A stretch of 64,000 nucleotides of DNA from Bugula neritina (lineage: Eukaryota > Animalia > Bryozoa): positions 11,406,818 through 11,470,817 of the forward strand of contig OZ037772.1 of the NCBI GenBank assembly GCA_964035545.1, given 5' to 3'. Numbering within the stretch: position 1 is the first letter of the stretch; the number at the start of each line of letters is the position of its first letter. The notes beneath the pieces are model-generated. The model worked only from the letters and a program-made list of their open reading frames with translations, searched no databases and was not told the DNA's origin. Below are positions 1 through 64,000 of the stretch, piece by piece. The position numbers and the translations under genes are program-made.

Positions 1-139
1 AAAACTGCTTATTAGAAAAATGGAAAAATTTTAGTGTGATGTTAAATACTATAGTCATTATGTTTTTTTATAATTTAACAGCATTGCTCTGTGAAGCAGT
101 GTATAAAGTGGTTACTAATTGGCTTTAACGGCTGCATAC

Positions 140-3100
140 ATGGCATCTCGCTCATCACCTGTGCATGTGCATGTTGATGAGGAAACACCTGTGCATGTTC
201 ACGTGGAGAAATGTCCTGGTCTGATTGGGCCACCCAAGTCATCTCATAAGGTTGGCTCTGTGCGTGTGTTGCCATCTCTTACTGTCTGGTCATCAAATGA
301 TCCTTTGTGTGATTTTCTATATCTGGTTTGTTCGTTGGCTTAGAAATCTTATACTTACATCGAGAGTGTTGATTCGCCTGTTTGTTTCATAACATCTGTC
401 TGTTTATTGTGTGTTCTAGTTACTCAACTCTTTCTATCCAGTCTCTTTCCTGCCTATGATTGGCTTAAATTCTTCCCTTACCTCTATATTAGAATTCTAG
501 GTATACTTCTCTGTCTACAGAGCCTTGTAAATCTTTCTTCAAGTTGGCAAATTAGTGCAAACACTGTTCTTATTTCTATTCTATCTTGGATCTTGTAATT
601 CTATTTTATTACAATTGTTAAAAGAGAGCTTCAATTTGAGATGCATCTTCATGCCTCATTACAAAGGGAATAAAGCACCAAAACTCTTATTCTTGTCAAT
701 ACATTTTTATAATATAGCTGAAAAAAACTGTAAGTCAAACATAGAGTGTGCAGTTTAGAGGTACAGAAAGCGCCACTTCATACCTATTAGGACATATGGT
801 GTCCAGTTGATTCTGTTATTTGGATTGTAGAGCGTGTCTTATTAAAGGTATTATATGTAGTATGTACAAATATCACAAGTTGTCTACTCCTGTCTGTTCC
901 TTTGTAGTCCAGGGACATGAGTCAGCACAGGTCTCGTAGCAGTAGCGCAGGTAAAAGGTCACCTACTCGGTCTAGTCTGAGATCGCCTCGAGCTCCCTGG
1001 GTGCCCGCACCAGCTAAGACCACCAGGGGGAGTAAGGTCACATTTGAGGTTAGTTCACTAGTCTATATTCTTCATGTATTTTGAGTATTAGAATGTGTTG
1101 AAATGGTTTGAGGAAAATAAGGGAATGCAACATCTTCCAGATATAAAATGCTTATAATTGTTATATGGCCTGATAGATATATACATTCAGATTGCTTGTA
1201 ATTTCTGCTAAAATACGGTGTGGTACAGCTGTGGTCTCTGTGTTAACTTAAATCCAGATGTATTTGAGCAAGTAGCTGATTAAATCTCAGCTAGTAGTGT
1301 TGACTGCCATATCAAGTCCCAATTTTTATTTAATTTAGTCATTTGTTTAGTAGTCATAATAATTAGTCTAATAGTCATACTCATTAGTTTAATAGTTATT
1401 AGTTATTAGTTTAGTAGTCATAGGCATTATAGTCTAGTAGTCATAGTCATTAGTAATAGTCATCAGTATAATAGTCACAGTTATTAGTATAGTATTCACA
1501 TGCTGCATGATGTCACTACACACAGGGTAGCCGAGGTACCCTGGAGATTGGTGGACCGTATTACGAGTCTATGAGAAGGTGTGAGTTGGACAGACGGGGT
1601 ACAGGAAGAGACGAAGATAAAGACGACGATGATACGGTAGCTGTGACAGCTCAGTCTAAGGACTACGAGAGGAAGATATCTGGTCTCATGAGAGAGGTTG
1701 GGGATTTGAGGGAACAGGTTAGTATTCTAATAGACATCCTGTCTGTTTCTGTAAACATACACTAGAGTCTTGTTGTGTGATGTATAGAGTGTTGTGATTG
1801 TTATCTGTGAGATAAGCTACCACAGAATTTGGGTAAAGTAAGTTATCACAGGAATAGTGTGAAGTAAATTCTCACACAACTAGAGCAAAGTAAGTTATTA
1901 CAGAATTAGAGCAAAGTAAGTTATCACAGAATTAGGGCAAAGTAAGTTATCACAGAACTCTGTGATTTAGGCGGAGGAAGGCAGGGAAACGGCTGAGATT
2001 CTGGACAGATCCGTGGAAGAGTTGAGACAGACACGTAAAGATCTCTGGGAGAAAGAGCGAGAAAACAGGAGACTCCGTGACGATGTAGAAGATTTGAAGC
2101 AAGGGGTAGATGACTCCAGGTGAGTGCCTTAGTTCCTAATGAGTTGATCTTCTGATAGATTGGGAGGCAAAGACATACAGCCTTAGTGCTTCATAGCGCA
2201 GCAATATTAGATTGAATACACACAGTTGATTTATTTTGAAGTTATGCAATCTTGTAACATTTTATCGAGATGTTGTGCTATAAGTTGGAATTTAGTTTTG
2301 AACTTTTCTGCTTTGAGTTGGCTTATCAGAAAGTCTTGAATTTAACAGAAGTGTACCACAAATCTAGTAATCTTTATAGTACAATATTATAGAGATATAT
2401 TTGTAATAGCAAGTGTGCTGGCTATACTGCTTATACTAAAAATCAAAAGAGACAAGAGAAAGTAACTTCTAAGCCTGTATTAATTGTTTGGTATTGTGTA
2501 AAGAATGCTGAGTTTATGAGTTGATTATTGAATGAATTGGTTTTTCTGTGCTATTGTGTCGTACTGAAAACAGTGTAGTAGCATTGCATTGTCTTGTGTG
2601 AATAGGTAACTGGTGCCGTATTCAGCTATAGTGAGTCTAGCTTACTCAATATAATTATATAACAGCAGGCAGTGCACACTTAACAGTAAATACAGCATTG
2701 CAGTGGAGTTGTATAGTACATGCTGCCTGTAGTCTTTGCTACTCGTACTACTAAAAACTAATTACTAAGTTCTAGTTAACAGTTCTACTAGTTACACCAT
2801 CTACTAGCTGGGTACTAGCTCATATCGATATGAGTTTGCTGCACAAATATGCTCGACGCTGCCATTACAGGACCGCTGCCAGATGTCTCAGCGCTGACAG
2901 GAACCGTCTGCTGAAGAAGCTGATAGAGACAGAGATGGATGGACAGGAGGCAGTGAGGCTGGCCTCTCAGCTCAAGGTAACTGTTTAGGTGTTACATTAC
3001 AGTTGTGATTTGTTGCTGAATGCCGGGTGTATTGTTGAACTGTCAACTTATTAGTTTCTGTTTTTGGTGCTTCACAACTTTACATGGTTTGATGCTTTTG

Positions 3101-6100
3101 CTAAAAATATAATATTTAAAAAAACTTCGTTGATAATAATGGCTTATACAGAAACCTATACCCATATGTTATATTACTGACTAGGTAGGTGTCATTTTAT
3201 TTATTGTTCTTGAACTACTTTCTTCGGCATCTCACCAAGTTGTCTCTATACTTATTTTATCAAAACTTCAGCGAGCTCAGCTCTTAGGTGCGAGATTATA
3301 GCTGACACTAAATTTAGAGTAACTGACTGAATACTAGTGAGAAAGCAATGACCTCTAATAGTTTGTTCTGTATATCTGATAGGATGTGGTGAAGAGGTTG
3401 AGGGCTGATAACAAGCTGACGTCACAAGATGTTAAGATGCTGTCGATACAGAGAGAAAACCTGACAGAGGTGAGTCACAGTCAGCATTACTTGAGACAGT
3501 AGCTCTGCCCCCTCAGAGTTCTAGTAGCTCCGCCCCCTCAGAGTTCTAGTAGCTCCACCCCCTCAGAGTTCTAGTAGCTCCACCCCCAAAGAGTTCTAGT
3601 AGCTCCACCCCCAAAGAGTTCTAGTAGCTTCGCCCCCTCAGAGTTCTAGTAGCTCCACCCCCCTCAGAGTTCCAGGAGCTCCGCCCCCTCAGAGTTCTAG
3701 TAGCTCCGCCCCCTCAGAGTTCTAGTAGCTCCGCCCCCACTCCCAATTAAGAGTAGTCTCACCTAAAATACGGAGATGTTGATAAGAAGGGTGCTTTGTG
3801 TTTGAGATGGAGATTAGCTATTCAATGCTCTTTAAAAATATTCAGCAGCAGTGCTCTGTATGTTTTGTATTTTACACAATTCGGCTTTTGTTTTATTAGT
3901 TTTGTTTTGAGGAGTATGCATTATTCTAACTCTGTTGTGTATAGCAGCGGTTTTGTTTTTACATTAGTAGTATACTGTGAGTTGTGGTCATTTAGTATGA
4001 TTGGCTATTGTTTAGTCATACTAAGACAAGCCTAGTATAAAGTACATTACTTTCTAGCATCATCCTCTCCCCTCTTCCCCATGTCGGAAGTGTAAGGGAC
4101 AATATTGTCAATATTCATAAACTAGTTGAAATTCCTCTGCCATACTTACACTAATTTTAACTAAACTTATGTTTTGTAAAAATATATTCTAATAAATTGG
4201 AGGAAAAATAGTAATAAATTGGCATTACATAATTGGGTTATTGTTTTATCTGCTGCACAAGACTATATGCTCTGTAGAATCAGTTAGCTTTAGATCCATC
4301 TTATAACTGTATAGAAACTGACGGACTTTGAGGAGACGAACCGGGCGCTGAGGCTATTGCTGCAGGACTACCACGCCAACGAGACCGAGCAGATGAGACT
4401 CAGCGAGCAGAAGTCAATTCTGGTGGGCAAGTTCGCCGTCTGCGAGGAGGACAACGAGAGACTGCGGCAGCGGGTCAAGGTCAGTCTGAGGGGAGAGAGA
4501 AGAGTAAATCAGCATTTCCTGTGATCTGGTTGAACAATTGACACAGGTTGCTGAGAAATTTGGTATCTTGAAAGTGGAGTCCCCTTCACAATTTCATGGT
4601 TATTTTTTTTTATTTTTCATTTATATAACTTCTAGATTTTGTTTACTGTTTTTCATTTATTGTTTATGTTTGAATAAGAAAGTGTCTTCATGCTAGCTGA
4701 CTCATCAGTTTACAGGATGTGATGTAATGATGACATCACTCATGGACTAGTCTAGTGCCGTTGTTGAATTTTAATGATCGTTAATGACCGTTCTTGCAAC
4801 TCGAAAAGTAAGTCTGACTGATCCATGACATGTTTATGTAGGACTTAGAAAGGGATGTGATGGACCTGAAGATACAGCTGAAGTCTCAGACGGAGGAGAC
4901 GATGGCGTCTGCTACCTTGCAGTCGTCCCTGGAGCAGACGAGAGCCCATCTGCAGCGAGAACTGCGACAGAGGGAAGGGGACTGCAACAGGATGGCCGTG
5001 CAGATTCGCTCTCTTGAGTCCGAACTCGCCCAGGAGAAGATCGAAGTCGACCATCTGCAGGAGTTGCTTCGACAGGCTCACTCTAAACACGAGAAAGATA
5101 AGGAGGCTTTGAAGAAGGCTACCAGGTAGAGTTGTCTCATCTAATGCAATAATAGAGTTGTCTCCTCTAATATAGTTAAAAAGTTATCTCCTCTAATATA
5201 ATATTAGAGTTGTCTCCTCTAATGTAGTTATAGAGTTATCTCCTCTAATATAATATTAGAGTTGTCTCCTCTAATGTAGTTATAGAGTTATCTCCTCTAA
5301 TATAATAATAATGAGGTTGTCTTCTCTAATTTGGTAGTAAAGTTATCTCCCCCAATGTAACTAGGTAGCTGTCCTTAATATAATAGTGGGGTTATCTTCT
5401 CTACTTTAATATAATGTAGTCCTCATTATGTAATGCATAAGCTGAGTTTTATCCCCTAACAGTAGAGTTATCTGCCCCGGTATAAGCGAGTAGTTTTCCC
5501 TGGGCGAGTGAAGCCGTTGTGTTGATGCTAACACTTCCTCAGCCCTAATCGCTGTTAACATCTGCACACGACTGCTTGTTCACACGAGTTCAGAGTTCAC
5601 CACTCTATTGTATTATGACTGCAGCTGGTAATTACAATCAATTGGAAGATGAGGTTAAGACTAAATGTGAACAAGCTGTCACCATGTGGGTGCCTCACCT
5701 CTAATCTTACTCACGTTTGCTGTGCTTCTTAACAGGATTCAAAAACAAAGAGCCACCAAGTCAGAGTCGGTTGTGGACGAGCTCAACCTCGCCAATCTGG
5801 AGAAGGACCAGAAGCTGGCGGAGCTTCAGGCCCTTCACGACGAGCAGAAGGCGTTGCTAGGCTCGTCTGCTCGTGAGAAGTCTGCCATAACGTCTGAGAA
5901 TAACCATCTGAAGATGTACGTTCTGTTGAAGTGTGGTGTGACGTTAGACTGTGTTGTGAACAGGATGTCATATTCGGTGTGTGACTTAGCTGTGTGTGAC
6001 CTAGCCCTGTGTGACTTCACTCTGTGTGTGACCTAATAATTGTGATTCCCTATTGGCCATTCACTAAACTTTCTGTTTCTTCATTTTAACATAAACAATG

Positions 6101-9100
6101 ACTCCACTGCGTTATGCAGTGACGTTTCGCTGCTCGTTCCTCGCAACAGAGAAATTCGTGTGACTGTAAATTCTACAGTTTAGTATAACGCAGCAGTTCT
6201 AGACAAAGATGTCTGCTACAGATTATGATGACTAGTAAGTATTACTCCTTTTTGTGTCAGTAGAAATCAGTGAGTACTTTCAGACTATCTTCTGCTCTCG
6301 TTAGCTGTTGGACACACAGACAGGTTTTGTTCTTTATCTGGCTTTTACTTCGTCTTTTTTTTCATTCATTTAGTACAAGTAAAATAATAGTAGTTATTCT
6401 CTCCTGTCACAGATCAGCTTTCTCCTCACTCTCATCTCTCCTTCACCGATTATAAGCACACAGTTTTAGGTCTAAGAGAGGAGGTAGAGAGACTAGCCCG
6501 TATTAACTATGCCAAGGAGTTTAGGATACAAAGGCTACAAGGCCAACTTAGGAAGTCATGTGACGCAATGGAGGTGAGTTTGGGGCTACATAGTCTGAGT
6601 ACATGTTTAGTTTTATGTTCTAAGTCTATGTTTCTATATATAATAGACATGGAGACTTTACAGCTCTGTTTCCATATACAATAGTTTATATCTTGTATAT
6701 ATATTGTTTCTATACATGTATAATGTGTTTCTACGTTTCTATATATAATAGGTATATAGACTGTATAGTAAATTTATATTTTTTTTAGTCAATACTACAA
6801 AAACACGGTCAACTTCTAGAAAATTCTGCAGATGAAACTTCAACTCTTGCCTTACCCACACCGGCAGCTCCTGTGAAAGCATCAACTCAGACTAACAATA
6901 CTGTCTCTAGCAGGTATATTTAGTCATTGTTTAGCCTGTGTTACTTGTATTACCTGCAGTTGTTGTAGTGTCAGCTGGTATGCAGTTACCCCCCACCTGT
7001 ACTAAGGGTACCTAGTATTGTTACGGTGGTACCACACTAAGAGATGTAGTATACTGATATGTGAATACTTTTTACAGGACATTGATGCAGTCAAACTCAG
7101 ATAGTTCGCTTCAGAAGGTTCAATTGGATGACATCTCATCAACACCTCAGCTGAATCCCAGTCTGCAAGAATTACCTCCCTCTCAGAAGGATCAGGGCAC
7201 ATCTGTAAAAGTCTCACACAGAACCAGCAAGTCTTTCAGAAGTCCACCGTCTCTGTCAACTGCTGTTAGCTCTCAGTTGAACTCAGCTGACCTCCCGGAT
7301 AAACCAGTCAAAGTGAGAACGAAACCCCAAAGGAAACTTATAGTTGTCTCCCCACCAGCAGGTCGCACGCGCTCATTGCCATCTGCTGTTCCATCTGTTA
7401 CCAAGTCTAAGCAGACCAGAGTTGGGTCAAAACCAGATCGCAGAAGTTCTTCTGAATCTGTCAGGACCACCCAGAAGAAAAGCGCGGTTCCTTCAACTTG
7501 TAAAAACAAAAAGAAAATTAAAAAGCCACCCTCTAGAGTTCACAGCAAAAAGCCTGGTGAAAATCAGCCAGTGGTGGATGACACTTCTTCCGGTATCTCA
7601 TTAGGGGTTAGTCGTGCAATTCACCCCTTTTCTAGTAGTGACTCTCTGAAGGTCGGACAGTGTGTTGCTGAGTCAGCCAGTATTCACATTGATACCTTTC
7701 ATGACTCTTTCCAAACCAACATGATGTCGGAGACTAACAGTGCTGACTCCAGCAGCTACACGGCCGGGTGTGTCACGTCAGCGTTATCCGACGGAAAGCT
7801 GGAGGTCACAAGGTTTACATTCTTCAGCACGAAGAAGGTGAACCTCGTCTCTAGGCCCCTGAGAAACGCTAAGCGACCTTCCCCTCGCCTGCTAAGTCTA
7901 GACAAGTATCTCGGGGCTATGGGAGATGGCATAGATGAAGGGAGTGATAAGTTAGCAGCTCGGGCAGAACTCAGTAAGGCTGTCTCAGTTACCGCCCCGT
8001 CTCATTGCCTCGTCACAGTAGCCTGTGGTCATACTCAGTCACAGTCTGTCTCTGAGACGGGGGAGGAGAGAGAGAGTTCCCTCTCCATCTCACAGTGAGT
8101 TGGACTACTTTGTTAGACTAGGTTATATTTTAGTTGAACTTTGGGCATGTTGGTGTCATTTATGTTTCTAAAAAAAGCTTTCTGTTTAGTGTTTTTATTA
8201 ATAAACACCTTTTTAGTTTTGTCAAGCTACACATTATTATATTCGGCTACTTTGTATTCATGTATGAAACGTGTGTTGTGTATTTTAGAACCGATGTCTC
8301 ATCCCACTCGGATGATGTTTCCGACAATGTTACATCGAGGGTGATGAATATTGTACCTCGTAGCCTTGGAGTCACTGTAACCAGTCCTTTCTCTGACTCT
8401 CAGTGGAACCAGGCCATAGAGCCTTTGGTTTCCAGAGAACACAAGCTATCTGATAATTCTACTACTACAGCAAGTGGGACATCAACTGATCATAATTTAG
8501 GTACTACTATTACTATTATAGCTGCTGCTTTTTATATGGAGTTTTGTATTGAATTGGCAGCCTATATTTTGAGAGGTTATAATAGAATATAGATATTACA
8601 ATTTCTCAACTTTGCACACCACCTACAAAATGAAGTAATTCTTGCGTGAAGACTAGTGAAAACCTCGTGTTGTGTTGAACCCTACCAGTTGTTTTCTTTT
8701 CTGTTGTACTGTTGCTAAGCTCTTGAATATTTTGGTTCTGATTTATCCAGGTCAAGCATTTCTGAGGCTAGAATTGTATGTTTTATAGAAACAATAAGGA
8801 TAGAAGTTGACCGTCCGCCTACACTGTGTGTTACACCAACTCACTCTGAGCAAACTACCAGAGTGAGTGACTCAACTCCCAACTCTATGACTAGCGACTC
8901 AGCAGCTCAACTAACTTCCTGTTTAGCAGCGGATAATCAGGTTTCTGAACCTGCTTCAGCGAGTTTAGAGCTCAATGTAAATGGCTTAAAGACACCTAGC
9001 TGCATGTCTGCTCAATTTATTATCTCTTCCACCAGTGGTCAGGAAGTAGAAAGTACTTCTGCACAACTGAATACGTCTGCTGCGTCGTCTACTCATTTTG

Positions 9101-12100
9101 ACTCTGATCAGAGTAAGCGAAGAATCGAGCCGTCTGCTATTTCTATGTGCAGACAAACTAGTATTCCAGTCAGCGAGAACTTTGACAACAGCACTTCTAA
9201 ATACTGGCAGCGTTTCTTACCGATGGAAAACTGCCGCCATTGTTATTCAGAAAATGACCGGAACAGGAAGTCAGCTGGCAAAGACTCCAACTCAGGTGTC
9301 AGATCTGACTCATGCGTTGGCAGAGCTTCTTGTCCCGCTGGAGGTAGCAGTGAGGGGGGTAATCAACCCTCCCTCAGCGTTGTGGACTCTGCGCTAAACT
9401 TTACGCTAGACAGAGGCATTGTGGGAAGTGCTGACTCATTGGGTGTTGTACTGGAAGGTAACGATTCTATTCAGCGTTTTTCAAGTCGACTTTCCCCATC
9501 TGCCAATCAGTCTGTCTCAGCACGAGGTACGGTTACACAGAGTGTTGTGGAGGGAGACAATGGGTTCTACAGCCACAATACTAATCAGAACAACTCTGTG
9601 GTAGCTGATGTTATGGTTTCTTCACTAGACATCAAGCAAAGGTCAGTTTTCATTAAACTATGAAGTTCTTGTATTATTTTGCTTAATATTATGTTAAATT
9701 TGAAATGGTTAAATTAAAGTATTAATGGATGATTTTCCCATTCTATTTCAACAACTAACCAATTTCAGTTACATTCAGCTAATGAGGACATTGCTGTTGA
9801 ACTATCTTTCAATAGAAATGTGAATATTTTAGTGATTAACTTGGAATGCTCTAGGTATTCAATTAAAATATTCTAGTAATTTACTATAAATATTGTAGTA
9901 ATTTGCTTTGAATATTTTAGTAGTTAACTGTAAATATTTTAGTAATTCAAATTGAGTATTTCAAAGATTTTTTTTAATATTTGAGGGATTTACTTTGAAT
10001 CTTCTAAAAATTGACTTTTAAATGATAACTTTAGAAGTTTCTTCTAGTGCATTTTTACTTATACCGAAATTATTTTATTTAAATATTTAATTCTAAAAAC
10101 AATAATATGAGTTGTAATGGCTGCCATTTAATATGACATCATCACTCTAGTGTGACTCAACATGGCTTCAGATAATTGATTGCCTTGCTGGCTCAGGCCA
10201 ATATAATAGAGTTACTAGTAGTTTACAGTCTCTGTACAATTATCTGCTGCTTGTAGGAAATTTACACTTCTAGAATGTCCCACAATGCAACATCCATCTG
10301 CTAAGACCGGCACACCTCAACATCCTGTATTTATTTGCCTTCCTCGTAATAGCGGAAAACAATCGGATCATTTCAAGCCTGGAAAGGTGAGTGAGTTTTC
10401 TCTTCTATCTACAAAGCTATTGTAATATTTGTCATATGGTGTCAGTGTGTGCAATGAAAGTTTCATAATTTTTATGAAAAAATGAAAAAAATTTAAAACT
10501 CTCTGCTGATTGTTGAATATTTGATATCCACCAGCTCTATATATTGAGTAGTTTTAGTAAGTTGGGAGTATAGCTAAGACAGAACAATGCTGTAGATCTC
10601 AGTGATGCCATGCTGCTGCTCCGTGTCTTGTATATATTAATTGTTAACTTCCTGTTTTTTTCTTGTGAAGGTGCGGAAGGGCAGTCCGAAGCCCCGCAGG
10701 ACAGTCCAGTGTGACGCTGAGGCTAATCCTCCTGCCATAGATGAATCCACTGTAGAGGCTGTTGAGAAGTCGCACTCTGAGCTCAGCACTGCAATGAGCT
10801 CTAAGCAATTTAAAACAGCCTCTGTAAGCAGGACTCGACCCAAGCAAAGCTCTGGGAGACTAAGAGCTACTGGCAGCGACTGTGGTGGAGCTGCCGGCTG
10901 TCATACAGCCAGTGGGAGGCAACCTAGTGCCCTCAGCGAGAAACAATCTAGAACTCCGAATGCAAAACAGTCGAGAGTTGCCAAGGAGAAACGCTCTAAT
11001 CATGTGACTGAAGAGCAATCAAGTGCGATCAGTATGAGAGAGTCTAAGGCAGGTCAAAGGTCAAGGAAAGCTCAGCCGACCTACGTGCCCTCGGCAGCCG
11101 GGCAGTCTACAGCTGGCATGTCGAGAGTCTCGGTGATGTCAAAGGGGTCGGTGATGCCTTCCACCGGCGAGTTGCGGGTCGGCACTCCCACTCAGTCGAG
11201 GATGGGTCGGCAGAGCTCAATGAGATCTAGACCCAACGCCTCGCGCATCACAACTCAGCCTGTGGACCAACAACTGCTGGACAAACTCGCCACCATCCAG
11301 TCTTCTGTGACGAGCAAGGAGAGCTCATTGAGTGAGTTCAAACAGGAGTCTGTGGCCGTCTCGCGACCTCGGTCCTCTACCAGAGCCGCGTACTCCGTCT
11401 CTAAGATCTCTAGCGCCATCCCCTCTGCCCTGCAGTCAAAGTACAACTCCGGTCAGTCCATCAACGACTTGCTGAACGCGGAGGAAGAGCCCCGGGATGA
11501 GCCGTCACACCGTACCATGTCTAAACACAAGAGGAAACTGCTGAACCGACTCTCCAACCGAGTGACGAGTAATCAGACTAATGGCGGGTTTGATAAACTC
11601 AGCACTATATACAGCATGAATACGTCTGCAGCTGACGTGTCAAGGACGTCTGCTGCACCCAACAGCCAATTACAGGCTCCCTCCTCCACCCGCAGGCCGC
11701 AGTACTCCAAGCAGTCAGTGAGAGACAACTCCTATTCAAAGAATCACCTGAGTGTGCCATCTTCTGTCCAGTCTCGTCCTCAGACAGTGCAGTCTGTTCA
11801 GTCATCCCTCCCACCAGAGCAGTCGGTACGCTCTCACCGTGTACTCGATGAGTCAGCTAACAGACAGACAACTCCGAGTTATGTGTCAGCAGACTCAAGG
11901 CTAGTTTCTAATTGGTTCATGTTTCATAATAAATATATGTCATTAAATGTCATATACAGTGTCACACTACTCAAGTCACATTCAGTGTCACACTTTGTAT
12001 GACGTAATGTATAACTCATTTCCTGTAATTTCAGGTTAGATTCAGCATCTGACTCCAGTATATCAGAAGATTGCCAGCAAAACCTCTCGGAGAGTTTTAG

Positions 12101-15100
12101 TGTTGTGTTGGTGAGTTACTATTACTGCTGTCTCTGCCGCTGTTACTACTGCTGCCGTTACTTCTGCTGCTGCTGCTGTTTTTACCTCCTTTATGTTATA
12201 TACATATTATCAACATTAACATACTTGTGGTGTTGTTTAGTCTGAGCTCGAGGACTGTTCTGGTAATAACGGGGACGCAATAGACGCCCTCCTCAGCGAC
12301 AAGTATGCAGCAGATCAGATGAATTGCCGTCTGTATGATATCAGTGGAGGGCAGGTAACTCCTAACTTGTAGAATCTCAGTCTAGTGTTTTCATTAGGGG
12401 GGGGGGAGGGGCTAATTGGCGAGTTATAAGAGTTGGAAATTTTTATTGGGAGTTATAGCAGATTTAATTTAGTAGAAGAGATGTTTATAGTAGAGTAGTA
12501 ACTTTGTGTGTTGTACTTTTCACTGTCACCTTAGTTGCTGTGCACATGTGACCTCCCTGAAGGTTATGTAACTCTACCCTGTTTCCTGTTATCAAGGTGG
12601 TGACGGATCCCCTTCTCAAAGGCTCACAGCTCCTCACTGACTCCATCACCAGGCAGTGCTGTCAACTAGTTCATTTGGCATCCAAGATCCGTACGTTGAG
12701 TAAGTAAGTAGATACAACTAACCTAGTCCGAGTTTCCCACCAGTCTGTACGGGTCTCTGTGTTGACCAGCCTATAATATGTCTGTCTGCTTGTAGGGAAA
12801 GTGCCACATACGAAGATGTGGATGGCGAGCTGCAGTCACTGATACTGGATCATCTGCAGGAGTTTGAGGAGAGGAAGTGTCTTCTGCAGATTACCATGAG
12901 GCAACATGGCGTACACATTCGTGACCTCGCACCAGTACAAATATGGCCGCATCTCTGCCGTTATGTCATGTGCGAGCGAGAGAGGAAGGAACAGGAAGCA
13001 GAAAGCCGAGCCGAACCTCAGCCCGAGCAGCAATGCGTCAACTACAACGCAGCTGTTTGTGGCTGCTGCGGATCTGGTGGTGGTGGTCAGCCCGGCAGCG
13101 AGCAGCCCGTACAGATGTGCTGCCGCAGTCAACCGCCGCCAATTCCCACAGTGACTGTCACTCGCTGCTGTGTATGTGAGGAATCTCCCCGCACTGCGTG
13201 CACTGAAGGCATACCTGCGTGTCACGGAGCTGTCAACTGTCACAAGGTGGTTGATAGAACCTGTCAGACAGTGAAGTGCTGCAGCAGTAGAAGTCCAGTA
13301 CGCAACATGCAAACGTATATCTGTGAACACGCCCCTCTGACCTCAGCCAATCAGCAGGCTTCTAAGTGCTCCAAGTCGTCACTTCTCACTGTCTCACCTC
13401 TTCATTCTGTAAACATCTCTCCTACATCTCGCAGGCATCTCTGTAGCTCGTCTAGCTCCGCCTACCCGCCATCTTCCTGTCCTTCACCTTGTCCTCTGTC
13501 ACAAACTGTCTGTCAGGAGTCGTCTGCACATAACGGCAGTTGCAGTTCATCTGCAGAATCTCCCAACTGTCTAGACTACACGGAGCACTTGTGTGACCGG
13601 AACAGACACTTCTACAAACCCTGAAACTTTTCTCTTGTTGAGTTCTGAGTCTTCAGATGTTCTCTTGTCTATGAATAAAGTCTTGTTTTATTTTCAAAGC
13701 TGTCTCTGTTTTTGTAAAACAAAACTCTGACTCTCATCTTTATTATCGGCCATTTATTTTGTCAAGCTGAAAAACTCTCTCCTTTTCACTAAGAAATTTG
13801 CATTACTCTCCCCATCAGGCCTCAGGGAGATAATGTTTTACAGAGGTTTTCTGGAGCTTCCTAAAAGTTTTTATAGAAAGTCATTTTTACATTTGGAGTA
13901 TAAATAACTGAACTTTGGTTTTGAGTGCCGCTATTTTCTAACAAATCCTAACGCAAATATGACTATGTATGAGACTGTTGAGTGTAATGAGTGTCTGGTA
14001 TGGAATGAGAGTACAAGATATCCCGTGTATCAGAGTATTAGCATATTTCTATATATTTTATTCATTTAGATTTACTGTAATACATGTACTGTTTATATTA
14101 TGTAACATGTTATCTGCAACACTGTGACACAATCAACTAGTAGGACATCACACTAGAGCAAGACTGTTTCTCTGTATACTGGTTGTTCTCAAGACATGTG
14201 AAGATTTAGTAACACTGGCTCTAGTTAAAAAGCAAGCAACTGAATAATAACTTGAGGCTAATTAATTGTGCAATAACTGTTTAACTGGTAGTATAATCCT
14301 CACAGACTATTTATTACCAAGGTACATGTATGGAGGGTTTTGTGATTGAAATATGTATATCATTATGATTTCTTCACAGATGAATTCAGCCATACTTGAA
14401 TGCTGTGCAGAATGTAGTTGGTATCCTGTCACATGACGTAACGTTTTGTTGCAGACGGCTGACTGAAATAGAGAAGATGCTGACGGATGCAGAAGACAGA
14501 CAGCGACAGATCACTGATCAGGCTACGAGTGACAGTCACTCAAAGACTCATCAGATTCACCAGCTCAAGTCTGAGCAGCAGGAACTCAGAGTGAGTATTA
14601 TCAAACTCAGAGTGAGTATTATCAAACTCACAGTGAGTATTATCAAACTCACAGTGAGTATTATCAAACTCACAGTGAGTATTATCAAACTCACAGTGAG
14701 TATTATCAAACTCAGAGTGAGTATTATCAAACTCAGAGTGAGTATTATCAAACTCAGAGTGAGTAATATCAAATGAAATTCAAAATGTTATCAGACGTAT
14801 TAAAAAATTGCTATGTTTTTTTATCTGCTACCAAAACGCTGTCGTAAGAATTAGTTATTACGGGGATATATTATATATTATAATATTATTATATTATATT
14901 ATATATTATGGGCCTCTGATTAGAGATGTTGGTTCTAATTAGTTTATCAGCTGTAAATGTATTGTTGCTATATGCTTAGACGTCCCTTCTCAATGCTTAT
15001 ACATGTCTACTCAGTATTTATACATGTTACGCCTATTTACAGACACAGATACTCACTATTGAAGGAAAATGCAGTAGTTTAGAGGCTGAGTGCCGGGCTC

Positions 15101-18100
15101 TAGAGTCAAGTAAGCGAGATCTGGAGAAGTCATTGCGGGAATGCAAAGCAAAGTCAGAACGGTTAGTGCTTGGCGATAACGAGTTTACCATAACATGATA
15201 TAATATTAAAGTATATGATATGATGTAATATGATGTTATATAATATGAGATAATTAATGGGATGTAATATGATACAATATTATTCGATATATTATGATAT
15301 GATATATTAGTATATAATATAATATATGATATATTAGTATATAATATAATATGATATGATATATTAGTATATAATATGATATAATAGGATCTAATATATT
15401 ATGATATGATATACGATATAAAATGAGATATGGGAATCATCGTATTATGCTAGCTCATTCTAATTTATGTTCTCATAAACTCTCACTGTAACGTTATACT
15501 CTGTCTATTTCCTGTTACAGAAGTGAGCAGGAAGCTGACGTGCTGACCAGACGTCTAGCTGAGACGTCTGCATCTCTAGACAGAGTGAAGATGGAGAGCT
15601 CATTGGAGATAGAAAAGGTAGCTGTGTTTCTATGATTACGTGTCTTTGGTATTCTCTAGGATATGATGATGTTGTATGACTGCTTGTTAATTAGCAGCAA
15701 GTGTCAGCAAGTGTCAGCAGGTGTCAGCTGCATTCAATTTGTTAAAGAAATCAGTTTTTCTTTTATTCCTTATTTAAAATATTAAATACTGAATTTCTTA
15801 AAAAAAATTCTGAGTTTGATATTGGGATTTGAGTATGGAATATTGATCAGTGTATTCCAGTAATGTAGGGAGATTCTGGTGCTCCTGGATGTTAGAGTTT
15901 ATTTGCTGTCTCAACAATGCTGCCAATTAAACTAAACTAGAAAACGAATCAGGAGTTAAAATAAGCAACTAGAATTGATATGTTGTTAATATTTTGGAGT
16001 TGTGTCCACCTGCTGCACTGATTACTGCTAGACTGTGTTTCCACGTATCATACTGCTATACATTCCCTTCCTAGTATTCCAATGTATCATGTTTAGGGAG
16101 ACAACTCCTACTCGGTAATAGTGTTCCCTAGTTTTCCTTCTTAGGTCACTTGTTGTCTGTTTAGATTGATACTTTCACGTTTATTTAGATGTTTCTCCCT
16201 TCTGTGATATCCATGCAGTCTGGCATCATAGTTAAATTATATTTACCGGTATTTGTAATTTCAGATTCTGTGTACTAAAATTTTGTGAATATTTTAAGTT
16301 GGTAATAATATTTATAATATAATATAATATATATGAAATAATATTTTCTCTTAACTTGTTTCGGAACTGTGAAATTTTGATTTAAATTGAATGATGCCAG
16401 ATTATTTATCAGCTTTTTAACTGCCATGTTTGTCGTGTCCTTCACCTTAGCCTTCTAGCCAGTGTTTTCTAACTTTCACCGTGTGCTGTTGCTATATCTA
16501 ACTGTAGGTTAGGCAGAGGCTAGAAGATAGGCTGGGGGAGCTAGAGCCCCTTCCCGAGTTGTTGAAATCCACAGAACTAAAACTACATAGCACTAGTGAG
16601 AGATTAGTTAGTTGTGAGAGGGAGAGAGAGGATAAGACGCAGAGCTGTGCTGACCTGTCTGCTAAGGTACTGCTGAGACGGGGGGGCAGGGAGTGTAGAG
16701 GGGGTGTGTTTAGAGGGGGACAGGGAGTGTAGAGGAGGTGGAAATAGGAAATGTGCGTGTAGAGTGCTGGGAAGGTAGGGGCTGAGTTTATTTACATAAA
16801 GTTCCAAGTCTACATCTATGTGCAATGTGATTTGTACTATTAGTTGATGGTAGGGTATGGTTTATCATCAAACTGGATCAAATAAACAAGTATTTTGGGT
16901 CGAAAATTTTCTGTTTATAAATTAAATTTTCTAAATTAGCGCTTTAAATTACAACTTTCGTTAACCTTTTCTGTTTATTGTTAACTGTTACCTGAGTTTC
17001 TGGACAGCTAAATAGAAATAATAACTCAGTGCATACTCTCCAGCTGACAGTGAACTAAACTACCATGTCACATGACTAGTGTCCTGGTATATAGTCTTCT
17101 GCAGCTACAAAGCTTATGTAATGTCCATAGTCACAGTTCATGTGGAAACATAACACAATGTGGGGGGGGTGTTAAGCACCACGTTGACAACTCTAGCCTC
17201 TACTTGACACATGGTTATAATGTTGATGTGGTTTCACTCCTCTAAACTACTAGCGTCGTTGTGTCAGCTTTTCCATTTACTAACATTTCTAAAATTTCTG
17301 CCAGGTTCTCAAGCTATAACAGCCTCGTTTTGAGCAGTTCCTTAATAGGTCAATTATATATTTTCACCTAATCATGATTTTATCAGCTATTTCCCTTGCC
17401 TTGTAAATTACTTACTGTTGGAATATAAAGTTACGCTATATTCAGAGTTGTCTTCTCGTGTAATTATTTCTACGTTATATGAGTTCCACTATTAACAATT
17501 TTTTACTATCCATATTTGAATCATGACCTCTACTTATCAACTTGACCTCTACTATATATTTGAATATGAACTGCACAGGTTGAGAGAGAGAGGTCAGAGT
17601 GTGAGATGTGGAAGGAGAGATACAAGACACTGGAGACGTCTATACAAGCTAAAGTAGAGGCTCTGGAGAGGTGGGTGCTGTGTGTTCACATAGACTACTC
17701 AACTCTACTCATCTATATTCTATTCTATTAACATCAGATTTCTGCTGCTGTGAATATATTGTTTAAAGAGAGAGTTAAATGGCGAATTCTTCTAGTGCTG
17801 TGAATGGTTATTCATAATGTGATTTTTGCTAACTTTTCATAAATATGTGTTCAGATATTTTCATATAAACAACCTATGAAATGGGGACTCTCATATTCAA
17901 TGGAAGTCTGATAATTTATGTTATCCACCTGCACTCTGAACTACTCTGCTTGTTACTGAACATGTAACTATTACTAGGCAGTTTTAGGGGAAAGTATTGT
18001 ACTCACAAAATTTATACATGCTATATTATAAATAGTGGAGTATTTTTATATTATAACTCTAGCAATAAAGGGGTTTGTATCCTCACTATATCCAGTTACT

Positions 18101-21100
18101 AGACTACCGAGAAGAAGGGAGCTCTAGATTTTACACCCAACTCCTAGCAATGTTTCTCAGGCTAACATATCATGGTATTCTGAGTTGTTCTATAAGCAGC
18201 TCGGAGTTAGGAGTGACTGAGTGCAATAGTCTAGGTTTCTTAAGTTTAACTTCAAACTTGAGAATCCTAGACTACTGTACTCAGTCACCCCCAACTTGGA
18301 GCTGCTTATAGAACAACTCTGGTATTTTACACACACTATCACCAGCATGTTAGTGATTACATAATCACATGTGTTGATGCTGATTACATAATCACATGTG
18401 TTGATGATTCTAGTGCGGCAGTTGATCTGGGCCATAGCCTGTTCTCCATGCCTATTGGACAGTAAGTTGCTGCAGCTCTCCTCTGCTTCCTGTCGGGTTC
18501 GGACAAACTGCATCCTGTTTCCTGATTTAATATGCATGTTCTACTTTTTTATTTTCCTTGTCAGTCATTTGGGAGCTGGTGATATTATGTTTAGGGAGAA
18601 GGGCGTTAGCTGGTATCAGTTCAGAGGGTGTTGGTGTGAGACGGTAAATGTGGTATTCTGGGTTTATGTTTCATGATGAGTGTATATATACATACATATA
18701 CTTTGTATAGCTTACTACTAAAAGAGCTCATTGTATAAACAGAAAATAATATGGAATAATGTGAAGTGTTACAATAAGATTTAATTAAAATATTTTATTT
18801 ATAGTAGTTTCATGTATGATTACGAAATCATCAGTTAAAACTAACCACGCATGAAACTATTAGTGATAAAATATTTTCTAACAAAATTTTATTTTGGTAA
18901 TTGATATTATTCTATAGCCACATGCACAGTGCAATGTACACAGTACAATCTACACAGTGCAATGTACACAATGCAATGTACAGGTACAATGTACAGGTGC
19001 AATGTTTACATATGGCTGACTTGCTCTGCTTACTCATTGGATGAATTTTATTGGTTTACAATCTGCTGTCCTTGATTTGTTAATTTTGCTTTTATATTTA
19101 TCAGTAAATAATTTGTTTCAAGCAATAATCCAATAAATGCTATAAAATATGAGAAGTTATTAATTTTGCAGGGCTGACAATTAATCACTAATAATTTTGC
19201 TATTCATGAATATATTTCACTGACAGATAAATTGTTTTATTTAAATGGCATGTTCTGATTTCATGAAATTCTGTTAAAACCTTCAGTTTAATGACATTTG
19301 CATGCAAGTGCTTGTCATTCGAATCATAGCTAAGCAACTCACAGCAATGTATAATATTTGCTTATCAATATTAAGTTTATTGCATGTGCTGAAACTCGAT
19401 ACTAACTCATCATCACCACTATTTCCTGTTTATATATATCCGTCATTTTCTCAGCCAATCAGTAATGTATCTCAGGCCTATAACTCTCACATGAACCTGG
19501 TTATAATATTTATTGCTTTGAAAATACAGTTTTAATAAAACTTAGCAGAGTCAGCTAGAATTGTTCTATCTTATTCATTCAACTTCTTCTGGTTACAGTG
19601 TAATGGCCAAACTAGTTTAAATATTGCTAATTAAAAAAAGTCAAATATGTCGTGGAAAAGTGTAGCTAAAGCCTCACTCTCCGGTTCAGAGGTCACTCTC
19701 TCTGATGCAGCTGTTTTTGGAACTGCTTTTTGAGCTAGTTTAACTAATACGATTTCAAGGGAACAAATATTTTATGGAAAAAATTAGCTAAAGTTTGGCT
19801 TTATTAGATACAGACATTGTTCTCTCTGGTTCTCTCTGACGCAGACGAAACTGCTTCTTGTTCTGAAATTGAGTTTGTTTTGCAGACGTTTGAAGGAGGC
19901 CGAGACGAAGAACACGGAGCTGATGATAAGTCTGTCACACAAGGAGGAGGCGCTGACGAAGGCCAACTACAAGTTGGAGGAGAGGTGCACAGAGAACTCC
20001 AACCTCGCTCGGCAGCTGGAGAACTCTCTCGCTGACTCTCGGCGTCTCACTGAAGATGCCAGAGAGAAGTCAGCATACAAAGTATGTCAAGAGTAATTGA
20101 CACATGATGTCAGTAGTTGACACGTGGTGACAGTAGTTGACACATGGTGACAGTAGTTGACATGTGGTGACAGTAGTTCACACGAGTTGACACATTGACA
20201 CTAGTTGATACGAGTTGGCAATATTGACACTAGCTGACAGGTATTTGATAGGTTTGCAATAGTTGACAGGTTGTTGACAGATGACACTGCTTGACACCCC
20301 CGTTTGTAGGTTGACAGTATATGAAAGTATTTGGCACTAGTTGGCAACAGCTAGCTATAGTTGACATGAATTGACAAAAGTTGATAGGTAGCTGACAGTA
20401 ATTGACAGTAGTAGACAGGCTGATACTAGTTGACAAAGTTGGCAATAGTTGACAGGTAGTTGATGGTAGTTGACATACAATGGTTACACTTTAACACTCA
20501 CAACTGTCCATGATTTCCTGCTACGTACTAAGTTGCTACAAATTTCACACTAGTCTAGTTGTATGTTGTTTGTAGGAACGTGCTCTTCAAGATAGACTGA
20601 GAGACCTAGATGAACAACTCTCTACAAGTAGGGCCGAAGCTGCTAAGGCCCGAAGAGAGAAAGAAGAAGTTGAAAGAAAGTTCAACTCTAAGATATACGA
20701 CTTGAAGGTATACCTTGCCTCATCATGGTGATTGCGTCACTTTCTAATCAGCTCACCTTTCTCACTATAAACTCTGTAGCTATTCAATAAACAACAATCA
20801 CAAGAGTTCACAGTTGTCATGCCTGTGATAACCGCTGGTGGAAAGGATTGTTTTAAAGCAGGCTAAGGTCATCCAGTTATAATTGCTCTTTTGATATAAT
20901 AGAAAACAAGTGCTAACCCATCATAGATGGCGACTATAACCTGACCATGCCCTCTACTAGATACCAGCTTATTTCCACTGTTTGTGTCTGGTTAACAGGG
21001 TTGGGATAATTGTAGTTGGTTGTAATTAATTAAATTTTTCAAGTAATTGAATGCAATTTGTAGTTGATGTATAAAATTGTAATTGAATACATTGCTTATT

Positions 21101-21443
21101 AACTGTAATTATTATTGCAATTGACAAATTTTCATGTAATTGTAATTAATTACATTCATATGTAATTAACCCCAACCTTGCTGCGTAATCACATTTAGAT
21201 ATTTAAACTTGCCATACAGCTGTAGAGGTCATTGTCAAACTACATTTTTTTATTTATTTGCTGCAGGACCGACTGGAGCAGTCACATGCTACAAACAGGA
21301 GCATGCAGAATTACGTTCAGTTCCTGAAGTCATCATACGCTAGTGTTATGGGAGACGTCAGTACCACGTCCCCTATCAGCCCAGTCAGAGCTAGTAGCAC
21401 ACTCAGGGAGGGCGCCTCTTCATTCAGACAGCCTCAGTTCTAA
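140..21443 (+). CDS. ODF2: Outer dense fiber protein 2 / cenexin (centriole appendage and sperm-tail coiled-coil protein), 17 coding exons, about 840 aa
   Basis: Exons with GT-AG boundaries and consistent phase: 140-250, 908-1048, 1526-1717, 1971-2119, 2871-2976, 3383-3469, 4315-4479, 4842-5125, 5736-5915, 14455-14590, 15043-15161, 15521-15617, 16508-16666, 17579-17670, 19886-20081, 20576-20707, 21267-21443 (2523 nt). Recalled ODF2 motifs appear in order: PVHVHVDEETPVHVHV, PWVP, KLIETEMDG, FEETNRALR, DKEALKKATR.QKQRA.KSE, LPELLKSTELKL, KDRLEQSHATNRSMQNYVQFLKSSYA. An acceptor at 80-81 suggests a 5' UTR exon outside the window. Confidence 0.95.
1830..1957. repeat. Intronic minisatellite, about 26-bp unit (AGTAAGTTATCACAGAATTAGGGCAA), about 5 copies, ending just before the ODF2 exon 4 acceptor
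   Basis: Repeated GTAAGTTATCACAGAA cores visible at 1838-1957. Confidence 0.8.
3500..3738. repeat. Intronic minisatellite, about 26-bp unit (CTCAGAGTTCTAGTAGCTCCGCCCC), about 9 copies
   Basis: Direct tandem copies just after ODF2 exon 6. Confidence 0.9.
5126..5480. repeat. Degenerating minisatellite (AGAGTTGTCTCCTCTAATATA core) starting at the ODF2 exon 8 donor
   Basis: Repeated AGAGTT(G/A)TCTCCTCTAAT units; they diverge more with distance from the exon. Confidence 0.8.
6050..6150 (+). promoter_or_regulatory. Putative promoter of the nested gene: inverted CCAAT, forkhead-like TAAACA, two RFX X-box-like motifs, CRE half-site
   Basis: ATTGG 6052-6056, ATAAACAA 6091-6098, GTTATGCAGTGAC 6111-6123, GTTCCTCGCAAC 6136-6147, TGACGT about 6120. 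Local CpG enrichment 75-170 bp upstream of ATG 6225. Motif matches only. Confidence 0.45.
6225..13624 (+). CDS. Uncharacterised nested gene in ODF2 intron 9, 12 exons, about 1620 aa: short N-terminal coiled coil, long Ser/Thr/Arg-rich disordered region, helical segment, Cys-rich C-terminus
   Basis: Exons 6225-6234, 6413-6573, 6789-6913, 7078-8094, 8289-8500, 8789-9641, 10257-10386, 10671-11899 (probable GC donor), 12035-12110, 12241-12354, 12597-12703, 12796-13624. All are phase-compatible, 4863 nt total, no internal stop. In-frame stop at 6186 upstream of the ATG; AATAAA at 13674-13679. The 10-nt first coding exon is the least certain part. Confidence 0.8.
13674..13679 (+). terminator. Polyadenylation signal of the nested gene
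   Basis: AATAAA 50 nt after the stop at 13624, followed by T/GT-rich sequence. Confidence 0.7.
14585..14773 (+). repeat. 21-bp minisatellite (CTCA(G/C)AGTGAGTATTATCAAA) x9 containing the ODF2 exon 10 splice donor
   Basis: GTGAGT at 14591, 14612, 14633, 14654, 14675, 14696, 14717, 14738, 14759; in-frame translation VSIIKL(R/T). Confidence 0.95.
18182..18319. repeat. Long imperfect palindrome (about 65-bp arms, very short loop); MITE-like or hairpin RNA
   Basis: GAGTTGTTCTATAAGCAGCTC...GAGCTGCTTATAGAACAACTC with inner pairs GTGACTGAGT/ACTCAGTCAC and TAGTCTAGG/CCTAGACTA. Confidence 0.85.
18787..18877. repeat. Short inverted-repeat element (MITE remnant)
   Basis: AAAATATTTTATT..AGTAGTTTCATG versus CATGAAACTATT..GATAAAATATTTT. 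Confidence 0.55.
20095..20480. repeat. Degenerate AGTTGACA-core minisatellite after ODF2 exon 15
   Basis: Many (GT)AGTTGACA motifs at about 10/20-bp spacing. Confidence 0.8.
20996..21180. mobile_element. hAT-type MITE, 185 bp
   Basis: TIRs CAGGGTTGGG / CCCAACCTTG; decayed 8-bp TSD CTGGTTAA versus CTGCGTAA (6/8); internal GTAATT repeats. Confidence 0.7.
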
Positions 21444-22659
21444 CTGTGCAATAGCCTTGGTCTCCCGTCAGGGTTATCAGCCAATCAAATTGCGTTTTAG
21501 TATTCAACTCCGTCCTTGATATTAAAAATTATGATGCATTGTGTAGTTTGTACTGTAGTTTTATATCAATATGTTGTTAGGCAATAATATATTTGGACAT
21601 AACTTATAAGTAAAAAAGTTTGAGTTGTCTTCCCCTGTTCATTCTATAACTTGCACGTGTGCTACAGCTACTATACTTCTCATTTGTAACTAGTGATATA
21701 CTCTGTACTGTCCTAAAGCTACATTGTACTGTAGCTATCTGATGCTTTTCTTGTACTGTAGGAATCCTAGTGTTTCAGCTTTCCAGTTCTTTCTTTTCCT
21801 GCAATCCTCTGGCTTATATTGTGGATTAGCAAGGTTTTTCAATTTTATACTTTGAGATTTTATTTATGATTAATAAATATTATTGGTTCTGTAAGTCACG
21901 CTCTAAAATATCTTGAAGAACTTATGTTATTACAATCAAGCATGGAAAATTCTGTAAGTAATTCTTATAAATTTTCTGCAAATCTCACTTGAAATTGGAA
22001 GTAACCTACTTATAAATATAAGTGTACAAACTAATATATATTTATACCTAAAATAAATATAATAATATATGTTACTAAAAGATTAAAACTTGATTTGAAC
22101 TATATGATTAGATACATTATTTAGATGGTTATATATAGAGCTATGTGTAAAGAAAATAGCCATCTCCTTGTTCACTGGGTTACCCCGGGCTTTGTGGTTA
22201 GGAAAGCTTAGGTTTATAGCTTGCCTACTGCTTTACTTGCTACTGTGCCTCACGCCCTCAGCCGTGTTTGCTAGTGTAGCTATTAAATGGGCTTATAATT
22301 CAATGAATAATCGGAGCTTTTTTATGTAGCTAACTGATGTATGCTAGCTTTAGTTACAGTCTTTGTGCATAATTACCTAGTTGTACCATGTTAGTATTGA
22401 AACCACAAACTAAAGTTAGAAGAAACAAACACTAGGAGGTGTTATTCCTAAATTTACTATAGAAACCAAATACTGTATTTGTTTTACTTAATTGTTTTAC
22501 ATGAAATTATAATAACATGACATGCAGAATTTTAAGCACAAATTAACACTTTTGAATGTAAATAAAATCTTCAACTTTGATTTAAGTAGTAAAGACAGAA
22601 ATATTAGAGCCCTTAGTGAACTCACAAATCATTAACTACCTCTTATAGCAAGCAACATC

Positions 22660-23988
22660 TCATTTCTGCTGAAACCTCTCTATAAATTGGGTCACCAGGG
22701 TTAAAACTGCCACTATATAAAAAACTGTTTTTTTATTAATACAATTTAAATTCAAATATTTCTTAGAGCCATAGTGTTTTTCTGGCAAGGTGCTTTCAGA
22801 TAGAGCAATATTGGTCTCACTGCCATCTGCAAGAAATATATATAATAATTATGTTATACAACACGCTATTTAATACATTATATAATATACATAAAAAGAT
22901 ATTATTATATAAAGCATTTTGTTTACAAGAAACTAAAATACAGACATACCTGGAACTGTTGAGGCTGTAGAACTTTCACTTGAGAAATCATTTTCTGATG
23001 CCATATTAGCCAGATCTTGCTCCGTAATTCTTATAACTGATAATCAAATAATTATAATATAATAATAATAAATAATACAATATAATTTATTATAATATAA
23101 TACAATAGCATATTGTTATCTCATTTAAACAAATTTTCTGCAGAATACAGGCAAATAATTGCAAACAGTAGTTTGTGTTAAAATATGGGCTAAGGAGTTA
23201 TTCAGATGGGGTACAGGAGCAATGACAGGATGCTCTTTCTAACATCACCACTGGTCCATACTCATGGGGTTCAAACAAATGACTTAGTGTTGCTCTAACC
23301 TCTAGAGTCTAGACCATGGCTGCTCTTTATAAATATAAGGATATGACATATTATATAATATAATATACACAAATTATATGGTTATCTATAGAAGAAAAGA
23401 AAATACAGACACATACCTGGAACTGTTGTGGCTGTAGAGTTTTCACTTGAGAAATCATTTTCTGATGCCATAATAGCCAGATCTTGCTCCGTAATTCTTA
23501 TAACTGACAATCAAATAATTATAATATAATAATAATAATAAATAATACAATATAATTTATTATAATATATAACATAATAACATATTTTTTTATCTAAACA
23601 AATTTTATGCAGAATACAAGCAGATTGCTGCAAACAATAGTTTATATGTTAAAATAAAATAATTCCATAAAAAAGCAACATATATAGAATATAGATTATA
23701 GACAGTTGGCATTTTCAAGGTGTTTTACTTTGAGCCAAACTGGAACATTTCATGAAACTGCAAGTTGAAATATTTGCCCTGGATTTAAACTTGACTTGAA
23801 TATGACACAATATAACACTATGTCTATAGGATATCATATGATGTAATACTGATACAATTATATAATATAAGATTATATAGAGCATTTTGTACGCACAAAA
23901 AAATACAGACACATACCTGGAACTGATGTGGCTGTAGAAATTTCTCTGGAGAAATAATTTGCTGAAGCCATGTTAGTTGAATCTTGCT
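22660..23988 (-). CDS. 3' module of the caspase locus: three paralogous Ser/Thr-rich phase-1 exons and a terminal exon with a hydrophobic tail
   Basis: Exons 23988-23917 (QDSTNMASANYFSREISTATSVP), 23503-23417 (IRITEQDLAIMASENDFSSENSTATTVP), 23036-22950 (IRITEQDLANMASENDFSSESSTASTVP) and 22826-22660 (GSETNIALSESTLPEKHYGSKKYLNLNCINKKTVFYIVAVLTLVTQFIERFQQK*). Canonical AG/GT sites, open frames. Attachment to upstream exons is inferred. Confidence 0.65.
23205..23315 (-). mobile_element. tRNA-derived SINE copy (degenerate)
   Basis: Reverse complement matches the 32750-32930 copy (ACACTAAGTC...GAACCCC...GGTGATGTTAGAAAGAGCATCC...TTGCTCCT). Confidence 0.65.
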
Positions 23989-24909
23989 CTATAAATAGAA
24001 AAAGTTTCATTATGATTGGGCAAAATATTATAGTAATTTATATTTCATGTTTGTAACACTGACAGCAAATTTTTGATAGAAAGTGTGTAATGAGCAGTAA
24101 TATCCGCCCATGTTTATCCATTTTTATTTCAACTAAACATTCTAAGCTGTAATTATATTAAGCTAAAGGTTCTATTGACATTCATATTGATAATAATGCC
24201 ATCACTGAATTGACCATAACCATAAACAAAATTATTTAATAAAAATCATTCACTGAATTATTTTAATTTTATAAAATTTTTGAATTAGCAAGAAATTTTT
24301 AGTTCTGATGTTTTCTTTGGGAAGGGGGGGGGGAGGATTTTGAAGATAAATTTTAGAAATTCCTCAAGATCATGAGCTGAAATATGATACATAAGACAGT
24401 TTTTTGTATGCCTATTACTCATAACTATAACGTATAAAGTAAAAAGAAATTTAAATAGATAAAGCATCAAGTTTATTTTTATTAAGAGAAGAAATTTTAG
24501 AATTTGGATTATTTATGCAACAGTAAAATGAAATAAAATTTTAATATCAAATCTCAAATATAAAAACTGATATTAATATTAATAGTAATTGTAATAGTAA
24601 TATAGTAATACTATAAATTAAAATGTCATTCTGTAAAATACAATATATTAATCTTATACTTATAGTAATTATAGTTTTAGTATACTTCATTTCTAATTTT
24701 TAACATAATAACATCAATATGTATTTTATAAAGAAAAATCTTCCCATACTTTACAAGACTCTATATATACCTGATAGTGTAGTATGTCTTCACTGCAGGG
24801 TGGAAACTCTTTACTGTCTGAACTAGTAATAGTAAATGAACTGAGAAGAATTCCAGTAGAGATAATACACATTCTCTGACTGTAACACCAGCATTTATCT
24901 ACTTACAGT

Positions 24910-26698
24910 CAGGGATGTAGTGGTACCCATACGGTCCCATACGCCGTATGGCCTAGAAGAAAATAGGCTGTTCTTGGCCATACGCCCGTATGGGCATATA
25001 TTTTTTGAAAGTGTTACTGATTAGTGCACAGGATAGTTAGGGCATCCTCACTGAGAACATCATAAATTTCGCTCACAATCTAGTTTAAGTTCTTGTTATG
25101 TTAATGCTATGTGGGTGGCATGCGTGTTGCCTACTTGTGATTGTTTAGCCTGAGATTACACTATGAATAATAAGCAGCTATCAACATTCCATCTTCTCAT
25201 CTCTACGTATTCACTGAAGCGCGAAGTGCTGTGCATTAGTGATTACTAAGGAAAAAATATTTCATTTTCAGTGTATAAATCACTAATTTTTAGAAAATCT
25301 ATGAAGGCTATTGAAAAGATAAAAAAGTTTGCTATGCATAAATTTCTCAGGTTTTCGACAGTGTTTGTTTTATTCGAATACTATGCTTTCCTGCTGAGAT
25401 ATTTGGCAGGGATTGAAAAATAAACTTTTCAGGTAAAATTGGCCAAAATAGTAGATTTTTGTCTATAACCTTGCAAAAAAAATATTGAAAATTCGAAAAA
25501 TCAGGTGCTCTGAGGAGCAGGAAGATCTAAAACATAGTTTTTAAATTTTAACTCTAGCACAATTAAGTATGGTTTTATTTGGCGGGACTGAATTCTTATA
25601 ATATACCAATAATGTGGCCTCAGCAAGGCAGTGTCAGCTAGAAAGTTGCCATTATTTATCTTGTGTGGACTTGCATTTTGTCAATAAGCAATGAAATTTG
25701 GAAAAAAAACCAACATGAAATCCAGAAATAAAATCAAAATGTCTTCCGGAAACAGTACCAGGTGTGTAGGAGAGGTTAATGAAAATTTATCACTGAGGTC
25801 TACAGGTACTATATCCACATTTTGGTTGCGTTATTCCATGTTAATTATCAATGCAATGAGGTTTTGCAAACTGTACACCACCATAAGTAACCTTTTATGT
25901 TTGATTGTACTAACGTCTGGCTTTACATTTAATCATCTTAACTAGGTTAACACATATTGAACCTGTCAAATTTGTTCTTTTGGGTATATTTCCTTGATGT
26001 GTCTAGTGGAAGCTCAGGGGTTTTACTTTAAAACCAAGTTAACATACTCTTCTTTGGTGTGCTTTATTGTGTGCAAGGAGGTGCGGTGGTATCTCCTTAT
26101 GGATTAGACTAGTATACTCTAATAAACTCCAACTAGGTTTTCAACCAATTTCTGCTTGCCAATGAGTTATCAATTCAAATTGCTCTTTATAAATAACCAA
26201 CACACATTTTCTAATTTGCAATCTTCCTCTGTTCTGTTCTATAATTCTTTTTCTGTGCACGGCAGTGTATTAGATATTTGAAGTAATCAGGTTACATTTG
26301 GAGAGCACTTGTTACCTGTCTCTATCCTTCCATCTTTTTGAGATCTTCAGCAATTTTTCTGTACAGGTTGGACTTAGTGTCAATTGAGTAAGACTGCATT
26401 TAAAATTACAGTCAACAGGTATGGGACAATACTGAATATTTATATAGTTTGCAGCAATGCCCAGTCGTCATGTAGCTGGTATGGTATGAAAATAATAGTG
26501 AGGTGCACATTTCAACACAGATTTTTTTCAGAAGAATTAGAATTCACAATGGCTTTAAATTGCATAAATTTGCATCAGAAGCGCTCTGAGGGCTTCGGCG
26601 GCCGGGGCGCTGCCCCGGACCCCGCCGGGGGCCTAGGCGGCCCCCTGGACCCCCGGCCTGAGAGTATGGCCAAGAATATTTTTGCCACTACATCCCTG
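24910..26698. mobile_element. Non-autonomous hAT DNA transposon, 1789 bp
   Basis: Perfect 14-bp TIRs CAGGGATGTAGTGG / CCACTACATCCCTG; perfect 8-bp TSD CTTACAGT at 24902-24909 and 26699-26706; GC-rich subterminal hairpins at 26580-26660; no intact transposase ORF. Confidence 0.93.
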
Positions 26699-27009
26699 CT
26701 TACAGTATTATGTGATGTTTACAGTTGAGCTAGCAGAACAATGCATGCACTCTCAGGTGCACCATGTAATTATCTGAAACTGAGAACAAAGACTTCCAGA
26801 GAGGGTACGAATTCTGGAGACATTAAAGAGTAAGTGAAATGACAAGACAGATGTTAAAGGGTTCCTTCTCACTTAATTTTTTGTTCCTTTTATAAACCTA
26901 CAATACAACTGATAATTTAACAAAATAAGGTAAACTCAGATGTACCCTAAGTTGTATTATTATCTTCAGTTACTTAAGTTATGGAGTGCAAATACTGTCA
27001 ATGTAACAG

Positions 27010-27325
27010 CAGGTGAATGGTTTAATCCTCAGTAAAGGCCATTGGTATAATGTTAAGAAGGGCATTCAGTTACAATTGTTCCTGTACCACAATAGAATAT
27101 GAAAGGCCTTATAACCCTTTAGGGAACAGCCATGGTCTAGGGGTTAAAGCATTTACCTAGTAAGCACTAATTCATGGGTTCAAGCCCTGACAAAGGCCAT
27201 TGGTGATGTTAGGAAGAGGATTCAGTCATAATTGCTCTTGTGCCTCATTTAAACATAAGTCCTTAACTTGTGTTAACAAAAACCCTTTCTATCAGGGGTT
27301 TCTCACAGGGATAGTAACTATAAAC
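27010..27325 (+). mobile_element. Two adjacent tRNA-derived SINE copies (partial 27010-27100; fuller 27130-27325)
   Basis: B-box-like GGGTTCAAGCCC followed by AAAGGCCATTGGTGATGTTAGGAAGAGG and tail ATCAGGGGTTTCTCACAGGGATAGT, shared with 32750-32930. Confidence 0.7.
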
Positions 27326-27644
27326 TTGCGTGAGTGAGTTTTATAACTATTTTCCATGAGGGGTTCCAGCAGTGATATGGTGATTACAAAAATACTAAAA
27401 ATGATTGATTTTTCAAATTTTATACTTTGAAATTTTATTTATGAATAATAAATGTTATTGGTTCTGTAAATTAAACTCTGAAATATTCAAAAAATAGTGT
27501 TGGAATCGTATGATGTTAATTAAAGTCAAATTATGTTATTTTAAGCACCAACTAGCAACTAGACATGTTAAGTTTACACTGTCACTATCAAATGCTTATA
27601 CATGTTTGCCAAAACATGAGAAAATTCTGGATAGGAAAATAATA

Positions 27645-27775
<131 letters not shown>

Positions 27776-27804
27776 TTATATCAAGAAAAAGAGCAATGTT
27801 ATTT

Positions 27805-27855
27805 TATTGTGCTACTATTAGTTTCATGCCTCTTCAGCACTCCTCAGGCACAATA
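27805..27855 (-). ncRNA. Type I minimal hammerhead ribozyme in a terminal-repeat fragment of a second Penelope-like family (fragment about 27773-28063)
   Basis: Minus strand: ATTGTGC-CTGAGGA-GTGC(TGAAGAG)GCAT-GAAAC-TAATA-GTA-GCACAAT. Complete catalytic core, stems I and II, GUA cleavage triplet. Confidence 0.85.
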
Positions 27856-28077
27856 TTGAATTCAATTTTTGAAATTAGGAAAATCAACATGCTAAACACA
27901 ACGTAAAACATAATAGTGGCTTTGGTGTTATAGTAAAATATTAAAATCAAACAGTAAATTGTGTAAATAGTAACACTTTGTCCTTGCTAGAGATGGCAGC
28001 ATTTATTAAACAGTTGGAAAATATAATAATTTGAGCACTCTTTTATCTGCTGTTTAACAAACTCACACACACACACA

Positions 28078-28154
<77 letters not shown>

Positions 28155-28186
28155 AGTAATGAACGATAAAATTTGATTTAAAACAC

Positions 28187-28237
28187 TTTATTACTACTAG
28201 TTTCATGTGCATAGAATGTACACAATCATCAGATAAA
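28187..28237 (-). ncRNA. Hammerhead ribozyme, inverted pseudo-LTR copy
   Basis: Minus strand: TTTAT-CTGATGA-TTGTGTACATTCTATGCACAT-GAAAC-TAGTA-GTA-ATAAA. Confidence 0.85.
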
Positions 28238-28368
28238 ATGTTAAGATGTAATGTAACAAGAATAAAAACATACTATATATATGTATGAGAAATGTGTGTA
28301 AAAGCTATAAAGCCAATGGATTAAAATACATAAATTATAGATGGAATAAAAGTGATTAAGAGATTAAA

Positions 28369-30381
28369 ATGTCAAGTCACAAGTCAAGTCAAGTCAGAAG
28401 AATGAGATGGCGTGCATACTTCTTTCTTAACCCTGAAGCAAAAACTTATCAGAAAGAGACATACGGATTCAAATCTAACAAGACTCCACCGCAGATCCCC
28501 CAACTCCTAAGATTTGAAAAACGCATGTCTACTTTAATCCACAGACTGAATTTCAGAAAAGTCACATGCAGCTTTCAACAGAAGTTGCACAACGACATAA
28601 AGAAGAAGATAATTCCAGCCAACGTCATTGTACCAGCAGACAAAACATCAAACTATTATGAGCTGAGCTGCAATACCTACAATGAAATGCTTTACAACAA
28701 CATAACAAAATGCTACAAAAAAGAAGACAAGAACACACCCTTAACCATTTCCAGAGAAGACAAAAATATAGCAACTGGCTTACACTTAGCTGACAGGATC
28801 AACTGCACGAACCAGAAACCAGCCTACATCACACTAAAAGATCATAAAAACAACTTTGAAACTACCCCAACCTGCAGACTAATAAATCCATCCAAGCCAG
28901 AAATAGGGAAGATAAGTAAGCATATACTTGACAAAATCAACTCCGAAATCACTAAAGAATTAAATTTGAACCAATGGAAAAATACCAACTCAGTACTTAA
29001 CTGGTTTAACAACATAAAGAACAAAAAAAGCCACGCTTTTATTGAGTTTGACATCGTTGACTTTTACCCATCCATCACATCCGACTTACTAAGTAAAGCA
29101 TTGGAATTTGCATCTCTTCATGTACAAATAACACACGAAGAGCGGCAAATTATTATGCATACAAAAAAGTCACTTCTATACAACAAAGGTGAAGTGTGGA
29201 GCAAAACTACATCGGATCAGCTATTTGATGGAGCAGAGACCTGCGAACTGGTCGGCACATTTCTCTTGTACCATGTGACCAGCAAGCATGGCCCCAATTT
29301 TGGTTTATACCGAGATGATGGTTTAGGTGTCTTGACATCTTCAGCTAGAACCATCGAGGCCACAAAGAAGGACATATGCCACATTTTCAAGCAATATGGA
29401 TTAAAAATCACAATTGAGGCAAATAAAAAAACAGTAAACTTTTTAGATATCCACCTCAACCTCACAAACGAGATATACCAACCATACAACAAGCCAAACA
29501 ATATCCCCACATATGTTCATGCAAAATCCAACCACCCACCATCTATTATTCACAACATCCCAGAATCCATAAACAGACGACTCTCATCCATCTCATCCAA
29601 CTCCACCACATTCAACAACAACACAGCAATCTACCAACAAGCACTCATTAAAAGCGGATACAATCATAAGCTAAATTTTTACACGCCAACAGAGGTCACA
29701 AAGAAACCAAATCGTAGAAGAAAGGTAACATGGTTTAACCCTCCCTTTAGTATAAACGTAACTAATAACATTGGAAAAGAGTTTATCAAAATCATCAGCG
29801 AAGAGTTTCCTCCAAGCCATGAACTCTACAGAATTTTTAATAAGAAAACATTAAAAGTGTCATATAGCTGCATGCCCAACATAGCAGCAATCATAAATGG
29901 TCACAATAAGAAAGTATTGAAATCAGAAGAACATGAACACCACACAAAGCCATGTAACTGCAAATCTAAAAACAATTGCCCACTGAGTGGCCAGTGCTGC
30001 ACTGAGGCTGTCGTTTACCAGGCAACAGTCACAAACAACAACAACACAGCAGTAGAGACATACGTGGGACTAACCCAGAACCAGTTCAAGTATCGATACA
30101 ATAACCACACAGCCAGCTTCAAGAACACCAGTAAACAAAACTCCACCGAGCTGAGCAAATATATTTGGAAATTAAAGAACAACAATATAGCTTATGAGAT
30201 AAAGTGGAAAATTCTAGCCAGAGCACAACCATGCAACAAGCAGTCACCACTCTGCAAGCTATGCCTGCTAGAAAAATACTTTATAATCTGCAAGCCACAT
30301 TTATCCTCACTCAACAGCCGTAATGAGATAATAACAACATGCAGGCACGCTAGAAAGCTCCTCCTAGAGAATGTGACTTGA
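28369..30381 (+). CDS. Penelope-like reverse transcriptase with C-terminal GIY-YIG endonuclease (670 aa), probably defective
   Basis: Motifs PADKT, CRLINPSK, FDIVDFYPSI, DGAETCELVG, GLYRDDGL, VNFLD, WFNPPFS, CNCK-x4-CPL, VVY..YVGLT..FKYRY.NH, CKLCLLEK, LNSR.E..CRH. Apparent 7-codon deletion in RT motif B' and N-terminal truncation. Confidence 0.93.
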   Translation: MSSHKSSQVRRMRWRAYFFLNPEAKTYQKETYGFKSNKTPPQIPQLLRFEKRMSTLIHRLNFRKVTCSFQQKLHNDIKKKIIPANVIVPADKTSNYYELSCNTYNEMLYNNITKCYKKEDKNTPLTISREDKNIATGLHLADRINCTNQKPAYITLKDHKNNFETTPTCRLINPSKPEIGKISKHILDKINSEITKELNLNQWKNTNSVLNWFNNIKNKKSHAFIEFDIVDFYPSITSDLLSKALEFASLHVQITHEERQIIMHTKKSLLYNKGEVWSKTTSDQLFDGAETCELVGTFLLYHVTSKHGPNFGLYRDDGLGVLTSSARTIEATKKDICHIFKQYGLKITIEANKKTVNFLDIHLNLTNEIYQPYNKPNNIPTYVHAKSNHPPSIIHNIPESINRRLSSISSNSTTFNNNTAIYQQALIKSGYNHKLNFYTPTEVTKKPNRRRKVTWFNPPFSINVTNNIGKEFIKIISEEFPPSHELYRIFNKKTLKVSYSCMPNIAAIINGHNKKVLKSEEHEHHTKPCNCKSKNNCPLSGQCCTEAVVYQATVTNNNNTAVETYVGLTQNQFKYRYNNHTASFKNTSKQNSTELSKYIWKLKNNNIAYEIKWKILARAQPCNKQSPLCKLCLLEKYFIICKPHLSSLNSRNEIITTCRHARKLLLENVT

Positions 30382-30511
30382 CATTTTAATCTCTTAATCA
30401 CTTTTATTCCATCTATTTATGTATTTTAATCCATTGGCTTTATAGCTTTTACACACATTTCTCATACATATATATAGTATGTTTTTATTCTTGTTACATT
30501 ACATCTTAACA

Positions 30512-30563
30512 TTTTATCTGATGATGGTGTACATTCTATGCACATGAAACTAGTAGTAATAAA
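30512..30563 (+). ncRNA. Hammerhead ribozyme in the 3' pseudo-LTR of the Penelope-like element
   Basis: TTTAT-CTGATGA(30518-30524)-stem II GTGTA/TGCAC-GAAAC(30546-30550)-TAGTA-GTA-ATAAA; palindromic minimal stem III typical of PLE hammerheads. Confidence 0.88.
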
Positions 30564-30654
30564 GTGTTTTAAATCAAATTTTATCGTTCATTACTTTTAT
30601 TTATTTACTCTGCTCTGCACTGCATTGAGCTCTCTTTAGTGGTAAACTATACAC

Positions 30655-30723
<69 letters not shown>

Positions 30724-30851
30724 TATAACAAAGTCAAATTTGGTGCACACTTCTATATGAGCATATAGTATAGTCTTGGCAAATTTTACTGTTGCATTTT
30801 GAGTTTTAGTTTTAATATAAGTAAACGTGTCAGAATATTTTAAAAACCTTA

Positions 30852-33800
30852 TTATAACAAAACACATCTACTTCGTTCAGCAGAATTCAACTTTTCTTTT
30901 GAAGCCTTACTTTCTTCATTGTCCTGTATATCGTTTTGACCTTTGATCCCAAGTTTTCTGCTCATTGTGGTGTACATTGTCGTACCAGTATAGACATGTT
31001 CATTATATTCTGACATGACATTTTCAAACACCTGGTTTAGGTCAACACCTTTATACATCTTAGATACGACGTCAGATACCAACGGCCGAGGCGACTTGGA
31101 TACCAGAATTAGAATGTCTCTCTCAGCTGCACTGGCTTCTTCTCCTTCAACTGACTTTTTTTCATAAAGAACTGGGAAATGCTGCGTGATTAGGTTGTCG
31201 TTTTGAATAACAAACACCTGGGGAATATTTTCAATGATGTAAGTTTCAGAAAATTTTTGAACACATAGTAGGCTTGAGAGCAAACTTGTATCAAACATTT
31301 TCTACAGCAAGTCAAAGTGAAGTCAATTACTAAAAAACCAGTAACAATTGACGTCTAACTGACTGAGACTCTAAAATACTTCTGTTGAATCAAAGATGAC
31401 CTGTTCAATATTGAAAGTTTAGTCATATAAGCGAAGAAAATCAGAGTTAATTATTACTTTGTAAGAACATTTCTTTTAGTTTTAAAAACCTGCTTTACTA
31501 GTTAATAGTTTAGTATAAGAAATGGAGTATGCAATACCAAACTTGGACAAAATTATAATTTTATGAACGATAAATGAGAGATTATAGGGACTGCAAGCAT
31601 AGATTAATATGAAAATCTGCATCTAAATTTTTTTCACCTATATATAATATTTATACTGCATCATATTAAAAAGTTAAATCTGTTCCAAATTAATAGAAAT
31701 TTAAGTTTCTTTGTTTTAACACCTAATATTTTGTTAAACAATTGGCTATAATGATTAGTAATATGTGGAAAAAAGAAATGCAATTGCTCACTTTAGGCTT
31801 GTCCTTGAGATTCTGAAGCTGTGCTAGTTTTACCAGAAACGTCTCAACGAGGCCATCTTCTTGCTTTTTGACATCTTTGACCAGCACCAGAGTTCCTGTC
31901 AGCTCTTCCTGGTTGTCCAAGTCTTTCAGCACAGTTTCTAATGTTTTACTGCTTGGATTTTCGTAAACTGTTGGTATCAAGTTCATTTTCTCTAAACTTT
32001 CAACAATCTTTTCATTTTCGTCATTGTCTCCCTCGGAGCAGGTGAAGTGAAGTAGGAGAATGTTGAATGTCCCCCAGTCGACCCAAGATACTAAAATGTA
32101 TAAACATAATACAGTAACAGTTGAGTATCTTCTCCCTGTTCTAAGTTACGGCATTGCTTTATATATTATCTAAACTTATGTTGCTTGATTTGGAGCGAGA
32201 GTATTGAAACCGCAACCAGTGTTGGTTAAAAGCAAGTATGTTTTCAAAATTGTTCTATTTGCAAAAAAATCATATGCAGAACTTTGAGCACTAATCAACT
32301 TGTTGGTGAGGTCATAAAACTATGAGCAAAGTATTACTGAAGACAGATATTATTACATTTAAAAGTAGCAAATATATTAAATATAAAAGGGAAAAAATTT
32401 ACATGTAGCGAATAAAGATCAAGCCGTGGGAGAGCGTTGTGAGACAATCTCAGTGATTTTATATTGCAAATGGTTACTCCATATTGTGACTAGATTGTCA
32501 TATTGCTATTAATTTTTGTTTATATCCATGCAAGCACTCTATAGATCTTTAGTGAAGCATAAAATGCGTGGTTTTAGTAATTCAGTCAAAGGCAATCATT
32601 TAAGGAGCAGCAATTTTTATTGATACTTATTTTGGTCAACGCTATTATAGAATTGTCCAGTATCACTTCAGTTGCTGGCTGTCAAGTGAACTGTAATTTA
32701 CTAGCACTCACAAATCACTCACTACTTTTTAAAGCAAGCAATATCTCATCTAATCTAGGGGTTAGAGTGTTTGGATTAGTAAACACTAAGTCGTGGGTTC
32801 GAACCCCAGTAAAGGCCATTGGTGATGTTAAAAAGAGCATCCAGGCATAATTGCTCCTAGGTCACATATGAACAAGCTTCATTTGACAAAAATGCCTTTT
32901 ATCAGGGGTTCTCACAGGGATAGTGAGTTAAATACAATCATTTAGCAGCTAGTGTTATATACTGAGTGCATTACAGAATACACTCCAGAGTTGCATGTTG
33001 TGAGATGTAGACTAACCATTACTAAGAGAAGATATAGTTCCAGATGTTTGAGTGGTTGCACGGCTGCTAAGGGGTGCTAAAACACATTCAGAATAAAGTT
33101 AACAGTCAATCAGGACATTAAAGTTGTTTGCAGAAATGAGAATATTTTTATGAGCACTCCATGACATAGAAGTTGATTTCATTGTTGGGCTAAGAGCAGT
33201 AGACTATATTACATTGAAGAAATGCTCTCCTACACATGTATAGTGAAGACAAATCATATTATTGTTTCTTTGAAAAGGCAAATTTATCAGTATTGAAGCC
33301 ATCTCGATTCTTAAGCAAAGATTTACTGTTAAAATATACAGCTAGACAGGCAAGCAGATGGACAGCTCAAAAGCCTATCACGGCTTGTATAATTAATTTG
33401 AGCTAAATCTTGCTGTAAAATGTTAAGTGGCTTGTAGATCTTTACTGACCAGCCATGTGGTCTGATGCATGTTTAGGCAGGTAAATTGCTGCAGCTGATA
33501 TATAATAATTAGATATGTTCAAGAGCCAAATATATTTTTTAATGAAAACGTAAGAATCAAATCTAAGTTATTATTTTAGTTGTTCTAGTTATGAGAATAA
33601 CTCCTAATTTTTTATTGATACTTATTTTGGTCAACGCTATTATAGAATTGTCCAGTATCACTTCAGTTGCTGGCTGTCAAGTGAACTGTAATTTACTAGC
33701 ACTCACAAAACACTCACTACCTTTTATAGCAAGCAACGAAATTAAACCTCCATGATATAAATTATATTATATTCAGATTTAGACTGTAAGATATATTTAA

Positions 33801-34153
33801 ATACTTTTACTCTGTTGATTATCATTTATAATAATATTATTATAAATGATAATCACCAGAGTAGAATAGGTTATTATGGGTATAGTTTCAGTGAATGCTA
33901 AGCCCATGCTGGTACACACAGGTTCCAACCTTACTATATAACAGCATGCCGTTTGGCTATCAAAATGCAAAAGTATTTAAATATATCTTACAGTCTAATT
34001 CTTCTGCTGGTGGGGTCCTTTCAGGTAGAGGCAAATTTATTTCGATTTCCTCTGCAAGCAATATATAATAAATAATATAAATTTATTAATAAATATTTAT
34101 AAATATATAATTGATTATATAAATTAATAAACAAATAAATAAATAAATAAATA

Positions 34154-34201
<48 letters not shown>

Positions 34202-34215
34202 ATATATATGTTATC

Positions 34216-34260
<45 letters not shown>

Positions 34261-35204
34261 ACATATTATTTTACCTAAAACTTCCTGCATATTATAGTAT
34301 TGTTGTAGACAGTAGTTTATGTTTTTAAAGCAATTTCGTAAAATAACTAACATATTGTGTTTTATTTTTAGCCAGCATTTGAAATATTTTCCCTGGATTC
34401 AAACTTTAACCTGACAAATAATAAATAGAAAATTATATTTGAAATATGATGTAATATACATAATGATAAGATATAATACACATAATGATAATATAAGATT
34501 ATTATATGGTACACAAAAAATAAAATACAGACGCAAACCTTGAACTGATGAGGCTATAGAACTTTCCCTGGAGAATTTTTTTTCTAATGCCATGTTAGTT
34601 GGCTCTCGCTCTATAGCTTTTAGAACTGATAAATCCAACAATCAAACCTGAAATTATAATAAGTTCAATGAAGTAAAACACAGAACCTAATTTTATTCAT
34701 ATTATATCCTATAGGAGTTCATGAAATAACTTTTTAGAATCTTGATTTTCAGTTCCGGCCAATATTTAAGTTGCAAATTTGCATAAACAATTGCAGGAGA
34801 GAAAAGTGATGTGGCATAAATAGCAAAACCAAACTGACATATATTAAAAGTTTATGCAAATTTAACTTTTTAATAAAATTGGTAAAAAACATGAAGTGGT
34901 TAGCTCTGTAAGTAGCAAGTCACACAATATAATAGTAAATACTATAAAATAGCATAAGTACTTCAATAGGTATAATATATTTGACTGAACGAGCTAAATA
35001 GAAACCTTATAGAAATTATGCAATTGATGTAGTAAAAAAAGCAATGAAAATAGCTTACAATTGTGATAATGTTACTTTAATATCAGATATATAACCAGCA
35101 TTCACCATATAGTTAGGAAATTATATTATATAGGCATGCTAGTATATTTGACATTAAGTTGATTAAACACTTCAATTAAAGTTGACGTATTACCTGATGA
35201 TGTG
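30852..35204 (-). CDS. Catalytically dead caspase-fold (pseudo-caspase) module with a Ser/Thr linker
   Basis: Exons 35204-35194 (11-nt microexon, tentative), 34625-34539, 33076-33017, 32090-31792, 31217-30852. Caspase landmarks in order: NILLL, VYENPSSKTLETVL, GTLVLVKD (SHG position), NLKDKPK|VFVIQND (PKxFxxQAC position), ERDILILVSKSP, DLNQVFENV, TTMSRKL. The phase-0 intron after PK is shared with the upstream active caspase. Confidence 0.7.
32612..33736. repeat. About 125-bp direct repeat pair (32612-32738 and 33607-33736) flanking exon 33076-33017
   Basis: TTTTTATTGATACTTATTTTGGTCAACGCTATTATAGAATTGTCCAG...CACTCACTAC near-identical in both places. Confidence 0.9.
32750..32930 (+). mobile_element. 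tRNA-derived SINE
   Basis: A-box-like TCTAGGGGTTAG, B-box GGGTTCGAACCC, body AAAGGCCATTGGTGATGTTAAAAAGAGCATCCAGGC; related copies elsewhere in the window. Confidence 0.75.
33780..33997. mobile_element. MITE with 29-bp TIRs and an internal AT-rich palindrome
   Basis: TAGACTGTAAGATATATTTAAATACTTTT / AAAAGTATTTAAATATATCTTACAGTCTA; TSD readable as TA or ATT; inner hairpin about 33808-33864. Confidence 0.85.
34080..34262. repeat. AT-rich microsatellites (AAAT)n/(TA)n
   Basis: Direct inspection. Confidence 0.9.
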
Positions 35205-35654
35205 CTAATAATAAAAGCATTAAATAGATTAGGTAATTAAATTTAACAAACAAATCAAGAAAGTTAAAAATAAACAGCGAGTTTAATTTTTTTATTTTTT
35301 GTACAGTACTTCCAATTTAATATTTATATTTATTTTAGTTTGAATTTAATATATTATATAAGCATAATATACATTATTTTAGGTTTGGTGCAAAACAATG
35401 CAGGGAATGCCTTTTAAATGTTCATTAAAGTTTTCTTATGTTATCAGCACCTCCTGAAAGAATAAATGCAATAGTGGAAATTTTAAAAAAAATGTGTGAA
35501 CAAGAAATTCTTTAAACCACTATAAAAATAAAAACTTGGTTAATTCTCTTTAAAATCATTATTATCATTTATTATATATTGCAGCTGATGCCGCAATTTA
35601 GGATGGAGTTTAGAATAGAGGGTAGATTATAGTCTAAGGTTAAATTAAGCGCAG

Positions 35655-36225
35655 AGTATAGGATAAAGCATTGAATAGAGTATAGGATAAAGTATAGAAT
35701 AGAGTATAGGATAAAGTATAGAATAGAGTATAGGATAAAGTATAGAATAGAGTATAGAATAGAGTGTAGAATAGAGTGCAGACTAGAGTATAGAATAGAG
35801 TATAGAAAAGAGTTAGAATAAAGTTAGGACAGTGGTGACAGAGGGAAGAACTAGGACAATGGTGGCAGAGGGAAGAGCTAGGATAGTGGGAGCACAGGTA
35901 AGAGCTAGGATAGTGGTGGCAGAGGTAAGAGAGAAGACAGTGGTGGCGCAGGTAAGAGTTAGGATAGTGGTAGCACAGGTAAGAGTTAAGATAGTGGTGA
36001 CAGAGGTAAGAGAGAAGACAGTGGTGGCACAGGTAAGAGTTAGGATAGTGGTAGCACAGGTAAGAGTTAGGATAGTGGTAGCACAGATAAGAGTTAGGAC
36101 AGTGGTGGCAGAGGTAAGAGAGAAGACAGTGGTAGCACAGGTAAAAGTTAGGACAGTGGTGGCACAGGTAAGAGTTAGGATAGTGGTGGCAGAGGTAAGA
36201 GAGAAGACAGTGGTGGCACAGGTAA
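35655..36225. repeat. Compound tandem array: 12/24-bp TATAGAATAGAG units, then a 21-bp minisatellite (GGTAAGAGTTAGGATAGTGGTGGCACA-like, about 19 copies)
   Basis: Direct inspection; explains the repetitive ORFs 35813-36268 and 35832-36263. Confidence 0.9.
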
Positions 36226-36587
36226 GGCGCCGGGTGCCATGCCGGAGGTCAGGGACCTTTTGATTCATGAGTAATTATTACTCATGCCTGTCGCCTATTG
36301 CCCAGTTCAGACGATTCTCATAAAACAAGCTTTGTCTGATTTTTGTTCTAGTGTTTTATATTATAAAAGTTTTAGCTTTTTATAAACAAATCTAAAAAAT
36401 GTTAGCACACCTAAACTTTTAATGATGTTGGTAAAAAATTAACAAATTAAAACCCAGATGAATCTAAAAACAAAAACTCAATATGTGATTAGGCTAACTC
36501 TAAACCCTCAAAAACAAAGCAATAATAAACAACTCTATATGGTGCTTTCAAACAAAACCTGTGTCAGCTAACTAGACCTAACATCTG

Positions 36588-39500
36588 CTACCCAGCATTT
36601 TGCATTCTCAGATAAATGTTTTTTAAGCATATTTTCTTTGTGCAGTTAGTACGTGCCCAAGGAGTCTGGTCAGACTCTCGTCTCATCTTTATTTCCAGCC
36701 TTATGAGCACATCCGACATGCTTTCATTGAACTTTAACTTTTTTAGAATCTTCCCTAGCTTAGGTATCATGTTATCACGGTAAGCTAATGTGCCGGGCTT
36801 GCACGCCATTAGAACGTAGAAGTTTGGTCCGGGAAAATCGATTGACTGTGGAGGACCCAAATCTGGTGCTTCTTTCAGTGCGTCTGCTGCAAGTGTGAGA
36901 GGCAGATCAGGTGATAATTAAGACAGCATAGGTGTGGCAGTTGGCCAAATATTGTTATTACTCCATTGTTTAAAATATATCATCATTAAAACAACATTTT
37001 TAAATAATTTTAATCCTGATATTTATATATAGGTTGTAGTTAACAAGCAAGTTACAGTAGGCTCTACTAAGTTACAATACGTTTCCTAGAATTTTGAGGA
37101 TTGAAATGCTATTATTTATTTTGATATGAATATCTTGGGCTTTTATTGTCTTACTAATATTTTGCACTAAATTTAACTTACCTCTGTGGTCATGATGAAA
37201 CCTGTTGAGAGATTTGTTGCAAGCTTGTACAAACAGCATCTAAAAGATAAATCTGAAAGTGTGAAAAACTTTGCTATGTTTCCATGATACTGATAATATG
37301 TTGCTATACTATGTTTCAATCCTGTTATTAGTTAATGTTTTTAAGCCTACAAAACATTGCATAGAACTCAACATTGAATGATTTGAGACTATATAGTAAA
37401 GTTAAGCTATTAATTAGTAATGCATGGACTTCTATTGTCAATAGAGGGGATTCCCCTCAAGTTTTTACATGAACATTTTATGTAAATATGACAATTTATA
37501 TAAGCAAATATTTGAGTAGAGCGAAGCACATTTATATGAGTCAAATATACAGTGCATTTATATATTGTATAGTATCATGATTTGAGTAGATGAATAAAGT
37601 ATTAATTAGTTTAGCATTAATGTTCAATATAATAATTGACTTAGGATTGATTTTTACGGATGGTTCAACACCATTCCTTTAGCTTTGTCATACTATGTAT
37701 AGTAGCTATTCAGATGTTAGCAAAATATTACTTGCAATATAATATATAGAATAAAATGATCAATGATGAAAACAGCTTTCAAAAAGACTTTGGTTGGTGT
37801 AGAATTGCACGGAAGATAGAAATTGGTAGCAAGTCTGCTGCTATAAATGTGTCACAATATATTAAAACAAAAGTGATGATGCATAAGTAGTGGAGACCTT
37901 CAAATGTGCTGTTTGCAAACCTATTAGGGCATTTTTTGGCAAGTTTATAGATTAAAAATATATAATTACATTTGCAATTTTTATTTCAACTTCTTACGCA
38001 ATTAAATAAATCAGAAGTTGTTTTAGCATGTTTCACTACCACAAGTCATTATAATATACACTTATAATATATTTATAGGAAATTATTATATAGTTATAAC
38101 ACGTACTTACATACATACGCTATTACTATACGCAGTGTAGAATAAGTTAGCATAAATAAAAATAAATTTGAGCTGCAAAGTTAAACTCTGCCATTAGGAT
38201 AACATAATTTACAAAACTATTCACTAAATAATCATATGGTATGTTGTTCTCTCACCTTTGGTAGCCCTGCAGGAATCGCCTCATTCATTTCTTTGAGAAT
38301 TTCATTATAATAAACCCTTTCACCCTGTTCTGTAAAGATGCTGTAGTTACTGCCATGGCACATCATGCAGACCAACATGGCTGATTTAAACCTTTTCTCT
38401 TCAGCTTTAGATATTGCTCTGAGGATGTTTGCTTTAGAATCAGCTCTACATTCAATGCTTTTAATTTTCAATTTTTTCAACCCACTGATTAAGGCCTCTC
38501 TTTCTTCCAACGCACCATCTCTCCCTTCCACAGCATAAATTACGAGGCAGTATGGTGCATCTGTCAAACAATAGCATCCGTCATTTGCCTGTCTTTGAGC
38601 CCATTTCAGAAAATTTCCTACTTGGCCATTTGCTAATACTTCAGCCGTCTTTCCTTCGCTATTCCTTAAGCCTAAAAACTCTTTAGTCTTGTTGGCTCCT
38701 GCACAAGTCACGATTCTTTTTGCCATTTTTAAATTTCCAAACTTTGCTGCTATGTGCAGTATTGTGTTTCTATCTCTGTCAATCATTTGCATGCAACTTG
38801 TCTGGGATATCACTGAAATCATAAGAGATGCTTGTAGTTAAAATTCCTCACAGTAAATAATCTTCAGTAACCTTCTATGTAATGGTGAAATCTTCAATAG
38901 CTAACAATGCTGCAGCTGTGTTAGTGTAATATTTGTTCAGATAGGTAAACTTTACTTTATACTTTCACTAAGACAACTGATTCTACACATTAATGCAGAA
39001 TACAAAACATTAAAACAGGATAATAATATAGCAATAGAATAGCTGTAGCAACAGCAGCAATTGAAAATGTTACTTGAACCCAAATTGAAATTATGTCATA
39101 TCCCATAAAAATATAACCACAGCAAAGCTTGTATACAGCACTATAGAATCATGGTTAACTCTAAATTTTGCAAACACTGTTAGAAGCTGCAGTTATTAAT
39201 GTTGAATGTCAACCACTTTATAGTATATATTGCAAAAAGCTATTTAGATAGATGAATTTTAAACATAAATGATACTTATAAACCCCTTTTCTTGCAACTG
39301 CTTCACCTAGGTGGCTAATAAACAAGCTACTGTTTGCAGACTGCAGAGTGTAATTCTACCTATAATAATAACAGTTTACCTTTCAGGTAAGTTTGCTCAT
39401 CCAGGATTCTGTCATGTAAGCTAGCAGTGATATTTGGGGCAAAATGCATCAGTAAACAGATCTTGTAAAAGTCAAGGTGTTGGTGCATAGCACTAGCATA

Positions 39501-39890
39501 CATAGTATGCATGACCAATAAGGCAGCGAATTTGATTTTTAGAGGGTGGTTGCATCTAACAGCCTGTAGATACATGCTTATACAGAACAGCAAAATATTA
39601 AAATTGTCTGAACACTTTGTTGGTATTAGCTCGACAGCGACATCTTTCCACAAGTCTTCTGCATTAAAAAAAGCTGCTAAATTCTCAGGTGTTGAGAGCT
39701 CTAAAGAATGTTTTCCTTGTTTATTTTTTCTTTTCAATAAAGAAAATTTGGTTTTCGTATCATAGAGCCTCAGTTCACCGAGTAGTTTTTTGTAGTCATC
39801 AGCTGCGAATAGGCTATGCAGGCTTTTTTCTTGACCTTCACCTTTAGCTCTACAATCCACGTTGTTATTTGACTCTCCATTAGACTGCAT
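36588..39890 (-). CDS. Ankyrin-repeat-containing caspase (peptidase C14A), about 474 aa if it ends at the first stop
   Basis: Exons 39890-39380, 38812-38256, 37239-37182, 36886-36588 are phase-consistent. Ankyrin motifs DRDRNTILHIAAKFGNLKMAKRIV and RNSEGKTAEVLA. p20: CLVI, RDGALEE, VCMMCHG (catalytic His), LPK|MLFVQACN (catalytic Cys). p10: NFYVLMACKPGTLAYR, QTP, TKKICL. Confidence 0.88.
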
Positions 39891-39949
39891 ATTACGGAAA
39901 AGACTAATCCGACAGTGTTCTTTGATAGGAAGCAGACTACATTCAATGG

Positions 39950-42900
39950 TGAGTCTATTTAACTACTTTCTCTTAAGCTGGATGGCGGTAAGTTATATAT
40001 ATACCATCTTTATTCGAGTAAGTAGGACACTGCCGCGGAGCACTGAGCTCAGCCTGTACACTGCTTTGTATTAATCTTATTTTGTTATGTAGGCATAGCA
40101 GTCCTCGTCAGCAAAACTCAATACAAAAAAATTCTTTTCCAAAATGTGCAGCTATTATACTTTTGTTTACCCAGTTAACACCTTAAGTGTAAAGTATACA
40201 GAGATCTTTCAAAGTTCAAACAAAAGACTTGCTGCATGTATGCTTTACAGTCTATCAGTACTTTATTGATTGATTATCAGACCCCCACCCTCGGCATCTG
40301 ACTATTCAGACTTGTAGTTGTATTGTATAGGAGGTGTGTTGTTATTATAAACAGGTTTAGCTGCCTTGGGATGTTTTACCTGCCATTTACCTGTATATAT
40401 TATATAAGATAAATCCACATAATTTGGTTGAGTTGACTTCAAGACTACAAATTCTTTATCTTGTCATATTCCTGATATTCAGTGGCAATAGCTCTAATCA
40501 AGGCCAGTCAACTTAATTTGTGCAATACTCACTAGTAGATGATATCTTATATACATTTTAACCTATATTATTCAATTTACTAGACTTTTATGTGCAGCAT
40601 GGATCTAAATATTGACACAATGAAGTGCAGAGTTGTGTCCTCGTACAGGATAACTCAACAAAAATTAAAAATGGGTTTTATTTCTATGGTTTTCACCCTT
40701 TTTACATTCATTGTTGACAGTCTAGGCAGGGTTTCCTACCATTTGATGAACTATGCTGCCCAGAAAAAGTGCAAAACCAATAAGCAATCTTCCTTAATAG
40801 AAGTGAATAAAAGGCCATTTTATTGCTGGTGGTACTTCACCCTGCCATTTAGTCAGTTTTTTATGGCTGTGCTGATTGGCATGTGATTTTATGTGCCAGG
40901 TTTCATTTGGTGGGATGTGAACAAGCCTTTTCATGCATGAAATTTTTGCATTTTAGCAATTTTTTTTAAAATCATTTTGTGGAGTTGTGTTGCACTGCGT
41001 GCCTCTGCTTGTTTTCTGTTAAGTTCTTTTAACTTTTGTAAGTAAGTATTGGATGTGTATGAATAAAGGTGTGCTATTTTTAAAAACTGCCCTTTTCACA
41101 AAATATTTACTTTATAGAGTGCTATATATTATTGTAAAACAATTTATTAAAACGTAAAAAACTATTTTTTTCTGTTTATGGTGTGTATTTTGAAAAATAA
41201 ATAAATAAATCTATATAAATACAATAATTGCAAGGGGGGACAAACCCTAAACTTATCCTTGAAAATGAGTGAAAACACCCAATTCTCTTATCAACCACAG
41301 TAAAAATGCATATTTTATACATCTATTATAGTACATCCAGCTGCATGCGAGCCAGCCAGGGCTAATTGTCATTTTTTCTAGCCGCAAATAGGAAGTCACA
41401 TGACAACCAAATTCCACGTTCTATTAGTTTAAAGAAAGTGGTATCTTTCCTAATGGTTTTTTATAACTCTACAAAACCTAAAAAAATGCTCAAAATAAGT
41501 CTATTTAACTACTTTCTCTTAAGCTGAGTAGCTGTAAGTTATATATACACCATCTTTATCAGAGTAAGTAAAGGCACTGCGCTACGAAGCACTGAGCTTA
41601 GCCTGTCACTATGCACTGCTTTGTATTGGTTTTGTTTTGTTATGTAGGCATAGCAGCTAGCGTCAGCAAAACTCAATACAAAAAACTTATTTTCCAAAAT
41701 GTGCAGCTATTATACTTTTGTTTGGCCAATTAACACATCAAACATACTTTTGTTAACACATCGTGCAAAGTATACAGAAATCTTTCAAAGTTCAGGCTGA
41801 AACTAGTCAATGCGATAATTTATTCAAACAAAAGACTTACTGCTGCATGCTTTACATTCTATCAATATTTTATTGATTGATTAGTTTAAAGGAAATGACA
41901 TTTTTTTCTAATGGTTTTTTCATAACTCTATAAAACCTAAAAAAGTTGCTCAAAATTCAAAGTAAAGTGGGTTTAATCTCTATGGTTTCTACTCTTTTTG
42001 CATCCATTGTTGACAGTCTAAACAGGGTTTCCTACCATTTTATGAACGATGCTGCCCATAACAGGTGTGAAACCAATAAGCAATCTTCCTTAATAGAAGT
42101 GAATAAAAGGCCATTTTATTGCTGGTGGTACTTCAGTCTGCCATTTTTGTGAGCTTTTTATGGCTGTGCTGGTTGTTATATGATTTTATGTGCCAGGTTT
42201 CATTTGGTGCGATGTGAACAAGCCTTTTCATGCATGCATGAAATTTTAGCATTTTAGCAATATTATTTTCAAAACCTGTCTCAAAGGACTGTGATGCAAT
42301 TCGTGCCTCTGCTTGTTTTCTGTTAAGTTCTTTTAACTTTTGTAAGTAAGTATTGGATGTGTATGAATAAAGGTGTGCTATTTTAAAAATTGCCCTTTTC
42401 ACAAAATATTTACTTTATAGAGTGCTATATATTATTGTAAAACAATTTATTAAAGCGTAAAAAACTATTTTTTTCTGTTTATGGTGTGTATTTTTAAAAA
42501 TAAATAAATAAATCTATATAAATACAATAATTGCAAGGGGGGACAAACCCTAAACTTATCCTTGAAAATGAGTGAAAACACCCAATTCTCTTATCAACCA
42601 CAGTAAAAATGCATATTTTATACATCTATTATAGTACATCTAACTGCATGAGAGCCAATCAGGGCTAATTGTCATTTTTCTAGCAGCATATAGGAAGTCA
42701 CATGACAACCAACTAGCATACTCTATTAGTTTAAAGGAAGTGACATTTTTTCCTAATGGTTTTTCATAACTCTACAAAAAGGAAAGGTGTAAAGCCAATA
42801 AGCAATCTTTCTTAATAGAGGTGAATAAAAGGCTATTTTATTGCTGGTGGTACTTCAGTCTGCCATTTTGTCAGCTTTTTATGGCTGTGCTGGTTGGTAT

Positions 42901-44700
42901 GTGATTTTATGTGCCAGGTTTCATTTAGATTTTAGTGTGATGTGAACAAGCCTTTTCCTGCATGAAGCTTTTGCATTTTAGCAACTTTTTTAAAAATCAT
43001 TTTTGTGGAGTTGCAGTGCACCTCGTGCCTCTGCTTGTTTTCTGTGAAGTTCTTTTAACTTTTGTAAGTAAGTATTGGATTTGTATGAATACAGGTGTGC
43101 TATTTTTAAAACTGCCTTTTTCACAAAATATTTACTTTATAGAGTAATATTTATTATTGTAAAACTATTATTAAAGCGTGTAAAACCATTTTTTTTCTGT
43201 TTATGATGGGTATTTGTAAAAATAAATAAATAAATACAATAAATGCAGGGGGGACAAACCCTAAAACTAACTACATAACATCCACAATTTGCTCAAAATT
43301 CGGAAAAAATGGGCTGTTTGCAGATTTTGATCTACATAATTTTAGCACTAAAACCAATTCTCAGCTTTATTGAGACACCTTTTCTAAGCTTTACTGTTGT
43401 CTGGGCAGTATATTTCATGAACTGAGGTTGATTTCTATGGTCTAGATCTCTTTTCATGTTCATTGTCAGCAGTCTAGGTCAGGAAAATGATCTGCTGGTA
43501 GGTATTTCACCATTTCATTTCTAGAAAAGGTGTCTTGTGCAAAACCAATAAACAATCTCCCTCTTCGGAGGTGAAAATCCTATTTTATTGCTGATGGTAC
43601 TTCTAGTCTGTGTCAGTGTTTTTATGTATATACTGGTTGGTATGTCCTTTTATGTGCTTAGTTCTATTCTTGTAAAAGACCTTTTTTATGAATTGTTTGC
43701 AACTTCAAAGTGTTTTGTAGAGTTGTCCTGCACGAGGACATAACTCCTATTTGTAAATGTTTTTAGCCCCTGAAGCTGTTACAGTTAAGAGCAAACAGTG
43801 GGGTGAGCACATTTTCTGACTTGTTAGTTATTGATGCATATTTATTTTGCAGCGCCTTTAATATCTTTGCTATGATTAGTAGGCTGTGTGTTCAGGGGTT
43901 GATAACTATGATAGGTACCCCTATTTAATGAGAGCGGATTAGATAAAGGTTATGTGTGTTATTTTCTCAAATCAATAAAGTAAAAACGTAGGTGTGATAT
44001 TACCAAAAGAGCCTTGTTTTTATAAAAAAAAATATTTTTTAATATATTATTCATTATTGAAAGGTATAAAAGTTTAGAAAAATCTTTTGTTTTGTTTATT
44101 CCTTGTGTATTTTCAATAATATTAAATACATCTGAATGTAATAAATGTAAGGGGGACAAATCCTAAATTTAAAGTTTTGTTGCGTCAAAATAAAAAATCA
44201 AGTAATTCAATCAACCATAGCAATATATATGTTGCATTCGATGATTTTAGAAAATTAGAAAGTTGCATGAAAAGACCAATTGGGCGTATTTATTCAACTG
44301 AAAATGAGCACATAGTCATACGAGGCAATCCAATTTCCGTACTATAATATTATTATTTTTAAGAGAAGGGCAATTGCCTTAGCATTCACCCAGTGGGCTT
44401 AAATTAGTAAAATGATTAGTTATGTTGACTTATAAATGCAGCTAAGGTAATTTTATACAAAGTATAATAATAGTTTATGTCACAAGATGCATGCTTGGCA
44501 TATAGTGCAAACAGTGTATATCACGGCCATATAGAAACTGTAAAATAGGCAAGTTTTTTGTGAAATTATTGTCGATTAATTTATAAAGTTCAGTCCTTAA
44601 ATTTTTATATTTGTTTGTTTTTTAATTAGCATACTTTGTAAAGTTTTTGTAATACTCTGCCCGATTAGATAAATACATGGGGGACAAATCTAAATATTTT
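39950..44700. repeat. Nested kb-scale tandem duplications upstream of the caspase gene
   Basis: 39951-40275 resembles 41498-41885. 40670-41500 resembles 41960-42780 and (partially) 42790-43265. More diverged copies at about 43420-43700 and 43970-44340. Marker GGGGACAAA(C/T)C occurs at about 41237, 42538, 43249, 44152 and 44679. Confidence 0.88.
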
Positions 44701-45889
44701 GCATTTTATTTCCTCTATTAAATGAAATGAAATGAAGTATTAGTAAATCGTATACAATAAACATTTTGACTAATTAACTGTGCTATTTTAGAATTTTGAG
44801 CCGGTTGCATATAGAGCTATATTATAGCAGTAAACAGACATGTTACATCTGCAGAATAAACCAATGGAAGTACAGGCATCAACGTGGCAAAAAAAACTCT
44901 TGTATTAATAGTAACACCAGAGCACCTGCACATTATGTAATACATTAAGCTATGATTAAGTTAAGCTGTGACTTGCTGCGGAGGTTTAAGAAACAAAACA
45001 CCTGCTGGACATGTTATAGGGAATTGTTTTGTGTAAACAAAGCTGCAGAAATGCAATATGCAACGTAAATGACCACAGACAAGTGTAATAATGTATATAT
45101 ACATTCTACTACAAAAATACTATAAAATTAGTGTTTAATAATAGTTTAGTGCTACAAGCTGAGGCCCACACCTGATGACGGCAATTTATCATAATTTAGA
45201 CAGCTAGGGTGACTTAAGATTTTGATACATACAACTAAATATAGATTATACTGCCACATTGGAATAAACCTTTTTGGCGAATATTGTGCTTATTTTATAT
45301 AGAGCTTAAAATGTCTACAGGGATTTACATAAAGTATGATGGCTAGAAATTATGTGCTTTAAATTGCAAGAGGCACTCATTTTCATTTAAGTATTTCATA
45401 ACTATTTTACTTCCTAAAATGTCTTTCATAGTTGTTGGGCTGAAATACTAAATCAATTTATATGTGGAGTAGTAAAAGGTTGCAGGTAGAGTAATTTATT
45501 ACAATACACAGCATGCCTTTGCGTGGAATAATTAATGTTTGAATCCAACAATTAACAAGTTTACAAATATATAATTGCATTTATTGTACTATAAATAGAA
45601 TACAAAATTTTAAACACAACAGCGGAACGACTGATAGAGATTAAAACAACACTGAATGTTTCTCATATAAATATATAATTCTGAATAGACATTGTATGAA
45701 TAATAAAATACTATGTTAGAAATATAGAGTGAGTGTCAGCACAGGAAATGCATGTTAGAAGTTGTCACGTTGCCGTTGGAAACAGAAAATATGAAACTTC
45801 AACATGTGACAAGATTAGTTTGGAGAATTAGTGTAACCTTTGGCTAAGAGTAGTTAGAGTGACTATGTAGAGGCAGTGCGAGGTGCAGT

Positions 45890-46005
45890 AGTACTAGCAG
45901 TGAGTACTAGTAACTGTTAGTACCTACTTACAGTTACTAGTACTCACTGTTAGTAGGTACTAACAGTTACTAGTACTCACTGCTACTAGGTACTAACAGT
46001 TAGTA
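45890..46005. repeat. Mixed direct/inverted repeat in the NPDC1 3' UTR region
   Basis: CAGTGAGTACTAGTAACTGT followed by two copies of its reverse complement ACAGTTACTAGTACTCACTG. Confidence 0.75.
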
Positions 46006-46357
46006 GATAGAGGGCGTGGCTGTATTTCCTTTCCACTAAATAATGTCAACCTTAAGCTAAAGATGATTTGAAGAAACTAATTAAAAATGAATACAATTTG
46101 TGACTTTGGATTTTGATTAAAACTAGGAATGTTTTCCAAAACTAGAATTATAGAAACAAGAATAAAGAGTGCACATTAAAGTTATTCACTCAAACAAATA
46201 GAATAAGGGAACTTAGAGAGTTGAGAGTCACAACAGAGAGCACGGTAAACAGTATATAATGATACAAAACAGTTAGAAACAGGAGTACAGGTAGAATATT
46301 CTCTAATGCAGTATAATACAATGGCAACGTTGTGTAGTCACTCAGCTTGAGTCCATT

Positions 46358-49300
46358 TTACTTCTTTTTACTTGACAGAGACTGAGGGGACACCTGAGGA
46401 GGGGAGGATGGAGGGGAGGGGGTGGACGAATGGGAACTTTTATTCCCAGCTAGAAACACCGGATTTGATACTTCCATTTCTCCAGCCTGAAACAAGAAAT
46501 CAAGAGAAAGTTAAACATGTTTTGCCTTCAGAGTTCACTGGAAATGTATGTGTACGCTAAGGCATGTTAACCTTGACATTTCCACATTTTAGTACAGGCA
46601 CTATGGGTAGCTCACTAACAGGAGGGGGGGGGACACTGTAGACTGAGAACTTAGTACACAGATAAATACTTACGGGGGCGAGGCCGGGACACTCGTAGAC
46701 TGTGTAGTTGCCATCTTCGTTCTCTTCCCCGTCATCCAAATCAGACTCGTCTTGTTTGCTGTTCTCTGACCTGAAAAAACGGCAGCACTTGACTAAACGT
46801 AGCGACAGCGCTTGAATAAACACAACGCAATGTATCACTCCCTATAGGCTATGCTGAAAATATGGGAAGTCAATTCAGGGAAGACTACTCAGTGGAGGTT
46901 ACACTTCTCCAGATACCTATCCCACAGTGCACTAGCTGAGAGTGCTGCAGGTTACACTTACTTCTCCAGATAGCTATCGCACAGTGCACTAGCTGAGAGT
47001 GCTGCAGGTTACACTTACTTCTCCAGATACATATCCCACAGTGCACTAGCTGAGAGTGCTGTATATTACACTTCTCTAGATACCTATCCCAGAGTGCACT
47101 AGCTGAGGGTGCTGCATATTACACTTACTTCTCCAGATACATATCCCACAGTGCACTAGCTGAGAGTGCTGCATATTACACTTACTTCTCTAGAGCCAGC
47201 ATCTGCTGCTTCACCTGCTGGTAGTGGTACATCTGCGCCGACTGAGCGAGTTTACGGTCACCTGATGACTCGCTGCGACTCATGTCCTGACTCCGCCTTC
47301 TCTCCTCTCCGTACACGCTGCCGTAGCCGACGTACTCCGACGGTCGCATGGACTTGCGTATCTTATAGAACCTGCGAGACGGCAGCATATAATATAATAT
47401 GATGGACAGGTTAGTAATATGGATTATGGTGTATATCATACACTGTATTCTCATCTTTCTTGCTATATAACTAAATTATTTTGCGCTGTACTTTAGTAAG
47501 TAAAGGAAGGAATTTTAGGCGAAGGCAGGTTTAAACAAATAACAAGACTGTCAGAGTCTGTACCAGTCTTTCTTCTATTAGATCCAACAAGTATATGGAT
47601 CTAATTTTAAACGGGCAACACAACAGACTACCCAGTCTATCTGTAGACAGGTTACCACAGGAAAGTCTCACAGATGTTGATATTTTAGTGAGCAGTTGGA
47701 GTGGTGAGGGTACTAGAAGAGGAGGTACTAGAAAGGGCGGTACTAGAAGGGGGCGGTGCTAGAGGGGGAGGTATTATAATAAGCGGTACTAGAAGGGGAG
47801 GTACTAGAAGAGGGTGGTACTAGAAGAGGCGGTACTAGAAAAGGGTGGTACTAGAAGAGGAAGTATTAGAAGAGGCGGCACTAAAAGGGGAGGTACTAAC
47901 CTGTACCAGCAAATGCCGGCTATGACCAGACAGACGATGCAGAGAAGAGTTGCTGCCGACACCACACCTGTAAGACATAACATATCATCAGCACAGTGTC
48001 AGAATACAATGTGATGTGACAGATAAGAGCAGGTGTTGCCAAGTGTCTAGTGAGTATGCATTGAATGAATATACCAGAACAGGGAGACAACTACAGCGTG
48101 TAAAGACTATTTAATTGCAGTAATTACTAAAATATAATAACAGGTAACATAATACTATACCATATAGTACTGTATAATACTGTACTATATACTATGATAC
48201 ATGCTGTGTTATGTAATACTATAAAATATAATACTATAATCTATACAATAAATTACTATGTAATACTTTACTATGAGTAGTCTAGATAAAGCAAAGGAAC
48301 TTTCAAGTAGCCACTCAGACTCACTGTATACTAATTATTGCTGATAAAGAGAATATTTATTAAAATATAAAGAGTTGTCCCATCTCTGACTGAGCCAGTA
48401 ACACTGTGTCACATGTTAGCCTACTATGCTAGTAAACACCTCAACATTAGGTCGTGGTTTGAGATGCAACAGTACAAATCTAATCCTTTTAATCTCTTCT
48501 CATAAATCAGGGTTTTAAGATGCTGGAGCAATAAACATGTGTTTGAGTTGGGTGGACAACAACCCCCCCCCACTTTCTTCACTTCTACTAAGGCTAATAA
48601 TATCTGTAACTAACACCAATAACAACAGCCACTGTGGCACAGAGGTGTTGCAAGGTAGCTTAAGGGCAAACAGACTAACCGTGTGATTATCAATATTACA
48701 TGGATGCTTTTCAGAAAATCTTTGATGCATTATTTAGTTTGCTAAGTGAACTTTTAACTAGCTTACAGGGTGAAGGTTATTCTTCACGGAGTTTATAAAA
48801 CTAGGACTAAGCAGTTAGAAAAACTTTAAATGTTTTAAGTTTTGTTAGTAATTTCATTCTGTTCACTTGAACGTTACTTCCTTTTTAAATGAAGGCGCCA
48901 GTAGATTATATGAATATGGAATCACATTAGCACAGAGTATAAAGTATAGAATATAGACTGAAGAGTATATAGTATAGAATATAGACTGCAGAGTATAAAG
49001 TATAGAATATAGACCACAGAGCATAAAGTATAGAATATAGACCACAAAGTATATAGTATAGAATATAGACTACAGAGTATATAGTATAGAATATAGACTA
49101 CAGAGTATATAGTATAGAATATAGACCACAGAGTATATAGTATAGAATATAGACCACAGAGTATAAAGTATAGAATATAGACCACAGAGTATAAAGTATA
49201 GAATATAGACTACAGAGTATAAAGTAAAGAATATAGACTACTGAGTATAAAGTATAGAATATAGACCAAAGAGTATAAAGTACCAAAGAAGATGACGTTA

Positions 49301-52300
49301 CTAAATCCGGAAGAACTGGACGTAACGGATTCGGCAGATGAAGACTGAGTTCCTCCAGCTTTTCCTCTCCCACTGCTTACCGGGGCGGGCATTCGTTTTT
49401 CAACAACTTCCCCTACAATACACAAACCGATAATGAACAAAAATATAGTCAGTTTTTTGTTAGGAATACACAGGGATTCATAGACTACGTTTCCAAGCTT
49501 CCCCGAATGGACTTTTCATTCGGATGTTTGGAAACAGTTGCATGAATGAAAACACAACCATAAGTTTATAGTAGGAGCATCTATTCCCATGAACCACACA
49601 GTGAGAGACAGAAAAACTCAACACAGTATAAAATAAGTTCCTGCATGACAGAGTATACACTGAACTATTGTTAGTATTCAGCTATGCATGGGGTTCATTG
49701 TTACACTGAGTATAGCACACCTGGAGAGCTACTAAACTTAAACTAGCTGCACTCACATGGAATGGCTGGGCATTAATGCTTCAGTACTTTTCCCTCCTCT
49801 GAATTGAAGCATGAATTTTAAAGACTAAATAGTGAAGTAAGTATGAGAGAGCAAATGGGGGAGCAGATACAGGAGTGTAGATAGAAGGGGGGATGATTCC
49901 CATTATTTTGAGGACTACAGTAACAGCAGTATAGTAAGAATTAACATTCAACTATTGAAAATATAAGGATAATTCCATAAAATAAGGTCACAGTGTAAGA
50001 TAAACATTACACCTATGAATGAGGAGAAGGGGGGGCATATGGTGATAATGTGTTCAAAAGGAGAAGGGCCGTAGAATCAGTACCCTTGAGCCAATGAACT
50101 CGCAGCTAATAAGAATACTGCCTTTCTTATGTGCAGGGTGAAACCTCAACAGCCTACAGTGCAGTTTGCTTTGTAAAGAAATAAAACCAGTCATCATATT
50201 TGGAGTTGTTGGTCTACTCGGCAACTGTGGATATGTTAGAAGGGTTACAACTAAATATGCACTACACCAAAAAGTTACTCAAACTCAACTGAAATAACAC
50301 AATAAACACTAGTTAGGCATAGTTTTGTTGTTTTTGAAGCAGCTATAAACAAGTTAGAGTATGGAGAGTTGATATTACATCATCACACTGGACAGGCAGC
50401 GCTGACAGGATGTTCTAAATGTCAAACACTGCAGATCAATAAACAAGTAATCTGTTCACTAAGTAGGAGGGACAGAGCTAATGATGAGCTGAACTAGAGC
50501 TGGGTGTGAACTCAGCAGCAAACCCCCTTCGGGAACATCCCTAAGTCAGCTAATATGTAGAGGCAGCGAGTGGGTTTACACAAGGGAATTACCTCCCCCT
50601 CACACATGTTATCTGTTTACATTACCAGCACTTTAGTTAAGTTTGTCACATGAAGGGGCAAATCAGGTGCTAGAAATAACTTCAAAGATGTAAGCAGGCA
50701 GCTGGTGTGAGTGTGTGTGCGTGCGTGCCCGTAAATAATTAAGTGACAAGAGAGAAAATGGCAGCTTCGTTAACCACCCTGTTTCTCTAATGCAAAGTCA
50801 TGGTTAACGAGGCAATCAGAAAAACACCCTGATAAGCTGCACCCACAGCAGTTTCAACACATGAACTCAGTGCATATTCAACACATGGAAACTCTGTGTA
50901 TATTCAACACATGAACTCAGTGCATATTCAACACGTGAAAAGACAACGCACTGTGTAGCCTCAGTTCTATACTCACCTAATTGCGCCCGAGTAGAGGACT
51001 CCAGTAGGATACCCTGCACCTCTGGTTTAACTTGACCTGTAGTTGAGTCTGTCAAAGTCTCCATGTTGCCGAAGTACGACTCTATCTTTGTTATCAGGTT
51101 GTCCACGACTACAAACAGGAAACAGGCAGTGTACATTGCAGCAGAGGCAAATGGTAAAGATAACATACAGACTTATTAAAAATTTTAAGCACAGCTAAAA
51201 CCCAAACAGATATCTCGAGGTCAAAAGGTCATGCTGGCCAAGAACAAGAGTTGATTATAAAACTCTTGCAATGCATCTAACCCCTAATTAGAAATATATA
51301 TGGTGACAGGAAATAAAGTTATGACAGCAGACGGCTACCCGAACAGAACCAAGAGGAGATAGGTGAGAAAAAGCAGAAGGTAGAAGTTACCCGATTCGTC
51401 CATACAGCGGCCATAGACTTCTATATATGGCACTTTGCAATCCCCGCATTGACCATTGGTGGAGGACGTGCAAACCTCCCGCCTCTTCTGCTCACATTCG
51501 AGGGCAGATGGACAGTCTAAATAGTAAAGCAAGACATTATGGTATGGGGAATCGTTATAGAATACGTTAGTTCATGTATGAGTTGGTTTAAAAACTAGAA
51601 CTAGTGGTGTAAATGTTCAAAGAGCGTAATATATACTGGTACAATATCACAGCCATTAAGCCTCTTTATATAATGTAACCCCAGTAGGTCATGCTGCTAA
51701 TACTAATAATAAACCACTAGCTAGTAGCTAGTAATTACTAACTAGTAACTAATAACTGATACTACTAACTAGTAACTACCAACTGGTAGCTAGTGACTAC
51801 TAACTGCCAACTAGAAACTGCAAACTAGAAACTACTAATTCCCAACTACTAACTAGTAAATAGCAACTGTTGGCTAGTAACTAATTAGTCAACTATCAAC
51901 TAGTAGCTAATAACTACTAACTGTTAGCTAGTGACTACTGATTCTAACTCCCAACTAGTGAACACTAACAACAAGTAACTAAAGAGAAGCCCCAATGCAA
52001 CATCAGGATTCCAAACACAATCAGCAAATTAGGTACACTGATGTAGATTGTGGACAGATTAGGCCGTCTAGTGCAAAGCAATGTCGATTCTACAGGACAG
52101 AGTATACATTAGAGATAGTACTATACAGTGATGCTGAAACTGCAGGCATAACGTCTAGAGGCAGCGCAACGCAATGCAGTGACAACCTCTCACCTGGTTT
52201 ACATATACTGTTTACATTCTCCGTGTAGCCAGGTAGACACGCACCACATCCATACTGTAAGGTGGGTGCAGGCTGCCGGTACACTTTACCACACCGAGCG

Positions 52301-54204
52301 CTGCTTGCTGCCTTCAAACCTGTCAGCATACGAGATTCTTACACTATACAATGCTTATTGTGACTTCTTGTTAAAGTAATAACCAGTGTAACTCAGTACT
52401 TATGTTGTCAACGGATAACTTTGTCAACTACTTTTTTGAAGAAAAAGGTGAAGGCTGTTATTTAAAAATCACACAATTCAGTATCAAGTCAGGCTGAATA
52501 CTAACTGTTGTCAATGGATAGTTTTATCAACTATTTTTTTTAAGTAAAAGGTGAAGGCCGTTATTGAAAGTTATGAGCTCAGGCTAAATACTAAACTGTT
52601 ACTTTTAACTATATCCCCCGAAGAGTATTCCTACTTATTGGAAAAATTGAAGTTAAAACCAACATAATCTATTTTTACAGACTGTTCTGAAAAAAATACC
52701 ATATACAATTTGCAGCTTTAATGACACAAGTTTGAGGGTATTAGGATTGTTGGTCAAAGTACTTGCAGCCACATGCACCAATATCAAATTACGGAATTTA
52801 TATCTGCATGTATTATTTTTGAACTGCAAATGTCAACTTAGAAATTATATTTCAAATGTAAATGCCTCCATAGTTAGTTCTCATTCAGGAAAAGTCTGAC
52901 AAATGTTACTAACAATTTTCTCTAAGTAGTAATTTGGGCAAAAGATGTTTGGAGTTATATTTTCACTTGACTTAAACTACCACTTTACAATACAATTTGC
53001 CCACAATGTTAAAAGATCAATTATCATGCAAAAATAAGTCTTAATTTTTGGATTTGAAAGAAGAGGTTGACAGCTATTAAATACTATTCTAAAGATAACT
53101 AGTGCCATACATGTAGGCCATAACTACTAACACATTTCTTGAAGACTAATTCTTGAAGTTGCAGTTGTCAGTCAAGGGATAAAAGGAACAACTTTACTAA
53201 GTGTTTAAAGTTACCATCGAGATTGTAATAATTATTAATCACTTATACTTATTGATCACTATACAATTGAATATATCAATATTTATATAGGAACAAAATT
53301 CAGTGTGAATGAAATATATGTGCTTTTCCTAAGTAATTTTTATTGTTATTATTACTACTCCAATCAGTATTTCATTGTAATTTAGGCTACTAATTATTAT
53401 TACGATAATGATAAACTGTTAAATTTAATTATATAATAATAATCATAATGTTTAGCTTCACCACTACTGGTCATGCACTCATAGCAGTAACTATAAGTAC
53501 TTACAAAAAACAATAATTATCAATATTGATAAAAAAACACAATTGATGATTGAATAATTGCAGTAAAAATAGAGCGAATCAACCATAAACATAATATTAA
53601 TAGTATTTCAAAAAGTAAAATTCGTTAGTTTAGTGATTATATTTACTGATACTGATAGGCTAATGATTAGACTAGCCTTAGCCATCATCATATGACATAT
53701 TGATATAGTAAGAGTTTAATAATTTTATCATTATGTTAATGTAATCATATCAGTATCACCACAGGATTAATAGTGGATACATACTCTCAGTACTGAGTAC
53801 CGGTACCACTACCATTACCTGTACTCTGTGACTGTGAGTATCACTATCAGACTGAGACTCAGTATCACTATGAGTATGACTATCACTGACACTGATAGCA
53901 TCAGTATGTTAGACTTAGAGTTAGTTTACAATCAAACTGTCTAATTCTACAAACACCACTGTTATTACCGTAAATGTGGCAAGTATTATATCTAAAGTTG
54001 ATCAAACTATAACTATAAGCATTCCTATAAGTATACTCATAATCATAATGTATAGCCATCATATTGAATTTGAAAACACCAACCTGCCAGAGCCGATGCT
54101 GTTAACGCATCCTCGCCATTTACACAGTCACATTGGAAATAACTGAGGAGTATAAGTAGAAAGACGTGTATTTTTAGAAGAGAAATACAAAAATAAATTT
54201 TCAT
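46358..54204 (-). CDS. NPDC1: Neural proliferation differentiation and control protein 1 (NPDC1/CAB-1 family), type I membrane protein, 9 exons, about 370 aa
   Basis: Exons 54204-54084 (signal peptide), 52319-52194, 51516-51391, 51108-50977, 49412-49284, 47967-47901 (TM VVSAATLLCIVCLVIAGICWY), 47371-47186, 46770-46674, 46486-46358. Family motifs GDRKLAQSAQMYHYQQVKQQMLALEK, EENEDGNYTVYECPGLAP and GEMEVSNPVF. Confidence 0.95.
46899..47192. repeat. 55-59-bp minisatellite that includes the NPDC1 exon 7 donor
   Basis: About 5 units of TTACACTTACTTCTCCAGATA...CAGTGCACTAGCTGAGAGTGCTG; on the minus strand several carry GAGAA|GTAAGT. Confidence 0.9.
47705..47900. repeat. 15/18-bp G-rich minisatellite (GGTACTAGAAGAGG) abutting the NPDC1 exon 6 donor
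   Basis: Direct inspection. Confidence 0.85.
48930..49283. repeat. 28-bp minisatellite (AGTATAGAATATAGACCACAGAGTATA(A/T)), about 12 copies, abutting the NPDC1 exon 5 donor
   Basis: Direct inspection; explains the repetitive YILY ORFs. Confidence 0.92.
51700..51980. repeat. Low-complexity ACTAGT/TAACT-rich degenerate repeat
   Basis: Direct inspection. Confidence 0.65.
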
Positions 54205-54239
54205 AATAGCTATGCCAACTTCACCGACTACTCACTACC

Positions 54240-54790
54240 ATTTTAATTGTTAAAAATTGTGTTTACTCTTCAAGTTTGAAGATTTTCTAATTCTACCATA
54301 TGGACGATTAATGAACAGGTACTTGATAGGCTCTTCATTCATGTGACGTCACATTATGAAAATATAGAACTCGTTTATAAATTGAGAGCCCTAAACGCGT
54401 CGTCATATAACCTCATTATTCTCTAGTAAAACGAGGTCTTTTGGGCTGCAGAGATGTGTCGCAGTTTAGTAAAGAAGTTATTAAAAAAAACAAATACGTG
54501 AAGTGGGTGCTAGAACGCCCCAACTGCAAGCTAACTCGAGCCGTAGTACTATTTTCACAAAGTGATAGTTAGTGTAGCATTGTAACGCCACACAGCCTCG
54601 TTTTCGCACACACGATTGTTGCCAGTAGAAACAGTTTCTCTTTTAAAAGTGCGCTTTTACGAGCTTTCTCACTTAGTTGGTAACTCAAAGATTAACTATT
54701 TGAAAAGATCAGGCTCGGTTTATAAGATGACAAGTTGAAAATTACGACCACATGAAAAATTTCTAGGAAAGCGACCCGCATGTATGTATA
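54240..54790. promoter_or_regulatory. Putative bidirectional promoter between NPDC1 and CCDC180
   Basis: CpG-enriched stretch; perfect palindrome ATGTGACGTCACAT (CRE) at 54341-54354; X-box-like GTTGCCAGTAGAAAC at 54618-54632. The CCDC180 ATG exon is preceded by an acceptor (55924-55925), implying an upstream non-coding exon. Confidence 0.6.
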
Positions 54791-55926
54791 AAATTTAAAA
54801 GTATAAAAATTATGATTATCATTGCGCTAATAAATCTAATAATTTTAATTTTATCATATTGATAATTGATATTCTTAGTGATAAAACGGAAATTAAATTG
54901 CTATGATTGTTATTGGTGTCCATGTTATATTTATAATTATGATTAATATAATGTGATTGTCATTATGACCATGAGCAAGATTATAGTTACGCTAATCGTA
55001 ATCCTTACTAAATCAAAATGATTAAGTATAATTATAATGATAATAATTATCATAATCATTTACCATTATCAATATCGTTATGCTATCATAATCATAATCA
55101 ATATCTTAATTTTATGCTTTTTTGGGCTTACATTTAATTTATAGCTGTACATCTAAACTTAAACTTGTAGCTTAAAGTATTATTAGTAATACTAATACTA
55201 CATTTACTACTAACTAAAACTAAAAGTAATACCAATACTAATGTAATAGGTAATAGGTGTACTTATAGTAATCAAATTAAACCATTACTATAAGAATAGG
55301 AATAAGTATTATATTATGATTATATATAAGTATAACTATAAGTGTAATAATAATTGATACACCCTAACAAACCCCCAGGCTTAGGGTTTAAGCTATAAGC
55401 CTTTAACTAATAGTACTAGTAATACTGAATCTAATACTAATAGACAAAAGTTATAGTTACAATAATAATTATATTGCTTATCTTAGCACCATAAAGATAA
55501 ATATGTGAGGTAAACTATAAAAACCAACCTTTTTGCATTTGACTAATTTTTAGATTTTGTCTAAAAATAACATGAAAACTCAAAAAATAATGGTGCATTG
55601 TCTTTGGTTTGCATTTGCTTAACATTAGCAAATTGTTTGGTTATTATTTATAGTGAATTTGATGTTTAATTTGAGTAATATATTCATATTTATACCCATG
55701 TCATACTGATAATCATACCGTGCTATGTTATCACATACTTATACTAATGTTTGTGACAAATAAGTTTATATTTTTACTACATTTAATGCTGTCATTGCTT
55801 AGCATTATGAGTAAACAAAATATAATCACTTATACTAAATATAATTGTTATATTTTGCTTAAGTGATATTCATAATAAGGCTGAAGCTATGATTGTAAGA
55901 TTTTCATTTGAAATATATTTTACAGA

Positions 55927-58900
55927 ATGGCTGAAGCTTTTGAAATCCAGTACCTAGAACACCAAGGGTTGGAGAAGGGGCTACATGTACCGCCCCCACA
56001 AATGGAGTCTTATGTTGATGATTTAAGTGCTAATCAGGTAAAGAAATATAAGATAAGAAAAAATCTGGTGATATCAATACTCATATTATATTAGTGGTGT
56101 AGTGTTGGTGACACAAACAGGGAGGGGGGAAGGTCACCTATTCTATCTATATTGATTGACTAAAGACAGCTCTGTTTCTGTGTCTAGGTTTCTCATCATG
56201 GGATGCGACGACCGCGACACTCTCGCCTAAGGCAGCATTCCAACTTGAGTCCGATGTCCTCTGGGCATGCTCTGTCGTCTAAGAGACTCGCCCAGTCGGC
56301 CACGTCGTCTGCGATTGACATAGAAGGCGAGTCGGCTGTGAAGCCCACCGTGTCTGTTGATATAGTGTCTAGTGGACAGGTCTATAGACAGCTCTTTGAT
56401 GCAGGAGTAAGTAAACCATACAATATATTTATCAAGTTTCTTTCTAACAGACAAAAAATTGCTGTAGAAGTATGTTTCAATGTAGCAGCTGATATTCTAT
56501 TGGTCACATGTTTCTTAGCTGGTATTCTATTGGCTAGATGTTAGCACATGGAGATTGCCCATGTCTATACCTAATATTGTGTGTGTTTAAAATTGAAAAT
56601 AGACTAGTTATCAAAGTTAGTGAATGTTATTTAATTGGCTGCATCATATAAGAGCTGGTCTCCTATTGGCTGCATCATATAAGAGCTGGTCTCCTATTGG
56701 ATTTGGATATATAGGTACAGCTACGTAAGAGGTATGATGAAGGAGTGTCTGATAGAATACAAAAGAATGCTCCGACCATAAAGAATAGGTTTGGGGGAAT
56801 ACCTCTAGTGCACATGTCTCGGGATATGGTGAAAGAGGGGACGGGTATTCTGGGTGTTCGCCAACAGCAGTGGCTCTCAGGCTTTTCTAATGAAGACGAT
56901 GTGGAGAACCCAGTCTTGTACAAGTGAGTGTGTCCTTCACCTTGAGTTGTAAATATTCCTGTTATGTCCCTTCTACATAATTTTTTTTCTGTTGCATTCA
57001 TTTACACTCGATAGAAACTTTAAGCAAAAGAGACTACTGCTAGCTATTAAATAAACATAGTATAACGTTCATTATGAAAGAAAAATATTATACCTAGCTA
57101 TTGTATGCACATAGTATAATACTTGTTATAAAAGAAAGATAATACAGCTACCTGTCATAGGCCCACATAAGGCTCAATATACTATTGTTTTATAATACAC
57201 TGAGCTCTAGACTTCCATACTGTACTTGTAGGTATGAGCAGGAGCAGAGGTTGGGTGAGATGCAGGAAACAGAAGCAGACGTACATCTGAAAGAAGTTAG
57301 AGATCTCCCTGATGATATTGGTCAGTATCCAATCAGCTGATGTACTCAGTGTTTGGTGATGTGAAGTGTAGCAGATGTGTTGATTGATCTCTATGAAATG
57401 TAGTTGATTCATGGATCTCTTTGTATAAATTGTGAAAACTAACAGATAATATAGGGATTTTCCACTGCCATATGCAAGTCAACATTCTTATCTTTCTCGC
57501 AGACGTTGTGGTAATCTCTCACTGAGCAGCACTTTTGAAACGAAGTTGTGGAATAGTTTGCATTTAGTTGAAAATTGTTTTATGTAACAATATGGTCTTT
57601 TGTGAACTAAATAGTTATTAAGATAAAATAAACAAGAAATTCAATTAAATAATACATCAGCAAGGCTTCTATTTTAGATTTGTCTACCCTTTACCAAAAA
57701 ATAAATATTTAGATAACACATCATACAAGTGCACCTAGTATTGTCAGATCAAATTGACATTCTTTGATCACACTCTAAATATTAATATTCTATCCGCTGT
57801 ATTGCAGTGTGCAAGAAGACGGGCTCTGATATTATGCAAAAGATTCACAAAAGTCGCGAGGAGAAACATGAGTGTGCGTTGGACGAGATGCACCAGGAGT
57901 TGCTCATGATATCTGATGTGAGGCAGCCATTTTGTTTCTACTGAGCTATAGTGTTATATATTAGTCAATTTGATTTAGTTGGCGATATTATTAGTTAATT
58001 GATGAAATTTGACTACCCAAGTTTAGTAATAAATCAACACACAACATATTTGCCACACTGGCAGTTTTGTTTACACCATCAACCTCTAGTAATCAAGATA
58101 TAGCTAGATGTTTTAAAGATGTGGATTTTAATATCACCATAGTCTTTGTTAGTTGCAGTAATTTCAATCACAATAATTAGATACATTTAACACAGAAAGC
58201 TGGTAATTGGTCACATGACTACCTAGTTATTCAGTCGATGGTATCATATTCTATCAAATCGACCAACTGACTAGCTGTAAAGAGTACAGCTGTTTACTCT
58301 GTCTACCACCAATTTATTGAGAGCTCTATACACCATCCCACTCTTCTACCTTTTAGGAGCTGGAACCCAAGGTGGAGCGAGCTGGTGCTAATCTAATAGA
58401 CAAACTAACCGAAGATGAACAGGAGTTAGCTTCTCTTATCTTGGAAATTGACGACTCAGAAGTATGGGGATATTCTTGCTAGTTATTGAATGCCTATTCA
58501 TTTATCATCAAACTATCTATCTTTTCATTTACACAAGTTATTTCTGGTTTCAATTTACAAATATCAGCATCACATACATTTTTAACTATTGGCCATTTGG
58601 CAAAACCAACTAGATTTTTTGACATTTTGTTTGCAAAGGTAAACAGTTTTACTGATTCAACTTAAGATTTTATCTCCCTTGTCCTGCTAATTTTCCATTA
58701 TTTTCTGTCTTGACCTTGACATTGCTTAATGACAGAAAATTCTATTATTTCAGAAGCTTCTGTCTCACACCCAGCCTGAGTTGAAGGAACTCTGGGATAG
58801 GATACAGACCAAGTCGTCTGCTAGACGTCTGTGGATAAAGAACACAATCTCTATGTTGAACAAGATAGAGGATGAGAGGTCTGAGAAGGTAGGCAGTGTA

Positions 58901-61900
58901 TGACTCAGATATGACTCATCAACTCGTGAACTTTATATACTGTAAAACAATATATATTATATAATATCAATATGATGTAATAATATATAATATAACAATA
59001 TAATAACATACATGATATAATAATATATATATAGTGTAATATAATAATATATCTAGTATAATAAGATATATAATATAATATATATAGTATAATAATATCA
59101 TAGCATATATAATATTATGTCATAATAACATATATAATATGATTATATGTATAGTGTGACATCAATATAATCTATAATATGGATAATATAATATGTATTA
59201 TATAAAGAGGATATAATATAGTAATACATATCATACCAATATCTGTGCAAGCTATCGCTCACACATGACTCAAAGCCACAGTGTATGTGAGGTGTAAGTA
59301 CATAACTTACATTCCTGAAACTTACCATAGCGAGTATACCAATCACCAATGCGTACACTGTGTATTACTTACTTGCTGTAGGTAACCCAAGTACTAAGTA
59401 AGTACACAGATATAGTGAGAAGCATTGCCTACATACAATCCAAACCAGAGCTGGACAGAGTTATCGATCAGGAGTCGCAACTCCTCAATAAAACTCTGCT
59501 GAGTAACAGAAGGTGCTACTGCGAGCTTAGCCTTAGGCTCCTCACTGCTGACATCGAGCGGGAGAAGAAGGCCCATGATCTCTTCAACCTCAAGAACTCT
59601 CAGTGGAAGAAACATAAGGCTAGTATCTAATTATTAACAAACTTAAAATACTTACTGATGATGTTGAAGTTTTGTTAAAACTTGGTATACATACAGATTT
59701 TGAAATATTTTTTTTAACTAAGGATTTGTGGGATAGAATCCGTTGGTTTGAAATTGTTTATTTTATCATTTTATGCTCTTTTTCATCTTGGCTCCAAAGT
59801 GATGTTCAAAAGTTTGAACTTTAAAATTTTCTTAACAAATGAGTTTGTCTGCTACTTGTTGTTACTAGCAGTAATCAGTCAGCTGTTACTAGTACTATTC
59901 AGTCAGTTGTTACTAGTAATATTTAGTCAGTTGCTACTAGTAGTAATAGCGCAATCAGTTATTACTAGTAGTATTTACTAGCTGATCAATTTTTAATTTC
60001 TCACATTTGTATGGCAGGTTGCTGAAGCTGTGGAATCATTTAGAAAGTTTATGAGTGACTCATCAGTGACTGATCCTAATGCGATTTCTGTTATAATATC
60101 CAACATGGCTGCCGACCAAAAGTCTGTTCACCAGAAACGCTTAGAGATCCTTGAGACACTGAGGTGAGTATGTAGAGATCATTGAGATAATGAAACACTG
60201 TTTCTAGTTTATTTTAATTTATTGCAATAATAATTGGTTATTTAAAGTCTTGGTGAAATATAGTTGGAACTTGGTTTTAGAACAAGAAATTCATATATTA
60301 AGAGTATTTAAGTTCCTGTCAAGTGCTTCTTTTACAAATGTATTTGGTCTCAGCCTGCATATTGAATAATCTCTAACATGGTTGTAATTTTAGAGATTTC
60401 AAGCCTCCGTCCGCCACCAAGAAATCAGTTTACTCGTGGAATGAACAGATTGAGGAGTTGTCCTCCTTACTCAACGAGGTGAATCAGCGGTACATGCAGC
60501 AAGTCTATTTGGAGTACGAGAAAGTGTGCGAGATGTGCGCACAGAAAGCTACAGAAGTTAGGGTAAATGACAGATATCAATTGTATACTATATCATAATC
60601 TAGAGATCAGTGTATCTATCAGAATGCAATTCTACTGAAGTTTGACCTGAAAAACAAGGTCTAACAGTTGACCTACATAACTTGCTAATCAGGCTGGCTG
60701 TGTTACATATTTTTCAATAAAATCATTGACTGTTTTGTAATTCTGCAATTTTGAATCATCAAAGAGAAGATAACCCCAAGTTACTGTTTTATTCAGGCTG
60801 CTCTGTACAAGTGTGGCGCTGTAGAGGCGAGTGAGGCTGACCAACTGGTAAATGACACTCTCATCCCTATGATTGGCCGACAGCAGAAGCTCTATGAGTC
60901 TACCATGGAGAAAATTGATGTGAGTTTTAGCTTTGGAGTTGCCCGACTACTTTGGGGTTTCTCAATTGCTAGTAACTGCACTTAATGTATAGTTTTATGT
61001 AGGTAATAAAGTGAGGTGTGCATATTTAATAAGCGCTGCTGTTTAGAGTTGTGTATGCAAGAAATGTTTGCCGTTGAAAGTAATTTGTTTATTTGCTGTC
61101 TATTTTGTATTAAAAATTGAAAATATGTGAAAAATAAACAATTCTAAGAATAGTGCTAAGTTTTTCTAACATCCTCAGATACTTTGAGTTGCATTTTACT
61201 GCAGATATTTACTTTGCCTGATTTCTGTTGAGTGTAATCTGCATAACTATATTCTATGAGATGTACTATTTCTTCTACTGTACTTTATGAAGTGTAATCT
61301 GCAAAAACATACAATATTGTGTTACAGAAAGATATTGAGAAGCAGTGTGCAGCAATCAACAAGGAGTTGTCCTTACTATTCAAATATTGTCAGGGTTCCG
61401 CTCACGTGTGGGACGTTCATGAGGTCAGCCTACTTTCTATATAATATTACTTTTAAATTGTGGGTTAATTTGAAGACTAAATTTTATTTTTAGTTTGAAT
61501 TACTTCCTGAACGTTTAAAGTAACTGTGGAGTTGTGCTTTCTTGACCTTGAAATTGACATTTTTACATTCAACTTCTAAATACAATATTATTTTCAGTTA
61601 TAAGTGCTAACTAGTCTGAGTTTTTGTAGGAAGCTGTTCATTTGACCTTGACATGTAGTCACATGTATAGTTTGTGTATGTAGATCGGGCTAGCACAGAC
61701 TGAGCGAGCTCTACAGGAGAAACTAATGATCTCTAGAAGGGATCATGACCTTGAGAATCAACATCGTGAGTCTCAACTCGACATCGTGATGGACAAGATG
61801 AGACAGGATGCCAACGAGATGAACCTGGCCAAGAATTTGAAGAAGGTAAGATTTGACTTCCGGACACCTGGAGATATTATTATACTCGTGTATATTATTA

Positions 61901-63978
61901 TATGATATGTGATATATATTATTATATGGTATGTGATATATATTATTATATGGTATGTGATATATATTATTATATGATATATGAATATGAGTACTATAAT
62001 ATATGCTACATAAACTTTTACTAGACATTATATAGTATATCACTATATAATAAATATGTTACTCTATATTATAATATATTATTTTATTATACTATATACA
62101 GACGCAAACTATGTACATGGCATCTGCCAATTATTAATATGTGGAAAATGAGTAAGATGTTTTCATCGGCTAATTTGTTTATCGTCCTTACAATTTGTTG
62201 ACTCAGCTTCTTCGCAGACGGCATAATGAAGTTACTTCCTGTTTCAGTAATACGTCGGTATTTAGAGAAGTTCTGAATGATTGAAAGGGTGTAAAGTTAC
62301 TCGGTATTGTCCCATGTGTATTATTATATCATTGTGGTTGCAGGTCAAGAAGAGTTTAGATATCATTGTGATTGCAGGTCAAGGAGAGTTTAGACATCAT
62401 TGTGATTGTAGGTCAAGGAGAGTTTAGACATAATCAAGGAGATGTACGAGAGGTTTCACCGAGACCAGCTGGAAGTGGTGCAGACGTATCCCCACATGGT
62501 GAGGGAGGAGCTTGAAGACTTTGATCTCGTCATCCGGACCTACTTTGCCGTGGACAGAGACAAGCCTTCTGCCGACTCACCAGTATGTCTTCTCTACTTA
62601 TTATAGTTTGTCATAAAGAAATTGTCTCCACTCTCTATTATACACAATAGCAGTTATCTCCACATAATTCAATAAACAATAATTAAAGTTGGCTCCACTT
62701 TATATGATATACGATAGGAATCATTTCCACATAATCTAATACATACTAGCAGTTATCGCCACATAATTTACTACACATGAGTGAAATTGTCTCCACTTGA
62801 TAATGTTTGTTAGTGATTTAGTATTTAATGACTGCAGTTTGTGTTTAGTAAATACACATTAGATAATTTCAAACCAAATAAAACCGCTATTCTCTGTGTT
62901 TCATTCAACACCCTCAGCTTGTCCGTTATCGCTGTTTTCTTGTCTCTTAGCACCTCAGACTTCTGCACCATCTTCTTGCATCACTTCCTGTTGCCCAGCG
63001 GAGAAAATGGATTGTGAAACTGAGTTCCCTCTTTCATGTAAATATCCTCAAATCTGTCTTTAGTCAAATGCAACTCGAACACTTATAATGTGAGCATCTT
63101 ACACCCTCAATCTCATTTACTCTCTGCTCGTGTTTAGCTGAGGAACCTACCGCGAAAGCTGATCGGAAGGCGTGTAAAACTGTACAGATCTGAAGCTAAC
63201 TCAAATCAAACATCTAGAACTAACAGCTCACACATGGTATTCACTCACATTTTCACCGTTTCTCATCTAGCCTTGTTATTGCCTGGTAACATCATCAAAC
63301 AGTCATACCTTCTCTAGTCACTGGCTCCTTGTTTAGATTTATCTTATCAAATACTGACTAATCATACGTTGACCTTGCCACACTACTACCTGGCCACACC
63401 ACTATTCGGTCCCAACACTATCTGGTCCTAGCACTAGCTGGTAACACTACTATTTGGTAACAGGGCTTTCTGGTAATACTAATAGCTGATTTTAGTATAA
63501 ATTAAAATGGCCATTTCTTTCTCAATCAAACTTTTGCTGATCATATTTTAGAGCCTCATACCCCAGAACTCAGTCATATTATTGTTTAGCAAGAGTTCTC
63601 ACTTTAGAATATTCTATTAAACACTAAAATTAAAAACTCAGGCTGTGGATGTAGTGCTAACTTATTCAAGTTAGTATATTTCTTATTTTGAATATTCTAA
63701 TTCTATTATAGTTGATGCATTGTTAGAGGCTTTTCAATTTGATTTGTGTCAATTTCCATTTGGTCTGGTGTTAGTCAGATACTTATCTTTCTACAGACCA
63801 CTGAATCACTCGCCAAACCTTCACTCAAACCAAGCGTGGTGGACGAGGAGTCTCTGGCAGACGTGCAGCTCTCTCCGTCCATAACTCCAGAAGCAGACGT
63901 ATCTATTGACGTGACTGCAGCAGACTCTCTAGGAGCAGACGACTCAGCAGTAACAGAAACTGCTGCAGCAGACGAAGA
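55927..63978 (+). CDS. CCDC180: Coiled-coil domain-containing protein 180 (ciliary/flagellar), 5' part; continues past the window
   Basis: Exons 55927-56037, 56188-56406, 56715-56923, 57232-57320, 57808-57917, 58357-58461, 58754-58888, 59382-59618 (GC donor), 60018-60163, 60394-60562, 60797-60919, 61328-61423, 61684-61845, 62412-62582, possibly 62951-63037 and 63138-63236, then 63797-63978. Recalled motifs SGQVYRQLFDAGVQL, EVRDLPD, LNKTLLSNRR, KPPSATK, AHVWDVHE, ESQLDIVMDKMRQ. Confidence 0.85.
61873..61985. repeat. 24-bp AT-rich minisatellite
   Basis: TATATTATTATATGGTATGTGATA units. Confidence 0.8.
62327..62431 (+). repeat. 34-bp tandem triplication of a CCDC180 intron-exon junction
   Basis: ATCATTGTGATTG(C/T)AG|GTCAAGGAGAGTTTAGA x3; acceptor AGs end at 62343, 62377 and 62411. 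Confidence 0.92.
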
Positions 63979-64000
63979 GTGAGTCATGCAAATATGTCTT

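What the first reader, a model, noticed from the sequence alone, without database searches (positions are those of the whole stretch)
22660..39890. Candidate new system: ankyrin-caspase fused to a dead caspase domain, with splice-selected soluble and membrane-anchored forms
Seen: 13 minus-strand exons join in one open frame (2637 nt, about 878 aa): 39890-39380, 38812-38256, 37239-37182, 36886-36592, 35204-35194, 34625-34539, 33076-33017, 32090-31792, 31217-30872, 23988-23917, 23503-23417, 23036-22950, 22826-22660. Domain order is ankyrin, active caspase (CHG, QAC), S/T linker, pseudo-caspase, S/T repeats, hydrophobic tail. Both caspase-domain exons have a weak GTAG donor at or just before an in-frame stop (36588, 30852), so about 474, 747 and 878-aa products are possible. 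Established: caspases work as dimers, and caspase-8 is regulated by its dead paralogue cFLIP encoded nearby. Inference: this is a single-chain protease/pseudoprotease pair with an ankyrin sensor in place of a death fold. Even as separate genes it would be an adjacent caspase/decoy pair.
Basis: partly seen in the sequence, partly recalled or inferred. Interest (0 to 1): 0.88.

Follow-up and report, generated by a model that had tools for sequence, protein, structure and literature searches.

The report
Ankyrin caspase with prenylated dead partner
In this marine animal (probably the bryozoan Bugula), a cell-death protease gene is followed by a catalytically dead copy of its protease domain that ends in a lipid-anchor (CaaX) signal, so the dead copy probably controls the live enzyme at membranes; whether the two are made as one protein or two is unproven.

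Summary
The 13 exons exist and join in frame. Domain 1 is an intact caspase with about one clear ankyrin repeat. Domain 2 is a dead caspase of the same family (first half: hhalign 95.6%; second half not significant), and its frame stays open in related copies.

The 878-aa membrane-spanning form is not supported. Exon 13 is a copy of a 60-nt linker exon that lost its donor, so its tail is read-through intron, and exons 10-13 are relics of a decayed tandem copy.

Exon 31217-30852 ends in CVLL-stop, a CaaX prenylation signal kept in 4 of 5 copies. There is one more exon at 34051-33992.

Fusion is unresolved. A related copy joins cleanly, but the window's exon-4 donor scores below all 26 reference donors and a conserved ATTAAA follows its stop. 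Most likely products: a 474-aa caspase plus a 279-aa prenylated decoy; a 767-aa fusion has about 30% probability. No RNA data were available.

Precedents: flatworm ANK caspases, coral caspase-X, caspase-16, cFLIP. I found no paper on CaaX caspases. Earlier scan notes report ankyrin caspases and CaaX caspases elsewhere in this genome.

The parts
39380..39890 (-). Exon 1, start ATG; degenerate ankyrin-like region
   Evidence: 75% identical exon in L052; weak ankyrin similarity, E 0.005
38256..38812 (-). Exon 2: one ankyrin repeat plus caspase large subunit; catalytic His codon 38357-38355; Arg179-equivalent codon at 38522
   Evidence: Pfam Ank E 7.5e-4; family profile hits caspase structures at 3e-11; 26 of 32 family members match PF00656; pN 0.12 vs pS 0.285; positions
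37182..37239 (-). Exon 3: QAC motif, catalytic Cys codon starting at 37221
   Evidence: QAC kept in L052 and L056
36588..36886 (-). Exon 4: caspase small subunit with Arg341-equivalent (36779); own stop at 36590-36588; very weak phase-2 donor after 36592
   Evidence: pN 0.24 vs pS 0.435
36418..36423 (-). ATTAAA, candidate poly(A) signal for the 474-aa caspase transcript
   Evidence: Present 163-170 nt after the stop in 3 of 3 copies; function inferred
36210..36296 (.). Conserved, single-copy, GC-rich structured non-coding element; candidate promoter of the decoy unit or RNA-processing element
   Evidence: Identical to L056 and nearly identical to L052 while flanks are about 70% alike; one copy in the genome; fold z -2.6 and -3.3; no Rfam match
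35194..35204 (-). 11-nt micro-exon candidate (frame-restoring or 5' untranslated)
   Evidence: Best-scoring AG-GT pair of 640 in the interval; acceptor lost in L056, donors weak in L052 and L056
34539..34625 (-). 87-nt phase-1 Ser/Thr-rich exon; ATG at 34593 could start a separate 279-aa decoy
   Evidence: ATG kept in all six copies of this exon
33992..34051 (-).
   Evidence: AG and GTAAGA sites, open frame; 60-nt counterparts in L056 and L058
33017..33076 (-). 60-nt phase-1 linker exon
   Evidence: 66 nt in L056 and 60 nt in L058, frame kept
31792..32090 (-). Pseudo-caspase large-subunit half; His-Gly and Arg179-equivalent lost
   Evidence: hhalign to the ANK-caspase family 95.6%, E 1.1e-8; score 53.9 against a maximum of 18.1 in 40 shuffles
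30852..31217 (-). Pseudo-caspase terminal exon: QAC replaced, small-subunit-like region, CaaX box CVLL at 30866-30855, stop at 30854-30852
   Evidence: small-subunit similarity in register but not significant
28081..30717 (+). Mobile element, probably Penelope-like (670-aa ORF at 28369-30381 between inverted repeats), inserted in a TA run just after the CaaX stop
   Evidence: 68 matches in the genome; feature matches to HTH_animal, GIY-YIG and RVT clusters; absent from colinear L058
22950..23988 (-). Three copies (72, 87, 87 nt) of the 87-nt linker exon; relic of a downstream tandem unit
   Evidence: DNA homology to 34625-34539; L057 and L056 carry this DNA in front of a pseudo-caspase exon
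22660..22826 (-).

Best explanation
The locus is a tandemly duplicated unit of an ankyrin caspase and a membrane-targeted caspase decoy. In this copy it most likely makes two polypeptides. The first is a 474-aa Asp-directed initiator-type caspase that ends at 36588 and is polyadenylated after ATTAAA at 36423. The second is a roughly 279-aa dead caspase that starts in the 87-nt exon and ends in CVLL. Shown: the residues, open frames, motif conservation and duplication as a unit. Established knowledge: CaaX boxes ending in Leu are geranylgeranylated, and caspases are switched on by dimerisation. Inferred: the prenylated decoy sits on inner membranes and pairs with the active caspase, as cFLIP-L does with caspase-8, bringing it to the membrane and setting its activity or substrate choice, probably in immunity or regulated cell death. 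A minor fused transcript is not excluded.
For: Domain 1 keeps His, Cys and the three S1-pocket residues and is under purifying selection. Domain 2 derives from the same family, has lost the catalytic residues, yet has no stop between the window and the L056+L055 copy (neutral chance 0.23, 0.047 and 0.20 for the three parts, about 0.002 together). CVLL or CVVL plus stop occurs in 4 of 5 copies at 50-63% identity, against 0.11% of random stops; a 28%-identical ankyrin caspase on C3 ends CAVQ. For two products: the exon-4 donor scores -4.1 bits, below all 26 reference donors and at the 24th percentile of random GT; ATTAAA is kept in 3 of 3 copies; a conserved single-copy element follows it; the ATG of the 87-nt exon is kept in 6 of 6 copies with A at -3.
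Against: No transcript was seen. The L056+L055 copy joins from exon 2 to the CaaX with a phase-1 donor of 5.8 bits and no micro-exon. The ATG-bearing exon is symmetric and a multiple of 3 long, as internal coding exons are. No strong 5'-untranslated-exon donor is conserved across copies downstream of the conserved element. Domain 2 shows pN close to pS, and copy L058 has lost the CaaX Cys while L057 has a premature stop, so constraint is loose. The second half of domain 2 is not a significant caspase match and half-domain models were low-confidence.
Confidence: 0.5

Rival explanations
1. One gene with a composite exon 4: polyadenylation after 36423 gives the soluble 474-aa caspase, and splicing 36592>35204>34625>34051>33076>32090>31217 gives a 767-aa single chain of ankyrin, caspase, linker, dead caspase and CaaX, whose two domains form an intramolecular pseudo-dimer on membranes.
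For: The 767-aa frame is open. The L056+L055 copy fuses without a micro-exon. The micro-exon is the top-scoring candidate in the interval and has a strong donor exactly in the copy that needs it. Both domains duplicate together. A single-domain relative ends in CaaX while domain 1 here does not. Coral caspase-X and caspase-16 are precedents (PMC4715348, PMC12198278).
Against: The window donor is at -4.1 bits and the L052 donor at 0.5 bits; donor phase differs between copies; the micro-exon acceptor is lost in L056. Distant family members L067 and L069 show no such extension.
Confidence: 0.3
2. The downstream module is a young, decaying duplicate that is weakly expressed or no longer functional in this genome; only the 474-aa ankyrin caspase matters.
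For: pN close to pS in exons 8-9 and the linkers; broken copies L057 and L058, and relics at 23988-22767 and on C8 about 37 kb beyond the window; a mobile element inserted 135 nt after the stop.
Against: No nonsense change and only frame-keeping indels across copies that differ by 13-30%; splice sites and CaaX kept.
Confidence: 0.14
3. The first reader's three-isoform model, including an 878-aa form anchored by a hydrophobic tail through the splice 30872>23988.
For: The frame is open; the 30872 donor scores 3.6 bits and GT is present in L057 and L058; exons 10-12 keep good splice sites.
Against: The donor is absent in L054 and L055 and its GT comes from a Ser codon before the CaaX. The tail is intron behind a mutated donor, hydropathy 1.51, not conserved, with its stop in a repeat. 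Exons 10-13 are the linker of another unit.
Confidence: 0.06

Closest known systems
ANK caspases of parasitic flatworms and one annelid (PMC11463336)
   Same: Ankyrin repeats in place of CARD or DED in front of an intact caspase domain
   Different: Bryozoans were not surveyed there. The prodomain here is reduced to about one clear repeat, and a dead CaaX-ending partner follows. Common descent with the flatworm clade was not tested.
Coral caspase-X (PMC4715348) and mammalian caspase-16 (PMC12198278)
   Same: Active and catalytically dead caspase domains side by side; the dead one lacks His and Cys and is proposed to pair with the active one
   Different: There the dead domain is N-terminal and one chain is shown by cDNA or gene structure. 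Here it is C-terminal, carries a CaaX box, sits behind an ankyrin caspase, and may be a separate polypeptide.
cFLIP-L with caspase-8, and dipteran caspase-like decoys (as described in PMC12198278 and PMC3141678)
   Same: A dead paralogue made by duplication that can regulate the active caspase
   Different: No DED. Targeting would be by prenylation and not by a death-fold platform. No regulatory effect is shown here.
CaaX-prenylated proteins such as Cdc42, Rho and Rap (from my own knowledge)
   Same: Terminal C-aliphatic-aliphatic-Leu; the last residues match the CVLL end I recall for Cdc42
   Different: The carrier is a caspase fold; the upstream region is not strongly polybasic. My paper searches found no prenylated caspase.

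Membership tests
Caspase (Peptidase C14A), domain 1 | Caspase-domain homology | tested here: met
   Family profile matches caspase structures at 3e-11; 26 of 32 members match PF00656; single exons alone are below the cut-off
Caspase (Peptidase C14A), domain 1 | His-Gly and QAC dyad; Arg179, Gln283 and Arg341 pocket residues | tested here: met
   the motif reads QACNK, not QACRG
Caspase (Peptidase C14A), domain 1 | Asp-specific proteolytic activity | not testable with these tools
   Needs an assay
ANK caspase (flatworm type) | Ankyrin prodomain on the same chain as the caspase | tested here: met
   Repeat and large subunit share exon 2; paralogues have 500-830-aa ankyrin exons
ANK caspase (flatworm type) | Branches within the flatworm ANK-caspase clade | not tested
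   No flatworm sequences were fetched
Pseudo-caspase or decoy (cFLIP-like), domain 2 | Caspase homology, large-subunit half | tested here: met
Pseudo-caspase or decoy (cFLIP-like), domain 2 | Caspase homology or fold, small-subunit half | tested here: inconclusive
   hhalign E 0.04-0.14, within the shuffle range; model pLDDT 45
Pseudo-caspase or decoy (cFLIP-like), domain 2 | Catalytic His and Cys absent | tested here: met
   in all copies
Pseudo-caspase or decoy (cFLIP-like), domain 2 | Binds and regulates an active caspase | not testable with these tools
   Inferred only
cFLIP proper | Tandem DED prodomain | tested here: not met
   No death-fold match in the exons scanned; linker exons are short and Ser/Thr-rich
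Double caspase (caspase-X, caspase-16) | Both domains on one transcript | tested here: inconclusive
   No RNA run; splice-site evidence mixed
Double caspase (caspase-X, caspase-16) | Dead domain N-terminal to the active one | tested here: not met
   Order is reversed
CaaX-prenylated protein | C-a-a-X immediately before the stop, conserved | tested here: met
   4 of 5 copies; 0.11% by chance
CaaX-prenylated protein | Lipid attachment and membrane location | not testable with these tools
   Needs labelling and a Cys-to-Ser control
Tail-anchored membrane protein (878-aa form) | Conserved terminal hydrophobic helix encoded by a true exon | tested here: not met

The most novel reading that the evidence does not exclude
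A single gene switches, by competition between polyadenylation and splicing at exon 4, between a soluble ankyrin caspase and a 767-aa self-dimerising ankyrin-caspase-pseudocaspase chain that is geranylgeranylated, giving an adaptor-free, lipid-anchored caspase with its regulator built in.
Probability: 0.3. Interest if true: 0.72.

Novelty: new variant of a known kind. Interest (0 to 1): 0.52.

Why it matters
Caspases normally reach their activation site through CARD or DED adaptors. A caspase-fold protein with its own prenyl anchor would be another way to concentrate and dimerise caspases on membranes, and I found no paper describing one. It is directly testable with two short constructs and a Cys-to-Ser control. 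The locus also extends ankyrin caspases to a genome with at least 179 caspase-like matches, and shows a caspase/decoy unit being duplicated and lost repeatedly, as fast-evolving immune genes are.

Tried and rejected
Joined model: I did not search or fold it with any database tool; exons were searched by reference, and joins were made only inside local scripts to check frames and to compare with loci already fetched. Domain 2 could therefore be folded only in halves: pLDDT 54 and 45; the fold searches, run on the first half only, gave nothing usable. Profile searches of solved structures and the Atlas with domain 2 gave no caspase. A search for full-length relatives returned only generic ankyrin proteins. 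Both metagenome scans were blank. The conserved non-coding element matched no Rfam family; by eye it fits neither a hammerhead nor an HDV-like ribozyme. The donor scoring matrix rests on only 26 related sites, so the scores are rough.
Full report
Source. The window lies on contig C8 of a 216-Mb animal genome with at least 179 matches to the caspase family PF00656. I take it for the bryozoan Bugula. This rests on earlier scan notes and on the record prefix of the closest contigs, which I recall as the Bugula neritina mitochondrial accession. I did not verify the species.

The observation. All 13 intervals have AG/GT ends and join into 878 codons plus a stop. Closely related copies in two JGI samples (about 70-90% DNA identity; L052, L054-L059) keep exons 1-4 and 6-9 with the same phases. 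L056 and L055 overlap by 80 nt and give one continuous copy from exon 2 to the last exon. The gene unit is therefore real and has been duplicated several times. Fragments of both domains also lie together about 37 kb beyond the window end.

Domain 1. Exon 2 holds one ankyrin repeat (E 7.5e-4, below the Pfam cut-off) and a caspase large subunit. A profile of related exons matches solved caspases at 3e-11, and 26 of 32 relatives match PF00656. The His-Gly pair, the QAC Cys and the equivalents of Arg179, Gln283 and Arg341 are present, so Asp specificity is expected from established caspase knowledge. Exons 2 and 4 show purifying selection (pN/pS 0.12/0.285 and 0.24/0.435). In L052 and L056 the linker between subunits has no Asp, which suggests activation by dimerisation more than by cleavage; this is inference. 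Two paralogues on C3 and C9 have the same caspase exons behind ankyrin exons of 500-830 aa, so the ankyrin part here is much reduced.

Domain 2. The exon-8 profile matches the ankyrin-caspase large subunit at 95.6%, E 1.1e-8. Its score is 53.9 against at most 18.1 in 40 shuffles, and it is closer to this family than to the other caspases sampled from the genome. It shares the phase-0 intron after the PK motif with domain 1. His, Cys and the Arg179 equivalent are gone in all copies. The small-subunit half aligns in the expected register but not significantly, and half-domain models were too poor to test the fold. Amino acids change almost freely (pN close to pS), yet there is no stop between the window and L056+L055, which neutral drift would allow about 2 times in 1000, and indels keep the frame. 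It is best read as a translated, fast-evolving dead caspase.

The missed CaaX box. Read to its own stop, exon 9 ends CVLL. Homologues end CVLL, CVVL and CVLL (L054, L055, L057), and L058 ends SVLM at the same stop. L057 also has an earlier stop. Only 0.11% of random stops follow such a motif, though these copies are related and not independent. A 28%-identical ankyrin caspase on C3 ends CAVQ, which is independent support. Earlier scan notes report CaaX caspases elsewhere in the genome; I could not check those loci. The natural end of the unit is therefore 30852, with a likely geranylgeranyl anchor.

The membrane-spanning form fails. The GT at 30872 comes from a Ser codon and is missing in two of four homologues. 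Exons 10-12 are copies of the 87-nt linker exon. The hydrophobic tail is thus intron, peaks at 1.51 on a 19-residue hydropathy window, is not conserved, and stops inside a repeat. In L056 and L057 this same DNA precedes a pseudo-caspase exon, so 23988-22767 is the relic linker of a second unit. A probable Penelope-like element fills 28081-30717 and is absent from colinear L058.

One chain or two. For one chain: L056+L055 joins in frame through a phase-1 donor of 5.8 bits, all linker exons are symmetric, and the window's 11-nt micro-exon is the best of 640 AG-GT pairs in its interval and would restore the frame, giving 767 aa. For two chains: the window's exon-4 donor scores -4.1 bits, below all 26 reference donors; L052's scores 0.5; the micro-exon acceptor is lost in L056. 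ATTAAA follows the exon-4 stop in 3 of 3 copies. A single-copy 87-nt element, identical in L056, lies 130 nt further on. An ATG with A at -3 is kept in all six copies of the 87-nt exon and would give a 279-aa decoy. I put two products at 0.5, a real fused isoform at 0.3, a decaying module at 0.14 and the transmembrane model at 0.06. The joined model was not searched or folded with database tools; it was searched exon by exon.

Mechanism. Shown: an intact caspase and a dead, CaaX-ending paralogous domain, inherited and duplicated together. Inferred: the dead domain is prenylated, binds the active domain through the usual dimer face, and so places and tunes it at membranes. The direction of the effect is unknown. 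The coral dead domain dampens activity (PMC4715348), whereas cFLIP-L can activate caspase-8 (PMC12198278).

Comparison and verdict. Ankyrin caspases are described from parasitic flatworms and one annelid (PMC11463336). Single-chain dead/active pairs are described in corals and mammals, and separate decoys in Diptera (PMC3141678). What differs here is the reversed order and the CaaX anchor, for which three paper searches found no precedent (the library lacks most subscription journals). Earlier scan notes already describe an ankyrin-caspase family with dead half-domains in this genome. Verdict: a new variant of a known kind, interest 0.52.

Noticed in passing
window 36210-36296: Single-copy GC-rich non-coding element, identical in L056 while flanks are about 70% alike; folds into several hairpins (z -3.3 on the plus strand), looks tRNA-like by eye, and runs into a 27-nt tandem repeat. 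Unexplained.
   Followed up: partly
window 28081-30717: Probable Penelope-like element with an intact 670-aa ORF, no Pfam match, inverted terminal repeats, inserted in a TA run; 68 matches in the genome, several over 90% identical.
   Followed up: partly
L043 8048-8371 (G000 C3, about 22.647 Mb): Ankyrin caspase with an 830-aa ankyrin exon whose catalytic domain ends CAVQ-stop, a farnesylation-type CaaX box on an active caspase.
   Followed up: partly
L046 (G000 C8, about 11.505-11.509 Mb): Scrambled fragments of exons 4, 8 and 9 of this unit lie side by side; relic of a third copy.
   Followed up: partly
G000 whole genome: At least 179 caspase-like matches, clustered on C1 and C6; several read QACSG, HACSG or VACRSG at the catalytic motif.
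   Followed up: no
L052 and L056, exons 3-4: The linker between caspase subunits has no Asp in these copies, so they cannot be cut there by a caspase.
   Followed up: no
L058 2597-2941 and L057 1820-2186: One related decoy copy has lost the CaaX Cys (SVLM) and another has a premature stop 22 codons before its CaaX-ending stop; anchored and unanchored decoys may coexist.
   Followed up: partly
window 7061-13624 (+): Several long ORFs (345, 266, 453, 268 aa); the three scanned had no significant Pfam match.
   Followed up: no
L066, L067, L069: Ankyrin caspases with the same exon plan in other public samples; the last exons seen in L067 and L069 do not end in CaaX.
   Followed up: partly
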